Assembly (NCBI GenBank): GCA_014905635.1
Contig: JABVCE010000025.1
Span: 248,001-312,000 of the forward strand
DNA length: 64,000 bases
Source: Scenedesmus sp. PABB004
Lineage: Eukaryota
Direction of reading: 5' to 3'
Each line of letters begins with the position of its first letter. Positions within the stretch are counted from its first letter, which is position 1. The notes beneath the pieces are model-generated. The model ran no database searches, was not told the DNA's origin, and saw only the letters and a program-made list of their open reading frames with translations. A program made the translations under genes and the position numbers. Positions 1-64,000 of this stretch are shown here, piece by piece.

Positions 1-294
1 GTAGACTGCGCAGCAGCGGGCGGGCGCTGGGCGGCGCGCCGCAGCAGCAGCGGAGCAGCGGCGTGCGTTCGCGCGCCGCTCACTGATGTCCTCGACCGCC
101 TCGAGGTAGTTGTCGAAGTCGCTCTTGGACTCAAAGTCGCCCCGCGTCTTGGTGTAGCTGCGCGGGGCGGGCGCCGCGGGATCACGCTGCAGGAGCAGCG
201 GCGGCGGCGCGCGGCATCCCCCCTGGGCGCGCCGCGGCGCGCACATGCCCAGGATCCGGCGGCGATGCTGCAGCTCGCGGGTGACGTCCTCCAT
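1..294 (-). CDS. MAT1: CDK-activating kinase assembly factor MAT1, 5' part (continues off the left edge)
   Basis: ATG at 294. Exons 294-245 and 157-84 (GT-AG introns) give MEDVTRELQHRRRILGI-YTKTRGDFESKSDFDNYLEAVEDI, matching the MAT1 centre motif (I.NK.EEDF.SL.EYNDYLEEVEDI). No N-terminal RING, as in plant MAT1. Confidence 0.8.
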   Translation of the reverse strand, partial: MEDVTRELQHRRRILGMCAPRRAQGGCRAPPPLLLQRDPAAPAPRSYTKTRGDFESKSDFDNYLEAVEDISERRANARRCSAAAAARRPAPARCCAVY

Positions 295-334
295 GCCCGT
301 CACGCCCCCTGACACCGGCGCTGCATGCCGGGGG

Positions 335-1002
335 CGGCGCTGCGGCAGCGGCGCGCGGCGCGGGCGGCAGGCGCGCGCGCTGCGGCAGGGAGCCTGCTGC
401 GTGGGCGGCGGCGGCGGCGCTGGAGCTCCCTGCCTGCCAGCCTGCCTGCGGCGCTGTGCGGCGGTCGCGCCTGCCTCATGCACGGCGGCCGGGGCTCAGC
501 ACTCGCAACGCCTCGCGCGACGGCACAGCACGGCCCGCCCGCAGGGCCAGCACGCGCTGCTTGCTTGACCAGTGCTGCATCCGCTGCGCGCGCCGAGCGC
601 GCGGGGCCGGCCTGGTCGACACGCGCCCTGCCCGGCGGCGCTCGCCGGACGCCCTGGGCGTCCCTGCGGGCGCCTGCGCGCTCGGTGCAGGCGTCGGCGC
701 GCCCGCGCAAACATCGCGTATCTGGCAGCGCCCTCGCGGCGCCCGCAGCGCCGCCGGCGCACGCGCGGCGCGGCCAAAGCGCCGCTGTGACGTGCGCGCG
801 CGCGAAGCGGCGGCCGTCGCGCGGCGGCGGCGCGAGGGGCGGAGAGCGGCGTTCGCCTCGCGTTATGACACAAAAAATCCCTGCGCCGCGGCTGGGGCGC
901 GCTGTTGCCCCCTGCCCCGCGCGGCGCGCGGCGCGCCCACAGCTCCGTCCGAGCGAGAGAGAGAGAGCGAGAGAGTCGACAGCCCCCATCCGCCGACCAC
1001 GC
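335..1002. repeat. Duplicated block A, inverted copy of 5084-5737 (promoter/5' region shared by MAT1 and the CCCH gene)
   Basis: Reverse-complement match by eye with scattered SNPs and indels; includes the AT-rich core GTTATGACACAAAAAATCCC and a (GA)n tract. Confidence 0.9.
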
Positions 1003-1043
1003 TCTGCTCCGAGCCTGCGGGGCCGCGGCGGGGGCGGTCATGC

Positions 1044-1144
1044 GCCCACCCCGCGCGGCCGCGCGCACCCGAGTACGGCGACAGCGCCACCAGCAGCCGC
1101 AGCAGCAGCGCGCAGGCTATGCACAGCACGCTGGGCGCGTCCAT
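1044..1144 (-). pseudogene. Truncated duplicate of ALG6 exon 1 and the start of intron 1
   Basis: Encodes [26 protein letters not shown], identical to ALG6 exon 1; similarity stops about 25 nt into the intron. Confidence 0.8.
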
Positions 1145-1721
1145 CGCGGGCGCGGCAGCAGCGGCGGCGCGCCGGCCGCGTGCGCGCCGGCCGCGGGCAG
1201 GCGGTGTGGTCGCCGCGGCGGGCGGGCAGCGGGTGTGGGGCTCGGGTCTCGAGCAGGGACTGAGGGACTGGGCCGACCGACCGAGTGAGCCGCACGTGGT
1301 TACGTTGACGCTCGCTGAACCCCGGGCCCAACGCCGGCGTGAGCGGCGAACACACGAGCGGAGGAGACAGAAATGCGCAACGGTGGTGGGTGGTGGTGCC
1401 GTCGGGGGCTGCCTTGATTGCTCCCCCCGCCCACGCGGCACGGCGCGCCGCCGGCGCGTGGCCGCCTGAGAGCGCGCCACGCCCCCGGCGCCGCGCCGCG
1501 CCCGTTCCTCGTCGCTGCGCTCACTGGGATGAAGCACATGTGGGGGGCACGCGCCGGCGCGCCTGGCTACCACCACGCCCGGCCCGCAGGACCGCCGGGC
1601 CGGGGACGCCGACACACGAGCGACGACGACAGACGACAGCGCGCAGGCGTCACGCCCGCAAACCTTTCCCCTCACCACCCCCCAACACCACCACAATACG
1701 CCAAGGCCCGAGGCGCCGGCC
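1044..1721. repeat. Duplicated block B, inverted copy of 5783-6462 (ALG6 upstream region plus exon 1)
   Basis: Reverse-complement match by eye; the ORF track gives near-identical translations for both copies. Confidence 0.9.
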
Positions 1722-3064
1722 AGGGGCCGCCCTGCGAGCGCCGTCCACAGACAGACAGACAGCAACGGACGTCACCACCAACACCGTCACGCCCCCGGCA
1801 CGCGCCCCAGGTGCGGACACAGCAGCACACAGCAGCAGCAAATGGGGTGCCAGCCAGCCAGCACAGGTGCGCGCCGTCTCGAAACAGCTCTCCGCGCCGC
1901 CTCGCCTTTGGTACACGCTAGGGACGGCGCGCGCTGCAAGCCCTAGGCGTGCGCGGGGCCGCGCGCTCCCTCCTTGCCCGCCCGCCTGCACAAAAACAAA
2001 ACCCTGCAAAGAGGGTTGAATCAGGCGTGCGCGCTGATTGCGCCGCCGCCCGCCGCTGCTCTCGGCCGCAACGGCCGCTGCCGCCCGCCCATGCGGCGGG
2101 CAACCAATGTCCGCTGCTGCCACACGTCACGAGGCCGCGCCCGCGCAGCTACCCGCGGCAGGCACAGGCCGCCGCGGCGGGCAGGCGCTCCTCCTCGCGC
2201 TCCCTCGCGCGCACCGCCCGCCAAACCGCGCGCGCGCTGCACGCCCAGGCAGTCACTCAAGCTCAGGAGTCAAGCAAGCAAGTCTAGCAAGCGAGGCAGG
2301 GGGTGGGCGCGCCGCCAACGCACCGGGCGCGATGGCCTCCCCGCGGCGTGCGTGCGTTGGGGTGCGCCGGCGGCGGCGCCGCCACGGGCGCTGCAAGCGG
2401 CGCGCCCCCTCCCTCCCGCCCTCCCGCCCTCTCCCTCTCCGTCCCGCCCTCGCGCCGTGCCCGAGCGTCGGGCAGGTATGTGGCGTGCCCAATGCACTGC
2501 ACCGCCGCTGGTCGCTGGTTGCTGTCCCACCAAGAAATGCGGACCCCACGCGTGTGCCCGCCCGGCGCCATCGCCCGGCGGCGGTGCGCGCGGCACTCCC
2601 TCTGTGGCCGCCCCCCGCGGCGCGCGGGGGCGGCGGCCCGGCAATCGCGGCCGCGCGCCCCGGCGCGCGCGGCGGGGGGCGTGGTCGGAGCCCGCGCGGA
2701 GCGCTAAAACCGCCAGAGAACCGCCAATAGCCCGCCAAGAAGAAGAAGAAAAGTGCTGTCGCGCCGCGCGGCCCCTCCACACGCGCAATGTGGCGCCGCC
2801 GCGCGCCGCCGGCACGTGGCCCCGGCCGGCGGCCGCGCCGCCGCGCCGTTGGCGGTTCCTCTCTGGCACAGCAGATGCTCTCCTCCTCGCCTGCCGCCCC
2901 TCGGGCGCTCTGCCTTCTTCCAAAACACCGCGCGCGCTGCAGGCGCGCGGTCAAACGCGCAGACACTCGAATGCGACGCGATGCCACGCCCCCGCCGGGT
3001 TTGCGTCGCGGGGGCGCGCTGCTGGAGCCGCGCGCGCGCGCTGCTGGAGCAGGCGCGCGCGCGC

Positions 3065-5021
3065 TCAGGCCTGGTAGGTCGCCTGCAGCGAGAGCTGGCG
3101 CGACAGCCGGCTGGCCAGCGCGTCGAGGCCGCACGAGGGCGCGCCGTAGCCCTGGCCGTAGCACGCGTCGGCGATGCCCGGCGTGCCCGGCATCAGCGCG
3201 CCGCCGGGGAAGGCGCCGCCGCAGCCGGGGAAGGCGCCGCCGGGGCCGTCGCGCCCGAGCTCGCACGCGGGGCTGCTCGCCGCGGGCGGCAGCCAGGGCA
3301 TGCAGCTCGAGCCCGGCGGCAGCCCCGGCGCGGCGGCGTGGCCGGGGGCGGGGCTGAAGGGCCCGCCGCTGCCCGGCCAGCCGCCGCAGCCGCCCTGGGC
3401 CAGGGCCTGCTGCAGGAAGAGCGAATCGTACAGCCCGCCGCTGCCGCCGGAGCGGGAGGAGAGCTCGGAGCCGGCGCCGTCGGCGGCGCCGCCGTAGGTG
3501 GACGCGCTGGCCAGGGAGCTGGCGTTGTGGCTGCTGCAGGTCGGGCTGCTCACGTTGCTGCTGCTGCTCTGGCCGCTGCTCGGCGCGCCCAGCGCGTGCT
3601 GCTGCGGCATGGGCACGTTGGCCGCCGCCGCCGCCGCGGCCGCCGCGGCGGCCTGGTACGCCTGCGCCGCCTGGGCCATGTGGAGCAGGCTCGCGGGGTT
3701 GTTCGCGGCGGCCGCGATCGCCGCCGCCGCCGCCGCGGCCGCCGCGGCCTGGTGCTGCTGCTGCTGGCGCTGGCACGCGGCCGCGTTGGCCAGCGCCGCG
3801 CAGCTGGCCGCCTGGTAGCGGTTGATCATCGTCGCCGTCGCGCCGTCGAGCTGCTGCATCGCCGCCGCCTGGCTGCTCATCTGCGCCAGCATCGCCTGCT
3901 GCAGCAGCGCCATGTACGCGCCGTCCTTGCCCGCCGCCGCGGCGCCGGCGAGCGCGGCCGCGTCGAGGCCGGCAGCGGCCGGCGGCCGCGCGCCGGGCAG
4001 GCCTGCGAGCGCGGCCGCCGCCGCGGGCGCCGCCGCCGCGCCGCCGCTCGTCGTCGGCCCGCACGCGGTGGGCACGCGCAGCTCCTGCACCGTGTGCGCG
4101 AAGAAGCACACCGGGCGCCGGCAGGCCGTGCCGAAGCTGCACAGCTGCGTGCGGTACCTGCGCGCGGCGCGGCGCGGGGCAGCGCACGCGGGTGGGTCGG
4201 CGGCCGCGCCGCGGCGTGCCGGCGCGCCGGCGCCGCGAGCGCGCGCGCCCCCGCCCCCCGCCCGCGCGGCGGCGCTCGGGTGGCCCGGGCCCGCCCCCGC
4301 GCTTCTGTGCACCTGCTGGGGTGCAGCCACTGCTCAAACACGCCGTGGCTGTAGGGGCAGAGGTCGCCGCGCGCGCACTTGCCCGACTTGCGCGCGTCGG
4401 GGCAGGCCTCCGCGGAGTAGATGTAGCTGCGCGGGCAGCGCCGCGCCGCCTTCTCGCCCTGGTGCGTGAAGGGGCACTCGGTCCACGAGTGCGCGCCCTG
4501 CGGCCGCGCGGCGGCGTGGGGCGCGCGGCGGCGTGGGCGCGGCGCGCGCGCGCGTTGGCGTGCGCCGGCGCGTCCCCGCGCATGCGCTGCGCGTGGCGGC
4601 GCGTGGCGCCGCTGCCGGCCGCTCCCGGCCCGCCCGCGCGAGCAGGGCCGCGAGCGGGGCGCGGCAGAGATCGGCGCCCCGCCCCCGCGCCCCGCCCGGG
4701 CAGCGCCGCGATTGCGCCCGCGGCGCGCGTCGCGGCCGCACCTTGCGCGTGCAGGGCAGGACCTGCGGCGCGGCGGGGCGGGCGGGGCTGAGCGCGCGCC
4801 GGGGGGGCCAAAATATCTCGCGACGGCGACCGCCGAACAGCGCCCCCCGCCGCCCCGCGCGGCCGTCCCGGCCGCGCCGACGGCTGGCCGACCCGGAATT
4901 GCTGGGCCCCCCCGCGCTGCGCGGGCCGGCAGGGCCGCACCTTAAACTGGTAGAGCATGAACTCGTCGCTCTGCTGGCACCCCATGAGCGCCTCCGGCCC
5001 TATGCCGTCCAGTACCGTCAT
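3065..5021 (-). CDS. Plant-type RR-TZF tandem CCCH zinc-finger RNA-binding protein (4 exons)
   Basis: SDEFMLYQFK|VLPCTRK|GAHSWTECPFTHQGEKAARRCP...C-x8-C-x5-C-x3-H...GVFEQWLHPSR|YRTQLC-x5-C-x4-C-x3-H...ELR, followed by an A/Q/G/S-rich tail. Confidence 0.9.
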
Positions 5022-5083
5022 CTCGGCGGCGGCGCGGGGGCGGCAGCGACAGTCAGCGCACGCGGCTAGGAACAGAGGGCGTG

Positions 5084-5737
5084 CGTGGTCGACGGATGGG
5101 GGCTGTCGACTCTCTCTCTCTCTCGCTCGGACGGAGCTGTGGGCGCGCCGCGCGCCGCGCGGGGCAGGGGGCAACAGCGCGCCCCAGCCGCGGCGCAGGG
5201 ATTTTTTGTGTCATAACGCGAGGCGAACGCCGCTCTCCGCCCCTCGCGCCGCCGCCGCGCGACGGCCGCCGCTCCGCGCGCGCGCACGTCACAGCGGCGC
5301 TTTGGCCGCGCCGCGCGTGCGCCGGCGGCGCTGCGGGCGCCGCGAGGGCGCTGCCAGATACGCGATATTTGCGCGGGCGCGCCGACGCCTGCACCGAGCG
5401 CGCAGGCGCCCGCAGGGACGCCCAGGGCGTCCGGCGAGCGCCGCCGCCCAGGGCGCGTGTCGACCAGGCCGGCCCCGCGCGCTCGGCGCGCGCAGCGGCA
5501 GCAGCACTGGTCAAGCAAGCAGCGCGCGCTGGCCCTGCGGGCGGGCCGTGCTGTGCCGTCGCGCGAGGCGTTGCGAGTGCTGCTGAGCCCTGGCCGCCGT
5601 GCATGAGGCGGCGACCGCCGCACAGCGCCGCCGCAGGCAGGCAGGCAGGCAGGCAGGGAGCTCCAGCGCCGCTGCCGCCGCCCACGAAGCAGGCTCCCTG
5701 CCGCCGCAGCGCGCGCGCCTGCCGCCGCCGCAGCGCC
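5084..5737. repeat. Block A second copy (upstream of the CCCH gene)
   Basis: Reverse complement of 335-1002. Confidence 0.9.
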
Positions 5738-5782
5738 ACACGCACCCGCGCGTCGCCGCGGCCGGCTCCAGCAGCAGCGACC

Positions 5783-6462
5783 GGCCGGCGCCTCGGGCCT
5801 TGGCGTATTGTGGTGGTGTGGGGCGGGGGTGGTGAGGGGAAAGGTTTGCGGGCGTGACGCCTGCGCGCTGTCGTCTGTCGTCGTCGCTCGTGTGTCGGCG
5901 TCCCCGGCCCGGCGGTCCTGCGGGCCGGGCGTGGTGGTAGCCAGGCGCGCCGGCGCGTGCCCCCCACATGTGCTTCATCCCAGTGAGCGCAGCGACGAGG
6001 AACGGGCGCGGCGCGGCGCCGGGGCGTGGCGCGCTCTCAGGCGGCCACGCGCCGGCGGCGCGCCGTGCCGCGTGGGCGGGGGGAGCAATCAAGGCAGCCC
6101 CCGACGGCACCACCACCCACCACCGTTGCGCATTTCTGTCTCCTCCGCTCGTGTGTTCGCCGCTCACGCCGGCGTTGGGCCCGGGGTTCAGCGAGCGTCA
6201 ACGTAACCACGTGCGGCTCACTCGGTCGGTCGGCCCAGTCCCTCAGTCCCTGCTCGAGACCCGAGCCCCACACCCGCTGCCCGCCCGCCGCGGCGACCAC
6301 ACCGCCTGCCCGCGGCCGGCGCGCACGCGGCCGGCGCGCCGCCGCTGCTGCAGCGCCCGCGATGGACGCGCCCAGCGTGCTGTGCATAGCCTGCGCGCTG
6401 CTGCTGCGGCTGCTGGTGGCGCTGTCGCCGTACTCGGGTGCGCGCGGCCGCGCGGGGTGGGC
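5783..6462. repeat. Block B second copy (native ALG6 promoter and exon 1)
   Basis: Reverse complement of 1044-1721. Confidence 0.9.
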
Positions 6463-8627
6463 CCGGCCGGGCGCCGCGGGCGTCGGCCATCACCGCGTCG
6501 CCGACGCCGCGTGCGCCGCCCTCCGATCGCCGCGCAGGCGCCGGCACGCCGCCCAAGTATGGCGACTACGAGGCGCAGCGGCACTGGATGGAGCTGACGA
6601 CCAACCTGCCAGTCGTGGAGTGGTGCGGCGCCGCTGCTCGCTGCCGCCGCCGCGTCGCCCCGCCCTGCCCTCACCGCCCGTGCCGTCCGACCGGCCGGCA
6701 GGTACCAGGACGGCCCCCACAACGACCCAAAGTACTGGCCGCTCGATTACCCGCCGCTTTCGGGCTATCAGGCGCGGCGAGCGGCGCGCGGCGCTGAGCG
6801 CCAGCACCGGTTGCGCCAGCGCGGGCGCCGCCGCCGAGCGGCTGCCGCCGCCGCCGAGCCGCCCCGGCCTGCGCGCGCCGCAGAGCTACCTGCACGGGCT
6901 GCTGGTGCGCGCGTTCGACCCCGCCGCCGTGGCGCTGGGCACGTCGCGCGGCTACGAGACGCACTTCTCGAAGCAGCTGATGCGCTGGACGGTGCTGCTG
7001 TCGGACGTGCTCAGTGAGGCCCCGCCCGCGGCGCCGCGGCGCGCGGGAGCGCGGCGCCAGCGGCCCGCCCGCGGCGGCGCGCGGGAGCGCCCGGGGCCGC
7101 CACACCGCCGCCCGCCCGCCCGCCCGCAGTCTTCTTCCCCGCGGCCGTGCTGGCGGCGCGCGCGTTTGGCGCGCCCGGCCCGGCGCCGCGCGGCGCACGC
7201 AGCGGCGGCGCCGCCGCCGTGTCGGGGCGACTCTTTGTGCTCGCGGCGGCGCTGCTGCAGCCGGCGGCGGTGCTGATCGACCACGGGCACTTTCAATACA
7301 ACTGCATCAGCCTCGGGCTCACCGCGCTCGCCGCGACCGCGATCGCGGCGCGGCGCGACGTGCTCGGCAGCGTGCTCTTCAGCGCCGCGCTCAACCACAA
7401 GCAGATGGCCCTCTTCTACGCCCCCGCCTTCTTCGCCCACCTGCTCGGGCGCTGCCTGCAGCAGCGCGGCGCGGCGCGCAAGGCGCGCGGCCAGCCGCGG
7501 CGCGGCACGGCGCGGTGGTGTGCCGCGCTGCGCTCCCGCGCGCGCTGAGCGGCACCCCGGGGCGGCGCCGGCGCGCGCGCAGGTGCTGGCGGTCGCCCGG
7601 CTGGGCGCCGCGGTCGTCGCGACGTTTGTGGTGTGCTGGTCGCCCTGGCTGACCTCGCTCGAGGCGGCCGGCCAGGTGCTGCGCGTGGCTCGCTGCCGCC
7701 GCGCCGCCGCGCCGCCGCCGCCGCCCAACGCCCGCGCCGCGGCCGCGCCGCCGCGCGGCCAGGTCGCGCGGCGCATCTTCCCCGTGGGACGGGGGCTGTA
7801 CGAGGACTACCTCAGCAACTGGTGGTGCGTGAGCTCGGTCGCGGTCAAGTGGAAGGGCCTCGTGGCGAGCCAGGCCGCGCTCGCGCCGCTGTGTGCCGCG
7901 CTCACGCTCGCCGCGGCGGCGCCGAGCATGGCGCACCAGCTCGCGCGCCCCTCGCCGCGCGGGCTGCTGCTGGGCATGGCCAACAGCGCACTCGCGTTCT
8001 ACATGTTTGGATACCAGGTGCGCCGCGGCGGGCGCTGGGCGGGCGCTGGGGCCGCGCGCCGCACGCGCGTCGCGCACGCCGCGCTGGCCCGCGCACACCG
8101 CGCTGGCCCGCGCACGCCGTGCTGGCCCGCGCACGCCGTGCTGGCCCGCGCACGCCGCACGCCGCGCCGCGCAGGTGCACGAGAAGTCCATCCTGCTGCC
8201 GCTGCTGCCGGTGACGCTGCTCGCGGCGTCGGAGCCGGACGCGGCGGTGTGGGGCCCGGTCGTGGGCGCGTTCAGCATGTTCCCGCTGCTCTCACGCGAC
8301 GGCCTCGCGCCCGCGTACGCCGCGACGCTCGCCGCGTGGCTCGCGGTCGCGCCCGGGCTCGCGCCGCCGCGCGGCGGCGGCGCCGGCGCAGCGCCCGCGC
8401 GCTGGCGCGGCGCCGCCGCCGCGGTCGCCGTGGCGGGCGCGCTCGCGCTGCACACGGCGTCCGCGCTGCTGCCGCCGCCGGCCGCGCTGCCGTGGCTGTG
8501 GGACCGCGCGCTCGTGAGCTACGGGTTTGTGTTTGTCGCCGCCGGCATGGCCTACCTCAACGCGCGCCAGTGGGCGCTGCCCGCTGAGGAGGCGGGCACG
8601 GCCGGCGGCGGCAAGAAGGGGCTGTGA
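6362..8627 (+). CDS. ALG6: Dolichyl-PP-Man9GlcNAc2 alpha-1,3-glucosyltransferase (multi-exon)
   Basis: Motifs [58 protein letters not shown] and [12 protein letters not shown]-terminal KKGL (KKxx ER retrieval signal). Confidence 0.95.
8083..8158. repeat. Intronic tandem repeat, about 4 x 19 bp (GCTGGCCCGCGCACGCCGT)
   Basis: Read directly in the last ALG6 intron. Confidence 0.8.
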
Positions 8628-8797
8628 CGACGGCGCGCGGCGCTGCGCCCCAAACCGCGCGCGCGCGCAGCTGCGCCTCGCCTGGCGGTGGTCGTGGTCG
8701 CTCGCTTGCGCAGCCCCCGTCCGTCACCCCACGCCCCAGCGCCTCCGTTGCGCGGCCCTGGGCGTCGCCTCTGCCCTGCTCCCGCCAGCGCGCAGTC

Positions 8798-9964
8798 ATG
8801 GCGCACGCCGCCGCGCACGAGTTTGAGATGAACGCCAACGCAGTGGTGAAGGGACAGGTGCTCATCGTGGCCACGTCCTGCAACGCGTTCGGCAACAGCG
8901 GCGTCCCGACCGGGCTGTGGCTCTCCGAGCTCGCCGAGCCGTACTGGGCGCTGCACGACGCCGGCTACGACATCACGATCGCCAGCCCCGCCGGCGGCGC
9001 GGTCCCGGTGCGCGCGCGCGCCGGGCGCAGCGAGCCCTGTGCACGCACTGCGGGGGCGGCGATCTGAATGCGACACCCCCGCGCGACCGGCCTGTCCCCC
9101 GCCGCCACCGCAGATCGACCCCACCAGCCTGGAGGGCGACGCCAAGACGCCCGACGCCGCGCGCATGCTGGCAGACGGTGCGCGGCGCCGCCCCGCGGCC
9201 CCGCTGCGCGCGGCGGCAGCGCGCGGCGCCGGCCCAGCCCTCGCGCCGCCGCCCCTCGCTCCCATTGCCCCCGCCGCGCGCAGACGAGGCGCGGCTGGCG
9301 CTGGAGCGCACGGTCAAGCTGGGAGAGGTGGAGCACGCGACGTTTTACGACGCGATCGTGCTGCCGGGCGGGCACGGCCCGATGTATGACCTCGCCGTCA
9401 GCGAGCAGCTCGGCGACCTGCTGACCCAGGCCGCCGCGGCAGGCAAGCTCATCGCCGCGGTGTGCCACGGGCCGGCCGGCCTGCTGCCCGGCAAGGGCCC
9501 CGACGGCCGGCCGCTGGTCGCGGGGCGGCGCGTCACGGGCTTCACCGACAGCGAGGAGGCGGCCGTGGGCAAGGACAAGGCGCGCCGGGCGGCAGCGCGC
9601 CTCGCGGCTGGGCCCGGCCGGCGGCGGCGGCGCGGGGCGGGCCGCCGCGCCCGGCGGGCCTCGGGCTGAGCCGCCGCCGCCGCCGCCGCGCTGCCCCGCC
9701 GCGCCATGCTGCCGCCAGATCATGCCCTTCTCGCTCGAGGCCCGGCTCCGCGACGCGGGCGCCGACTTTGCGCGCGCCCCGGACTGGGCCGAGTGCGTCG
9801 TGCGCGACGGCAACCTCATCACCGGCCAGAACCCCGGCAGCGCGGTCGGCCTGGCGCGCGAGCTGCTCGCCGCGCTCGGCGAGGCGCGTGCCGGCGGCGC
9901 GGCGGCGGGCGGCGGCGTCACGTACACCGCCGGCGAGCTGGGGCTGGTCGGCAAGGGGCAGTAG
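8798..9964 (+). CDS. DJ-1/PfpI family protein, Hsp31/glyoxalase III-like (4 exons)
   Basis: TGLWLSELAEPY, IASPAGGAVP|IDPTSL, YDAIVLPGGHGPMYDL, IAAVCHGPAGL, VTGFTDSEE, DGNLITGQNPGS. Confidence 0.92.
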
Positions 9965-10152
9965 TGGGCAGGCGGTCCATTACCATTGACCCCTTGCCGG
10001 CCCGGAGCGGTGCTGCTGAGGGCGCCGCGCCGCCGCTGGTGGGGCGCGGGGTATTCGCGGAGCGAGCGCAGGGTTGTGGTTGCCGTTGGCGCGCGTGGTG
10101 GTGACTCGGCGCAACGCGCTGCCTGCCCGCCGCCAACGGCCCGCGCGCGCCG

Positions 10153-12075
10153 TCAGCAGCAGCCGGCGGCCGGCGCCGGCGCCGGCGGGGCGCGCGCCGC
10201 GAGCTCCTCGATGTCGCGCACGCCACCGCCGCCGCCGCCCGCCTCGCCGCCGCAGCCGGCCTGCTGGTGCTGTATGACCAGCTGCCCGCACGCGCCCGCG
10301 ATGTCCTGCCCCTTCTCCTGCCGCACCGTCACCGCGACGCCGCGCCGCCGCACGGCCGCCTGGAACGCCGCGACCGCGGCCTCGCCCGGCGCGCCGTAGC
10401 TGGGGCCGTCTGGAGAATAGACCGGGTTCCAGGGGCTGCGCCGCGGCGCGGCGCGGCGGGCGCGGGCCGGCCGGGCGCGGCGCGTGAGGCGGGCGCGGCC
10501 GGCGCACGCGGCGCGCGGCGGGCGCGTGGGGCGGTGCGCGGCGCGGCGCGGCGGGCGCGCGCGGGGCGGCGCGCGGCGCGGCGCGGCGGGCGCGGCGGCG
10601 CGGTGCGGCCGCACATGAGGTTGAGCACCACGTCCCGCCCCGCGAGCAGATCGCCGAGCTCCTCCGCGTGCGACGGCGCGTCGTTGACGCCGGCGAGCAT
10701 CACATACTCGACAAACACGCGCTGCCCCGACGCCGCCTGGTACTCCGACACCGCGGCCATGAGGCGCTCCAGCGGGTACGCGCGCGCGCTCGGCACGATG
10801 CTCGCCCGCAGCGCCTGGCTCGGCGCGTGCAACGACAGCGCGAGCGACACGCCCTGCGCCCGCGCGCGGCGTGCGGCGGCGGCGGCGGCGGCCGCGTCGG
10901 CGACGCCAACGACCGGCTCCGCGGCCCCGCGCCGGCGCCGCGGCCCCTCGCCCGCCCCGCACCGCCCGCGGCGGCGGCGGCGCACCGGCAGGTCGGCCGC
11001 CATGGTGCGGATGCGTGGGATGACGCCGACGGTGCTCACGGTGATGTGGCGCCGCGCGACGCCAAAGAGCCGCGGGTCGGCCATCATCCCCACCGCGTGC
11101 CGCACCGCGTCGTAGTTGGCCAGCGGCTCCCCCATGCCCTGCGCGGCGCGGCGCGGCGCGGCGGCGCGGCGGCGGCGTCGGCGCGGCTGGGCCCGCGCCC
11201 TGCAGGCGGGCGGCCGCCGCGCTGGCGCCGCCGCCGCGCTGGCGCCGCCGCCGCGCTGGCGCCGCCGCCGCGCTGGCGCCGCCGCCGCCGCGCTGACGCT
11301 GGCGCGTCACCATGAACACGACGTTCCGAATGGGCGTGACCGCGGCCGCGTGCACCAGCTGCTCGATGATCTCCCCGCAGCAGAGGTTGCCCCGCAGGCC
11401 CATCGTGCCGGTCGCGCAAAACGTGCACCCCATCTGGCACCCGACCTGCGACGACACGCACAGCGTGCTGCGCTGGTTGCCCCAGCCCGCCGCGTCGTCG
11501 CGGCCGGCGTAGCGCTCTGCGGCGGCGCGGCGGGCGCGCGGCGGCAGCGTGGGCGGGGGCCGCGCAGCGGAGCCGCTGGGTGGCGCCGCGTGGCGCCGCA
11601 TGGCCGCACGCAGCCAGGCAGCGCACCGGCTGTGTCGTAGTGCATGACGACCGCCTCCACCTGCTGCCCGTCCTGCAGCTCCAGCAGCAGCTTGGTCGTG
11701 TCCGCGCCGGCGCTGCGCTGCACGCGCAGCACGCGCGAGCTGCAGCGCGTGAAGCGCTCGGCGAGCAGCGTCGCCGCGGCCTTGGGCAGCTCCGGCACCG
11801 CGTCCCACGCCACGTCGGGGTCGCGCAGCAGCGCGCTGCGCGCGGCGGCGGCTGGCGTGACTTTGGGCCGTTGCGGCGGCGGCGGCGGCCGTGGCGGCGG
11901 CGGCGGCCGCGGCGGAGGCGGCCGGTGCGGCGGCAGCAGCCCCGGCGGCGGCAGCGGCCCCGCACCGCCAGAGCGCGAAGACGTGGAGCTCCTTCACTCC
12001 GGCCTCCATGAAGGCCTCTAGTAGAGCTGGCTGGTCCCACACGCTCAGCGGGGAGAGCGTGCGCGACGGCGGCAT
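10153..12075 (-). CDS. RlmN/Cfr-family radical SAM RNA methyltransferase (multi-exon)
   Basis: [38 protein letters not shown] (CxxxCxxC), [47 protein letters not shown]. Confidence 0.93.
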
Positions 12076-12418
12076 CCCGGCGCGAGGTGGATGGCCGCCG
12101 CCGCTGCTGTTAGCTCGTGGCGGCGGCCGCTGTCCGCGGCGCCGGGCGCGGGTCCACGGCCTCGCGAAGAGCGCGCGGACGCGCCTGCGGCCAGGCGGCT
12201 GGCCAGGCGACGGGCGGCGCCGCCAGCCGCCGCGTCGAGCTGAAGGCGGCTGCTCGCTCTGGCGTCGCCTGGCTCGCGGGCTGCGTGCGTGTCCGAGCTC
12301 TGCAGCCCGCGACAAGAGAGCAGGCGGTCACAGCGTGCGCTGCCGCGGCCGGGCGCTGAACCCAGCGCCGCGCCGCTCGTGCCCGCGCCCGCCCCGCTCG
12401 CCCGTCGCGCCTGCGTCC

Positions 12419-13722
12419 TCACAGCAGGTCGCCCTCCGCCTCGTCCTCGCCCCAGCCCACCCAGCCGCCCTCGCCGCCGTCGCCCTCCCCGCCGCCGCCC
12501 TCCCCGCCGCCGGCCTCGCCGCCGTGGTCGTCGCCGTGGTCATCGTCCAGCGCGTCCAGCAGCAGCCCGAGGTCGAGGTCCAGCCCGCCAAACACGGCGT
12601 CGCTCAGCGCGCAGCGCATCTGCAGGTCGCCAAACAGCTCCTCGCACTCGGCCAGCTCCAGCGCCGCGTCGGCGGCGGCGGCGGCGGCGGCGCTGCCGCC
12701 GCCCACGGCGTCGTTCACGCCGCCGGCCGCGCGCTCGGCGGCCGCGAGCTCGGCGCCGCGGCGCGCGCAGAGCCAGTCGCCGGTCTGCAGGAAGCTGGCC
12801 AGGTACGCGGCGTCCTCGCCATCAAACAGGGACGCGGCGCCGTCAAAGAGCGCGCGCGCGCGCTCCCACGCGCGCGGGAGCGGCGCCGCGCCGCCCTCGG
12901 CGGCGGCGGCCAGCGCGTACGCCTGCTGCGCGTCCGCGTCCGCCGCGGCCTGCGCGAGCTCGCCGCCGGGCGCGGGCTCCGTCGCGGCGCCGTCCAGCGG
13001 CGCCGCCGCGGCACCTGGGTCCTCCTGCTGCGCCGCCGCCTCCGCGCCGCCGCCGCTGCCGGCCAGCGCGGCCTCGGCTCCCTCCCAGCCGTCGGCGCCG
13101 TCGCCCCACGCGGCGTCGGCCCAGCCGTTGGCGTCGGCGTGCGCCGCGGGCTCCTCGGCGGGCTCCTCGGCGGGCTCGCCCTGCGGCAGCGGCTCGCCGT
13201 GCTCCCGCATGATGATGTTCCCCAGCGCGGTGGCCACGATGTGCTTGGCCGCCGCCGCCGCGACCTTGGCGGTGCCGGGCTGCGAGCCGCTGCTGGACAG
13301 CCGCGGCAGCCCCTGCGCTGGCTCCTGCCACTGCTCCGGCTGCTGCTGCTCCGGCTGCGCGGCGGGCGCGGCCCACTCCTGGACGGCAGCGGCGCCCTCC
13401 GGCTGCACCGACGCGTCCAAGGCTCCGGCGCCGCCCTCGCACTCCCACGCGTCAGCGACGACCGCCTGGCCGTCGGCCGCCACCGCGCCGCCCTCCGAGC
13501 CCCAGCCGCCCGCGAGCTGCTGCTGCTGCTCCGCGGCCGCTGGCGGCTCGCTGGCCGCCGCCTGCTGCTCGTAGGGCTGGCTGTAGCCGGCCTGCTCGTA
13601 GCCCGCCTGGTCGTAGCCGGCGGCCTGCTCGTAGCCCGCCTGCTGCTGCTGCTGCTGCTGCTGCCAGTCGCCGTATTGAGCGTACTGGTCGCCGTAGTAT
13701 TGAGCGTACTGCTCATACGGCG

Positions 13723-13796
<74 letters not shown>

Positions 13797-15576
13797 CCGC
13801 CCGACTCCGCGCCGCCAGCCGCGCCCTCCGGCACGAGCCTGCTCGTGGGCGTCGGCTCGCTGCCGGGGCTGGCGCCGGCCACGGCAAACGCGGGGCCCGC
13901 GGTCGCGGCGCGCGCGGGCGTGGACGGCGAGGGCGCCGCCGCCGCGTGCGCGTGCGCGGCGTGCGCGGCGCCGCCGGGCTGCGCCCAGTCGGTGTAGCGG
14001 CTCGCCTGCGACAGCCCCGAGTCGCCGGGGCTGGGCGGCGGCGCGCCGCCGCCGGCCGCGAACGCGGCGGCCGCGGTGCCGTGGCTGGGAAAGCCAGGCG
14101 CCGCGGCGGGCGCGCTGATGCTCGGGCGCGCGCCCGCCGGCAGCTTGCTGCGGTGCTCCATCTGGCGGTACCAGAAGGCTGCGGGGCGGCAGCGGCAGAC
14201 GACGACGCGGGCGCGTGAGCAGCGCGTCTGCCCAGCGCTGCCCCCCCCCTCCCGGGCGCGCGCCCCCGCCCCTGCTCGGCGGCCGGGCGGGCGCTCACCG
14301 TCCTTCTTGGCGCCGCGGCCGTCCCGCGCCGCCGCCGCGCGCTCGGCCTCACGCGCCGCCTCGCGCTCGCGCTCGAGCGCCTCCCAGGGCAGCTCCTTGT
14401 TCAGCTTGCCGGGGTTGCGCCACTGCGTCGCGCGCCAGTTGATCTCCGATACGCTCTGCTGCAGGAAGGCATCGTACGGGTGCGTGCGCCCCCCCTCGGC
14501 CGCGCTGCCGCCGCCGCCCGGGCTCGCGCCGCTGAACCGCCGGTCGCCGGCGCCGGCCTTGGCGGCATCGACGCCGGCGGCGTGCAGCGCCGCGGCGCCG
14601 GCCGCGTGGCTCTGCGGCGGGCTGGTGGGCGGCGCAAAGCCGTTCAGCAGGTGCTGCTGCTGCCCCTGCTGCGAATGCTCCTGCTCCTGCAGCCCGCCCG
14701 CGGCCGTGCCCGGCGCGCTGGGCCGCCACGGCACCGCGCCGCCGCCCGACGCGGTGGCGCCGCCGCCCGGCAGGAAGACGCCGGGCTTGCCGCCGCCAAA
14801 CGTGGCGGCCGGCGGGCTGGGGATGGGGAAGCCGGCGGGCGCCCTGGCGCTGCCGCTGTTGGTGCTCAGCTCGCTCACGCCCGTGTTGGTGCGCGCGAGC
14901 GGGCTGACCGCGCGTGCGTAGGGGCTGCTCGGCCGCACCGCGGTCAGCAGCGTCGCGTCGCCCGCGAGCGCAGACGCCGGCAGCGTGATGCCCGCGCTGT
15001 CCTGGGCCTGCGGCGAGCCGCCCGGGCCGCCGCTGCCGGCGCTGCCGTTGGCGGACGGCCGCGGCGGCGGCAGCAGCGCGCCGATGCCGCCGCCGGCCGC
15101 GCCGCCGCCGGCCTTGGTGGGGCTGTGCAGCGACGTGCTGCGCGCGGGCGCCGCGCCGCCGCCCCACGCGCCGCTCGGCGCGCCGAAGCCGGCCGGGTGC
15201 GGCGCGCTGCCGGGCGCGCTCTGGTGCTGCCGCGCGGCGGCCGCCGTGGGCGACAGGAAGCGCGCGCTGCCGGGGTCGTCGCTGCCGCCCGGCGCGGTGG
15301 TCGCGATGCCCGGCAGCTCTGGGTGCACGGGGTCCAGCAGCACCGGCGCCGGCTGCTGCGCCGCCTGCTGCTGACCCGGCGCCGCGCCGTGCACGCCGTC
15401 AGGCTGCTGCTGCTGCTGCGGCTGCTGTTCGTAGTAGGCCCCGTACGCGGCGTAATCGTAGCCCGCGTAGTTGCCGTTGGCGTCGGGGGCATACTGGTAC
15501 TGCTGCTGCTGCCAGTCGCCGGCCTCACCGCCCGGCTGCTGCTGCTGCTGCCAGTCGCCGCCGGCCTCGCCGCCCG

Positions 15577-15608
<32 letters not shown>

Positions 15609-17362
15609 TCGCCGCCCGGCTGCTGCGTGTAGCCGCCGCTGCCGTCCGGCGCCTGCTCGCTCCAGCCCCCGTACTGTCCGTAGCCGGTGGCAGCGAGCGC
15701 GGCGCCCTCGGCGTCCGCCCCAGCCGCTGCTGGCGGCCCGCCCTCGGCGCCGCCCCAAGCCGACTCGTCCCCGCCGGCGCCGTACCAGCCCGACTCGGCG
15801 CCAGCTGCTCCCGGCGCCGGCGCCAGCGGGTCGGCCTGCGGCGCCGCGAGCGGGTCGGCCTGCGGCGCCGCGAGCGGGTCCGCTGCGGCTGCAGCGTCCG
15901 CGGCGGGCGCCGCCAGCGGGTCCTGCTGCTGCGGCGGCTGCCAGCTGCTGGCGTCCTGCGCGGCGGCGTGGGCCGCGTGCACGCCATCGCCGTTGGCGAG
16001 CGGGCCCGCCGCAGGCTCCTGCTGCGGCTGCTCCTGCAGCTGCTGCTTCGGCGCCGCCTCGCCCCACCGCGGCGGCGACGTCACCTCCTCGCCCTCCGCC
16101 GCCGCCGCGGCGCCCCGCGACGGCTGCCCCGAGCTGCCGCTGCGCGGCAGCGCCCCCGGCGGCTGCCACATGGCAAAGCTGAGGTTGCCGCTGCCGCTCG
16201 CCAGCGCGGGCACGCGCCCGCCGGAGCTGCTCTCGCGCTCCTCCGCGCCGGGCGCCGCCGCGTCGCCCGCGTCCCCGCCGCCGCCGGGCGCCGCGGGCAG
16301 GAAGGGCGCCAGCTGGCCGCTGCCGCCGCTCGCGGGGCCGGGCATGAAGGCGTCGAGGGACAGCCCAGACTGCGACGACTGCGACATGCCGCCGCCGCCG
16401 GCGGCCTCGCTCGCCGCCTCGCTCGCGGCGGGCGTGGGCACGAAGAACCCGCCCCCGGCGGCAGCGGCGCCCCGCCGCCGCCGCCGCCGCCGGGCTTGGG
16501 CAGCCCCGGCGCGCGGGGCAGGCCCGGCACGAGCGCGCCGCCGCCGCCCGGCAGCAGGCCCTTGCCGCTCGGCGGGCCGCTGCCGCCGCTCGAGCCGCCG
16601 GGCGGCGCCACGCCGCCGACGGGCGTCGCGATGTAGCGGCCTTTGAGGCTGCGGTCCCTGTGCCGGCGACACGACGCGCGGCGCGGCGGCGGTTGGCGCG
16701 GCCGGCGGCGGCGCGGGCGGTGGGTGCGGGCAGTGGGCGCGGGTCGGACGCGGGCGCGCGCCGCCCGGCGCCGCCGGGCAGCCGCGCACCGCTGGAACGT
16801 GATGGCCGCTGGCGGCGGCGGCCCGCCGCCGGCCGCGGCCGCGGCGGCCGCCTCCGCCGCCGCCGCGGTCGCGACGAGCGACGTCACGCTGGACGCCGCC
16901 GACAGGCTGCCCACGCTCGGCGGCGGCGCGCTCAGCTTGGCCCGCTCCGCGCGCGCCTCTTCCTCCTTGCCGCGCTCGACCCACATCTTGAGCTGTGCGG
17001 CGCGGTGCGCGGTGCGGGGTTGCGGCGTGAGCCGCGGGCGCCGGCCGGGCAGGCAAGGCGGGCGCCGTGGGCGCCGGCGCCGCCCGGCGCCGACCAACAG
17101 CAGCAGCGCCGCCCGCCCGCTGCGCGGCGGCGCCGCGCCTCGTCGTTGTAGTACATCTGGTTGGCCAGCCCCAGGTTGGCCTTCTTGTACGCCTTGGCCT
17201 CCCCATCCTCGCCCTCGGCCTGGGCGCGCCCGGCGGCAGCACGCGAGGGGCGTCGCCTCCCATCAACCGCTGCACCCGCCCGGCGCGCCGCGGCGCCCCG
17301 CGGCGCCTCGTGCGCCGCGCCCGACGGGGCCGCACCTTCTTGCGGCTGAGCAGGCGCAGCAT
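12419..17362 (-). CDS. Large low-complexity Q/A/G/P-rich protein with an N-terminal Sec16-C-terminus-like motif
   Basis: ATG at 17362 (MLRLLSRKK); next exons AEGEDGEAKAYKKANLGLANQMYYNDE|LKMWVERGKEEE; long coding exons with host-like codon usage; stop at 12419. Exon structure partly inferred. Confidence 0.7.
13724..13792 (-). repeat. (CAG)23 coding microsatellite (polyQ)
   Basis: Pure CTG run on the + strand. Confidence 0.9.
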
Positions 17363-17694
17363 GGTGCCTCCCAGGCGCCGGGCCCGCGCGAGCTCCGCGG
17401 TTAGGCGCACCGCGCGGCGAGCGGGCGTCGCATGGTCACGGACGAGCCGCAGCGCGGTCGTGTCTGGAGCGCGGGGGACCGGAGAGGCGCGTGCCCACGA
17501 GCAGGCAGCTGAGACCGACCGACCTGCGCCCTGCGCGCCCGCTCCGCCTGGTTCCGCCCGTGCGCGCTCCACGCGCGTTCACAGCGACCCCGCCACCAAG
17601 CGGCCAGCTGCGCTCGTCGCGCCGCGCTCTCGCTGCTGCTGCCCCGGCCGCCCGGCCAGCCCGGCGCGCGCCGCAGCGGCGCGGGGCGCCTCCG

Positions 17695-20600
17695 ATGCGC
17701 GCCGGCCTGCGCGCCGGCCTCCGCGGCCGGGCAGGGCCCCGCCGGCTGGCCGCGCCGGCAGCAGCGGCAGCCAGCTGCGCGGGCCCGCAGCTGCGCGCTG
17801 CGCCCCGCCCGGCGCGGCGCCCCGCCCCGGCCCTCGGGAGCGCGGCCGGAGCTGCCCGGGCGTCGCCGGCGCGGCGCCGCATGGCGGCGGCGCCGCCGCG
17901 CGCGGCGGCGGGCGGCGCCGGTGCGCCGCCACCGGCGCCGGCGCCCGCCGAGGTCTTCATCCCCATCGCCGAGCTGCGCGAGCTGTGCGCCAAGTCGCTG
18001 GGCACGCTGGGCTACGCGGAGGAGGAGGTGGCGGTGCTGCTCGAGGTGCGCGCGCGCCGGCGCGGCGCGGCGCGAGCAGCCGGCGCGCGCGGTCCCGCGG
18101 CAGGCGAGCGCCCCGCCGCCGTGTTGGCGCAGGTGCTGCTTTACGCGCAGCTGCGCGGCAACAACCAGGGCGTGATCAAGATCACCACGGGCGGCCTGAA
18201 CCGCGCGCCGGGCGCGACGCCGGTGCGCGTGGAGCGCGAGACGGCGCTGAGCGCGCTGCTGCACGGCGGCGGGCAGGCGGGCATGCTCGTGCTGCACCGC
18301 GCGATGGAGCTCGCGGTCGCCAAGGCGCGCGACACGGGCGTGGGCATCGTGGGCACGCACCACACGGCCACGTCGACCGGCGCGCTCGGCTACTATGCAC
18401 AGGCGGTCGCGGCGCAGGGCCTCGTCGCGCTCGTGCTCGCGCAGAGCCCCGAGTTTGTCGCCCCGCACGGCGCGCGGCAGGCGGTGTTTGGCACCAACCC
18501 CATCGCCGTCGGCGTGCCCGCCGCGGGCGGCCCGGTCGTCATGGACATGGCCACCGCCGCGTACGCGTGGTTCGGCCTGCTCGAGGCCAAGACCGCGGGG
18601 CGCCCCATCCCCGGCGACGTCGCGCTCGACGCCGACGGCAAGCCCACGACCGACCCCAACGCGGTGCTCTCGGGCGGCGCCATCCGCGTGTTTGACAGGC
18701 GAGCGACGCCGCGGCGGCCGTACGCGGCGGCGGCGCGGGCGGCGGCAGCAGGAGCCGCGCGGCAGCAGCACGGGCCGGGGACGCTGCCGCTGCCGCTCAC
18801 CGCGCCGCCGCCGCGCCGCCGCCGCCGGTCAGGAGCCACAAGGGCAGCAACCTGGCGCTGATGGTGGAGCTGCTGGCGGGGCCGCTCGTGGGCGCGGCGG
18901 TCGCGGACAAGCTGGCGGAGCGCAACTGGGGCAACCTCATCCTGGTGCTCGACCCGGAGCTGCTCGGCGACCAGGCCACCATCGCGGCGCGCACGCAGGC
19001 GCGCCGGCCGGGCGCGCGGCGGCCGGGGCCGCACGCGCCGGCGGGCCGGCTGGGAGAGGGGGCGCGGGCGCGGCGCGGCGGCCCGCCGCCGCCGAGCGCC
19101 GCGCGCGCCGCCGCGCGCCGCAGGCGGTGCTGGACCGGGTGAAGGGCGCGGCGCGGCTGCCGGACGTGGCCGAGATCCTGCTGCCGAGCGAGCGCGGCAA
19201 CCGCGTCGCCGCGCAGCGCCTCGCGAGCGGGCTGACGCCGATCGAGGCCAACCTCTACTCGGCGCTGAAGGTCATGGCCTCCAACGCAGCAGCGGCGGCG
19301 CCGGGCAGCGGCGCGAGCGCCAGCGCGGGCGCCAGCGCGAGCGCCGGCGCCGCCGCCAGCAACGGCGCCGGCGGCGGCGGCGGCGGCATGAAGCTGCCGA
19401 CGCTGCTGCTGCACCCCGCGCCGGGGTCGGTCGTCGACCCGTTTGACGCGAGCGGCGCGCCGCTGTACCAGACGGCGACGTTCGGGCAGCCGAGCGCGAC
19501 GCAGGGGGGGCCCTACGACTACACGCGCAGCGGCAACCCCACGCGCACGATGCTGGAGGAGCAGTGGGCCGCGCTCGAGGGCGGTGTGCGGGGGCTGGCG
19601 TTCACGTCGGGCATGGCCGCGCTGTCGGCGGCGGTGAAGCTCGTCACCACGGGCGGGCACATCGTCGCCGGCGACGACATCTACGGCGGCACCAGCCGCC
19701 TGCTCGCGCAGGCGCGGCCTGCGGCGGCGCGACCTGCGGCGGCGGCCCGCGCGGCGCGCGCCGGGCGCGTGCGCGCGTTGCGGCCGCCCGCGCCCCGCGG
19801 CCGACGCGCCCCGCGACCGCCGCGCGCCGCGCCCCCTCCGCCGCCGCCGCCGCAGGTCGCGCCCAACGCAGGCGTGAGCGTGAGCAACGTCGACATGACC
19901 GACCTCACGTGCGCCGCAGGCAGCGGCGGCAGCAGCAGCAGCAGCAGCAGCGGGGGTTTAGGTTCAGGGCTCTGCGCGCCCGCAGCGCGGACGGCGGCGC
20001 GCGCAGCGCGGGCGGCGGCGCGGTGGTGCTCACCGCGTGCGCCGTCGCCGCCGCCGCCGCGGCGCCGCAGCGCGGTCAAGGCGGCGATCGTGCCGGGCAA
20101 GACGCAGCTGGTCATGGTCGAGTCGCCGACCAACCCGCGCATGCAGGCACGGCGCGGCGCGCCCGCGCCGCCGCGCGCTGCTCGCGCCGCGGCCCGCCCG
20201 CCCGCGCCCTCGACCGCGCCTCACGCCTACCCCCTCCCCCCCCCCCCCACACACACTCACTCACACCCACACCCACACACACCCGCGGCCCGCCCAGGTC
20301 TGCGACATCCGGGCGATCGCGGCCGCCGCGCACGCCGCGGGCGCGCTCGTGTGCGTGGACAACAGCTTCCTCACGCCCCTCTACCAGCGCCCGCTGGAGC
20401 TGGGCGCCGACATCAGCATGACGAGCGGCACCAAGTACGTCGGCGGGCACGGCGACACCACGCTCGGCCTGCTCGCGGTCGCCGACGCGGAGCTCGGGCG
20501 CCGCCTCTATTTCCTGCAGGCGCGCCCGGAGGCGGGGGGAGGAGGGGGAGGGGGGCGGGCGGAGAGGGCGGGAGGCGGAGAGGGCGGGAGGCGGAGAGGG

Positions 20601-21612
20601 CAGGAGGGGAGAGGACGGGCGAGGGCGGGTGACGGGGCGCGGCACGGGGGCGCGCGCCGCCGTGACGCACGCCGCCGCGACGCCCCGCCCCGCGCGCAGA
20701 ACGCGGAGGGCGCGGGCCTCGCGCCAATGGACTGCTGGCTGGCGCTGCGCGGCCTCAAGACGGTGCGGCACGGGGCGCGCTGGCCGGCCGCGCTCGCTCC
20801 CGCGCGCGCCCCGCATGCCGACGCCTACCCTGCCGCCGCCGCCGCGGCTGCCGCGGCCGCCGGCTCCCAGATGGCGCTGCGCATGGAGCGCAGCGTCGCC
20901 AACGCGGCGGCGCTGGCGCGCTTCCTGGAGGGCCACCCGCTCGTGACGCGGCTCAACTACGCCGGCCTGCCCAGCCACCCGGGCGCGGACGTGCACGCGG
21001 CGCAGGCGACCAGCGGCGGCGCGGTGCTGAGCTTCGAGACGGGTGCGCGCCGCGCGCCGCGCGCCGCGCGCCGTGCGCCGCGCCCGCCCGCCGCCCGCCG
21101 CGCGCGGACGCCCGCGCGCCGCGCTCACACGACCACGCGCCGCGCGCCGCGCCGCGCCGCCGCCAGGCGACCTCCAGGCGTCGCGCATCGTCGTCGAGGC
21201 GACGCGGCTGTTCAAGGTGACCGTGAGCTTTGGCAACGTCATCTCCCTCATCAGCCTGCCCTGCTTTATGAGCCACGCCAGCATCCCCGCCGCCGTGCGC
21301 GCCGCGCGCGGCCTGCCGGACGACCTCGTGCGCATCAGCGCGGGCATCGAGGACGCGGGCGACCTGCTCGCCGACCTCGGGGCCGCGATGGACGCCGCGC
21401 TCGCCGACAAGGCGCGGCGCGAGGCCGCGGCCGGCGGCGCGCGCGCGGGCGACGCCGGCGCCGGCGCCGGTGCTGGCAATAACAACGGCGGCGGCGGCAA
21501 CGGCGGCGGCGGCGGCGGCGACGCGGCGCGCGTCGCGGCGCTCGAGGCGCGCATACAGCAGCTGGAGGCGCAGCTCGCGGGGCTGAACGGCCAGGCCGTG
21601 CGGCCGCTGTGA
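17695..21612 (+). CDS. Plastid-targeted fusion: Ldh_2 (type II malate/L-lactate/sulfolactate dehydrogenase) family domain plus cystathionine beta-lyase
   Basis: R/A-rich transit peptide. Ldh_2 motifs: YAQLRGNNQG, GALGYY, FGTNPIAVGVP, MDMAT, HKGSNLALMVELLAG, LLPSERG. In the same exon (19124-19711) an A/G/S linker is followed by CBL motifs PLYQTATF and YDYTRSGNPTR; later exons give ESPTNP, SGTKYVGGHGD (PLP lysine), TVSFGNVISLISLPCFMSHASIP and LVRISAGIED. Confidence 0.9.
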
Positions 21613-22034
21613 AGGGCGGGCTGGGGCTGTAGCATAGCAGGATGGCGGGCGCTCGCCCGCAGCAGGTAATTAAACGTGACGTGAGCTGGTTGCATGAGCC
21701 GCCCTCGCTGCTGGCGGGAGCTCCGGTGCCGCGGCGGCGGCGGCGCCGCGCAGGCCACGCCCCGGCGCGCGCTGCGCCCGGCGGCGCCGCGCACGGCGTG
21801 CCGGCGCAGGTCGGTCTTGCGCGCGCTGCCGGCGCTGCACGCGGTGGCGGCTCGCGGCGGGCGTGTTGCGGCCGCCGCGGTCGCGCGCGCGGCGTGCGGG
21901 CGCGGCGGCGCGGCGCGCCAGGCCCCGAGCCCCGCGGCGCACCCCTTGCCGGGCGCAGCCGGGTCCGCGGTCGGCACCACTCCCGGCACACTCCAACCAG
22001 CACCCCTTAGGGGAGTCTGGGGTGCTTTGGCAGC

Positions 22035-23676
22035 ATGGGGCTGGCCAAGGCCATTCGCAGGGCTCTCACGAACAGCGGCCTGCTGGCGGAGGCGCGAAAG
22101 TTCGACCAGGATGACGAGCTCATGGTGGTGCGTCCAGGGCGGGCGCGGCGCCGGCCAGGGCGGGCCTGGCGGGGCCCCGTGGCCCGCGCTCAGAACGCGT
22201 GCCCGCCCCCGCGGCCCTGGCGCTGCAGGCGGTGCTGCACCCGGACGCCCACGAAGAGGGCGGCCTGGCCTGCAACGACAAGCAGCTGCTGGCAGAGATG
22301 CGCGAGTAAGCAGTGGTCGATGCTCGGCGGCAGCAGCGGCAGCAGCGGCAGCAGCGGCAGCGGCGGCAGCGGCGGCAGCGGCAGCGCGCGCGGCCGCCGC
22401 CGGCGCCCGCGGCGCGCGGCAGCGGCTGCCGGCAGGCCGACCGCTCGCGGACGACCACCGCGCGGGCGGCCGGCGCGCCGGCCAACCCCTGCCGCGCTGC
22501 TGCCGCGGCGCGCGCGCCGCAGGTGCATCATGACCTGGATCAAGTCCATGGGCCGCCAGCTGCTGCAGGGCAACCTCAACCTCGTGAACTCGAGCTTCCC
22601 GGTGCTCATGTTTGAGCCGCGCAGCTACCTGCAGAAGCTCGCCGACATCTGGGCCTACCCGCAGCTCATCAACGCCGCCGCCGCCGCGCCCGACCCGCTC
22701 GAGCGCATGAAGCTGCTCGTCGCCTGGGTCGTCGCGGGTGCGCCGCGCCCCGCGCCGCGCCGCCCGCGCGCCACCCGCGGCGTACCCGCCCGCGCCGCGC
22801 CACCACCCCCGCCGCGCCGCCCGCGCGCGCCGCGCCACCGCCCGGGCGCCACCACCCGCGCCACCACCGCGCAGGGCTGCACCACAGCGTTGAGAACTGG
22901 CGGAAGCCCTTCAACCCCATCGTCGGCGAGACCTGGCAGGCGACGATGCCGGGCGGGGTGGCCCTGTTCATGGAGCAGGTGAGCCACCACCCGCCGGTGA
23001 GCGCGTACCAGCTGCAGGGCCCCGCGTGGAGCCTCGCCGGCTGGAGCCAGCCCGCGGTCGTGCCGGTGGTCAAGTTCTACGGCATCAAGACCGTGGCCAA
23101 GGGCGCGCGGCGCATCACGTTTGCCGACGGCAGCGTGGTCGAGATGACGATGCCCCACTTTGCCATCAAGGGTGCACGGCGCGGCGGGGCGGGGCGCGGG
23201 GAGGGCGAGGGCCGGCGCGGCTGGGCGGCGGCTGCGGCGCCGGCGGCGGCGGCGCCGGCGGCAGGCGCCGGCCCGGCGAGCGCGCCGCGCCGCGCCGCGC
23301 CGCGCCCTTGACCCTGCGCGCGCCGCGTGCGCCGCGCAGGCGTGGTGTACGCGGCGAAGCCCCACGCCGAGGTGCTGGGCGTCGCGCGGCTGCTGGACGA
23401 GGCCAACCGCCTGGAGGCGGTGGTCAACTTTGGGCCCGTGCCGGGCACGCGGCAGCGCATGCTGGCGCGCGCCGACGCGGTGTGCGGCGAGATTTACCAG
23501 CTCCCGCGCGCGGCGCACCTCCAGGACGCCGGCGGCGGCGGCGGCGGCGGCGCGCTGCAGCGCACGGGGACGTGCGCGACGGCGCTCAGCGACCTCGGGC
23601 GCGACGCGGAGCAGCTGAACCTCGGCTCGCTCGACGGCGGCAGCTGCAGCAGCAGCGCCGAGTTCCACTCGGACGA

Positions 23677-23707
<31 letters not shown>

Positions 23708-23857
23708 AGCGCGCGGCGGCGGCGGCGACGGCGGCGGCGGCGGCGGCGACGGCGGCGGCGGCGAGGGGCCGGACGCCGACGACGAGGCCATCTTCAATGA
23801 CTTCAACACCGCGCACTTTGGCGGCGACGGCGCTGCCGCGCCGGCCGCCGCGGCGCC

Positions 23858-23902
<45 letters not shown>

Positions 23903-24386
23903 GCAGCCGGCCGCGGCGCCGGCCGGGGGCGGCGGCGGCGGCGGCGGCGGGCGGCACGCGTACCACCGCAGCCGGAGCTCCGTGTCGATGATGGCCGAGC
24001 CCGCCAGCCGGCGGCCAGGCGGCGCGGTCGTGCCGGGGCTGGCGGTCGCGCGCATCGAGGGCTGCTGGCTGTCCCACCTCAACGTGGACAACGCGCGGTG
24101 CGGCGCCGCACCGCGCCGCGCCGCGCTGGCGCGCCGCGCCGCGCCCCGCCGCCGAGCGCCGCCGCCGCCGCGCCGCCGCAGGTACTGGACGCTCGCCGAC
24201 GCGCAGCCGCAGCGCTGGCAGTCGGCGGAGGCGCCGCTGCCGTCGGACCTGCGCTTCCGGGAGGACCTCGCGGCGCTCGCGGGCGGCGACCTCGCGGCGG
24301 CGCAGCACTGGAAGGAGGTGCTGGAGACGCGGCAGCGCGCCGACCGCAAGCTGCGCGAGGTGGCGGGCGTGTTTGAGCACCACTGA
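22035..24386 (+). CDS. Oxysterol-binding protein (ORD only), with an apparent +1 frameshift near 23700
   Basis: SFPVLMFEPRSYLQK, KPFNPIVGETW, EQVSHHPPVSAY (ORP signature), LPSDLRFREDL, LETRQRADRKLR. Confidence 0.9.
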
Positions 24387-24923
24387 GCGCCCCGAGGCAC
24401 AGAGCAGCGCAGCGGGCGGCGGGCGGGGAGCGCTGTGCGTGCGTGCACCGCGCGCCGCAGCTGCCGCCGCGGCGGGCGGCGCGGCGCCGGGCCCGGCGGC
24501 CCGGGGCGCGCCTGCCGTCGCGCGCCGTGCGCGCGTGCGCGCGCGGGGTCGCGTGCACGCGCGGGGTCGCGGCACCACAACGCGTGCAAATAACCTGGTC
24601 TGGGCGTGAAAGCGTCGCGGCGTCTGGCCTCGGCTCGTGCGCGCCACCCGACGCCGAGGGCGGCCGCAGCCGCGCCGCGACCGGGCGCGCGCTGTGGCGG
24701 CAGCATCGCCGCGCGGTGAGCCTGCGGCGCCGCGCAGTGAGCCTGCGGCGCGGCGCGGCGGGCCCGCGTCCGGGCAGCGGGGCGCGCGCGCCGCGCGGGC
24801 AGCCCGCGATTCGGGGGGCCGGCCTTGTCAAAAATCTTAACTGGCGTGGCCCCGGGCGCCGCCCGCCCAGCGCGCGCACACGTCGACGCGATGAGGTAGG
24901 AGGGATGGCCCAGGCGGCCCGCG

Positions 24924-26755
24924 ATGGACGAGAGCGGCAAGGATGGCGCGGCGGACAAAAAGAAGGCCGTGCACAAGGGCCGGCGCATCATGGACGATGC
25001 GTTCATGATGAACCTCTACAAGGCACGCAGCGGGGCGCGAGCGGCCGGGGCCGCGCGGGCAGCAGCGATGCGAGGCCTTGCGCCCCCGCGCCCGCCGCGG
25101 CCTGGCGCGCTGGCGGCCTGCGCGGCCCGCACCCTGACGCTTCTCGGCGCGCGGCTTGCACCGGCGCCGGGGGCGCCCGGGGGCGCGCCCGCTGCGCCGC
25201 GGGCCGCCGCTGAGAGCGGCGCCCCGCTGTCGTCGCCGCGCCGCCGGCACCAGATTAAGCTGTGCACGCGCACCACCACGCACAACTGGAAGCTCTGCCC
25301 ATGGGCGCACCCGGGGGAGACGGCGGCGCTGCGGCGCCACCCGAGCTGCCACCAAGCGGTGAGCCGCGCGCGCCGGCGCGGCGTGCCGCCGTGCCACGGC
25401 ACGCGCCCCGCCCGCGCGCGCGCCGCCGCTGAGCGCCCGCCGCCGCCGCGCCCGCCGCTGCGGGCGCGCAGGAGCTCTGCCCGTCCGTGCGCATGGTGCG
25501 GCGCGGGGCCGCCGCGCCCCGCGCGCGGCGCGCGCGGCAGCCCGCGTTGCCGGGCGGCACCGCCCGCCGTGCCGCCGCTCAGCGCGCCGCCGCCGCCGCC
25601 GCCGCCGCCGCGCAGAACCAGGAGTGCCCGCACGGCGAGGCGTGCACGTTCAGCCGCAACGCGTTTGAGTGCTGGTGCGCGGGGGGACTGCGCAGCGCGG
25701 CGCGCGCCGGCGCCGCGCGCGCTCGCGCGGCCTCCGCAGCTTCGCAGCGGCGCAGCGGCGCGGGCCGCGACGCGCGCGCGTGCCCCCGCCGCTGCCGCCG
25801 CGCCGGCCGCCGCAGGCTGCACCCGGACCGGTACCACACGACGATGTGCAGCATGGGCGAGGCGTGCAGCCGCAACATCTGCTTCTTCGCGCACAACGCC
25901 AGCGAGCTGCGCGCGCCGGCGGCCGCGTCGGCGTCGGCGGGCGCGGCGCCGCCGCCCGTGGGCGCGGCGGCGCCCGCGCAGAAGCAGCGCCAGCCGGGCC
26001 TTCCCACGCCGCAGCCGCCCAACCCGGGCGGCGAGCGGCCGCCGGCGGCGGCCGGCGGCCACGCCGCTCCGCCCGGGGCGCCGCGCTCGACCGGCAGCGC
26101 CGGCAGCAGCTGCACCACGCCCAGCGCCGCGCCCTTGCCGGTCGGCTTTGCCGCCGCCGGCATGAGCGTGCTGCGCCGCGCGGGCTCGCCCTGGCCGGGC
26201 CCGCACGGCGCCGCGGGGTCCCTGCCCGGCGGCGGCGGCGGCGGCGCCGCCGCCGTCGGGCCCTTGCCGGCGGGCGCCTTTGGCGCGGCGCCGGCGCTGG
26301 GCGGCTATGGCGACGCCGCGGCGCTGGGCGGCCTGGCGCCGCAGGACCTGCGCATGATGCGGCTGGTCGACCTGGAGCGCCGGCACCAGGCGCAGCTGCA
26401 GGCGCAGGTCGAGGAGCACAAGCAGCACCTGCTGCTGCTGCAGAGCCAGCAGGAGGAGGCGGTCACGCGGCTGCGCGAGGCGCACAGCCGCGAGGTCGCG
26501 GCGCTGCTGCGGGACGAGCACGACTGCAGCAGCATGCTCTGGGCGATGGAGCAGCAGCAGGCGCAGCACCAGGCGAACCTGGTGGAGCAGCAGCACCTCA
26601 TGCAGCAGCTCTACGGCGCCGCCGCGGGCGCGGCGCTCGCGCAGCGCCAGCTCGCGGGCGACCCGCAGCTGGCGCCCGCCGGCGGGGCGGGGCCGCTCGC
26701 GCACCAGCTCAGCGCGGCGGCGCACGCGGCGGTGGCGGCAGCGCAGCAGCAGCAA

Positions 26756-26801
<46 letters not shown>

Positions 26802-26998
26802 TCGCCGCACAGCACCGTCAGTTTGCCAGCCAGCAACTGCCGGGCCTGCTGCACCAGCTCACCATGGCCGACCACCCGTCCGCCGGGCGGTACGCTGCGC
26901 CGCCTGCCGACCTGGCCGCGGTGAGCGCGCCGGACGCCACGCCGGCGTCCGGGCAGCAGCAGCAGCAGCTGCAGGGCCTGCCGGACATGTGGCTGTGA
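24924..26998 (+). CDS. Second RR-TZF tandem CCCH zinc-finger protein with a degenerate first finger and Q-rich tail (5 exons)
   Basis: DDAFMMNLYK|IKLCTRTTTHNWKLCPWAHPGETAALRRHP...C-x8-C-x5-C-x3-R...FECW|LHPDRYHTTMC-x5-C-x4-C-x3-H...ELR. Confidence 0.88.
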
Positions 26999-28040
26999 CT
27001 GCGCGGCACGCGCCGCCTGCTTGGGGCGGGGGGCGCCGCCTCGCCTGGCGCCGGGCGTGTGTATTGTGCGATCTCTGGCGGGCCACGCCGCCGCCGTGCG
27101 CGCCGCCTGCGTGCGGCAGCGCGTCCGCCCTCGGCGCCCCGGCGCCGCGGGCCGCTTCATCATCCATTTACGTCCGTCGTACTCGGGGTGCCATCTGTTC
27201 TGTTCACACTTGTTGACTGCTCGTGTTTGCGCGCCACGTCTGTTTTGGCGGCGCGGCCCGCCGCTGCTCGGCGGCCGCGGGCGCGGGCGCGAGCGGCGGG
27301 CCTAGTCGCGCCGCGCCACAGCACTCGTCTCCCTGGAGTGCGTGCCAGCGCCGCGCAGGCGTGCACGGCGCGTTGCTGGTCCCTGGCGCGGCCTCGGATG
27401 CGGCCGCTTTTGAGAGAGCTGGTCCCTGCGCGGCCTTGGATGCGGCCGCACGCATGCACGCACGCACGAGCGTGAGGGCGTGAGAGCGCTCAAACTGGCA
27501 TGTTTGCGCCTCGGGCGCGTCCTGCGAGGGGATTCAGGGAGGGCGGGAGGGGGGGGGGTCGCTCGCTTGCTCGCCGGCCGCCGCTTGACGCGGCCGCGCG
27601 TGCGCATCCATCGGTGGCTCATCAGTGCTCTCTCCATCGGTGCATCATCAAGGTCGGCGTCTGTTTCCATGCGTGCGCGTCCCGAGGTCAAGAAAGAAAG
27701 CGCGTCGCGGAGCGCGCGCCGCCCGCTGGGCGAGCGCCCGCATGGTGCGCCGCGCCTGCCTGCCGCGTGGCTGCTGCTGCAGGGACGTGGGGCTGAATTG
27801 GTTGGGAGGCCGCAGGCCGCCGAGAACCTCCCTTTTCTTTGCCTCGCGTCGCTGCGCCGCCGCTGCGTTGCGCCCCGCCGCCGCTGCGCCCCGCCGCTCG
27901 ACTCGAGCCGTCGACTGCGATCCAGGCCGGAACGATTCTGCTGCGTGTGCTCCCGCACCTCAGCTCCACAGCCCGCGATCGAGGGGGCGCGAGCGGCCGT
28001 GTGAGCGAGCGCCCGCGCGAGCGTCGGCGAGCTCGCCCCG

Positions 28041-29979
28041 ATGCTGAGGCGTGCTGGGGCTAGCATCACGTGGCTGGTGATGGCGCTGGCGCTGGGGCTC
28101 CTGCTGCTCCCAAGTGAGCGACGGAGCTGGCGCGGGCAGCCGCGCGCGCGGGAGGGCCCGCCAGGCCGGCGCGCGTCGCGGTCGACAACTTCATATTGAT
28201 GGCAGCCTCCGGTGCCAGCTGGCGGCCCAGCAGGCGCCCGCCGCACGATCGCCGCCGCTGCCGCGCGGCGCCGCTGCTGCTGCGTGCCGCTGCACGCGCG
28301 CCGCACGGTCGCCGCCGCCGCTGGGCGCGCCGCCACTGCTGTCCCGCCCAGTCGCTGCCCGCCGCTGCTGCGCGCAGGCTCGGCGCGCGCGTGCGAGGTG
28401 CGCGCTGTGAGCGCGGCGGCCAACCTGGACGGCGCTGAGCTCCTCGTGCTCGACGCTGGCAGCCTGCGCTATCGGGGACCCCACGCCGGCGCGGCGTTCA
28501 CCGACGCCGACGCCTGCGCCGACGCGTGCGGCGCGCTCCCCGGCTGCAACGCGTGGACCTGGTGCGGCCGGCCTGGGGGCTGCGGCAGCGGCTGCGGGGC
28601 GTGGACGGCCAAGCACGCGAAGCGTGAGTCAGGGGTGTCGGGTGGCGCGGCGGCGGCGCGAGAGTGTGTGTTCGTGCGCGCGCGCGGCAGACCCACAGCC
28701 CCCCCCCCCCCCCCCGCGCGCACGCTTGCTTGCCAGTCGCCACGCAGGGCATCGCTGCGCCGGACCCGGTCGACGCCAACCTGCCGGTGCTGGGCTTTGG
28801 CGCGTGGACCTCGAGCGGCCCGGGCGGCGCCGCGTCCACCGGCTGCGCGGTCGACGCGGCCCGCGGCGCCGTCACAGACGCGTGGCCGTATGGACTCTGC
28901 AGCCTGAAGCGCGTGCCCGACCCCGCCAGCCCAGCGATCTTCGGCGCCCGCGCCACGGCGGCAGGTGCGCCGCCGGCGCGGGCTGCACGCGCGCGCGCGC
29001 GCACGTGCAGGCGCGCGCGGCGGCAGCCCGACCCGGCGCGCCGCGCCGCGCCGCCGCCCCGCAGCGCCGGCGTCGAGCGCCGCCGCCGCGGCCGCGGCCG
29101 CGGCCGGCGACGGCTGGGTGTCAGGCGCGCTCGTGGCCTCGCCCGACTGCGCCGGCCTGCCGGCCAACGTGTGCCGGGCGTGCGGCGCGTCGCGCGACGC
29201 GGCGGCGTGCCTGAAGTGCGCTCGCGACGCGCGCGCGCAGTGGCGCAAGCCGATTCGATACCTGCTCGCCGACGGGCCCAGCGGGCGCGGCAACAGGGTC
29301 CAGAACACCTGCGCCACGTGCGCCGACATGCCGGCGCCGGGCCTGCGCGACAGGTGGGCTGCCGCGCCGCGCGCTGCGGCGGCCGCCGCGGCGCCGCGCC
29401 GGGCGCGGGGCCGGCGGCCGCGAGCCGGCGCCGCGCCGCCGCTGCCGCCGCGCGTGCAGGTGCTTCGACTGCGTCCTGAGCAACAGCAGCTGCGCGACCT
29501 GCGTGTTTGGCCGCCGCATGTGGGGGCCCGGCCCGCCGGACGCGGCCGCGTGCTTTAACTGCACCACCGCCCGCGGCGCGGCCTTTGCGGGCGCGTGCAA
29601 CGCCTGCGCGCAGAGCGCGGCGCCGGCGCGCTGCTTTGCCTGCCTCGCCACCTTCCCGCTCGCTGCCCGGCTGTGCAAGCCCGGCGCGGCGGGCGGCGCG
29701 GCGTGCATCGGCCCGAACGACCAGACGCCGTGTGATCTGTGCGCCAACGCGGCGCCCGGCGACGGGGCCGCCTTCAGCGCCTGCGCGGACTGCTCGGCCG
29801 CGGTCAGCCCCGAGCGCTCAGACGAGTGCACGAGCTGCGCCTCGACGCCCGGCACGGCGGCCGGCCAGGAGCGCTGCTTCCGCTGCGTGCGAGCGGCCAA
29901 GGGCAGCGCGGCGGGCTCGCGCTGCGCGGGCGCCGGCCAGCGGCGACTGCTGCACGCTGTGGCGCTGCGGTCGCGGTGA
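28041..29979 (+). CDS. Secreted protein: signal peptide, PAN/Apple-like domain and CxxC-rich repeats
   Basis: MLRRAGASITWLVMALALGLLLLP; NLDG...DADACADACGALPGCNAWTWC...CSLK...WVSG; the C-terminal half has many CxxC pairs (CRAC, CLKC, CATC, CFDC, CFNC, CNAC, CFAC, CDLC, CADC, CTSC, CFRC). Confidence 0.75.
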
Positions 29980-30118
29980 CGCCACGCGCAGCCCCGTCTC
30001 GCGCGCGCTGTCACTGACGCCGCCTGCAACACTGCGGCTGTTGGTGCGTGGGCCCGCACGCGGGTGCGAGGTAACCACTCGTTACCGCAACGCGCGAGAG
30101 GCGTCTCACTCACTCGTC

Positions 30119-30258
30119 TCACTCGTCCGGGCTGTCTGGGCGGTAGTGCACCAGCATCACCCGCTCCCACGCCGCGCCCCCCACGTCCCCGCCGCCGCCG
30201 CCGGCCTCGCCGCCGCCGGGCGCCGCGGCGCCGGCGCCGGCGCCGGCGCCGGCGCCGC

Positions 30259-30289
<31 letters not shown>

Positions 30290-31520
30290 GCGCGCGCAGT
30301 GCGGTCGCCACACGATGTCGCGCAGCTGCTGGAGCGTCATGTCTGCGTAAATGAGGCGCCCCGCGCACAGCAGCTGCAGGCTCGCGTCGCCGCGCCGGCC
30401 CGCGAGGCGGTCGGCCAGCCAGGCCCTGACCGCGCCGAGCGTCGTGCCGCCGGGCGCGGTGATGTACGGCTTGGCCAGGCCCGGCAGCGCCGCGCTGCCG
30501 CCCAGCGCGTCGCCGACGCTGCGCACCGGCGCCGGTGGCAGCGGGAAGAGGGCGACCGCCACGGGGTCGCCGGCGCCGCCCGCGCCGCCGAGCGGCGCGG
30601 CGGCCGGCGGCGCGCCGGCGTGCGCGCCTGCGCGGGGGGCGCGCGCGGTGAGCGGCGCGCGCGGCGGCGGCGGCGGTGGCGGCAGCGCCCGCGCGCGCGC
30701 TTGCCCGCGGCCGCGCCCCCGCTGCGGCGCGCCCGCACCCGCGCCGCCGGGCTGGGCGCCGCCGCCTGCGCGCGGCGCGCGCGCGGGTCGGCGCTGCAGG
30801 TTGGCCTTTGCGCGCCGCGTCTCCTCCTCGCGCTCAAGGCGCCGCGCCTCCAGCGCCGCGTCGAGCAGCGGGCGCGGGAACACCTGGCGCGCGCGCGGCG
30901 GGGCGCGTCGGCCGCGCGCGGCACGCGCGGCGGGGCCCACGCCCCCACCCCGCCGCCGCCGTGCGCGCGCTGGTCGGCCCCCCGCCGCGCTGGTAAGCCC
31001 CGCGCCGCGCCGCGCCGCCCCGCGCCGCGCGCCGGGGGGCCGCGCCTTGCGCACGAGCGCATCGAGCATGAAGTCGTACTTCAGCTTGCCGTGCTCAAAC
31101 GGGTTTGGCCCGAGCACCACGCCGCACACGGGGCAGCGGTTGCCGCGCCCCCCGACCGTGACCGCGTCGTCGATGCAGTCGTAGCAGTCTGAATCGCGTG
31201 GCGTGTGAGGGCGCGGCGGCGCGCGCGAGGCGCGTGGGCGCGTGGCGCGAGCACAAGCGCGCGGCGGCGGCGGCGGCGGCGGCGGCGGGCGGCTCACACG
31301 CGTGCCCGCACTCTGCCGCGGTCATGGCCTCTTTGAGCAGGTCGCCGCACACGCTGCACTGCAGCGCCTGCGCCAGCGGCGCCGCGGGGCGCCACTCGAC
31401 GTGGCCCTCGTCCAGGCTCGGCCGCGGCTGCGGGAGCCACCACGCGCCGCCGGCGTCGCTGCCGTCGCTGGCGTCGCTCGGCGTCTGCGCGCCGCCGCCG
31501 CGGCGGTGCGCCGGCTCCAT
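30119..31520 (-). CDS. BMI1/DRIP-like C3HC4 RING protein with a C-terminal RAWUL-like domain
   Basis: LQCSVCGDLLKEAMTAAECGHA|YCYDCI...CPVCGVVLGPNP...LKYDFMLDALVRK|VFP; tail LPGLAKPYIT...VRAWLADRL...LQLLCAGRLIYADMTLQQL...VMLVHY. Confidence 0.85.
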
Positions 31521-32072
31521 GGCGCGGCCGGCCGCGCGCGCTGCTGCCGCTGCGGGGGCGGGGTCGCTGGGCCCGTTCCGGGGCTGGCGGGCTGGCGGCT
31601 GGCCGCGCCGCGCCGCGCGCGAGCGGCGCCGGCGACAGCAGCGGTGGCGACAGCGGGACAAGCAGGGGGGCGGCACGTGCCGTGGGGGAGGGTCAGGTGC
31701 CGGGACGATCGCGGGCGGGCGGGCGGGGTGTGTGCGCACCCGGGCCGCGCACGCGGCCGTGCGCCGCGCGGCGCGCTCGTTTTGTGTCGTGACGCGGCGC
31801 CACGCCGGCGATAACCAGCCGCGCGCCGCCGCGGGCCTCGCACTGCACGGCACGCTCCCGCCGCCCCACGCCCCACACACGGCGGCCCTGCGCGCCCACC
31901 CGCCCAACCTCTCGCGCCTCGGGCCGCCCTTCGCTTGAGACGCGCCCTCCGCCGGCCCTCGGTCAGCCCGAACGCCTCGTGCGGACCAGCGCCGCGGCGC
32001 GCGGGGGGCCTGAGCGGGCAGGGCGGGGCGCATCGAGGGCGGGCGCCTGCCGCGCGGCGCCAGGCGGGCGGC

Positions 32073-32870
32073 ATGGACCACTACGCCACCTCCCTGTTGA
32101 AGAAGCAGCTGCGGGGTGCGTCCCGCCGCCCCGCAGCGCCGCGGCGAGGCGGGGCGCGCGCGCGGCAGCGGAAAAAGCAGCCCGCCCGCCCGCCCCGCGG
32201 CGCACAGCAGCCCGCCCGCCCGCCCCGCGGCGCAGAGCTCACCAAGAACCCCGTGGACGGCTTCTCCGCGGGCCTGGTGGACGACTCCAACCTCTTCGAG
32301 TGGGCGCTGACCATCATAGGCCCGCCAGACACGCTCTAGTGCGCGCGGCGCCGCGCCAGGCAGCAGCGGCGGCGGCGGGCAGCGGCGCGCGGGCAGCGGC
32401 GGCAGCGGCCCCGCCCCGCCCCCGCGCCCGCCCGGCGTTCCCGGCCGCCGCGCCCCCGCCCGGCGGCGCGCCCGCGGCTGCTGCCGCCGCCGACCGCCCG
32501 CCGAGCGCCCGCGCCCGCCGCGGCCGCCGCGGCCGCCGCGCAGCGAGGGTGGCTTCTTCAACGCGCGCCTCACCTTCCCCAAGGACTACCCCAACTCGCC
32601 GCCCACGTGCCGCTTCACCTCTGAAATGTGGCACCCCAACGGTGCGCGCGCGGCGGCGGCGCGCGGCGCGCGGGGCCGACGGCGCGCACGCGGGCTCGCA
32701 GCAGCCGCGCGGGAGCGGCAGCGCAGCCGACGGGCGCCGCCCGGCCGCCCCGGGCGGGCGCGCGCAGTGTACGCGGACGGGCGCGTGTGCATCTCCATCC
32801 TGCACAACCCGGGGGACGACCCCAACGGCTACGAGACCGCGGCGGAGCGCTGGTCGCCCGCGCAGTCGGT

Positions 32871-32901
<31 letters not shown>

Positions 32902-33196
32902 GCCTGCTTCGCGCCGCGCGCTGCGCGCGCGCGCATCATCTATCCATCTGCCTCCCCGCGCGCTCACCCTCGCCCACACTCACACCCACGCGCACACATC
33001 AACGACAACACACACGCCCACGCGCGCACACACGCAGGTCGAGTCAATCGTCATCTCCATCATTGCCATGCTCTCCTCGCCCAACGACGAGTCGCCGGCC
33101 AACGTCGACGCGGCGAAGCAGTGGCGCGACGACCGCGACGGCTTCAAGAAGCGCGTGTCGCGCATCGTGCGCAAGAGCCAAGAGAGCTTCGACTGA
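32073..33196 (+). CDS. UBC7: Ubiquitin-conjugating enzyme E2, UBC7/UBE2G1 type (5 exons)
   Basis: [23 protein letters not shown]...GPPDTLY|EGGFF...[10 protein letters not shown]...[27 protein letters not shown] (acidic loop)...[12 protein letters not shown]. Confidence 0.95.
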
Positions 33197-33891
33197 GGCC
33201 GGCCGCGGCGCCCGCGGCGGCGGCGCCCGCGGCGGCGGTCGCGGCGGCGGCGGGGCGCGCGGCGGCGGCGGCGGCAGCGGGGCGCGAGCAGCCGCGCGCG
33301 GCAGGTGGAGGGCGACGGGGGGGGGGGGGGGCAGCGGTAGGGCGCGGCGGCGGGGCGCTGCAGCGGCAGCGGCCCAGCCCAGCCCGCGGGGCGGTCGGCG
33401 CGTGGGCGCGCAGCGTCATGCAGGGCTCGGCGGCGTGTACATTGTGGTGCCTTGCAAACGCATTCATTGCTCGCGCCTGCGTGCCCGCGCGCGCCGAGGC
33501 GCGGCGCTGAGGCGCAGGCGCGCCGCGCAGGTGCGCCGCCGGCAGCAGCGGCAGCAGCAACAGCGGCGCCGGGCCGGCTGCTCGTCACGGCGATCGGGCG
33601 CTGAGGGCACAGCGTCTGCGCGCGCAAAAACCAGGGGGTCACTTGCTCGCGCGCGCGGTCCGGCGTCACCCGATCACGCCTCGCGGTTGCCGGTCGCGCG
33701 GCGGCAGGCTGTGCAGCGGCCCGAGCGTTCGGCCGGCCGTACGAGGGACAGAGTTGTGTGGCTGCACGGCCGGCCGAACGGCGCAAAAGATGCACCCGCC
33801 GCCACCCTCCCTGCGCGGCTCCCAGCCCGTGCGGCGGCGACGGCGCCGCCGCCGGCACGACCGCCGCGCCCCGCAGCGCGCGGCCGGAGCC

Positions 33892-33900
33892 TTTATAAAA
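33892..33900 (+). promoter_or_regulatory. TATA-like box upstream of the hnRNP F/H-like gene
   Basis: TTTATAAAA, rare in this GC-rich DNA, about 440 nt before the ATG at 34335. Confidence 0.35.
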
Positions 33901-34334
33901 CACCATTTCCAAGCCTTCGAGCTCGCCCCCTGCCCAAGGAACGCCATGTCACCGCGAAGAGCCCGTTTGCTGCTGTCGATCGGCGGGCCGGGCGCACGGT
34001 TCGAGCACCCGGCGGCCGCGCGCGGCACGCCACGGCGGCTGCCACTTCTCGAAGCGTGTGTTGGCCGCGCGGCGCCTTCAGGGCGGTCGGAAATGGTCGG
34101 TCATGTTACCTCTCGGTCGCCGGCCCAGCGCCCGCCGCGTCGCGCCTGTCGCGCGCCGGGCCCCCCGCGCCCGCTCCCGACCCCTCCAGAGCCCGGGGGC
34201 GTCATCTCTTGGGCTCGCTAGCCCGCTTGAGCAGCAGCGCGCCTTGTACTTGCTGCTGCCGGCCCAGGGCCGCTGCGCCGGCCGATCCGCGCTGTGAGCA
34301 GCCGTAGAGTTCGCTGACAGCGAGAGGAGCAGCC

Positions 34335-35899
34335 ATGAGCGCGTGCGACCCCATTGAGGGCTCCCTCGCGCCGAGCGACGGCCCGGCGCTGGACAAGCCG
34401 CCCGCGGGCCCCCGCGCGGCCGTGCTGCGCATGCGCGGCCTGCCCTTCAGCGCGGGAGCTGACGACGTCAAGGCCTTCTTCGACCCGTTCACGCTCGACG
34501 AGGTCTACATCTGCCGCCGCGACGGTGCGCGCGCTGGCGGCACGCTGGCGGGTCGGCCGCCCGCCGCCGCGGGCGGGCGCCGCGCCCTCCAGAGGCTCGC
34601 GCGAGCCCGGCAGCGCGCGCGGCGCCCGCAGCACGCGCCACCACCGCCCGCGCGCGCAGGCCGCGCCACGGGCGAGGCGTACGCGGTGCTCGCGTCGGCC
34701 GACGACGCGCAGGCCGCGCTGGCCAAGCTGCACAAGCAGTACATGGGCTCCCGCTACATCGAGTGAGCACGGGCGCGCCGGCCGCGGGCTCGGCGGCGCC
34801 AGGGGGGCGGCCGCCGCGCGCGCTGCCGCCGACGCCGAGCCGCGCCCGCCAGGCTGTTTGAGGCGGCCGAGGCTGACCTCGCGGCGGTGAAAAAGGTGCT
34901 CGAGGACAGCCGTCTGCAGGGCTTTGTGGTGCGGCTGCGGGGCTTGCCGTTCTCAGCAAGCGCGGCCGACGTGGTCGCCTTCTTCAGCGGCGTGCCGCTC
35001 GCCGGCGGCGACGACGCGGTCGTGTTTGTCCGCAGCGCCGACGGCCGGCCGACGGGCGAGTGCTACGTGGAGGTCGCCGACGAGGCGAGCCTCGCGGCCG
35101 CCATGGCGCGGCACAAGGAGCTCATGGGCACGCGGTACATCGAGATCTTCAACTCCAGCAAGGTCGACAAGCTGCAGGCGCTGCAGCAGGCGCGCTTCCA
35201 CGCCGCGCCGCGGCGGCCGGGCGTGCTGGGCGTGCCGTACGGCGCGCCGCACCACATGCTGGGCGTGCCGGGCGGGGCCTACGCCAGCGCCGTCACGTCG
35301 CCCGATCAGCTCGCGGACGCGCTCATGCGCTCGGCGCACATCTCGCCGCCGGCGTACCACATGGCCGACCCCGGCGGCGGCGCCGCGTACCAGGTGCTGC
35401 CGGCGCGCGGCATGGTCGTCGGCCCCGACGGCCAGCCCGCCCAGTACTACTACGCCCCGCAGGCGCGCGCGGCGCGGCGGGGCTGCAGGGGCGCGCGCGG
35501 GCAGGGCGGCGGCGGCGGCGCGCCCGGCGCCCGGCCGGCAGCCGGACGAGGCTGCGGCGCAGCGCGCGCGCGCGCGAGCAGCGCGCGGCCGCGCCCACGC
35601 GCTCACTGCCGCTGCTGCCGCTGCCGCCGCAGGGCGCCGTGTGGCCGCAGCCCCGCGTGCAGCAGCAGCAGCTCGTGCCGACGAGCGCGCCGGTCGGCGG
35701 CGTCGGCTCGCCCACCGGCATGCTGCTCGGCGGCTCGCCCGCGGTGCGGCCGGGCCTTGGCGGGCCCGGCTGGCAGGCGGAGCAGATGATGATGCAGCAG
35801 CAGGCCGCGTACGCTGCGGGGCGTGCCGCCCTGCAGGGCGGCGGGTACGGCTACGTCACCTCGCCCGGCGGCCTGCCGTACGGCCCCGGCGGCGCGTGA
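34335..35899 (+). CDS. hnRNP F/H (quasi-RRM) RNA-binding protein with two qRRMs
   Basis: VLRMRGLPFSA...GRATGEAY...MGSRYIE|LF and VVRLRGLPFSA...GRPTGECYVE...MGTRYIEIFNSS; G/Y/P/Q-rich tail. Confidence 0.9.
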
Positions 35900-36085
35900 T
35901 GCGGCAGCGCCGCCGCGCTGCCCGCGTGCTGCCCACGACTCACCCACCCGAATGACGTGGGACGTCATTCGGCGGCGCCCGCCCGGCTGCTGAGCTGCCG
36001 GCGGCAGATTCTTTTCCCTGCAGTGCGGTGGGGGGGGCGACGGGGAGGGGCGCGAGCGGGGAGGGGGTGAGCTGTGCCCGGCTGC

Positions 36086-36109
36086 CCGAGGCTCCCATGG
36101 GAGCCTCGG
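36086..36109. repeat. Perfect 24-bp palindrome CCGAGGCTCCCATGGGAGCCTCGG
   Basis: Self-reverse-complementary; read directly. Confidence 0.9.
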
Positions 36110-37024
36110 CAGGCTTGTGCGCCGGCGCTGTGCTATCGATCGATGTGAGCGTTTTGCCTCACTCTCGTTGATTTCCCAACCTGGAGGTTGCGCCGGCTGA
36201 ATCTCAAACACAGGCTGAGCCCAGTGTGGAGGGAGGGCGTTGGTTGCACTGGGGCGGGCTGGGTGGGCTGGCGGGGCGTGCGGCCGCTGCCCGAGTGCTT
36301 ATGGGGCGCGTGAGCCGCCCTCGGGGTGTGGGCTCTGGTCGGGCGGTGGGATGGTCGGGGGGGAACGGATTGGAGCGGGCCGGCGCGCGCGCTTGCACCG
36401 TCTGAGCGCTGTGCTGAGGCTTTTTGATGCTGCTGATGATCAGGCCTCCCGCGCTCAGAGCGCGGAGCGCGACGGCGCGCGTGCTGCGCCTGCTGCGCTT
36501 CGGGCCGCAGCGCGGGCCCTCTTGTGTGCCCGCGCTCGGCTCGTGTGTGTGATTTGCACACTGCGACTGGCTGCGCATGTACGCGCACTGCGGCACTGAC
36601 TTGGTTGGTCAACTCGCGCCGTGCGGTTTAGGCCTGAGCGCGCCGACTTCATGCGCGCGCCAACCTTCAACTTTGGCCCGCCCAAACCAACTGCAGGCCA
36701 GGCCACAATCACTGAGCATCAAGGTCATGCCTTGGGAGACGCTCAGCCAGCAGTATCAACACGCGGCACTGCATCACGAGCCCCACGCACACCTGCACTG
36801 CATCGTTGCGAGCGCCCGCACCCCCGGCTTATGCACACTCGACCCAAGGACCCAAGGACTCACGGCGCGCGCGCCCGGCGCGCGCCCAGCGACGGCATTG
36901 TTCCCTCAACATCGCTTGTGCATCCGGTCGGCGGGCTGCACCTTTCCATCTTTGCTGCTGCTTCAAACCGACGTGGAACTGCGGCAGCACGCACGCCGTC
37001 GACGCGCGACGTGCCTCCTCCGCG

Positions 37025-37048
37025 GGAGGAGCCCCTTGGGGCTCCTCC
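37025..37048. repeat. Hairpin GGAGGAGCCCC-TT-GGGGCTCCTCC
   Basis: 11-bp perfect inverted repeat with a 2-nt spacer. Confidence 0.9.
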
Positions 37049-37743
37049 TTCCAAGCGCGGCGAGGTTGCTGCCAAACTCTGTGCCAACGCGGGCAGCAGT
37101 CAACGCAGACGGGGCGGGAACCCTGAGCGGCGGGGATCGTGTGGTGTTGTTGTTGTGCGCGCACACGGGTGGCGGCCTCACCACCTGCGGTGCCTGCCTG
37201 CCTCAATGAAAGTGCTGGCCACACCGGCAGCAGTGCGTGCCTCGAGTGCGCGCCGTGCCGCTGCCTCGCCGCGCTGCGGCCACGCCCCACGCGCCTGCGG
37301 GGGGCGGCTGCTGCGTGGCGGCGTCCGTGCGTGCCGTGCGCGCCCGGCTGTCGCGCTGGGCTGGCGGGCAGTTCCCGTGGCCGTTGCTTCTTTTGCTTTT
37401 TGCTTTCCCCTCAAAAAAATGGGTGCGTGCGTGTGATGTCGTGTGCACGCGTCCATGGATCGGTTCCCTCGCCCCTCACCAGACGCGGCCCCACCGGTGT
37501 GGTGGCGAGCCCTGGCTGGACAACGCAACGGTCGGTTCACGTGGACTGCGACTGCCGAGCTTCCCCTGCCCCTGAGAACCTGAGAAAATCTGACACGAGC
37601 TACACTGCCAACTCCGTGGTCCCCTTGGCAGCGCGTGCGTGTGCCGCGTGACGGAGTTAACAGAGTTGACACGCACTGGCCCCGCCCACGCTCCTTCGCG
37701 CGCCCGCGCGGCCCCCGCCTCATGGGGCGCGAATCTGCCGGGC

Positions 37744-39338
37744 TCACTTTGCGCCGACGAACAGCCGCCGCTGCCGCCCCGCCTGCGTGCCCGCGCCGAT
37801 GACGAGCCGGCGCTGCCCCCAGACGTCGAGCCCGATGAGTGCGGCAGGCCCCGTGAACGGCGTGCGCCCGTCGCCCAGCAGCTGCGAGAAGACCGGGAGA
37901 TCCCCCACGGCCGCCGTCACAGGCGCCCAGGGCCTCCAACCGCTCGGCGGCGGCGCAAACACGAGCCGGCCGGCGGTGTCCTTGGACGCGTCCCCTGCGT
38001 GCCGCGGCTCCGGCGGCGGCGGCGGCGTCAGCGGGGGGGGGGGGGGGCGGGGCGCGCGGCGACACTGGCGCTGGCAGCGCTGGCAGCGCGGGCCCGGCCG
38101 GCCGGCGCCTCGGCGCGGCGCGCACCGGCAAACGTGAACTGCACCGCTGTGGTGGGGTAGGGCATCGGCGCGCCGTCGACGCCGAGGCTGAGGATGTCGG
38201 GCCCGCGCTTGCCCCGCAGCTCGCCGTCTGGGCCGGCCAGGCCGAGCAGCCGCGCGGCGGCCCAGTTGACCGCCGAGAAGGAGGCGCCGCTGTCGACGAT
38301 GCCCACGAACGGCTGCGCCGCCGCGGCAGCGGGCGACGTCGCGCGGATGCCCAGCACGCCCGTCTGCGGGGCGGGGCGGGGTGGGGGACGGCGGGGCGGG
38401 TGGACGCGGGGCTGCTGGCTGGCCCGTGGCGAGCAGCGCGCTGCTGCAGCGGCCGCGCCCGCCGCCCCTCTGGCCTGCACACACCTCGTTGAGGACGGCG
38501 GCGGGGACCGCCACCATGCCCGCGGCCCCGGCGAGCGCGCCAAAGCTGCCGGCGGGCCAGAGCCGCACTCTGCGGCGCGGGCGGCGGCGGGGCGGGGCGG
38601 GGTGTGGCGACGTGGAGGCGGGGCCGGGTCGGGCGCGGCGGCGCGCCGGCCGCGGCGGCCGCGGCGGCCGCGGCGCACCGCGAGGCTGCAAAGTCCAGGT
38701 CTGTGTCAAAGAGCTGCAGGACCTCCTGCCCCAGCATGCCCTGGCACTCGTGCGCCGCGTCGAGGTGCGCCTGCGCGGGCGGGCAGTGTCAGGCGCACGG
38801 CGAGGCCGCAACGTCCAGGTCAGCACAGCCGGCGCCGCGCGTGTGCTGACCCCGGCTGAGCGCCGCGCTGCGCACGGCTGGTGCCGGCGCGCCAGCCGGC
38901 GGCAGCCCGCCTGCCCGCCAGGCTGCCGCGCGCCGCCGCGCCTGCGGAAAGTCGAGCACCACCGTGTTCAGCGGCGGCAGCGGCAGCTCGCTGGCGCTGC
39001 TGCCCGGGAACTCGCCGCAGCACAGCGCGGCGCCGCTGAGCAGGACCAGGTCCCCGCGGCCGACGCGCCGCCCGCGCCGAGGCCCGCGACCTTGCCGCGG
39101 CTGCCGCCGATGCCCAGCTGCTGGCGCAGCGCGGGCGTGATGATCTCGGCGGTCAGCCCGCTGCGCGGGGGCGGCGCGCGCGGCGGCGGCGCGGGGCGTA
39201 AGCACAGCGCCAGCGCAGCGGCGCGCGCCGCCGCGGCGCGGGCCGTAAGCGCAGCGCCGGGCGGGCGGGCGGGGAAGGCGGTGCGCTGCAGGGGGCGGGG
39301 CGGCGCTGGGGGTGCGCCGTCTTGCCCCCCCCCCCCCC

Positions 39339-39369
<31 letters not shown>

Positions 39370-39796
39370 ACCACCACCACCACCACCCCACACACACACG
39401 CCTGTCGACCATGAAGTCAAAGGGGCCTTGCCCGGCGACGGTGAGCTGAACGACAACGTAATCGCGGCCCACGCCGCCGCGCGGCAGCCGGATGCGTCGC
39501 ATGGGCAGGTCCGCGAGCGGGACGAGGCCCGCGGGCGCCTTCGCCGCGACGCCCGCGCGCGCGGCCCGCGCGCGCTGCGCCAGCAGCGCGGCGCCGCCGC
39601 CGCCCGCGAGCAGCGCGGCGCGGCGCGAGACCGAGCTGGCGGGGGCGCCTTCCGCACGCTGCTGCGCTGCCGCCACGCGTGGGCGGCCCCCCTGCGCCTG
39701 CGCGCGGCAGGCAACGGCAGCACGCCGACGCTGCTGCCACGGCGCCGCCGCGGCGCGCGGCGGGCTGCTGGCTGTGGTCGCGCTGCACCACGCCAT
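37744..39796 (-). CDS. Two-domain retropepsin-like (clan AA) aspartic protease, predicted plastid/thylakoid-lumen targeted
   Basis: Two active-site motifs, FDFMVDSGLTAEII and FVGIVDSGASFSAVN, each with a later glycine motif (GMLGQEVL, ALIGLDVW). The N-terminus is transit-like and includes VSRRAALL-hydrophobic-ARA. Confidence 0.8.
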
Positions 39797-40252
39797 GGCC
39801 GCTGCGGTGACGCGTTCGTCCAGGCCGGGACGCGGCGGCAGCGGGGACTGCTGGCTGGACTGGAGCGCGCCCTGCATGCCGAGAGAGCAACCGCGTCACA
39901 GAACAGTCACTCCGTCACGGTGGCAGTGCCACGCGAGACCGCGGAGTCACAGCGACCAGGCGTCGACATCGGGCGTCGCGTCGCGCGGGCGGGCCGCGGG
40001 CGCGGCCTGCTGCCACGAGCATCAGACTCCCGCCCGCGGCCCGCAGCCCCGTGGCAACCGAGCGCCGAGCAGCGCCAGCAGCTGGTGTTGCTACTACCAG
40101 CTCGACCGAGCTGCTGCGACGCACGCGCAGACGCCGAGCCACCGGTGGCCGCGCCGCCGCCGCGCCGCCAGGCTGGCTCGCCGCGCCGCGCCGCGCCGCG
40201 CTGCGCCGCTCGTGGCTCGGCGCCTGCGCGCCGTCGCAGCAGCTCGGACAGC

Positions 40253-43200
40253 TCACAGCTTGGCGCCGGCCACCCACGACGCGCGCAGCGCCGCGGCGGC
40301 GAAGCCGATGAGGTCCGCCGTCTCGGCGATGATCTTGGTGGTCGGCCGCCCCGCGCCGTGGCCCGACTTGGTCTCGCAGCGCAGGAGCAGCGGGTTCCGC
40401 TGCGCCGCGTCGGCGCCGCGCGCGGCCACGAGCGCGTGCTGCAGCTCGGCGACAAACTTGAGGCTGTGCAGCGGCACGACGCGGTCGTCGTGGTCGCCCG
40501 TCGCGAGGATGACCGCTGGGTACTGCCCCGCGCCCCCCGCGGGCGGCGACACGTTGTGCAGCGGCGAATACCGGCGCAGGACCTCAAACGCGGCACGCTC
40601 GTCGGGCGAGCCGTAGTCGGTGCACCAGGCGGCGCCGATGGTGAACTGCGCGGCGCGCGCGGCGGAGGCCGCGAGGGGGCGCGGGCGGGGGCGAGGGAGG
40701 TCGGGGCGGGACGCCGCGCGCGCTGCGTCCCCCGCCGCGGGGAACTCCGCCCCGGCCGCCGCCGCGTGCAGCCGTGGGTGCGTGCGCGTGCCTTGTGGAA
40801 GCGGAACATGTCCAGCACGCCGACCTGGGGGGCAGGGGCGCGGGGGGGGGGGGGGGGGGGTCCGGCGGCAGCCGGCCGGGCAGCGCGTGAGCCGAGGCGG
40901 CGCGCCGCGCCCGCGCCGCGCCCGCACCGCGCCGAGCGCCCCCGCTGCGCCCGCGCGCCGCGCCGCGGGCGCGCCTGCGCGATGCCGCAGGCATAGAGAT
41001 CGGGCCGCTGGTTCACGCACGCCGCGACGAGCAGCCCGCCGTTGCTGCCGCCCTGGATGGCGAGCTTGTCGGCGCGGCAGTACCCCGCCGCCTGCAGGTA
41101 TTCCGCGCACGCCTGGCGGCGGGGCGGGGGCAGCAGGCGCGCGGCAGGCGCACGTCGGCCCCGGGCCGGGCCGGGGCGGCAGCAGGCGGGGGCGCGGCGC
41201 GCCGCCACCGGCGGGTCCGGGGCGCGCCCCAGCTCGCCCCAGCGCCGCGCGGGACCTTGCCTGGAAGTCGTCAAAGACGTTCTGCTTGTTCGCCTTGCTC
41301 CCCGCGTCGCGCCACTCCACGCCGTACTCGCCGCCGCCGCGGAGGTTGGCCTGCGCGCGGCCCCGGCGGCGGCGGCGGCGGCGGCTCGCGCGCGGCGCGC
41401 GCCGACGCGGGCGCTCGGCCGCGCTCGGCGCGCTCGGCCGCGCGTGGGCCCTTCGCGCGCCTGCGCAAACACGCCGCCGTAGCCGGCCATCCAGGCGAGG
41501 CGGCTGGGGCTGAACCCCGGCTCGAGGCTGATGTTGAACCCGCCTGGCGCCGCGGCGCGGGGGCGCGTGGGCGCGCGGGCGACGTGCGGGCGGGCGGCGC
41601 GGGGCGTGGCGGCGCGCTGCCGGGCGCGGGGCGGGGCGCAGAGGAGGGGGGGGGGGCGTGTGCGGGCGCACCGTAGCCGTAGAGGAGCGTGGGGTTTGAG
41701 CCGTCGAGCACGAGGCCCCGGCGGTGCGTGATGAACATGGGCACCTGGCCAGGCGGGGCAGGCGGGGCAGGCGGGGCAGGCAGGGAGGCGAGGCAGGCAG
41801 GGAGGCGGGGCAGGCGGGGAGGCAGGGAGGGAAGGATGTGAGCGCGGCGCCGCCGCGCGGGCGAGCGCTCGCGCGCCGGCGGCGCGTAGCCATGGCGCGG
41901 CGGGCGCGCCGTGCCTGCGTGCCGTCCTTGCTCGTCACAAACACCTGGCGGCGGCAGCGGCGCGCGGCGGGCGGCGGGCGGGCGCGCGCACGCCTCTCGG
42001 CCGCGGCGCGGGCGGCTGCCGCCCGTCGCCCCCACAGCCCCCATGGCTAAACCCTGAGGCACTTGCCTAAACCCCAGCCGCACCTGCTTGACCTCGTACT
42101 CCTCGGGCGCGTGCGGCACCTTGAGCGCCGTCGCGCGGAAGAGCGCCGGCGGCGCGTCACCGGCGGCGAGGTCGACGCGGAACGTCGCGCCCGGCTGGAC
42201 AAAGCCTGCGCGGGCGTGGTGCGCGGCGCGGGCACGCACGGGGCGCGTCGGCGTGGGGCGCGGCGGCGAGGTTCTCCCGCGGCGGCGGGCCCCCGGCGTT
42301 GCCCCCCCTGCCGCTCACTCGTGAAGGAGAAGAAGAACTCGCTGCTCTTGCGGTTGCCGCTGAAGCCGCTGACGCTGCCGATGCCGGGCAGCTCAAACTC
42401 CTGGCGGCGCCGGCGGCGGCGGCGCGCAGAGGGCGACGTTTGCGCGCAGTGAGCGGCGGCGGCGCGCCGCCGCGCGCAGCGCTGGCGGCGCTCGCGGCGC
42501 GGCGCACGGCAGCGCGCACCCGGACGCGCTCGCCCGTGCTGAGCCTGTGCAGCGCGAGCGCCGACTTGACGTCGCGCAGGTGGCGCAGCACGAGCTCGTC
42601 GCCCGCGAGCGCGACCGCGCTCTGCAGCAGGTCGCGCGGGTGCTGCGGGACGACCTCGCGCCACGCCGACGGGCTCGGCCCCGGCGCGGAGAGGTCAACG
42701 CGCACGACCCTGCGCCGGGGCCGGCGGCGGCGGGGGCTCGTGGGGCTGAGCGCGCTGCGGGCCGAGGACTCCGCCCGGCACCCAGCGCCCGGCGCGGGCC
42801 GCGGCTGCGTGCGCGGGCCGCCGCGCGCGCGCCGCGCGGGTCAGCCGCGCCTATATCGCGGCGCGTCGAGGTTTGTCTTGAAGGTGAACGCCTCGCCCTC
42901 GTTGGCCACGTAGTCCCAGCTCGCGTCAAAGCTGTCCACCAGCTTCACCAGCGGCAGCGGCGCGCTGCCTGCGGCGGCGCGCGGCGGCGCGCAGCGGCGC
43001 ACGGGTGCGGCGGCGCGCGGCGGCGTGCTGCCGTGCCGGGCGCCGCGGGCCGCGCGCCGCCGCGCGCGCCCCACGGCCGCGCGCCCCAGCCCCAGCTGCC
43101 CGGCCGCCCCTCCCCGCGCCCTCTGCCCCTCTGCCCCCCCCCCCCGGACCCTCCCGCACCCCCCGCACCCTTGAAGCGGTCAAAGCTCGAAAAGTCGAGC

Positions 43201-45218
43201 GCGCCGTCGTCGGCGCGGCGCGGCACGGAGGCCAGGTCGAGCACGTACAGCCGGTTCTGCGGCGCGCAGCCCTCAGACGTGTACACCAGCACATACCTGC
43301 GACGCCCCCGGCAGCGGCGGCAGCGGCGGTGCGGCGGCGTGGGACGGCGGCGCGGGGCGGCGGCGTGGGACGGCGCGGTGTGCGGCCCCCGCGCCGCGCG
43401 GCGCGGAGGCGGCGGCGCCGCGCACCGGCCGTCGTCGGTGACCTCGGCGCTGAACATCCAAGTCGGGTGGTCCGGGTCGGCGTGCACGACGACGTCCTCC
43501 GCCTGCGGGCTGCCCAGGCGGTGGTAGACCAGCTGCTGGTCGGTGTTGGAGTCGGTCTCGGTGCCCAGCGGCCCCGCGCACTTGGACGGCTCGGGGTACC
43601 TGGGGCACGGGGAGGGGAGAGGGGGAGGGGCCGCGGCCGCGGCCGCAGCGGTGGCGCGTGGGGGGCGCGTGGGGCGCGTCGGGCGGCCGGCGTGCGGCTC
43701 AGCTGCGTCACAGCGCGCACAGCACAGCGCGCGCGTCACGCAGCGCGCGCGTCACGCAGCGCGCGGGCGCACCGGTTGTAGAAGAAGCCCTGCCCGTCGT
43801 GCGTCCACGCGATGCTGCTGAACTTGACGTGCTCCAGCAGGTCGCCCCGCTCCACGCCGCGCCCGTCGGCGCCGACCTCGAGCACCTGCCGCGTCGCGCG
43901 CGGCGCGGCGGGCTCGCCGCGCGGCGCGCAGCACGGCCCGCGGCGTGCCGGCTGCGCGGCGCGCGGGGCGCGGCGGCCGCACGCGAATGGTCGCCCAGTC
44001 GCTGCCGCCGCTGCTGAGGCTGTACGCGAGCAGCGCGCCGTCGTCGCTGAACACCGCGTCTTTGAGCGCGACCGTGCCGTCCTCGCTCAGGCCGTTGGGG
44101 TCGAGCAGCACCACCGGCTCACCCTGCGCGGCGCGCACGGGCGCGGCCGTTCATCGCCGCGCACGCACCGCGCCGCGCCGGCGGCCGGCGGCTGCCCCGC
44201 GCCGGTGGTGCGCGCCCGCCGCCGCCCGCCCCCGCGCGCGCGGCGCCCGCCTGCAGGCTGTCCTGCCCGAGCAGCACGTAGTGCTGCTGCAGGCCGGTGT
44301 TGTGATAGTAGTAGTACCGCGGCCCGCGCTTGAACGGCGTGTCAAACTTCTCATAGTCGTAGACGGCAGTGAAAAGCTCCCTGCGCGGCGCGGCCGCGGC
44401 GGCGGCGCGGGTCGGGTATGCCGCGCGCCGCGCGCCGCGCCGGGCGGGGCCGCGGCGGCGGCGCGCCCCGACAGCGGCGGCGGTGGCGGCGCGCCCCGAC
44501 AGCGGCGGAGGCGGCGGCGCGGGGACTCGCTTGAACTTGTCGCGCGTGTCGCACTGCGCCAGGACCTTGGCGGTGACCTTGTTCTGCGCCTCCACGACTG
44601 CCGGCGGCGGCGGACGCGGCGGCGGCGGCGGCGGCGACGGCGGCGGCGGCGGCGGCGGCAGCCCGCGCGCGTGGGCTCGCGGGCGCGGCCGCGCGGGCCA
44701 CACGTCTGCGCCAGCCGCCGGCCGCGACACGCACAGGCCTGCGTCTCGGGGGCGTCCGGGTCCTCCAGCCAGCGGTAGGGGTCCGGCACCGCCACGCCGT
44801 GCAGCTCGTCCACCGTGCTGCCGCGCGCGACCTGGGCGGCGGCGTGCTCAGCTGCCGGGAGCGCACGAGGCTGAGCCAGCGCGTGCCCCGCCCCCACCCG
44901 CCGCCGCCGCCGCGCGCAGCCGCACCTCCGGGTAATCGCTGGGCAGCAGGGACAGCCCCGACTGCGGCGCGCCGGCTGGCGGCGGTTGGCGGGCGGCGCG
45001 TGTGAGCAGCAGCAGCGGCGCGCCGACGGGCGGCGATCGCAGCGCGGCCGCCGCCAGCGCCGTGGCGGACGCCAGGCACGCTCCCGCGCTCCCGCCGCAC
45101 CTGCGGCGGCGGACGGCATGGCGGCCGCGCGGGCGCAGAGCTGCCGGCGGGCGGCGCGGGTGGACGCGGCAGCGGCAGCGCACAGGCACGAGTGCGGCGC
45201 GCGTCGAAGCAGCAGCAT
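40253..45218 (-). CDS. Prolyl oligopeptidase (S9A), many exons
   Basis: [71 protein letters not shown] (Ser), GDHDDRVVP (Asp), SGHGAG (His). Confidence 0.95.
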
Positions 45219-45391
45219 GCTCAGGCGCGGGCGCTGCCTTGTGACGGGCAACGGGGCCGGCGGCGCCGGCGAGGCGCCGCCGGGAGGCGCGGTTGACGTG
45301 CGCTGCGCCGCCGTTGCCGACCAGCGGGCTTCCGCGGCGGGTGCGGCGCAGCGCGCGCCGCGCCCGCACCACAAGCTCACCTGCGCCCGGC

Positions 45392-46379
45392 ATGCTGGCG
45401 CGCTCCGCGCCGCGCCACCGGCTGCCGCAGCGCGCCGGCAGCAGCAGAGCGGCGCCGCGCTGCCGCCGCGCCCTGCGGCCGCTGGCGATGCGTGCGGTGC
45501 TGCAGCGCGTCAAGTCCGCGTCTGTGGAGGTGAGGTGTGGTGGCTCGCACGGCCTGGGGCAGCCACCGGCAACCGCGCGGCGCGCCACAGCGGCCGCCCG
45601 CTGCTGCGGCACCAGGTGGACGGCGCGGTCGTCTCCAGCATCGGCCGCGGCTGGCTCTGCCTGGTGGGTTCGGGTCTGGCCGCCTGCTGTCTGCCCGGCG
45701 CAGCCGCGCGGAGCACTGATCCCGCCGACCTGCGCGCTGTGCACCGGCGCTGCTGACCGCTCGAGCGCGCAGGTGGGCGTGACCGCGGACGACGTCGACG
45801 CCGACGCCGAGTACATGTGCGCAGCGCGCCGGCAGGGTGGCGGCCCGGGCGCGGGGGCGGCACGGCGGCCGCGGCGGCAGGCGGCGGCGGCCGAGGCACT
45901 GCGGGGGCGGGTGCGGTCGCGCGCCGCCGCCGTCCGCCCGCCGCCGCCGCCGCCGCAGCTGCAAGAAGATCCTTCGCACGCGCGGCTGGGCGGACGAAGA
46001 TAGTGGCACCCCCTGGGCAAAGGACGTGGCTGGCATCGGCGGGGAGGTGCTGCTGGTGTCCCAGTTCACACTCTACGGCCGCCTGAAAAAGCCCCGCCCC
46101 GACTTCAGCAAGGCGATGCCGCCCGACCGCGCGCGGGAGGTCTACGCGGGCCTGGTCGAGCGCGTGCGCGCCGCGTACGCGCCGGGTGCGCGCGCGCCGC
46201 GCCGCGCCGCGGCGGCCGGCGCCGCGCGCGCAGCCCCGCGGCGACGGCGCGCGGCGTCGAAACCGCGCCGCGCAGACCGCGTGTGCGACGGCGTGTTTGG
46301 CGCGATGATGGACGTGGCACTGATCAACGACGGACCCGTGACGTTCGTCCTTGACAGCGGGCACCAGGACCGCCACTGA
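45392..46379 (+). CDS. DTD1: D-aminoacyl-tRNA deacylase (5 exons); in-frame ATG at 45392 adds a presequence, core ATG at 45488
   Basis: MRAVLQRVKSASVE, LLVSQFTLYG, RPDFSKAM, GVFGAMMDVALINDGPVTFVLD. Confidence 0.95.
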
Positions 46380-46439
46380 GCGCGCTGCTCGCGACCAGGA
46401 TCGACCAGGCTCGCGACACCGGCGGAGCCTGCTGTTGCT

Positions 46440-47453
46440 GCGCGCGTGCTCGGCCTGGCTGCGCGCGCCGGGCAACTCAACCGTTACTCGTGTCGCGGCT
46501 GGCGCAGCACGCGCGCGCGCGCAAGTGACGCGTCATGCAACTGCAAGCAAAGGCCTGCGCCCGCAGCTTGCCTCAATCAGCCGGCAACTTGCAACAGCAC
46601 TGCAGCCGCGACGGCCGCCTCACGCACGCGAGACCGCGTGCCGCGCAAACGCGCGGCGCTGGCCAGCCTCCAGCCAGGCCGTCAGCGTCAGCCCCGCCGC
46701 GGCCGCGGTCGCCGAGGTCGGCAGCGAGACGCCGTGACCGCAAACGTCCATGACCAGTATTGCGGTGAAAAAGAGTGCGGCCGGCAGCAGCCCCGCGCGC
46801 AGCTGCAGCGGCATGACGAGGTGCCGGAACACGAGGAACACGGTCGACCGCTCGCTGGCCACATACATGCGTGCAACCTCGTCGCCGGCGGCCGCCCACG
46901 CCGGTCCCGCCAGCCGGCACACAAACGTTGTGCTCAGCGCCAGCACAGCGGCCGCGACGAGGAGGCTGCAGCGCCAGCGCCGCACGCTCAAGAGCAGCGC
47001 GCGCTGGCGGCGCCAGCGCAGCTGCGCGGCCAGGCCGGTGGCGCCCCACACGAGCACCGTGGCCGCGGCGTAGATGCACATGGCCAGCGCACGCAGCGCC
47101 GCAAACGCGCACCTCCTGCACGGGCGCGCCGCTGGCCGCCGCGAGCGCGAGCTTGACCACGCACGCGGCAGCCAGCGCGACAAAGCAGGCCATGCTGAGG
47201 CAGTTGTGGCGCAGCAGCGCGCCGTCCTGGAAGGCCTGGTACGCGGCCTCCGCCGCGGGCGAGGGGAAACCAAGCAGCAGGCTGCGAAGGCTCACGCGCA
47301 GCGCGCCAGGTGGGAAGCCGCCCCCGCCGGGGCTGCGCCGGCCCAGCGGCGGCGCTGCCGACGTCGCGCCCAGGCTGTCGCCGAGAGGCGCCGAGCTGCT
47401 CCCGCCCTTGGCAGTGCCGCAGCCGCCGCAACCGCTGCAGGCATCATCGGCCC

Positions 47454-47501
<48 letters not shown>

Positions 47502-49276
47502 GTGCCGTCGCCGGCAGCGCCGAGCCATGCGCATGCGGCGCAGCGCCGCTGCTGGGCTGCGCAGCCGCCGGCCCCGCGGGCGCGCCCTGCAGCAGTAGGC
47601 GCTTGCAGTGCCGCATGTCCTGCGCCTTGAAGCAGGCCCACAGCGCGTCCGCCACCGCCTGGCCCAGGTCCTGCTGCTGGGCTGTGACGGCGCCGCGCGC
47701 GCGCAGACACATGAGCGCCGCCCAGTCGCGCAGCAGTGGCAGCAGCTCCTGGTACGCTGCGCTCGGCTCCCGCCCCGCCGCCAGCCGCTGCGCACACAGC
47801 TCCTGCACCTCCCCTGCCGCCCCAGCCGGCAGCACCAGCAGCGGCAGCTGAGCCACCACGCGCGCCGGCAGCGGGTTGGCCGCGCGCGCCGCGCCCGCCG
47901 CCGCCTCTGCTGCAGCGGCCTCTCGCAGGCGCTGCGCGGCGGCCGCAGTGATGTGCAGCTCGGCCTCTTGCCCTGCTGCTGCCACGCCGCCGCCGGTGGT
48001 GCTGCTGGCACTGCTGGCGCTCCCCGGCTGCACCAGCACTGCCGGCTGCAGGAAGACATCGCTGTGAGGCCCCCGCGGCGGCTGGTCCGGCTGGGGCGCA
48101 GCCGCGTCGCCCAGCTCCAGGGCCAGCAGGCTGCAGCCAGGCCAGTCGGCCAGCGTCTCCCTCACCGCACGCTCCACCCGCGCGTGCCAGCTGGCGGCGT
48201 CGCCCTCCGCGCCTGCCGGCAGCACGACCTGCAGCACCAGCTGGTGGCATCCGCTGAAGGCCGCGACATCCACCACGGCGGCAGCGGCGCTGCTGCTGCT
48301 GCTGCTGGCGCCAGGGCGCCGCGCCAGCAGCGGCGCGCTGACCGCCGCCTCCAGCGCGGCGGCCAGCTGGGCGTCAAAGCGCTTCAGCTCATGGGGGCCT
48401 GCGGCGCGGCAGCAGGGCAGACCCTGAGTGTGCCGCCGAGGGCGGCGGTGTGCTGCGCACACGGCGCCCCGCACGCTGACGTGCCTGACCCCACTCACCC
48501 ATGCCCAGCAGCTGGCTGATCTTGAGGGACACGCACCGCCGGGCCACGGGGCTGCGGTACAGCAGCGGGTGCTGCGTCTCAGCCGGCAGCCCGGTCAGCG
48601 CGACCGCGGGCGCCAGCTCGGCAGCGGCAGGCGGCGGTGGCACCGGCGCTGCGCTCGCCAGCGCCGGCTGTGCTGCCGTGATGCCACTGCCAGCGGTCGC
48701 GGCCGCCGCCTGGCTCGTGGCCACCTTGGTGCAGCCGCCGCCCACTGCTGGCACCTGCTGCAGCTTGCTGGCGGCCGACTGGCCCTGACTCTGCTGCTGG
48801 TGGTGCTGGTGCTGCTGGGGCTGCTGACGCTGCTGTGGGCCCTGCGGCTGTGCCGCTGGCCCCTGCGCCGCCTCCCCCTGCGCAGGCGCCAGGCTGGCCG
48901 CTGCGCTCTCGCCAGCGCCGGCGGCAAGGCTCCACTGCGCCTGCAGCAGCTGGCGCCGGCGGCTGGCCCACGCGCTGCGCGCCTGCAGCTCCAGCCACGT
49001 TCCCACCAAGCCCGGCAGCACCACGTCGACCAGGAACACCCGTGCGCCGGCGGCAGCCGCCGCGGCGGTCGCGCGCAGCATGGCGCCCAGGTCGGCCGCG
49101 CGCGCACACAGCGCCGCCGCAAGGCAGGGCAGCGAGTGCCCGCAGCCCACGCCGGGGTCGGCCGCGTCCACCGCCGCCGACGCCAGCCAGGCCGCCACGC
49201 CGCCGGCCCAGTACCAGGCGGCGGGCGTGCGGCCGAGCGCCGCCGCCAGGTGCATCGGCAGCAGCCGGTGCCGCCA
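46440..49276. repeat. Left arm of a large inverted repeat
   Basis: Near-identical reverse complement of 50326-53382 apart from SNPs, a 207-bp deletion and a shorter (CCG)n tract. Confidence 0.95.
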
Positions 49277-49672
49277 GGGCAGCCCGCAGGCGGCGCAGTC
49301 GCGCGGGCGGACGTTGAAGTGGAGGGACGCGACGACAACGCGCTGCAGCGCGCTCAGCGCGCCTCGCGTCAACACGTAGCGCTCGCGGCCCAGCAGCGGC
49401 AGCAGCAGCAGGTAGAGCCCCAGCAGCGCGGTGCGCAGCCACGACTGCTGCACGCGCGCGTTGGTCGCCGCCGCCGCCGCCGCCGCGGCCGCGCCGCTGC
49501 CGCCACCGCCGGCCGGCGGCGCGGCGCGTGCGGCGGACAGCAGCGTCGCGGCGTGCGCCGCCACTCCCCACAGCCCCCAGGCGGCGCCGAGCGCCACGCC
49601 GTGCGCACCGCCCCAGTCGAGCTGGAACGCGCGCTCCTCGGCGGCGTCTGCGAACGCCAGCAGCCCCGGCAT
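46620..49672 (-). CDS. Hypothetical multi-pass membrane protein, copy 1 (inverted-repeat gene)
   Basis: ATG at 49672 (MPGLLAFADAAEERAF); intron 48498-48399 and probable intron 47112-47022; hydrophobic N- and C-terminal modules; stop at 46620. Confidence 0.7.
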
Positions 49673-49922
49673 CGCTGGGCAGCGGCGCGTGCGGACGCTG
49701 CGTCGGCGGCGGGCGCGCGCGCAGCGGCGCGGCGCGCGGGCCTGCGCTCGGGGCGGGCTCCCTGGGTGTGTGGCCGCGCGTCCTGGTGGATGTGAGGGTC
49801 GCGGCGTGTGCCGAGGGGGCGGTTCAGCGACGGCGCCGGCAGCAGCGCAAGGCGCGCCGCCCCGCCCGCGCCGCTCACTCCCGCGCCGTCCGGGCGCCCA
49901 CGGCGCCCGAAATCGACGCTTG

Positions 49923-49975
49923 GGCGCGTCGTAGGCGCCGCCGTTGGGCGCGTCGTAGGCCGGCGCGTCGTAGGC
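49923..49975. repeat. Three copies of GGCGCGTCGTAGGC in the inverted-repeat spacer
   Basis: At 49923-49936, 49947-49960 and 49962-49975. Confidence 0.9.
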
Positions 49976-49996
49976 GCCGCTGCAGCGGGGGGCGCG

Positions 49997-52308
49997 ATGC
50001 TGGCGTTTGCCGACGCCGCTGCGGAGCGGGCGTTCCTGCTCGCGTGGGGCCGGCCGGTGGTGCTGTTCGACCTCTGCGCCCTCCTGCTCAACCTCTCGGC
50101 ACCGCTGGTGCGCCAACCACCGCTGACGGCGCTGTGGCCGCACGAGGCCGCGGAGCAGCTCTACGTGCGCGCTGCGCTCGCGCTGGCGGTGCTCGTGCTG
50201 TTCGCGGTGCTTGGGCACGAGCGCTACATCCTGCAGCGTGGCGCACACAGCGTCTGGAAGCGGGTGGTGATCGCGCTGTTCGTTTTCAGTGTGCGCCCCG
50301 GCGACTGCGGGGCGTGCGGCGCGATGTGGCGGCACCGGCTGCTGCCGATGCACCTGGCGGCGGCGCTCGGCCGCACGCCCGCCGCCTGGTACTGGGCCGG
50401 CGGCGTGGCGGCCTGGCTGGCGTCGACGGCGGTGGACGCGGCCGACCCCGGCGTGGGCTGCGGGCACTCGCTGCCCTGCCTTGCGGCGGCGCTGTGTGCG
50501 CGCGCGGCCGACCTGGGCGCCATGCTGCGCGCGACCGGCGCGGCGGCCGCCGCCGGCGCACGGGTGTTCCTGGTCGACGTGGTGCTGCCGGGCCTGGTGG
50601 GAACGTGGCTGGAGCTGCAGGCGCGCAGCGCGTGGGCCAGCCGCCGGCGCCAGCTGCTGCAGGCGCAGTGGAGCCTTGCCGCCGGCGCTGGCGAGAGCGC
50701 AGCGGCCAGCCTGGCGCCTGCGCAGGGGGAGGCGGCGCAGGGGCCAGCGGCACAGCCGCAGGGCCCACAGCAGCGTCAGCAGCCCCAGCAGCACCAGCAC
50801 CACCAGCAGCAGAGTCAGGGCCAGTCGGCCGCCAGCAAGCTGCAGCAGGTGCCAGCAGTGGGCGGCGGCTGCACCAAGGTGGCCACGAGCCAGGCGGCGG
50901 CCGCGACCGCTGGCAGTGGCATCACGGCAGCACAGCCGGCGCTGGCGAGCGCAGCGCCGGTGCCACCGCCGCCTGCCGCTGCCGAGCTGGCGCCCGCGGT
51001 CGCGCTGACCGGGCTGCCGGCTGAGACGCAGCACCCGCTGCTGTACCGCAGCCCCGTGGCCCGGCGGTGCGTGTCCCTCAAGATCAGCCAGCTGCTGGGC
51101 ATGGGTGAGTGGGGTCAGGCACGTCAGCGTGCGGGGCGCCGTGTGCGCAGCACACCGCCGCCCTCGGCGGCACACTCAGGGTCTGCCCTGCTGCCGCGCC
51201 GCAGGCCCCCATGAGCTGAAGCGCTTTGACGCCCAGCTGGCCGCCGCGCTGGAGGCGGCGGTCAGCGCGCCGCTGCTGGCGCGGCGCCCTGGCGCCAGCA
51301 GCAGCAGCAGCAGCGCCGCTGCCGCCGTGGTGGATGTCGCGGCCTTCAGCGGATGCCACCAGCTGGTGCTGCAGGTCGTGCTGCCGGCAGGCGCGGAGGG
51401 CGACGCCGCCAGCTGGCACGCGCGGGTGGAGCGTGCGGTGAGGGAGACGCTGGCCGACTGGCCTGGCTGCAGCCTGCTGGCCCTGGAGCTGGGCGACGCG
51501 GCTGCGCCCCAGCCGGACCAGCCGCCGCGGGGGCCTCACAGCGATGTCTTCCTGCAGCCGGCAGTGCTGGTGCAGCCGGGGAGCGCCAGCAGTGCCAGCA
51601 GCACCACCGGCGGCGGCGTGGCAGCGGCAGGGCAAGAGGCCGAGCTGCACATCACTGCGGCCGCCGCGCAGCGCCTGCGAGAGGCTGGCAACGGCAGCGT
51701 GCGCGTGGTCGTGGCCAGCGTGCTGCCTGACCAGCAGGCGCTGCTGCTGGACCGCACCTGGCCGCTGCCAGAGGCGGCTGTAGACGGCATGCGCCTGGCC
51801 CTGGGGCAGAGCCTCGGCGGCGGGGCCAGCGGCAGCGTCCGGCAGCTGCTGTCCGTGGTAGTGCTGGCCGGCACCGCAGCGGGCGCAGAGGCCGCTGCAG
51901 CAGAGGCGGCGGCGGGCGCGGCGCGCGCGGCCAACCCGCTGCCGGCGCGCGTGGTGGCTCAGCTGCCGCTGCTGGTGCTGCCGGCTGGGGCGGCAGGGGA
52001 GGTGCAGGAGCTGTGTGCGCAGCGGCTGGCGGCGGGGCGGGAGCCGAGCGCAGCGTACCAGGAGCTGCTGCCACTGCTGCGCGACTGGGCGGCGCTCATG
52101 TGTCTGCGCGCGCGCGGCGCCGTCACAGCCCAGCAGCAGGACCTGGGCCAGGCGGTGGCGGACGCGCTGTGGGCCTGCTTCAAGGCGCAGGACATGCGGC
52201 ACTGCAAGCGCCTACTGCTGCAGGGCGCGCCCGCGGGGCCGGCGGCTGCGCAGCCCAGCAGCGGCGCTGCGCCGCATGCGCATGGCTCGGCGCTGCCGGC
52301 GACGGCAC

Positions 52309-52368
<60 letters not shown>

Positions 52369-53202
52369 GGGCCGATGATGCCTGCAGCGGTTGCGGCGGC
52401 TGCGGCACTGCCAAGGGCGGGAGCAGCTCGGCGCCTCTCGGCGACAGCCTGGGCGCGACGTCGGCAGCGCCGCCGCTGGGCCGGCGCAGCCCCGGCGGGG
52501 GCGGCTTCCCACCTGGCGCGCTGCGCGTGAGCCTTCGCAGCCTGCTGCTTGGTTTCCCCTCGCCCGCGGCGGAGGCCGCGTACCAGGCCTTCCAGGACGG
52601 CGCGCTGCTGCGCCACAACTGCCTCAGCATGGCCTGCTTCGTCGCGCTGGCTGCCGCGTGCGTGGTCAAGCTCGCGCTCGCGGCGGCCAGTGGCGCGCCC
52701 GTGCAGGAGGTGCGCGTTTGCGGCGCTGCGTGCGCTGGCCATGTGCATCTACGCCGCGGCCACGGTGCTCGTGTGGGGCGCCGCCGGCCTGGCCGCGCAG
52801 CCGCGCTGGCGCCGCCAGCGCGCGCTGCTCCTGTGCGTGCGGCGCTGGCGCTGCAGCCTCCTCGTCGCGGCCGCTGTGCTGGCGCCGAGCACGATGTTTG
52901 TGTGCCGGCTGGCGGGACCGGCGTGGGCGGCCGCCGGCGGCGTGGCTGCGCGCATGTATGTGGCCAGCGAGCGGTCGACCGTGTTCCTCGTGTTCCGGCA
53001 CCTCGTCAAGCCGCTGCAGCTGCGCGCGGGGCTGCTGCCGGCCGCACTGTTTTTCACCGCAATACTGGTCATGGACGTTTGCGGTCACGGCGTCTCGCTG
53101 CCGACCTCGGCGACCGCGGCCGCGGCGGGGCTGACGCTGACGGCCTGGCTGGAGGCTGGCCAGCGCCGCGCGTTTGCGCGGCACGCGGTCTCGCGTGCGT
53201 GA
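49997..53202 (+). CDS. Hypothetical multi-pass membrane protein, copy 2 (inverted-repeat gene)
   Basis: ATG at 49997 (MLAFADAAAERAF); intron 51105-51204 restores LLGMGPHELK; probable intron 52710-52800; ends WLEAGQRRAFARHAVSRA*. Confidence 0.72.
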
Positions 53203-53382
53203 GGCGGCCGTCGCGGCTGCAGTGCTGTTGCAAGTTGCCGGCTGATTGAGGCAAGCTGCGGGCGCAGGCCTTTGCTTGCAGTTGCATGGCGCGTCACTTG
53301 CGCGCGCGTGCGTGCTGCGCCAGCCGCCAAACGAGTAACAGTTGAGTTGCCCGCCACGCACAGCCTGGCCGAGCACACGCGC
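50326..53382. repeat. Right arm of the large inverted repeat
   Basis: Reverse complement of 46440-49276. Confidence 0.95.
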
Positions 53383-53434
53383 TGCAGGCGGCTCGCCGCG
53401 CCGCGCCGCCGCGCCGCGCGGCCCCCGCGGCGCG

Positions 53435-54553
53435 TCACATCTCTGCCTTAAAGCTCGCGAGCAGCTCGGGGTCGCCGAAGCGGCGCGGGAAGCACGCGCG
53501 CGCGGCGAGGTACGCGACGCCGAGCAGCAGGCTCGCGCCGCCGGTCGCGAGGTAGGCGATGCCCAGGAAGGGGTTGCGCCCGCCGAGCCAGTCGGTCGTG
53601 CCGAGCACGACGCTCTTCTTGCCGGCAAAGGAGTAGGAGTTCCAGCGGTTGGACACCGTGATGTTGACGACGTCGCCCGCGAAGAGCGTCTCGTCGAGGC
53701 GGCCCCAGAGCTTGCGGAAGCGCGGCAGCGCGGCGGTGCGCATCCAGACCATGAAGCGCTCGTCGGCGTTGACGTCGAGCAGCGGCGCGCCCGGCGCGCT
53801 CGTGTTGGTGAGGTTGCCGCCGCCGCGCTCCGCGTTGAGCAGGGGGTTGAAGAAGCGCGGCTTGTACGCGCCGAAGCGGTGCCGCACGTCCGAGGGCAGC
53901 GCGATGCCGCGCTCCGACACGGGCAGCGCCTGCGACGCCTCGCCCTCGGGCAGGCTGCCCGCGACGCGCAAGAGGCGGAAGGTGTCGTTGAAGTTGCTCC
54001 ACGCGACGAGCCCGCACGGGTTGATGACCGCCGCGGGGTCGCCGCCGTAGTGCAGCTCCGGCGCGCACGCCGCGAGGTCGGCGTCGCTTGCGTTGCGGCC
54101 CGCGAGCTGCACGTCGCTGCGCGACTTGACGTAGCGCCGGTGGTTCTGGTACACGCCGTCGAGCTCGTAGTACACGTACACGGGCTTGCGCATCGTGCGG
54201 CCGATCGTCACGCTCAGCGTGCACGCGAGCGCGGCCTCGTTGATGCCCTCGGGGCCCTGGTTGGCGTGCAGCCACGCCTGCGCGGCCGCCGCGTCGAGCC
54301 CGCGCGCGCACGCGTCGTCGTAGCGCAGGACCACCTCCACGGGGCGCAGCCCGTACACGAGGCACACCGCGCCGACGGGGATGAGCACAAACGCGATCGC
54401 GGCAAAGATGAACGTCGCCCACGTCGCGTCGAGCACGGGCTTGCACGCCGCGAGCTCCTGCTGCGTGAGGCGCGTGTAGCGCGGCTCCTTGGTCGCCGCC
54501 GCCTTGCTCGGCGCGCCGCCCGAGCCGCCCTCGCTGCCGCCGCGCCGCATCAT
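53435..54553 (-). CDS. CDC50: CDC50/LEM3/ALIS P4-ATPase flippase beta subunit (no intron in the CDS)
   Basis: [93 protein letters not shown]. Confidence 0.95.
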
Positions 54554-55088
54554 GGCGCCGCCGCGCACGCGGGCGCCGGCGGGGCGGCGCAACCGCTGCG
54601 GCGCGCGTCCGCTGCTGCTCCGGCGCGCGGGGGGCGTGCGCGCCCGCCGTGCGCTGCCGCCGCCGCGCCGGCCGGGCACCGGGCCGCCCTGGCGGCGCCG
54701 GGCGTGGAGGGGCGCCGCGGGGGCGCCGGGGGGCGCGTGCGTGGGGCGCGGGTCAGCGAGCTGCTCGCGGGCAGCAGCAGGCCCCGGGGCGAGGGCTGGT
54801 CGGCTGGCCACGCTGCGGCGCTGAGCGGGACGGGGGGCACGGGAGGGAGGTGGGACTGGCGGCTGAGCGGCGGGCGCGGTGCATGTGGCACGCCCTGGAC
54901 CGCGAACAGCGCCCGTTCGCCTGCTGCGTCCAGGTGCACGGCACCTCGCGCCCGCAGCGCCCCGACCACGCAGCTGTCCCGCCGCTCGTCCTTCCGCGCC
55001 CGCCCGCTCGACGTGCGCGTGCCGCCCTGGGGCGCTGCAGTCGCTCGACGGTCGCAGACGCCGATTCCTCACAATCCGGGGCCCCACA

Positions 55089-57514
55089 ATGGCCGGCGTC
55101 AGCGTGGAGGAGGCCAAGGCCCTCATCTGCGACCTGTGTGCCAACTTTTACAAGCAGGGCTGGGTCAGCGGCACCGGCGGCGGCATCAGCATGAAGGCAG
55201 CCGACGGCCGCATCGTCATGGCCCCCAGCGGCGTGCAGAAGGAGCGCATGACGCCGGAGGACATGTTCGTGCTCGACGCGACCGGCGCCGTGCTGCACAC
55301 GCCCGCCGCCAAGCCGCCGCCGGCGCGGCCGCCGAAGCTGTCGGAGTGTGCGCCCCTCTTCACGGCGGTGCGGGGCCCGCGGCGCGCCCATTGGGCCGCC
55401 ACCGCGCCAGCCAAGGCCCCGGTCGCGCGTGGGGGACGCCCGCGGGCCCACGCGCGGGCCCACGCGAGCTCACACGCGCGGCCCACGCCCACGCGCGCGG
55501 CTCCCGCGCGCAGGCGTACGAGCTCCGCGACGCGGGCGCGGTGCTGCACAGCCACAGCCTCGCGGCGGTCATGGCCACGATGCTGGACCCCGCGGCCAGC
55601 GAGTTCCGCGTCACGCACCTGGAGATGATCAAGGCGCGCGACGCAGCAGCACAGCAGCACAGCGCGCGGCGCCGCCGCTGTGTGCTGCGCGGCGGCGGCG
55701 CCGCCGCTGCGCCGCACCCCGCGAGCCGCCGCGCCGCGCCGCGGCGCAGGGCATCGAGGGCCACGGCTTCTACGGCAACTGCGTTGTCCCCATCATCGAG
55801 AACACGGCGCGCGAGTGCGAGCTGACCGACCGCCTGCGCCAGGCGATCGCCGAGTACCCGGCCGCCAACGCGGTGCTCGTGCGCCGCCACGGTGCGCCCC
55901 GCCGCCTGGGGGCGCAAGCTCACGGCCAGCTGCCGCGCGCGCGCGCGCGCGCCCGCTGCGCTCTCGCGCGCGCCGTCGCACCGCGCGCGCCTGGCACCGC
56001 TCTCCCCCGCCGACCCGCCCCGCCGGCCCGCCCGCGGCGCCAGGCGTGTACGTGTGGGGGCGGGACTGGATCGCCGCCAAGACGCAGGCCGAGTGCTACG
56101 ACTACCTCTTCCAGGCCGCGGTGCAGATGGCCCAGCTCGGGCTCAACGCGAGCGTGCCGCCGCCGCCGCCGCCGCTCGACGGCAAGCGCGGCCTGCCGTC
56201 GGAGAACGGCGCCGCGGCGCACGCGGCAGGTGCGGCGCGGCGCGGCGGCGGCCCCGCGCGGCGCGGCCGGCGGCCGCCGCGGCCGCGCTCACTCGCCCCG
56301 CCCGCCGCGCCGCAGTCGGCAACGGCGCCGCCGCGGCGCCGCGCGCCAAGCGCGCGCGGCTGGGCGCGGCGCCGCCCGCGGCGGTCGTTCTGGACATTGA
56401 GGGCACCGTCGCGCCGATCTCGTTCGTCGCGGAGACCATGTTTCCCTACGCGCGCGACCACGTCGCGGCGCACCTCGCGGCCGCCTGGGGCAGCGCCGAG
56501 GCGGCGGCCGACGTCGCGGCGGTGCGCGCGCAGGCGGCCGAGGACGGGGCGCCCATCCCCGACGACGCCGCGGGGCGCGACGCTGTGATCGCGGGCGTCG
56601 TGGCCTGGGTGCACGCCGCCATCGCGGCGGACCGCAAGGTCGGCGCGCTGAAGCAGCTGCAGGGCCACGTCTGGCGCGCGGGCTTCCGCAGCGGCAAGAT
56701 CGTGGCGCAGCTGTTCAGGCGCGCGCGCGGGGGCCGCGGCGCGCGGCGCGGGGCACAGCGCGGGGGGCGCGCGGGCGGGGGCGCCGCCGCGGTGGCGGCC
56801 CGCCGACGCGCCGCCAGCGCGCGCCCGCCCCAGGGACGTGCCGGACGCGCTGGCCGAGTGGCGCAACGCCGGCGTGCGCACCTACATCTACAGCAGCGGC
56901 AGCCGCGAGGCGCAGGTGCGGGCGGCGGCGGCCGGCGCGCGGCGCGGCGCGGCGCGGCGGGCCGCGCCGGCCGGGCGGCGGGGCGCGCGGCGCGGCGCTG
57001 CGCCGCGAACGCTGCGAGTGTTCCACCGCCGGGCGTCTGCGCGCCTGCCGCTCCGCGCTCCGCTCCGCTCCGCTCCGCCCGGCCGCAGCACCTCTTCTTC
57101 GGCCACAGCCAGGCGGGCGACCTGCGGCCCTACCTGTGCGGCTACTTTGACACGACCTCGGGGCCCAAGGCCGACGCCGCGAGCTACGCCAACATCCAGC
57201 TCACGCTCGGCGTGGACGAGCCGTCGCAGGCGCGCCTCGCCGCGCGCCGCGCCGCGCCCGCGGCCGCGGCCGTCCGACGGGCGCCCTGCCCCCGCGCGCC
57301 GCGCGCGCGCGTCGCGCGTCGCGCGCGCCTCACGCCGCGCCGCCGCGCCGCCGCGCAGGTGGTGTTTGCGACGGACGTCCTCGCCGAGGCGCAGGCGGCC
57401 GCCGCGGCGGGCTGGCGCGCGGTGCTGGTGTCGCGGCCGGGCAACAAGGCGCTGCCGGTAGGCCACGGCTTCCGCGTCGTCGAGTCGATGGCCGCGCTGC
57501 TCGACGACTGCTGA
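55089..57514 (+). CDS. DEP1: Bifunctional methylthioribulose-1-phosphate dehydratase / enolase-phosphatase E1 (methionine salvage)
   Basis: MtnB motifs [53 protein letters not shown]/MtnC motifs [50 protein letters not shown]. Confidence 0.95.
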
Positions 57515-57764
57515 CGCCGCGCCAGCGCGCGCGCGGCCCCGGCGCACCCGCGCAGCACGCGCGCGGCCGGCGCGCCCGCGCGTCGGCAGCGGGCCTGGGG
57601 CCGGTAATCGCCTGGGCGTCGCGCCCACGCAAGCCCGCGGCCGGCGCCGCGGCCCAGCGCCCAAAGCCCCGCGCCCCGCGGCGCCCCGCGCCGCCGCTGC
57701 CACCGCCGCACGCCGCCGCCGCCCCGCCCACTCCGCCGCGCCCCCGCCTGCCCCTCCGCGCACC

Positions 57765-60700
57765 ATGGCCACCTCCATGGCGACCCGCAACGTCGCTGCG
57801 CAGCGCAGCGCCGCTGGCGCGCGCCAGGCCGCGCCGCGCGCCCCCGCTCGCGCGGGCGCGCTCGTCTGTAACGCCAGCCTGGCCCTGCCGCGCGCCGGCG
57901 GCGCCGGCCTGGGCTGCTGCGTGGAGCGCGCCGTGCGCGTGGCGAGGTGCGCGCGGGCCGGGGGCGGGGCAGCGCCCGATGGCAGCGATCGTCGCGCCCC
58001 CCGCGCCCTGCGCGCGCCGCGGGCCGCGGAGCGGCGCCCAGTGCCCCCCATTGGCGCCGCCAGGCGCCCCCCCATTGCCGCAGCGGCGCCCGGGCGCCCC
58101 GGCAGCGCGGGGCGGGGTGGGCGGACAGTTGCGGCCGCTCCCGGCGCCCACGGCCCGCCCCCTGTCGCGGCGCCCGCAGGACCGGCGGCCGGCGGCTGTC
58201 CCGCGCCAACCGCGCCACCGTGGTGGCCGCGGCGGGCGGCAAGTTCGACTATGACCTGGTCATCATCGGCTGCGGCGTGGGCGGCCACGGCGCCGCGCTG
58301 CACGCGGTGGAGCAGGTGGGAGCGAGGGCCGGAGCCCGGCGCAGCGAGCCCGCGCCGGCGGGCGGGCTGGGGGGCCGCGCGCGGGGGCGCGGCAGCGCGA
58401 GCGCGGCGCCGCCGCTGCTGCCGACGCTGCTGCCGCCGCCGCCGCCGCCCGCCGCGCCCGGGGCGGCCTCCCGCGCGCAGGGCATGAAGGTCGCGGTCAT
58501 CGAGGGCCACGACATCGGCGGCACGTGCGTCAACCGCGGCTGCGTGCCGTCCAAGGCGCTGCTCGCGGCGTCGGGGCGCGTGCGCGAGATGAAGAACGAG
58601 ATGCACATGAAGAGCATGGGCATCCAGGTGCGCGGCAATGGTGGCAGCGGCAGCGGCGGCAGCAGCAGCAGCAGCAGCAGCTCGGGGCGCGCGCGCGGCG
58701 CGGTGCGGCGCGGCGAGCCCACAGCGCGCGCGCCGCCCGCTGCCCGCGACTGTCGGCGCAGGTCGGCGCCGTGAGCTTCGACCGCCAGGGCGTGGCCGAC
58801 CACGCGACGCAGCTGGCCAACGCCATCCAGGGCAACCTCAAGCGCAGCCTGGAGGCGCTCGGCGTGGTGCGCGTGGCCCCGCGCCGCGCGGCGCCGCGCG
58901 GTCGCAGGCGGCCAGAGCGGCTGCCGCCAGCGGCAGCCGGCCCCGCTGCCGCGCCGCCCGCCGCCGCCCGCCGACGCGCCTTGCGCGCGCCACGCACCGC
59001 GCGCCGCCTTTGCAGGACATCCTGATCGGCCAGGCCAAGTTTGTGGACGCGCACACGATCAAGTACGGCCTGCCCGGCCGCGTCGACGTCGGCGGCCAGG
59101 TCACGGCCAAGGACGTGATCATCGCCACCGGCAGCGTGCCCTTCGTGCCCCCGGGTGCGACGCGCGCGGCGCGTGGCGCGCGTGCACACGCGGCGCGCGC
59201 CCGCCGCCGCGCCGCGCCCCTCGCCGCGCCCCACGCCTCACGCCGCGCGCCGCGCGCCGCGCCGCCGCGGCCGCCGCCGCGGCCGCCAGGCATCCCGATC
59301 GACGGCAAGACCGTGTTTACGAGCGACCACGCGCTCAAGCTCGAGTGGCTGCCGCAGTGGATCGCGATCATCGGGTCGGGCTACATCGGGCTCGAGTTCA
59401 GCGACGTCTACACCGCGCTCGGCTGCGAGGTCACGTTCATCGAGGTGCGGGCGCAGGGTTTAACAGGGCCAGGGCCGCGCGGCGCGGGCTGCGGCCCGCC
59501 CTGCCCTGTGGCCCGCCGCGCCGCCGCCGCCGCCGTGCTGCGCGCCGCGCGCCCGAGCGCCTGCCTGACCCGCCTGACTCGCCCGCGCCGCCTCCTCCCC
59601 CGCGCCCGCGCCCGCGCCTCCTGCCCTGCTATCGCCCAGGCGATGGACAAGATCATGCCCGGCTTTGACACCGAGATCGCGCGCATGGCCGAGCGCCTGC
59701 TCATCAAGGGCCGCCCGATCGACTACCACACCGGCGTCATCGCGACCAAGGTCACGCCCGGCGTGCCCGGCGTCAAGCCCGTGCTCATCGAGCTCACCGG
59801 TGCGGCGGCGCGCGGCGGCGCGGCGGCGCGCGGCGGGGGCGGCGCCGCCGCGCTCGCGCGCTGCCCTGCCCGCTCACCGTCGCGCCGCCGCCGCTCACCG
59901 TCGACCCGTCTCCAGACTTTAAGACCAAGAAGGTCGTCGACACGCTCGAGGTGGACGCCTGCATGGTCGCCACCGGCCGCGCGCCCTACACCAACGGCGC
60001 GTGCCCGCCGCGGCTGGCGCGCGCGCGCGGGCAGGGGACGGCAGCAGCAGCAGCAGCAGCGGCGGCAGCTGACGCGCGCCCGCACCTGCCCGCACTGCGC
60101 CGCACCCTGCGTCACCGCACCGCGCAGGCCTCAACCTGGAGGCGATCGGTGCGGAGACCGACCGCCGCGGCTTTGTGCCGGTGAGCGAGAAGATGGAGGT
60201 CCTCGGCAAGGACGGCAAGCCCGTGCCGGGCGTGTACTGCATCGGCGACGCCAACGGCAAGTACATGCTCGCCCACGCCGCGAGCGCGCAGGTGAGCAGA
60301 GGGGCGCGGCGCGGCGCGCGCGGGAGGCGCGGGAGGCGACGCGGCGCGGGCACGGCAGCGGCGGCGCGGCGGCACGGCGCGGCGCGTTGCTGTATCGCTG
60401 ATCCTGCCTCGCCCCGCCCGCGCCCGTCCGTGCCTGCGCAGGGCATCAGCGCGGTGGAGAACATGCTGGGCCGGCCCAACGTGCTCAACCACCTCTCCAT
60501 CCCGGCCGCGTGCTTCACGCACCCCGAGGTCTCCTTTGTCGGCGTCACGCAGGACAAGGCCGAGGAGATGGCCAAGGAGGGCGGCTTCAAGCTCGGCGTC
60601 GCCAAGACGAGCTTCAAGGCCAACTCCAAGGCGCGCCTGCTGGCCGCGGGGCGGGGGGCGCGTGCGTCAGCCGCGTCGCGCGCCCCTGTGCCGGGCCCTG

Positions 60701-61199
60701 CGCGCGCGCATCGCCCACGCCCCCGCGCCGCCGCCGCCGCCGCCGCCGCTGCCGCTGCCGGCACCGCCGCTGCCGCCACGTGCAGGCGCTGGCTGAGAAG
60801 GAGGGCGAGGGCATGGCCAAGATGCTGTACCGCAAGGACACGGGCGAGATCCTGGGCGTGCACATCATCGGCCTGCACGCCGCCGACCTCATCCACGAGG
60901 CCTCCAACGCGATCGCGACCAAGCAGACCGTGCAGGCGCGCGCCGGCGCGGCGCGGCGGCGCCACGCACCGCCTGGCGGCCGGCCGAGCAAAGGCAGCGC
61001 GTGCGCGCTCACCCGCCCGCCCGCTGTCTCCCGCGTGCTGCTGCTGCTGTCTGACGGACAGGACATCAAGTTCAACGTGCACGCCCACCCCACGCTGAGC
61101 GAGGTGCTGGACGAGCTGTTCAAGCAGGCGCACGTGGAGCCCGCGAGCAGCAGCAGCGCAGCCGCCAAGCCGGCCGCGAAGCAGCCCGTGGCCGCCTGA
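57765..61199 (+). CDS. Plastid dihydrolipoyl dehydrogenase (E3), cyanobacterial type
   Basis: [78 protein letters not shown]; transit-like N-terminus. Confidence 0.95.
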
Positions 61200-61715
61200 A
61201 CCGCGGGCCAGGGCGGCGCGGCGCCCGCGGGCACGCCAGACGCGGCGCCAGACGCGGCGCCAGCGGCAGCGGCAGAACCCGCGGCGGCTGCGGCAGTGCC
61301 AGCGGCAGCGGCAGAACCCGTGGCGCCAGGGGCGGCTCCCCCGTCTGCGCCCGCGGCGGCTCCGGCAGCTCCAACGGCGCCCGAGGCGGCGCGCGCTGCT
61401 GCCGAGCAGGCTGCGGCGCAGCTGCAGGAGCTGCTGGGCCGCCTGCGGCGCGGCCTGGGGCTGGGCGAGTGAGCAGCAGGAAAAGGCACCAGCCTCCTTC
61501 CTGCGCGGAGACGCAGCACACACATACGTGTTGGCGCGACGCGGCGCACGAGCTGCACGCGGGCGTGTGGGGGGCCGGGCCGCGCCCGCGCGCGCGCCAG
61601 TGCGGCGCGGGCGGGCGCGGCCTGGTCGGGGCTTGGGCGGCCGGGGACGGCAGCACTGACCGGGAGCGAGAGAGCGGCTGTAACTGGGCATTACCGCAAT
61701 GCGACGCGGCGCGCG

Positions 61716-64000
61716 TCACCGCCTGCTGCCGGCGCCGCCGTCGGCGGCGCCGCCGCGCGACAGCTCTGCCGCCAGCCCCGCCGCCGCGTCGGCAACCTGC
61801 TGCAGCCAGCTCGCTGCGACGCTCAGGCGCTGCTCGTTGGTGGGCTGGCGGTAGAGGTAGGCCGCCCGGCGCAGCAGCTGCGCGAGCGGGCCCTCCAGCG
61901 TCACGCCCGCGCCGCCGCCGTCGCCGCCGGGCTCGCCCAGGCGCAGCCCCGCCGCGGCGAGCAGCGGCCCCAGCGGGCTGCCCGCGATGCTCGCGCCCAG
62001 CTCGCCCGGCAGCGCCACGGGCAGCGCGACCGCGGCGTTGGCCGCGCCGAGGGACATCATGTCACCCAGGTGCTGGTACCTGCGCGCAGGGCGGCGCGCG
62101 GCGCGGCGCGCGGGGCGCAGGCGTGTGGGCGCACGCGTGTGCGAGCGGCGTGCGCGCGCGAGAGAGAGAGAGAGAGAGAGGGAGGGAGGGAGGGAAGGAG
62201 GGAGAGAGAGAAAAGCCAGAGCCTGGCGCGCGCCGCGCCGCGCCGCGCCGTGCGTCGCGTCGCGTCGCACCGGAACGGCAGCAGCGGGCGGCCGTTGATG
62301 GCGGCCCACACGTTCCAGGCGGCGTAGTCGGCCTGCTGGAACGCGACCTGCGCCGTGGCGGGGTAGAAGCCACCGCCGCCGCCGTCGCTCGCTGCCGTGT
62401 CGGGCCGGGCGACGTCGCCGAGCGCAAACACGGCCGCGTGGCCGGGCACGCGCAGCGTCGCGTCGGCCGCGAGCTGCCCCCGCGCATCGAGCGGCAGCGG
62501 GCCGAGCGGCGCCGACGCGGCGCGCGACCCCGCGGTCCACAGCACCAGGTCCGCCGCGAGCGCGGCGTCATCGCTGCCCGCCTCGAACGCCGCGGCCGGC
62601 TGCAGCCGCAGCGTGAAGCTCGGCTCGGCCTCCTGGGGCGGCGCCGCCGCCGACGCCGCGCCGGCCGCGGCCGCGGCGAGCACGGCGTCGTCGCCGGCGG
62701 GGCGCCCCGGTGCGGGCGGCTCGACCACCAGGGGCTCCACCACGAGCGGCGCCTGCTCGACAGCGGTGACCTTGGTGCCCGTCATCATCTCCACGCCCAG
62801 CTCGCGCAGCGCCTGCGCGGTGGGGAGCGGGGCGAGCGTGCCAACGGCGCGGCGGCCGGCGGTCGGCGGCGGCTGGCGCGCGGCGGCGGCCGGCCCGCGC
62901 CGGTCCGGTCCGGTCACCTGCGCCGCCGCCTCGCGCTGCCCCGGCGGCGCGGCGTCGAGGATGCCCGCGCCCGGCGTGAGCAGCACCACGCGCGCCGCGC
63001 CGCGCAGCCGCTCCGCAACAACCGCGGCGAGCTCCACGCCCGCGTAGCCCGCGCCCACGACCGCGACGGTCGCCGGCGGCCGCCCCGCCGCGGCGCGGGC
63101 CTCAAAGCGCGCGAGCGCGCCCGCGACGTGCTCCGCGTCCTCCAGCCCCACAAACGGCCGCGCGTGCTCGCGTACGCCCGGCACGCCGCGCGGGTCGGCC
63201 GCCGCGCCGAGCGCACATACCAGGTAGTCGTACGGCAGGCTGCCGCCCGACGCGAGGCGCACGCGCCCGCCGCCCGCGCTGCCGCCGCCCGCGAGCGGCC
63301 GCTCCGGCAGCACCTCCAGCACCTTGTCCTGCGCGGCGGCGACGCGCGGCGGCGGTGCGCGGTCGCGGCGGGCGGCGCCGCGCGCCGGCGCGCCCTCCCG
63401 GCCGCCCGCGCCGCCGCGCCGCGCCGCCCGCCGGGCCCGCGCCGCCGCGGCCGCCGCGAGTTCGCCGGGGCGCGCCTGCACAAAGGTGATGGTGTAGGGC
63501 GCGAGCAGCTGCGCAAACGTGGGCGCGACCTCCCACGCGTCGGCGGTGCCGTTGAGCAGCTCGTAGAGCAGCGGCTTGAACACAAAGCGCTCGCCCTGGT
63601 CCACCAGCGTGATCTGGAGCGCACGCAGCACGCCCACAGGCCGCGGCGGGCGCAGGGGCCGTCGGCGCCGGCGCGCGGGCGGCGCGGGCGGCGCGGGCGG
63701 CGCGGCGCCCACGCCAACCCACCCTGGGCTTCTTGCCGTTGGGCCACATGAGCAGCTCGAGCTTGATGGCCGTGTAGAGCCCGCCAAAGCCGCCGCCCAG
63801 CACGCACACGCGCGGCCGGCCGTCGTCGGCGGCGTCCGCGGGCGCCGCCGCGCCTGCGGCGGCGGGGCGGCGCGGTGGGCGCGGCGCCGAGCGCCGCAGC
63901 GGGGCCCCGGCGGGCCGGCTGGGGCGGCGGTCACCTGCTGCAGAGGCGTCCGCGGCGGCCGGCGCGGCGGCGTGCAGCTGCTGCAGGCGGCCTGTGTGCC
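61716..64000 (-). CDS. NDC1: Type II NAD(P)H dehydrogenase C1 (NDC1-like); 5' end lies off the right edge
   Basis: VCVLGGGFGGLYTAIKLELLMWP, ITLVDQGERFVFKPLLYELL, VVGAGYAGVELA, VFALGD, PATAQVAFQQADYAAWNVWA, YQHLGDMMSLG, RRAAYLYRQPT. Confidence 0.92.

Follow-up and report, generated by a model that had tools for sequence, protein, structure and literature searches.

INTRODUCTION

Plant cystathionine beta-lyase (CBL) is generally described as converting cystathionine to homocysteine, pyruvate and ammonia via aminoacrylate and iminopropionate, and schemes of methionine synthesis in green algae commonly follow the land-plant route. The enzyme assigned to the CBL step in Chlamydomonas and most other green algae is, however, twice the size of the plant protein, and we found no comment on the extra half of this fusion in the literature. 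That half belongs to the Ldh_2 family of oxidoreductases, for which the ureidoglycolate dehydrogenase AllD provides the residue numbering used here. According to the AllD report (PMC3527362), His44 and His116 lie near the nicotinamide and are invariant in Ldh_2, one of them being the catalytic acid/base; alanine in place of Arg48 or His116 (R48A, H116A) abolishes activity, and cofactor-site roles are given to T156, P158, D174, K224 and G306. A preprint (bioRxiv 10.1101/495713) has also proposed 'AqE', a name resting on an Ldh_2 gene of channel catfish, as a new LDH2/MDH2-family enzyme of aquatic organisms with unassigned function, and reports Ldh_2 genes to be missing altogether from land plants. 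Here we compare these systems with a locus of the green alga Scenedesmus sp. PABB004.

RESULTS

A single gene joins an Ldh_2 domain to CBL

The window, by which we mean the whole 64,000-nt stretch analysed (contig JABVCE010000025.1, positions 248,001 to 312,000), carries a single gene at 17695-21612 on the + strand, with 10 exons, a 2703-nt CDS and a 900-aa product. The product reads, in order, as an Arg/Ala-rich presequence, an Ldh_2 domain, a 36-aa Ala/Gly/Ser linker, CBL and a helical tail. Translation starts at ATG 17695, with another in-frame ATG at 17881 in the same exon. Five of the nine introns are of the GC-AG type, and the 87-nt intron at 18046-18132 is in-frame and absent from all homologues. 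The exons and the main parts of the product are as follows.

17695..18045, + strand: exon 1, presequence and first ~32 aa of Ldh_2; GT donor
17695..17949, + strand: presumed organellar presequence, 85 aa (R15, A33, P15; D, E and K absent)
18133..18698, + strand: exon 2, Ldh_2 core; PF02615 E 1.8e-49, 169 bits; GC donor
18833..18998, + strand: exon 3, Ldh_2 (SHKGSNLALMVELLAG...), PF02615 profile positions 224-284; GC donor
19124..19711, + strand: exon 4 (junction exon), Ldh_2 end, linker and CBL start; GC donor
19280..19387, + strand: inter-domain linker, 36 aa (A15, G11, S7, N2, P1; no basic residues)
19856..19908, + strand: exon 5, CBL, collinear with P0005 and P0001; GT donor
20071..20146, + strand: exon 6, CBL (...VMVESPTNPRMQ); GC donor
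20298..20519, + strand: exon 7, CBL including the PLP site, PF01053 profile positions 153-226, E 5e-25; GC donor
20700..20762, + strand: exon 8, CBL, TIGR01329 positions 225-245; GT donor
20871..21042, + strand: exon 9, CBL; GT donor
21167..21612, + strand: exon 10, CBL end, Gly/Ala/Asn-rich spacer and helical tail; stop TGA at 21610-21612
21529..21585, + strand: coiled-coil-like tail RVAALEARIQQLEAQLAGL, with an RIQQLE core common to P0001, P0003, P0004 and P0006

The spliced product is collinear over its full length with the Raphidocelis homologue P0005 (69.1% identity over 854 columns) and shares 76.3% identity over 747 columns with the transcript-derived P0001. Against six algal fusions identity ranged from 59 to 76%, and long internal gaps were confined to the linker and the tail. 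A tblastn search of the whole window with two fusions matched this locus and no other. Chlamydomonas METC1 (Cre16.g669550; CHLRE_16g669550v5) is the same Ldh_2-CBL fusion, and the gene in the window, a single nuclear gene of a green alga very rich in G+C, is its orthologue. We hold the gene model, the architecture and the orthology to METC1 with very high confidence.

The junction exon is bordered by an AG acceptor before 19124 and a CAG|GC donor after 19711. One frame within it holds ...LLPSERGNRVAAQRLASGLTPIEANLYSALKVMA, which closes Ldh_2, then the linker and then MKLPTLLLHP...YDYTRSGNPTR, which opens CBL, and all three lie inside a stop-to-stop frame at 18251-20632. A first-pass annotation had placed the whole junction between the two domains in one uninterrupted exon (19124-19711), which the exon borders and the shared frame of the peptides confirmed. 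The open frame by itself is weak evidence, because at about 79% G+C 28.8% of random 588-nt frames in the window contain no stop (n=20000), and homology is what counts. The accompanying claim of one gene, not a merging artefact, stands on orthologous fusions that include transcript-derived sequences (TSA, MMETSP) and unspliced metagenome ORFs. Two further points of that annotation also proved sound. The presequence is confined to the reductase half, since the N-terminus is Arg/Ala-rich and the linker has no basic residue; the composition of the N-terminus, without D, E or K, resembles that of an organellar presequence, and residues 1-77 of an AlphaFold2 (AF2) model of an orthologue have pLDDT <50, the linker-equivalent region being of low pLDDT as well. 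The short coiled-coil-like tail is real and recurs in other algal fusions, and in the orthologue it is modelled as a single helix (residues 841-880).

The CBL half is orthodox by sequence

PF01053 (Cys_Met_Meta_PP, fold-type I PLP) is recognised in the junction exon at residues 106-195 and again in three exons downstream, and profile positions 14-109, 153-226, 248-304 and 309-380 of 381 are covered in this way. The rest of the domain corresponds to exons 5, 6 and 8, by collinearity with P0005 and P0001, and the domain is complete. For TIGR01329, the equivalog family of eukaryote/plant-type CBL, the exons in the window match positions 11-104, 149-224, 225-245, 246-303 and 306-381; scored separately, the five exon pieces gave 120.2, 77.1, 29.3, 49.8 and 99.0 bits, and this was the top family for three of the five. 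All four orthologues tested passed the equivalog cut-off of 487.5 bits (504.6-523.2 bits), and the closest solved structure to the model of an orthologue is Arabidopsis CBL (1ibj_A; 60% identity over 379 columns). The key residue of the active site is the following.

20433..20435, + strand: PLP-binding lysine codon (MTSGTKYVGGHGD), K in 37/37 fusions

This is the lysine of the S-x-T-K-[FY] motif, which we take to be the PLP lysine of the family. The motif had been called atypical, a description that did not survive the alignment: the M, S, T, K, G and D that never vary among the 37 fusions are all kept, and the SGTKY.GGHGD variant is common to the copy in the window and its nearest relatives. 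Judged in this way, the CBL half is orthodox.

The Ldh_2 domain lacks the catalytic histidines and keeps most of the cofactor site

Membership of the N-terminal domain in Ldh_2 is clear, with exon 2 alone scoring 169.1 bits against PF02615 (gathering score 38.8) and the N-domain of an orthologue spanning positions 6-330 of the 339 of NF040650. That N-domain nevertheless fell below every NCBIfam equivalog cut-off compared (sulfolactate, ureidoglycolate, 3-dehydro-L-gulonate and malate/lactate dehydrogenases); the best was L-sulfolactate dehydrogenase at 196 vs 500 bits, and the remaining scores vs cut-offs were 159/356, 149/496, 143/336 and 100/316 bits. The sites that correspond to the catalytic residues are listed below.

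18166..18180, + strand: Q-G-V-I-K codons of LRGNNQGVIK, located by phmmer alignments to 2x06, 1v9n and 4h8a
18373..18375, + strand: Ser codon in TATSTGALGYY, at the place of catalytic His116 of AllD

In AllD numbering, Gln (18166-18168) takes the place of His44 and Lys (18178-18180) that of Arg48, and in the same three alignments a gap of ~7 residues follows the Lys. Both residues are invariant in our alignments A1 and A3 and occur in each of the 37 fusions, while the His116 place holds Ser in 36 of them and Thr in one. With both family histidines and the substrate arginine absent, the N-domain is not a canonical Ldh_2 reductase. The cofactor residues are largely retained: T156, P158 and D174 are present in all 37 fusions, K224 in 36 and G306 in 34. 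The copy in the window has FGTNP, MDMAT and SHKG intact but reads LPSERG, so that four of the five residues are kept and Gly306 is replaced by Ser, as in 3/37 fusions. The proposed likeness to ComC, AllD and DpkA therefore holds for family membership and most cofactor residues, and fails at the two histidines and the substrate arginine.

Among the 37 fusions, mean pairwise identity is 0.61 for the N-domain and 0.70 for CBL; the corresponding values for the linker and the presequence are 0.17 and 0.23. As far as its sequence can tell, the N-domain is too conserved for a decaying dead domain. With the histidines gone and the corresponding AllD mutants dead, catalysis in it is not assured; on balance it is probably a working enzyme.

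The fusion is common in green algae and its N-domain belongs to a wider clade

Both Pfam families (PF02615 and PF01053) were found in 79 of the 120 best junction-exon matches listed. Hosts of the fusion are Chlorophyceae, Trebouxiophyceae, Ulva, Tetraselmis, prasinophytes and Mesostigma, some of the sequences coming from transcripts, and stand-alone CBL is annotated in Ostreobium, Pedinophyceae, Nannochloris, Botryococcus and Coccomyxa viridis. The first-pass annotation had named an architecture already common and characterised as grounds for rejection; as a sequence it is indeed common and not new, but we found no paper that discusses or characterises the Ldh_2-CBL fusion. What is new is the absence of the histidines from the N-domain.

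Stand-alone His-less relatives are ~328 aa long, carry no CBL, and align with the algal N-domain from end to end at 50-57% identity. They come from Patescibacteria, Aenigmarchaeota, Verrucomicrobia, Syntrophaceae, Geobacter, Methanomassiliicoccales, Ectocarpus, Chrysoparadoxa and Chromera, so that the clade occurs as a solo protein in CPR bacteria, DPANN archaea, syntrophs, stramenopiles, Chromera and also a foraminifer. Their motifs, LRGNNQG[IV][IV]K and T-S-T-G-A, are those of the algal domain, and the two groups form one clade (support 97/90) against His-bearing outgroups, with some stand-alone copies nested within the green clade. The Q-K-(S/G/A/T) signature was present in 98 of the 146 nearest representative clusters. 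No solved structure of the clade was among the PDB matches.

Genome context in prokaryotes was varied. None of the 128 neighbour ORFs at 32 loci was a Cys_Met_Meta_PP enzyme, and no neighbour was consistent across these loci. The commonest, Ppnp, occurred at five loci, all with deltaproteobacterial or Syntrophaceae-type labels; others were NUDIX, Ser_hydrolase, Lactamase_B and glyoxalase. Neighbours connected with amino, imino or oxo acids were Asp/Glu racemase (2), PhzF (2), RidA-family (1), DAO (1; FAD amino-acid-oxidase-like) and 2-Hacid_dh (1). We found no fusion partner other than CBL, and 12/12 longer relatives tested were Ldh_2 alone.

DISCUSSION

A possible role beside the lyase

The window itself gives an ordinary result, one further orthologue of a known gene. 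The extra half, however, is a member of a large, strongly conserved Ldh_2 clade with its catalytic histidines replaced, and the CBL fusion is the sole contextual clue that we found to the function of that clade. In the scheme we propose, the C-terminal half would perform the methionine-pathway step from cystathionine to homocysteine, and the N-terminal half would be an active enzyme that retains NAD(P)H binding and uses a non-canonical catalytic Gln/Lys/Ser in place of His/Arg/His. Lying beside the lyase, the N-domain would act on the released three-carbon 2-oxo or 2-imino acid; the simplest reaction would be reduction of pyruvate or 2-iminopropionate, and an iminium substrate would require no histidine as general acid.

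Metabolic coupling of the N-domain to the lyase is a serious possibility to which we give slightly less than an even chance. It is favoured by retention of the fusion from Mesostigma to Chlorophyceae with CBL as the sole partner seen, and by the few prokaryotic neighbours that handle amino, imino or oxo acids. Against it stand the lack of a Cys/Met PLP neighbour in prokaryotes, the solo existence of the clade in stramenopiles, Chromera and a foraminifer, solo Ldh_2 copies within the green clade, stand-alone CBL in several green algae, and the fact that land-plant CBL functions alone. The first-pass idea that the fused domain disposes of the imine, pyruvate or a ketimine may hold, although the missing Cys/Met PLP neighbours weaken it. 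The narrower idea, that members of the His-less clade reduce 2-imino acids with NAD(P)H and in the fusion would convert CBL-released 2-aminoacrylate/2-iminopropionate to alanine, is a long shot. If true, imino-acid reduction would spare nitrogen and shield the PLP enzymes of the plastid, complementing RidA on the reductive side, and the fusion would be a Rosetta-stone clue to a widespread orphan enzyme of CPR, DPANN, syntrophs, many protists and possibly the animal 'AqE'. The function of the fusion is directly testable, as Chlamydomonas offers mutants and transformation.

The strongest competitor, which we consider somewhat unlikely, is that the N-domain is active on a substrate unrelated to the lyase, as a housekeeping or damage-control oxidoreductase that joined CBL early in green-algal evolution and has stayed there because the halves share plastid targeting and expression, without passing metabolites to each other. 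The clade is widespread and mostly stand-alone, solo copies are nested among the green fusions, and the prokaryotic neighbourhoods described above fit this reading. So does the linker, a long segment of unconserved sequence that is disordered in the orthologue model; with a pTM of 0.48, that model likewise shows no confident packing of the two domains. Long-kept fusions, however, usually join functionally linked proteins, and this one has survived the earliest divergences within the green lineage without a second partner.

Less probable again is an N-domain that is no longer redox-catalytic and has become a nucleotide-binding or structural module tuning the activity or assembly of CBL, perhaps as a sensor of the NAD(P)H/NAD(P)+ ratio in the plastid, or as a bridge between CBL tetramers formed by Ldh_2-type dimers and the C-terminal helix. 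The change of His44, Arg48 and His116 to Gln, Lys and Ser in (nearly) all members would suit such a module, as H116A and R48A each kill AllD activity (PMC3527362), and so would the retained cofactor contacts and the conserved helical tail, which suggests higher-order assembly. Yet Gln/Lys/Ser is also kept in stand-alone proteins of tiny genomes (CPR, DPANN), where a partnerless regulator is hard to justify, and the prevalence of the signature among the nearest clusters looks like that of an enzyme clade with its own chemistry.

That the fusion is merely apparent, with CBL made separately from a start site within the linker or by cleavage there, is extremely improbable: a Met does open the CBL half (19388) and read-through of a spacer would not be rare at the frequency of random open frames given above, but the linker has no in-frame stop, its 108 nt are too short for a terminator, promoter and UTRs, the Ldh_2 frame has nowhere else to end, the linker is without presequence character because basic residues are absent, and both domains are spanned by transcript ORFs (P0001 from TSA; P0007, P0018, P0062 and P0073 from MMETSP) and by unspliced ~847-aa ORFs on metagenome contigs (P0014-P0017).

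Comparison with known systems

The characterised Ldh_2 enzymes share their Pfam family with the algal domain over its full length, with PDB matches at E 3e-38 to 1e-18. The references were ComC, the L-sulfolactate dehydrogenase of M. jannaschii (2X06), E. coli ureidoglycolate dehydrogenase AllD (4H8A/4FJU), P. syringae DpkA (2CWF/2CWH), P. horikoshii MDH (1V9N) and the Veillonella malate-lactate transhydrogenase Vpar_1595. At the cofactor site, the motifs GTNP, D-M-A-T, HKG and PGE are common to these enzymes and the algal domain family, whereas in our alignments N-Q-G..K and S-T-G of the algal domain correspond to S-H-G...R and H-[SFY]-G in ComC, 1V9N and AllD. By eye, Supplementary Table 3 of PMC13034625 gives Vpar_1595 the S-H-G...R and H-[SFY]-G forms too.

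AqE is placed closest to sulfolactate-dehydrogenase-like enzymes and is ascribed to algae, bacteria, fungi and non-tetrapod animals, being absent from land plants; the preprint mentions no CBL fusion, missing histidines or motifs (bioRxiv 10.1101/495713), and no animal names were among our listed homologue matches. Arabidopsis CBL (PDB 1IBJ), with a solved chain of 380 residues, has neither the Ldh_2 domain nor the helical tail.

The closest system is METC1 and the proteins built like it in Raphidocelis, Gonium, Volvox, Haematococcus, Trebouxia, Coccomyxa elongata, Ulva, Tetraselmis, Cymbomonas, Pseudoscourfieldia and Mesostigma, which are named 'cystathionine beta-lyase' or 'hypothetical'. 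Their domain order and Gln/Lys/Ser signature are the same, as is the PLP lysine; the linker is again unconserved, and the helical tail is usually present. The product encoded in the window carries the presequence, His-less Ldh_2 domain, linker, CBL and tail collinear with these proteins over the full length, and it shows no essential difference from the METC1 type, apart from being encoded by a far more G+C-rich gene.

One gene encodes an Ldh_2 domain fused to CBL

Reading the DNA against homologues gave a gene of 10 exons for the Ldh_2-CBL (cystathionine beta-lyase) protein, with a spliced coding sequence of 2703 nt that translates into 900 aa and has its sole stop at the end.

Features of the Ldh_2-CBL gene
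17695-18045, +, exon 1
18133-18698, +, exon 2, Pfam Ldh_2 (E 1.8e-49)
18833-18998, +, exon 3, Pfam Ldh_2 (E 2e-9)
19124-19711, +, exon 4, Pfam Cys_Met_Meta_PP
19856-19908, +, exon 5
20071-20146, +, exon 6
20298-20519, +, exon 7, Pfam Cys_Met_Meta_PP
20700-20762, +, exon 8
20871-21042, +, exon 9, Pfam Cys_Met_Meta_PP
21167-21612, +, exon 10, Pfam Cys_Met_Meta_PP
21529-21585, +, tail RVAALEARIQQLEAQLAGL

The Pfam matches to Cys_Met_Meta_PP in exons 4, 7, 9 and 10 have E values of 2e-25 to 2e-15, and exon 4 has the very coordinates that the first-pass annotation had given for the exon joining the two domains. The product begins with an 85-aa presequence (R15, A33, P15, zero acidic residues), the domains are joined by a 36-aa Ala/Gly/Ser linker with zero basic residues, and a Gly/Ala/Asn-rich spacer lies C-terminal to the CBL domain.

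Five of the nine introns are of the GC-AG type (18699-18832, 18999-19123, 19712-19855, 20147-20297 and 20520-20699), with splice boundaries pinned to base level by homology. The preceding exon ends in CAG at all five GC donors (CAG/gcg.., CAG/gca..); the four GT donors are preceded by GAG, CAC, ACG and CGG and read gtgcg. Such a share of GC-AG introns is unusually high and may be a trait of an extremely G+C-rich genome. Intron 1 (18046-18132; 87 nt) is in frame and stop-free, and its retention would add 29 residues just N-terminal of the LRGNNQG motif; these residues are absent in all homologues.

The stop-free frame across the junction is weak evidence for a fusion, since, of 20000 588-nt frames drawn at random from the window, 28.8% are open as well. 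The case is built on the same-frame homology flanking the linker together with collinearity with full-length proteins from other sources. The window product is 76.3% identical to the transcript-derived P0001 (570/747 columns), 69.1% to the Raphidocelis fusion P0005 (590/854 columns), 66.7% to P0386 of Chlamydomonas reinhardtii and 58.9% to P0035 of Mesostigma, and long gaps in the alignments to relatives fall only at the presequence, linker and tail. The earlier claim that the fusion is no gene-merging artefact was borne out: several transcriptome-derived matches (P0001, P0007, P0018, P0062 and P0073) and many unspliced ORFs of ~847 aa on metagenome contigs speak against an annotation artefact. 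One polypeptide carries both domains. No second copy of the fusion or of CBL was found in the 64-kb window.

Surroundings of the gene

The G+C content of the window is 69-83% per 2-kb window, mostly ~79%, and because of this and of the share of random frames that stay open, open frames, however long, are uninformative on both strands. One example, of 1719 codons at 12419-17578 (-), overlaps the region upstream of the Ldh_2-CBL gene. A long stretch at 10183-16102 (-) has a coding-like third-position G+C bias and a Gln/Ala/Gly-rich translation, and none of the five pieces tested matched Pfam; it may be the gene of a low-complexity protein, head-to-head with the METC-type gene. Exon-like pieces with Pfam matches lie at 6830-9510, 22479-24383, 40292-44421, 53486-54514, 55089-55382 and 58448-60983. 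The families are ALG6/ALG8 glycosyltransferase, DJ-1/PfpI, oxysterol-binding protein, class II aldolase and pyridine nucleotide-disulphide oxidoreductase on the + strand, and prolyl oligopeptidase and CDC50 (one 343-codon exon) on the - strand. By their predicted products, the other coding stretches are ordinary eukaryotic families, and none of the neighbouring genes identified by Pfam in the window relates to sulfur or methionine metabolism.

The architecture is widespread in green algae

A search with the junction exon against longer proteins returned 1579 matches at E <= 0.001 among 8000 candidates scored, and PF02615 and PF01053 occur together in 79 of the 120 matches listed. Where a source is named, the fusions come from chlorophyceans and other algae, namely Raphidocelis, Gonium, Volvox africanus, Astrephomene, Haematococcus, Chlamydomonas incerta, C. 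euryale, [Myrmecia] bisecta, three Trebouxia, Coccomyxa elongata, Ulva, Tetraselmis, Cymbomonas and Pseudoscourfieldia, and the streptophyte alga Mesostigma has one as well. The cluster of the C. incerta protein includes that of C. schloesseri and C. reinhardtii CHLRE_16g669550v5 (721 aa); Cre16.g669550 is named METC, now METC1, in the Chlamydomonas v6 genome preprint (10.1101/2022.06.16.496473). In the gene models as annotated, PF02615 is absent from the other 41 of the 120, including those of Ostreobium, Pedinophyceae YPF-701, Nannochloris, Bryopsis, Botryococcus, Coccomyxa viridis, Sanguina and a Scenedesmus.

A tie of the C-terminal tail to the fusion was ruled out: by a rough regular expression, a tail of the LL.RI..LE type occurs in 35/50 fusions but also in 11/56 'CBL only' matches, some of which are truncated models, such as P0001.

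An orthodox lyase and a non-canonical Ldh_2 domain

Judged by its motifs and profile scores, the CBL half is intact and orthodox. All four orthologues tested score above the 487.5-bit cut-off of TIGR01329, the equivalog for eukaryote-type CBL (504.6-523.2 bits), and the window exons match positions 11-104, 149-224, 225-245, 246-303 and 306-381 of this model. Arabidopsis CBL (1ibj_A; 60% identity, E 4e-39) is the best solved match of the AlphaFold model of P0005. The PLP motif had been called atypical, which we could not uphold: every residue invariant across 37 fusions is present in the window motif, the lysine (37/37) among them, and its SGTKY.GGHGD spelling is common to the window product and its nearest relatives.

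The orthologue N-domain (the Ldh_2 half) is full-length, spanning positions 6-330 of 339 in the L-sulfolactate dehydrogenase model, and it passes none of the named equivalogs (196 bits for L-sulfolactate dehydrogenase, against a cut-off of 500). According to the AllD structure paper (PMC3527362), both Ldh_2 histidines are invariant, one or other of them acts as catalytic residue in AllD, DpkA and YiaK, the AllD mutants H116A and R48A are inactive, and conservation at the cofactor site covers His44, His116, Thr156, Pro158, Asp174, Lys224 and Gly306. Among the 37 fusions, the His44 position is Gln in 37, the Arg48 position Lys in 37 and the His116 position Ser in 36; Thr156, Pro158 and Asp174 are each kept in 37, Lys224 in 36 and Gly306 in 34, the window product being one of three fusions with Ser at the last position. 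As read from these alignments, the Ldh_2 half is conserved yet non-canonical. It is not decaying: mean pairwise identity across the 37 fusions is 0.61 for the N-domain and 0.70 for CBL, compared with 0.17 and 0.23 for linker and presequence.

The fused domain belongs to a large His-less clade

A search with the orthologue N-domain among proteins of similar length found stand-alone proteins of ~328 aa, 50-57% identical to the query, in Patescibacteria, Aenigmarchaeota, Verrucomicrobia, Vitreimonas, Ectocarpus, Chrysoparadoxa and Chromera and among MMETSP transcripts. The Gln, Lys and Ser positions are common to 15/15 sequences aligned. An exhaustive search with exon 2 gave 7039 representative clusters at E <= 0.001, 139 of them at E <= 1e-30. 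When the three signature positions were read in 146 of the nearest clusters, 98 had Q-K-(S/G/A/T/P) and five Q-Q-(G/S); His occupied the first position in six and the third in one, and the remaining clusters were mostly fragments gapped at these positions. Scanning one genome per prokaryotic species confirmed 183 relatives, of which 80 were kept; these came from CPR groups, Syntrophaceae and Smithella, Syntrophorhabdaceae, Geobacteraceae, Syntrophomonadaceae, Methanomassiliicoccales and others.

In a maximum-likelihood tree of 43 hand-picked rows, with fusions trimmed to the N-domain (ultrafast bootstrap/SH-aLRT), the His-less clade separated from His-bearing outgroups at 97/90 and a eukaryote-plus-Verrucomicrobia group was recovered at 96/91; the green-lineage group had only moderate support (87/82). 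Six stand-alone His-less proteins of 370-412 aa, N-terminally extended and in part from MMETSP transcripts (P0126, P0122, P0123, P0128, P0131 and P0139), nest within the green-algal fusion clade and adjoin a fusion group (97/94 for P0126 and relatives). Either a duplicate lost its CBL half, or the gene was split in one lineage. We found no characterised member of the clade, and the ESM Atlas gave no lead on function, all clusters returned being 'Ldh family oxidoreductase'.

How the fusion may work

The N-half would still bind NAD(P)H, since most contact residues are kept, and may catalyse a reduction that needs no histidine acid. Its long-kept tether to CBL suggests as substrate the C3 oxo or imino acid that the lyase releases. 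Because of evidence against coupling, we hold this metabolic link between N-domain and lyase only tentatively, at somewhat less than an even chance. The AlphaFold model of P0005, built on a 37-sequence alignment (mean pLDDT 71.9), does not place the two domains confidently against each other (pTM 0.48; linker pLDDT < 50).

For the prokaryotic neighbourhood, 35 of the 80 loci were picked for full flanks; three were missed by the ORF caller and dropped, so that 128 ORFs at 32 loci were examined. Not one of these ORFs encodes a Cys/Met PLP enzyme, and no neighbour is consistent across the 32 loci. Ppnp occurs at five, all with deltaproteobacterial or Syntrophaceae-type labels; Ser_hydrolase and Lactamase_B at three each; Asp/Glu racemase, PhzF, EamA and NUDIX at two each; and RidA-family, DAO, 2-Hacid_dh and Glyoxalase at one each. 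These thin hints point to amino/imino/oxo-acid handling or housekeeping, and the neighbours give no tie of the clade to methionine synthesis. The pairing with Ppnp (pyrimidine/purine nucleoside phosphorylase) is lineage-restricted, the Ppnp gene lying directly 3' of Ldh_2 on the same strand (loci L008, L009, L012, L049 and L050; ~5990-6370 each).

That the N-domain is an independent enzyme, fused to CBL for shared targeting, strikes us as rather unlikely. The stand-alone proteins of the clade speak for it; against it, no fusion partner other than CBL was seen, since the 12 longer relatives all carry Ldh_2 and no other domain. A regulatory or structural pseudoenzyme, which the replaced histidines bring to mind, is improbable. 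Two separate products, Ldh_2 and CBL, are very improbable beside the transcriptome-derived fusions. We keep coupling to the lyase as our working reading.

Comparison with known systems

The fusion had been proposed as a possibly undescribed module. Public databases already contain the architecture itself for dozens of algae, the model species among them, with the proteins annotated simply as 'cystathionine beta-lyase' or 'hypothetical protein', and the window gene is one more member of it; what stood is that no published description was found. The full-text literature, with subscription journals and bioRxiv supplements outside its scope, yielded neither an account of the green-algal CBL-Ldh_2 fusion nor a function assigned to the His-less clade, and within the same limits the lack of the family's catalytic histidines in the fused domain and in the very large surrounding clade is apparently unpublished.

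A 2018 preprint describes 'AqE', an Ldh_2 gene of unknown function reported in algae, bacteria, fungi and non-tetrapod animals and lost in land plants, and mentions neither CBL nor the histidines (10.1101/495713); no animal names appeared among the matches of our clade searches. The recently identified Veillonella malate-lactate transhydrogenase, considered as a clade member, is an Ldh_2 protein but has, by eye, the canonical His/Arg/His motifs (PMC13034625). The best solved relatives of the N-domain are ComC (2x06), the Pyrococcus horikoshii protein 1v9n and AllD (E 3e-38 to 1e-33). These three read S-H-G-x-x-R, whereas the algal domain reads N-Q-G-V-I-K (His44 to Gln, Arg48 to Lys) with an alignment gap of ~7 residues after it, and where they have H-[SFY]-G the algal domain has S-T-G (His116 to Ser).
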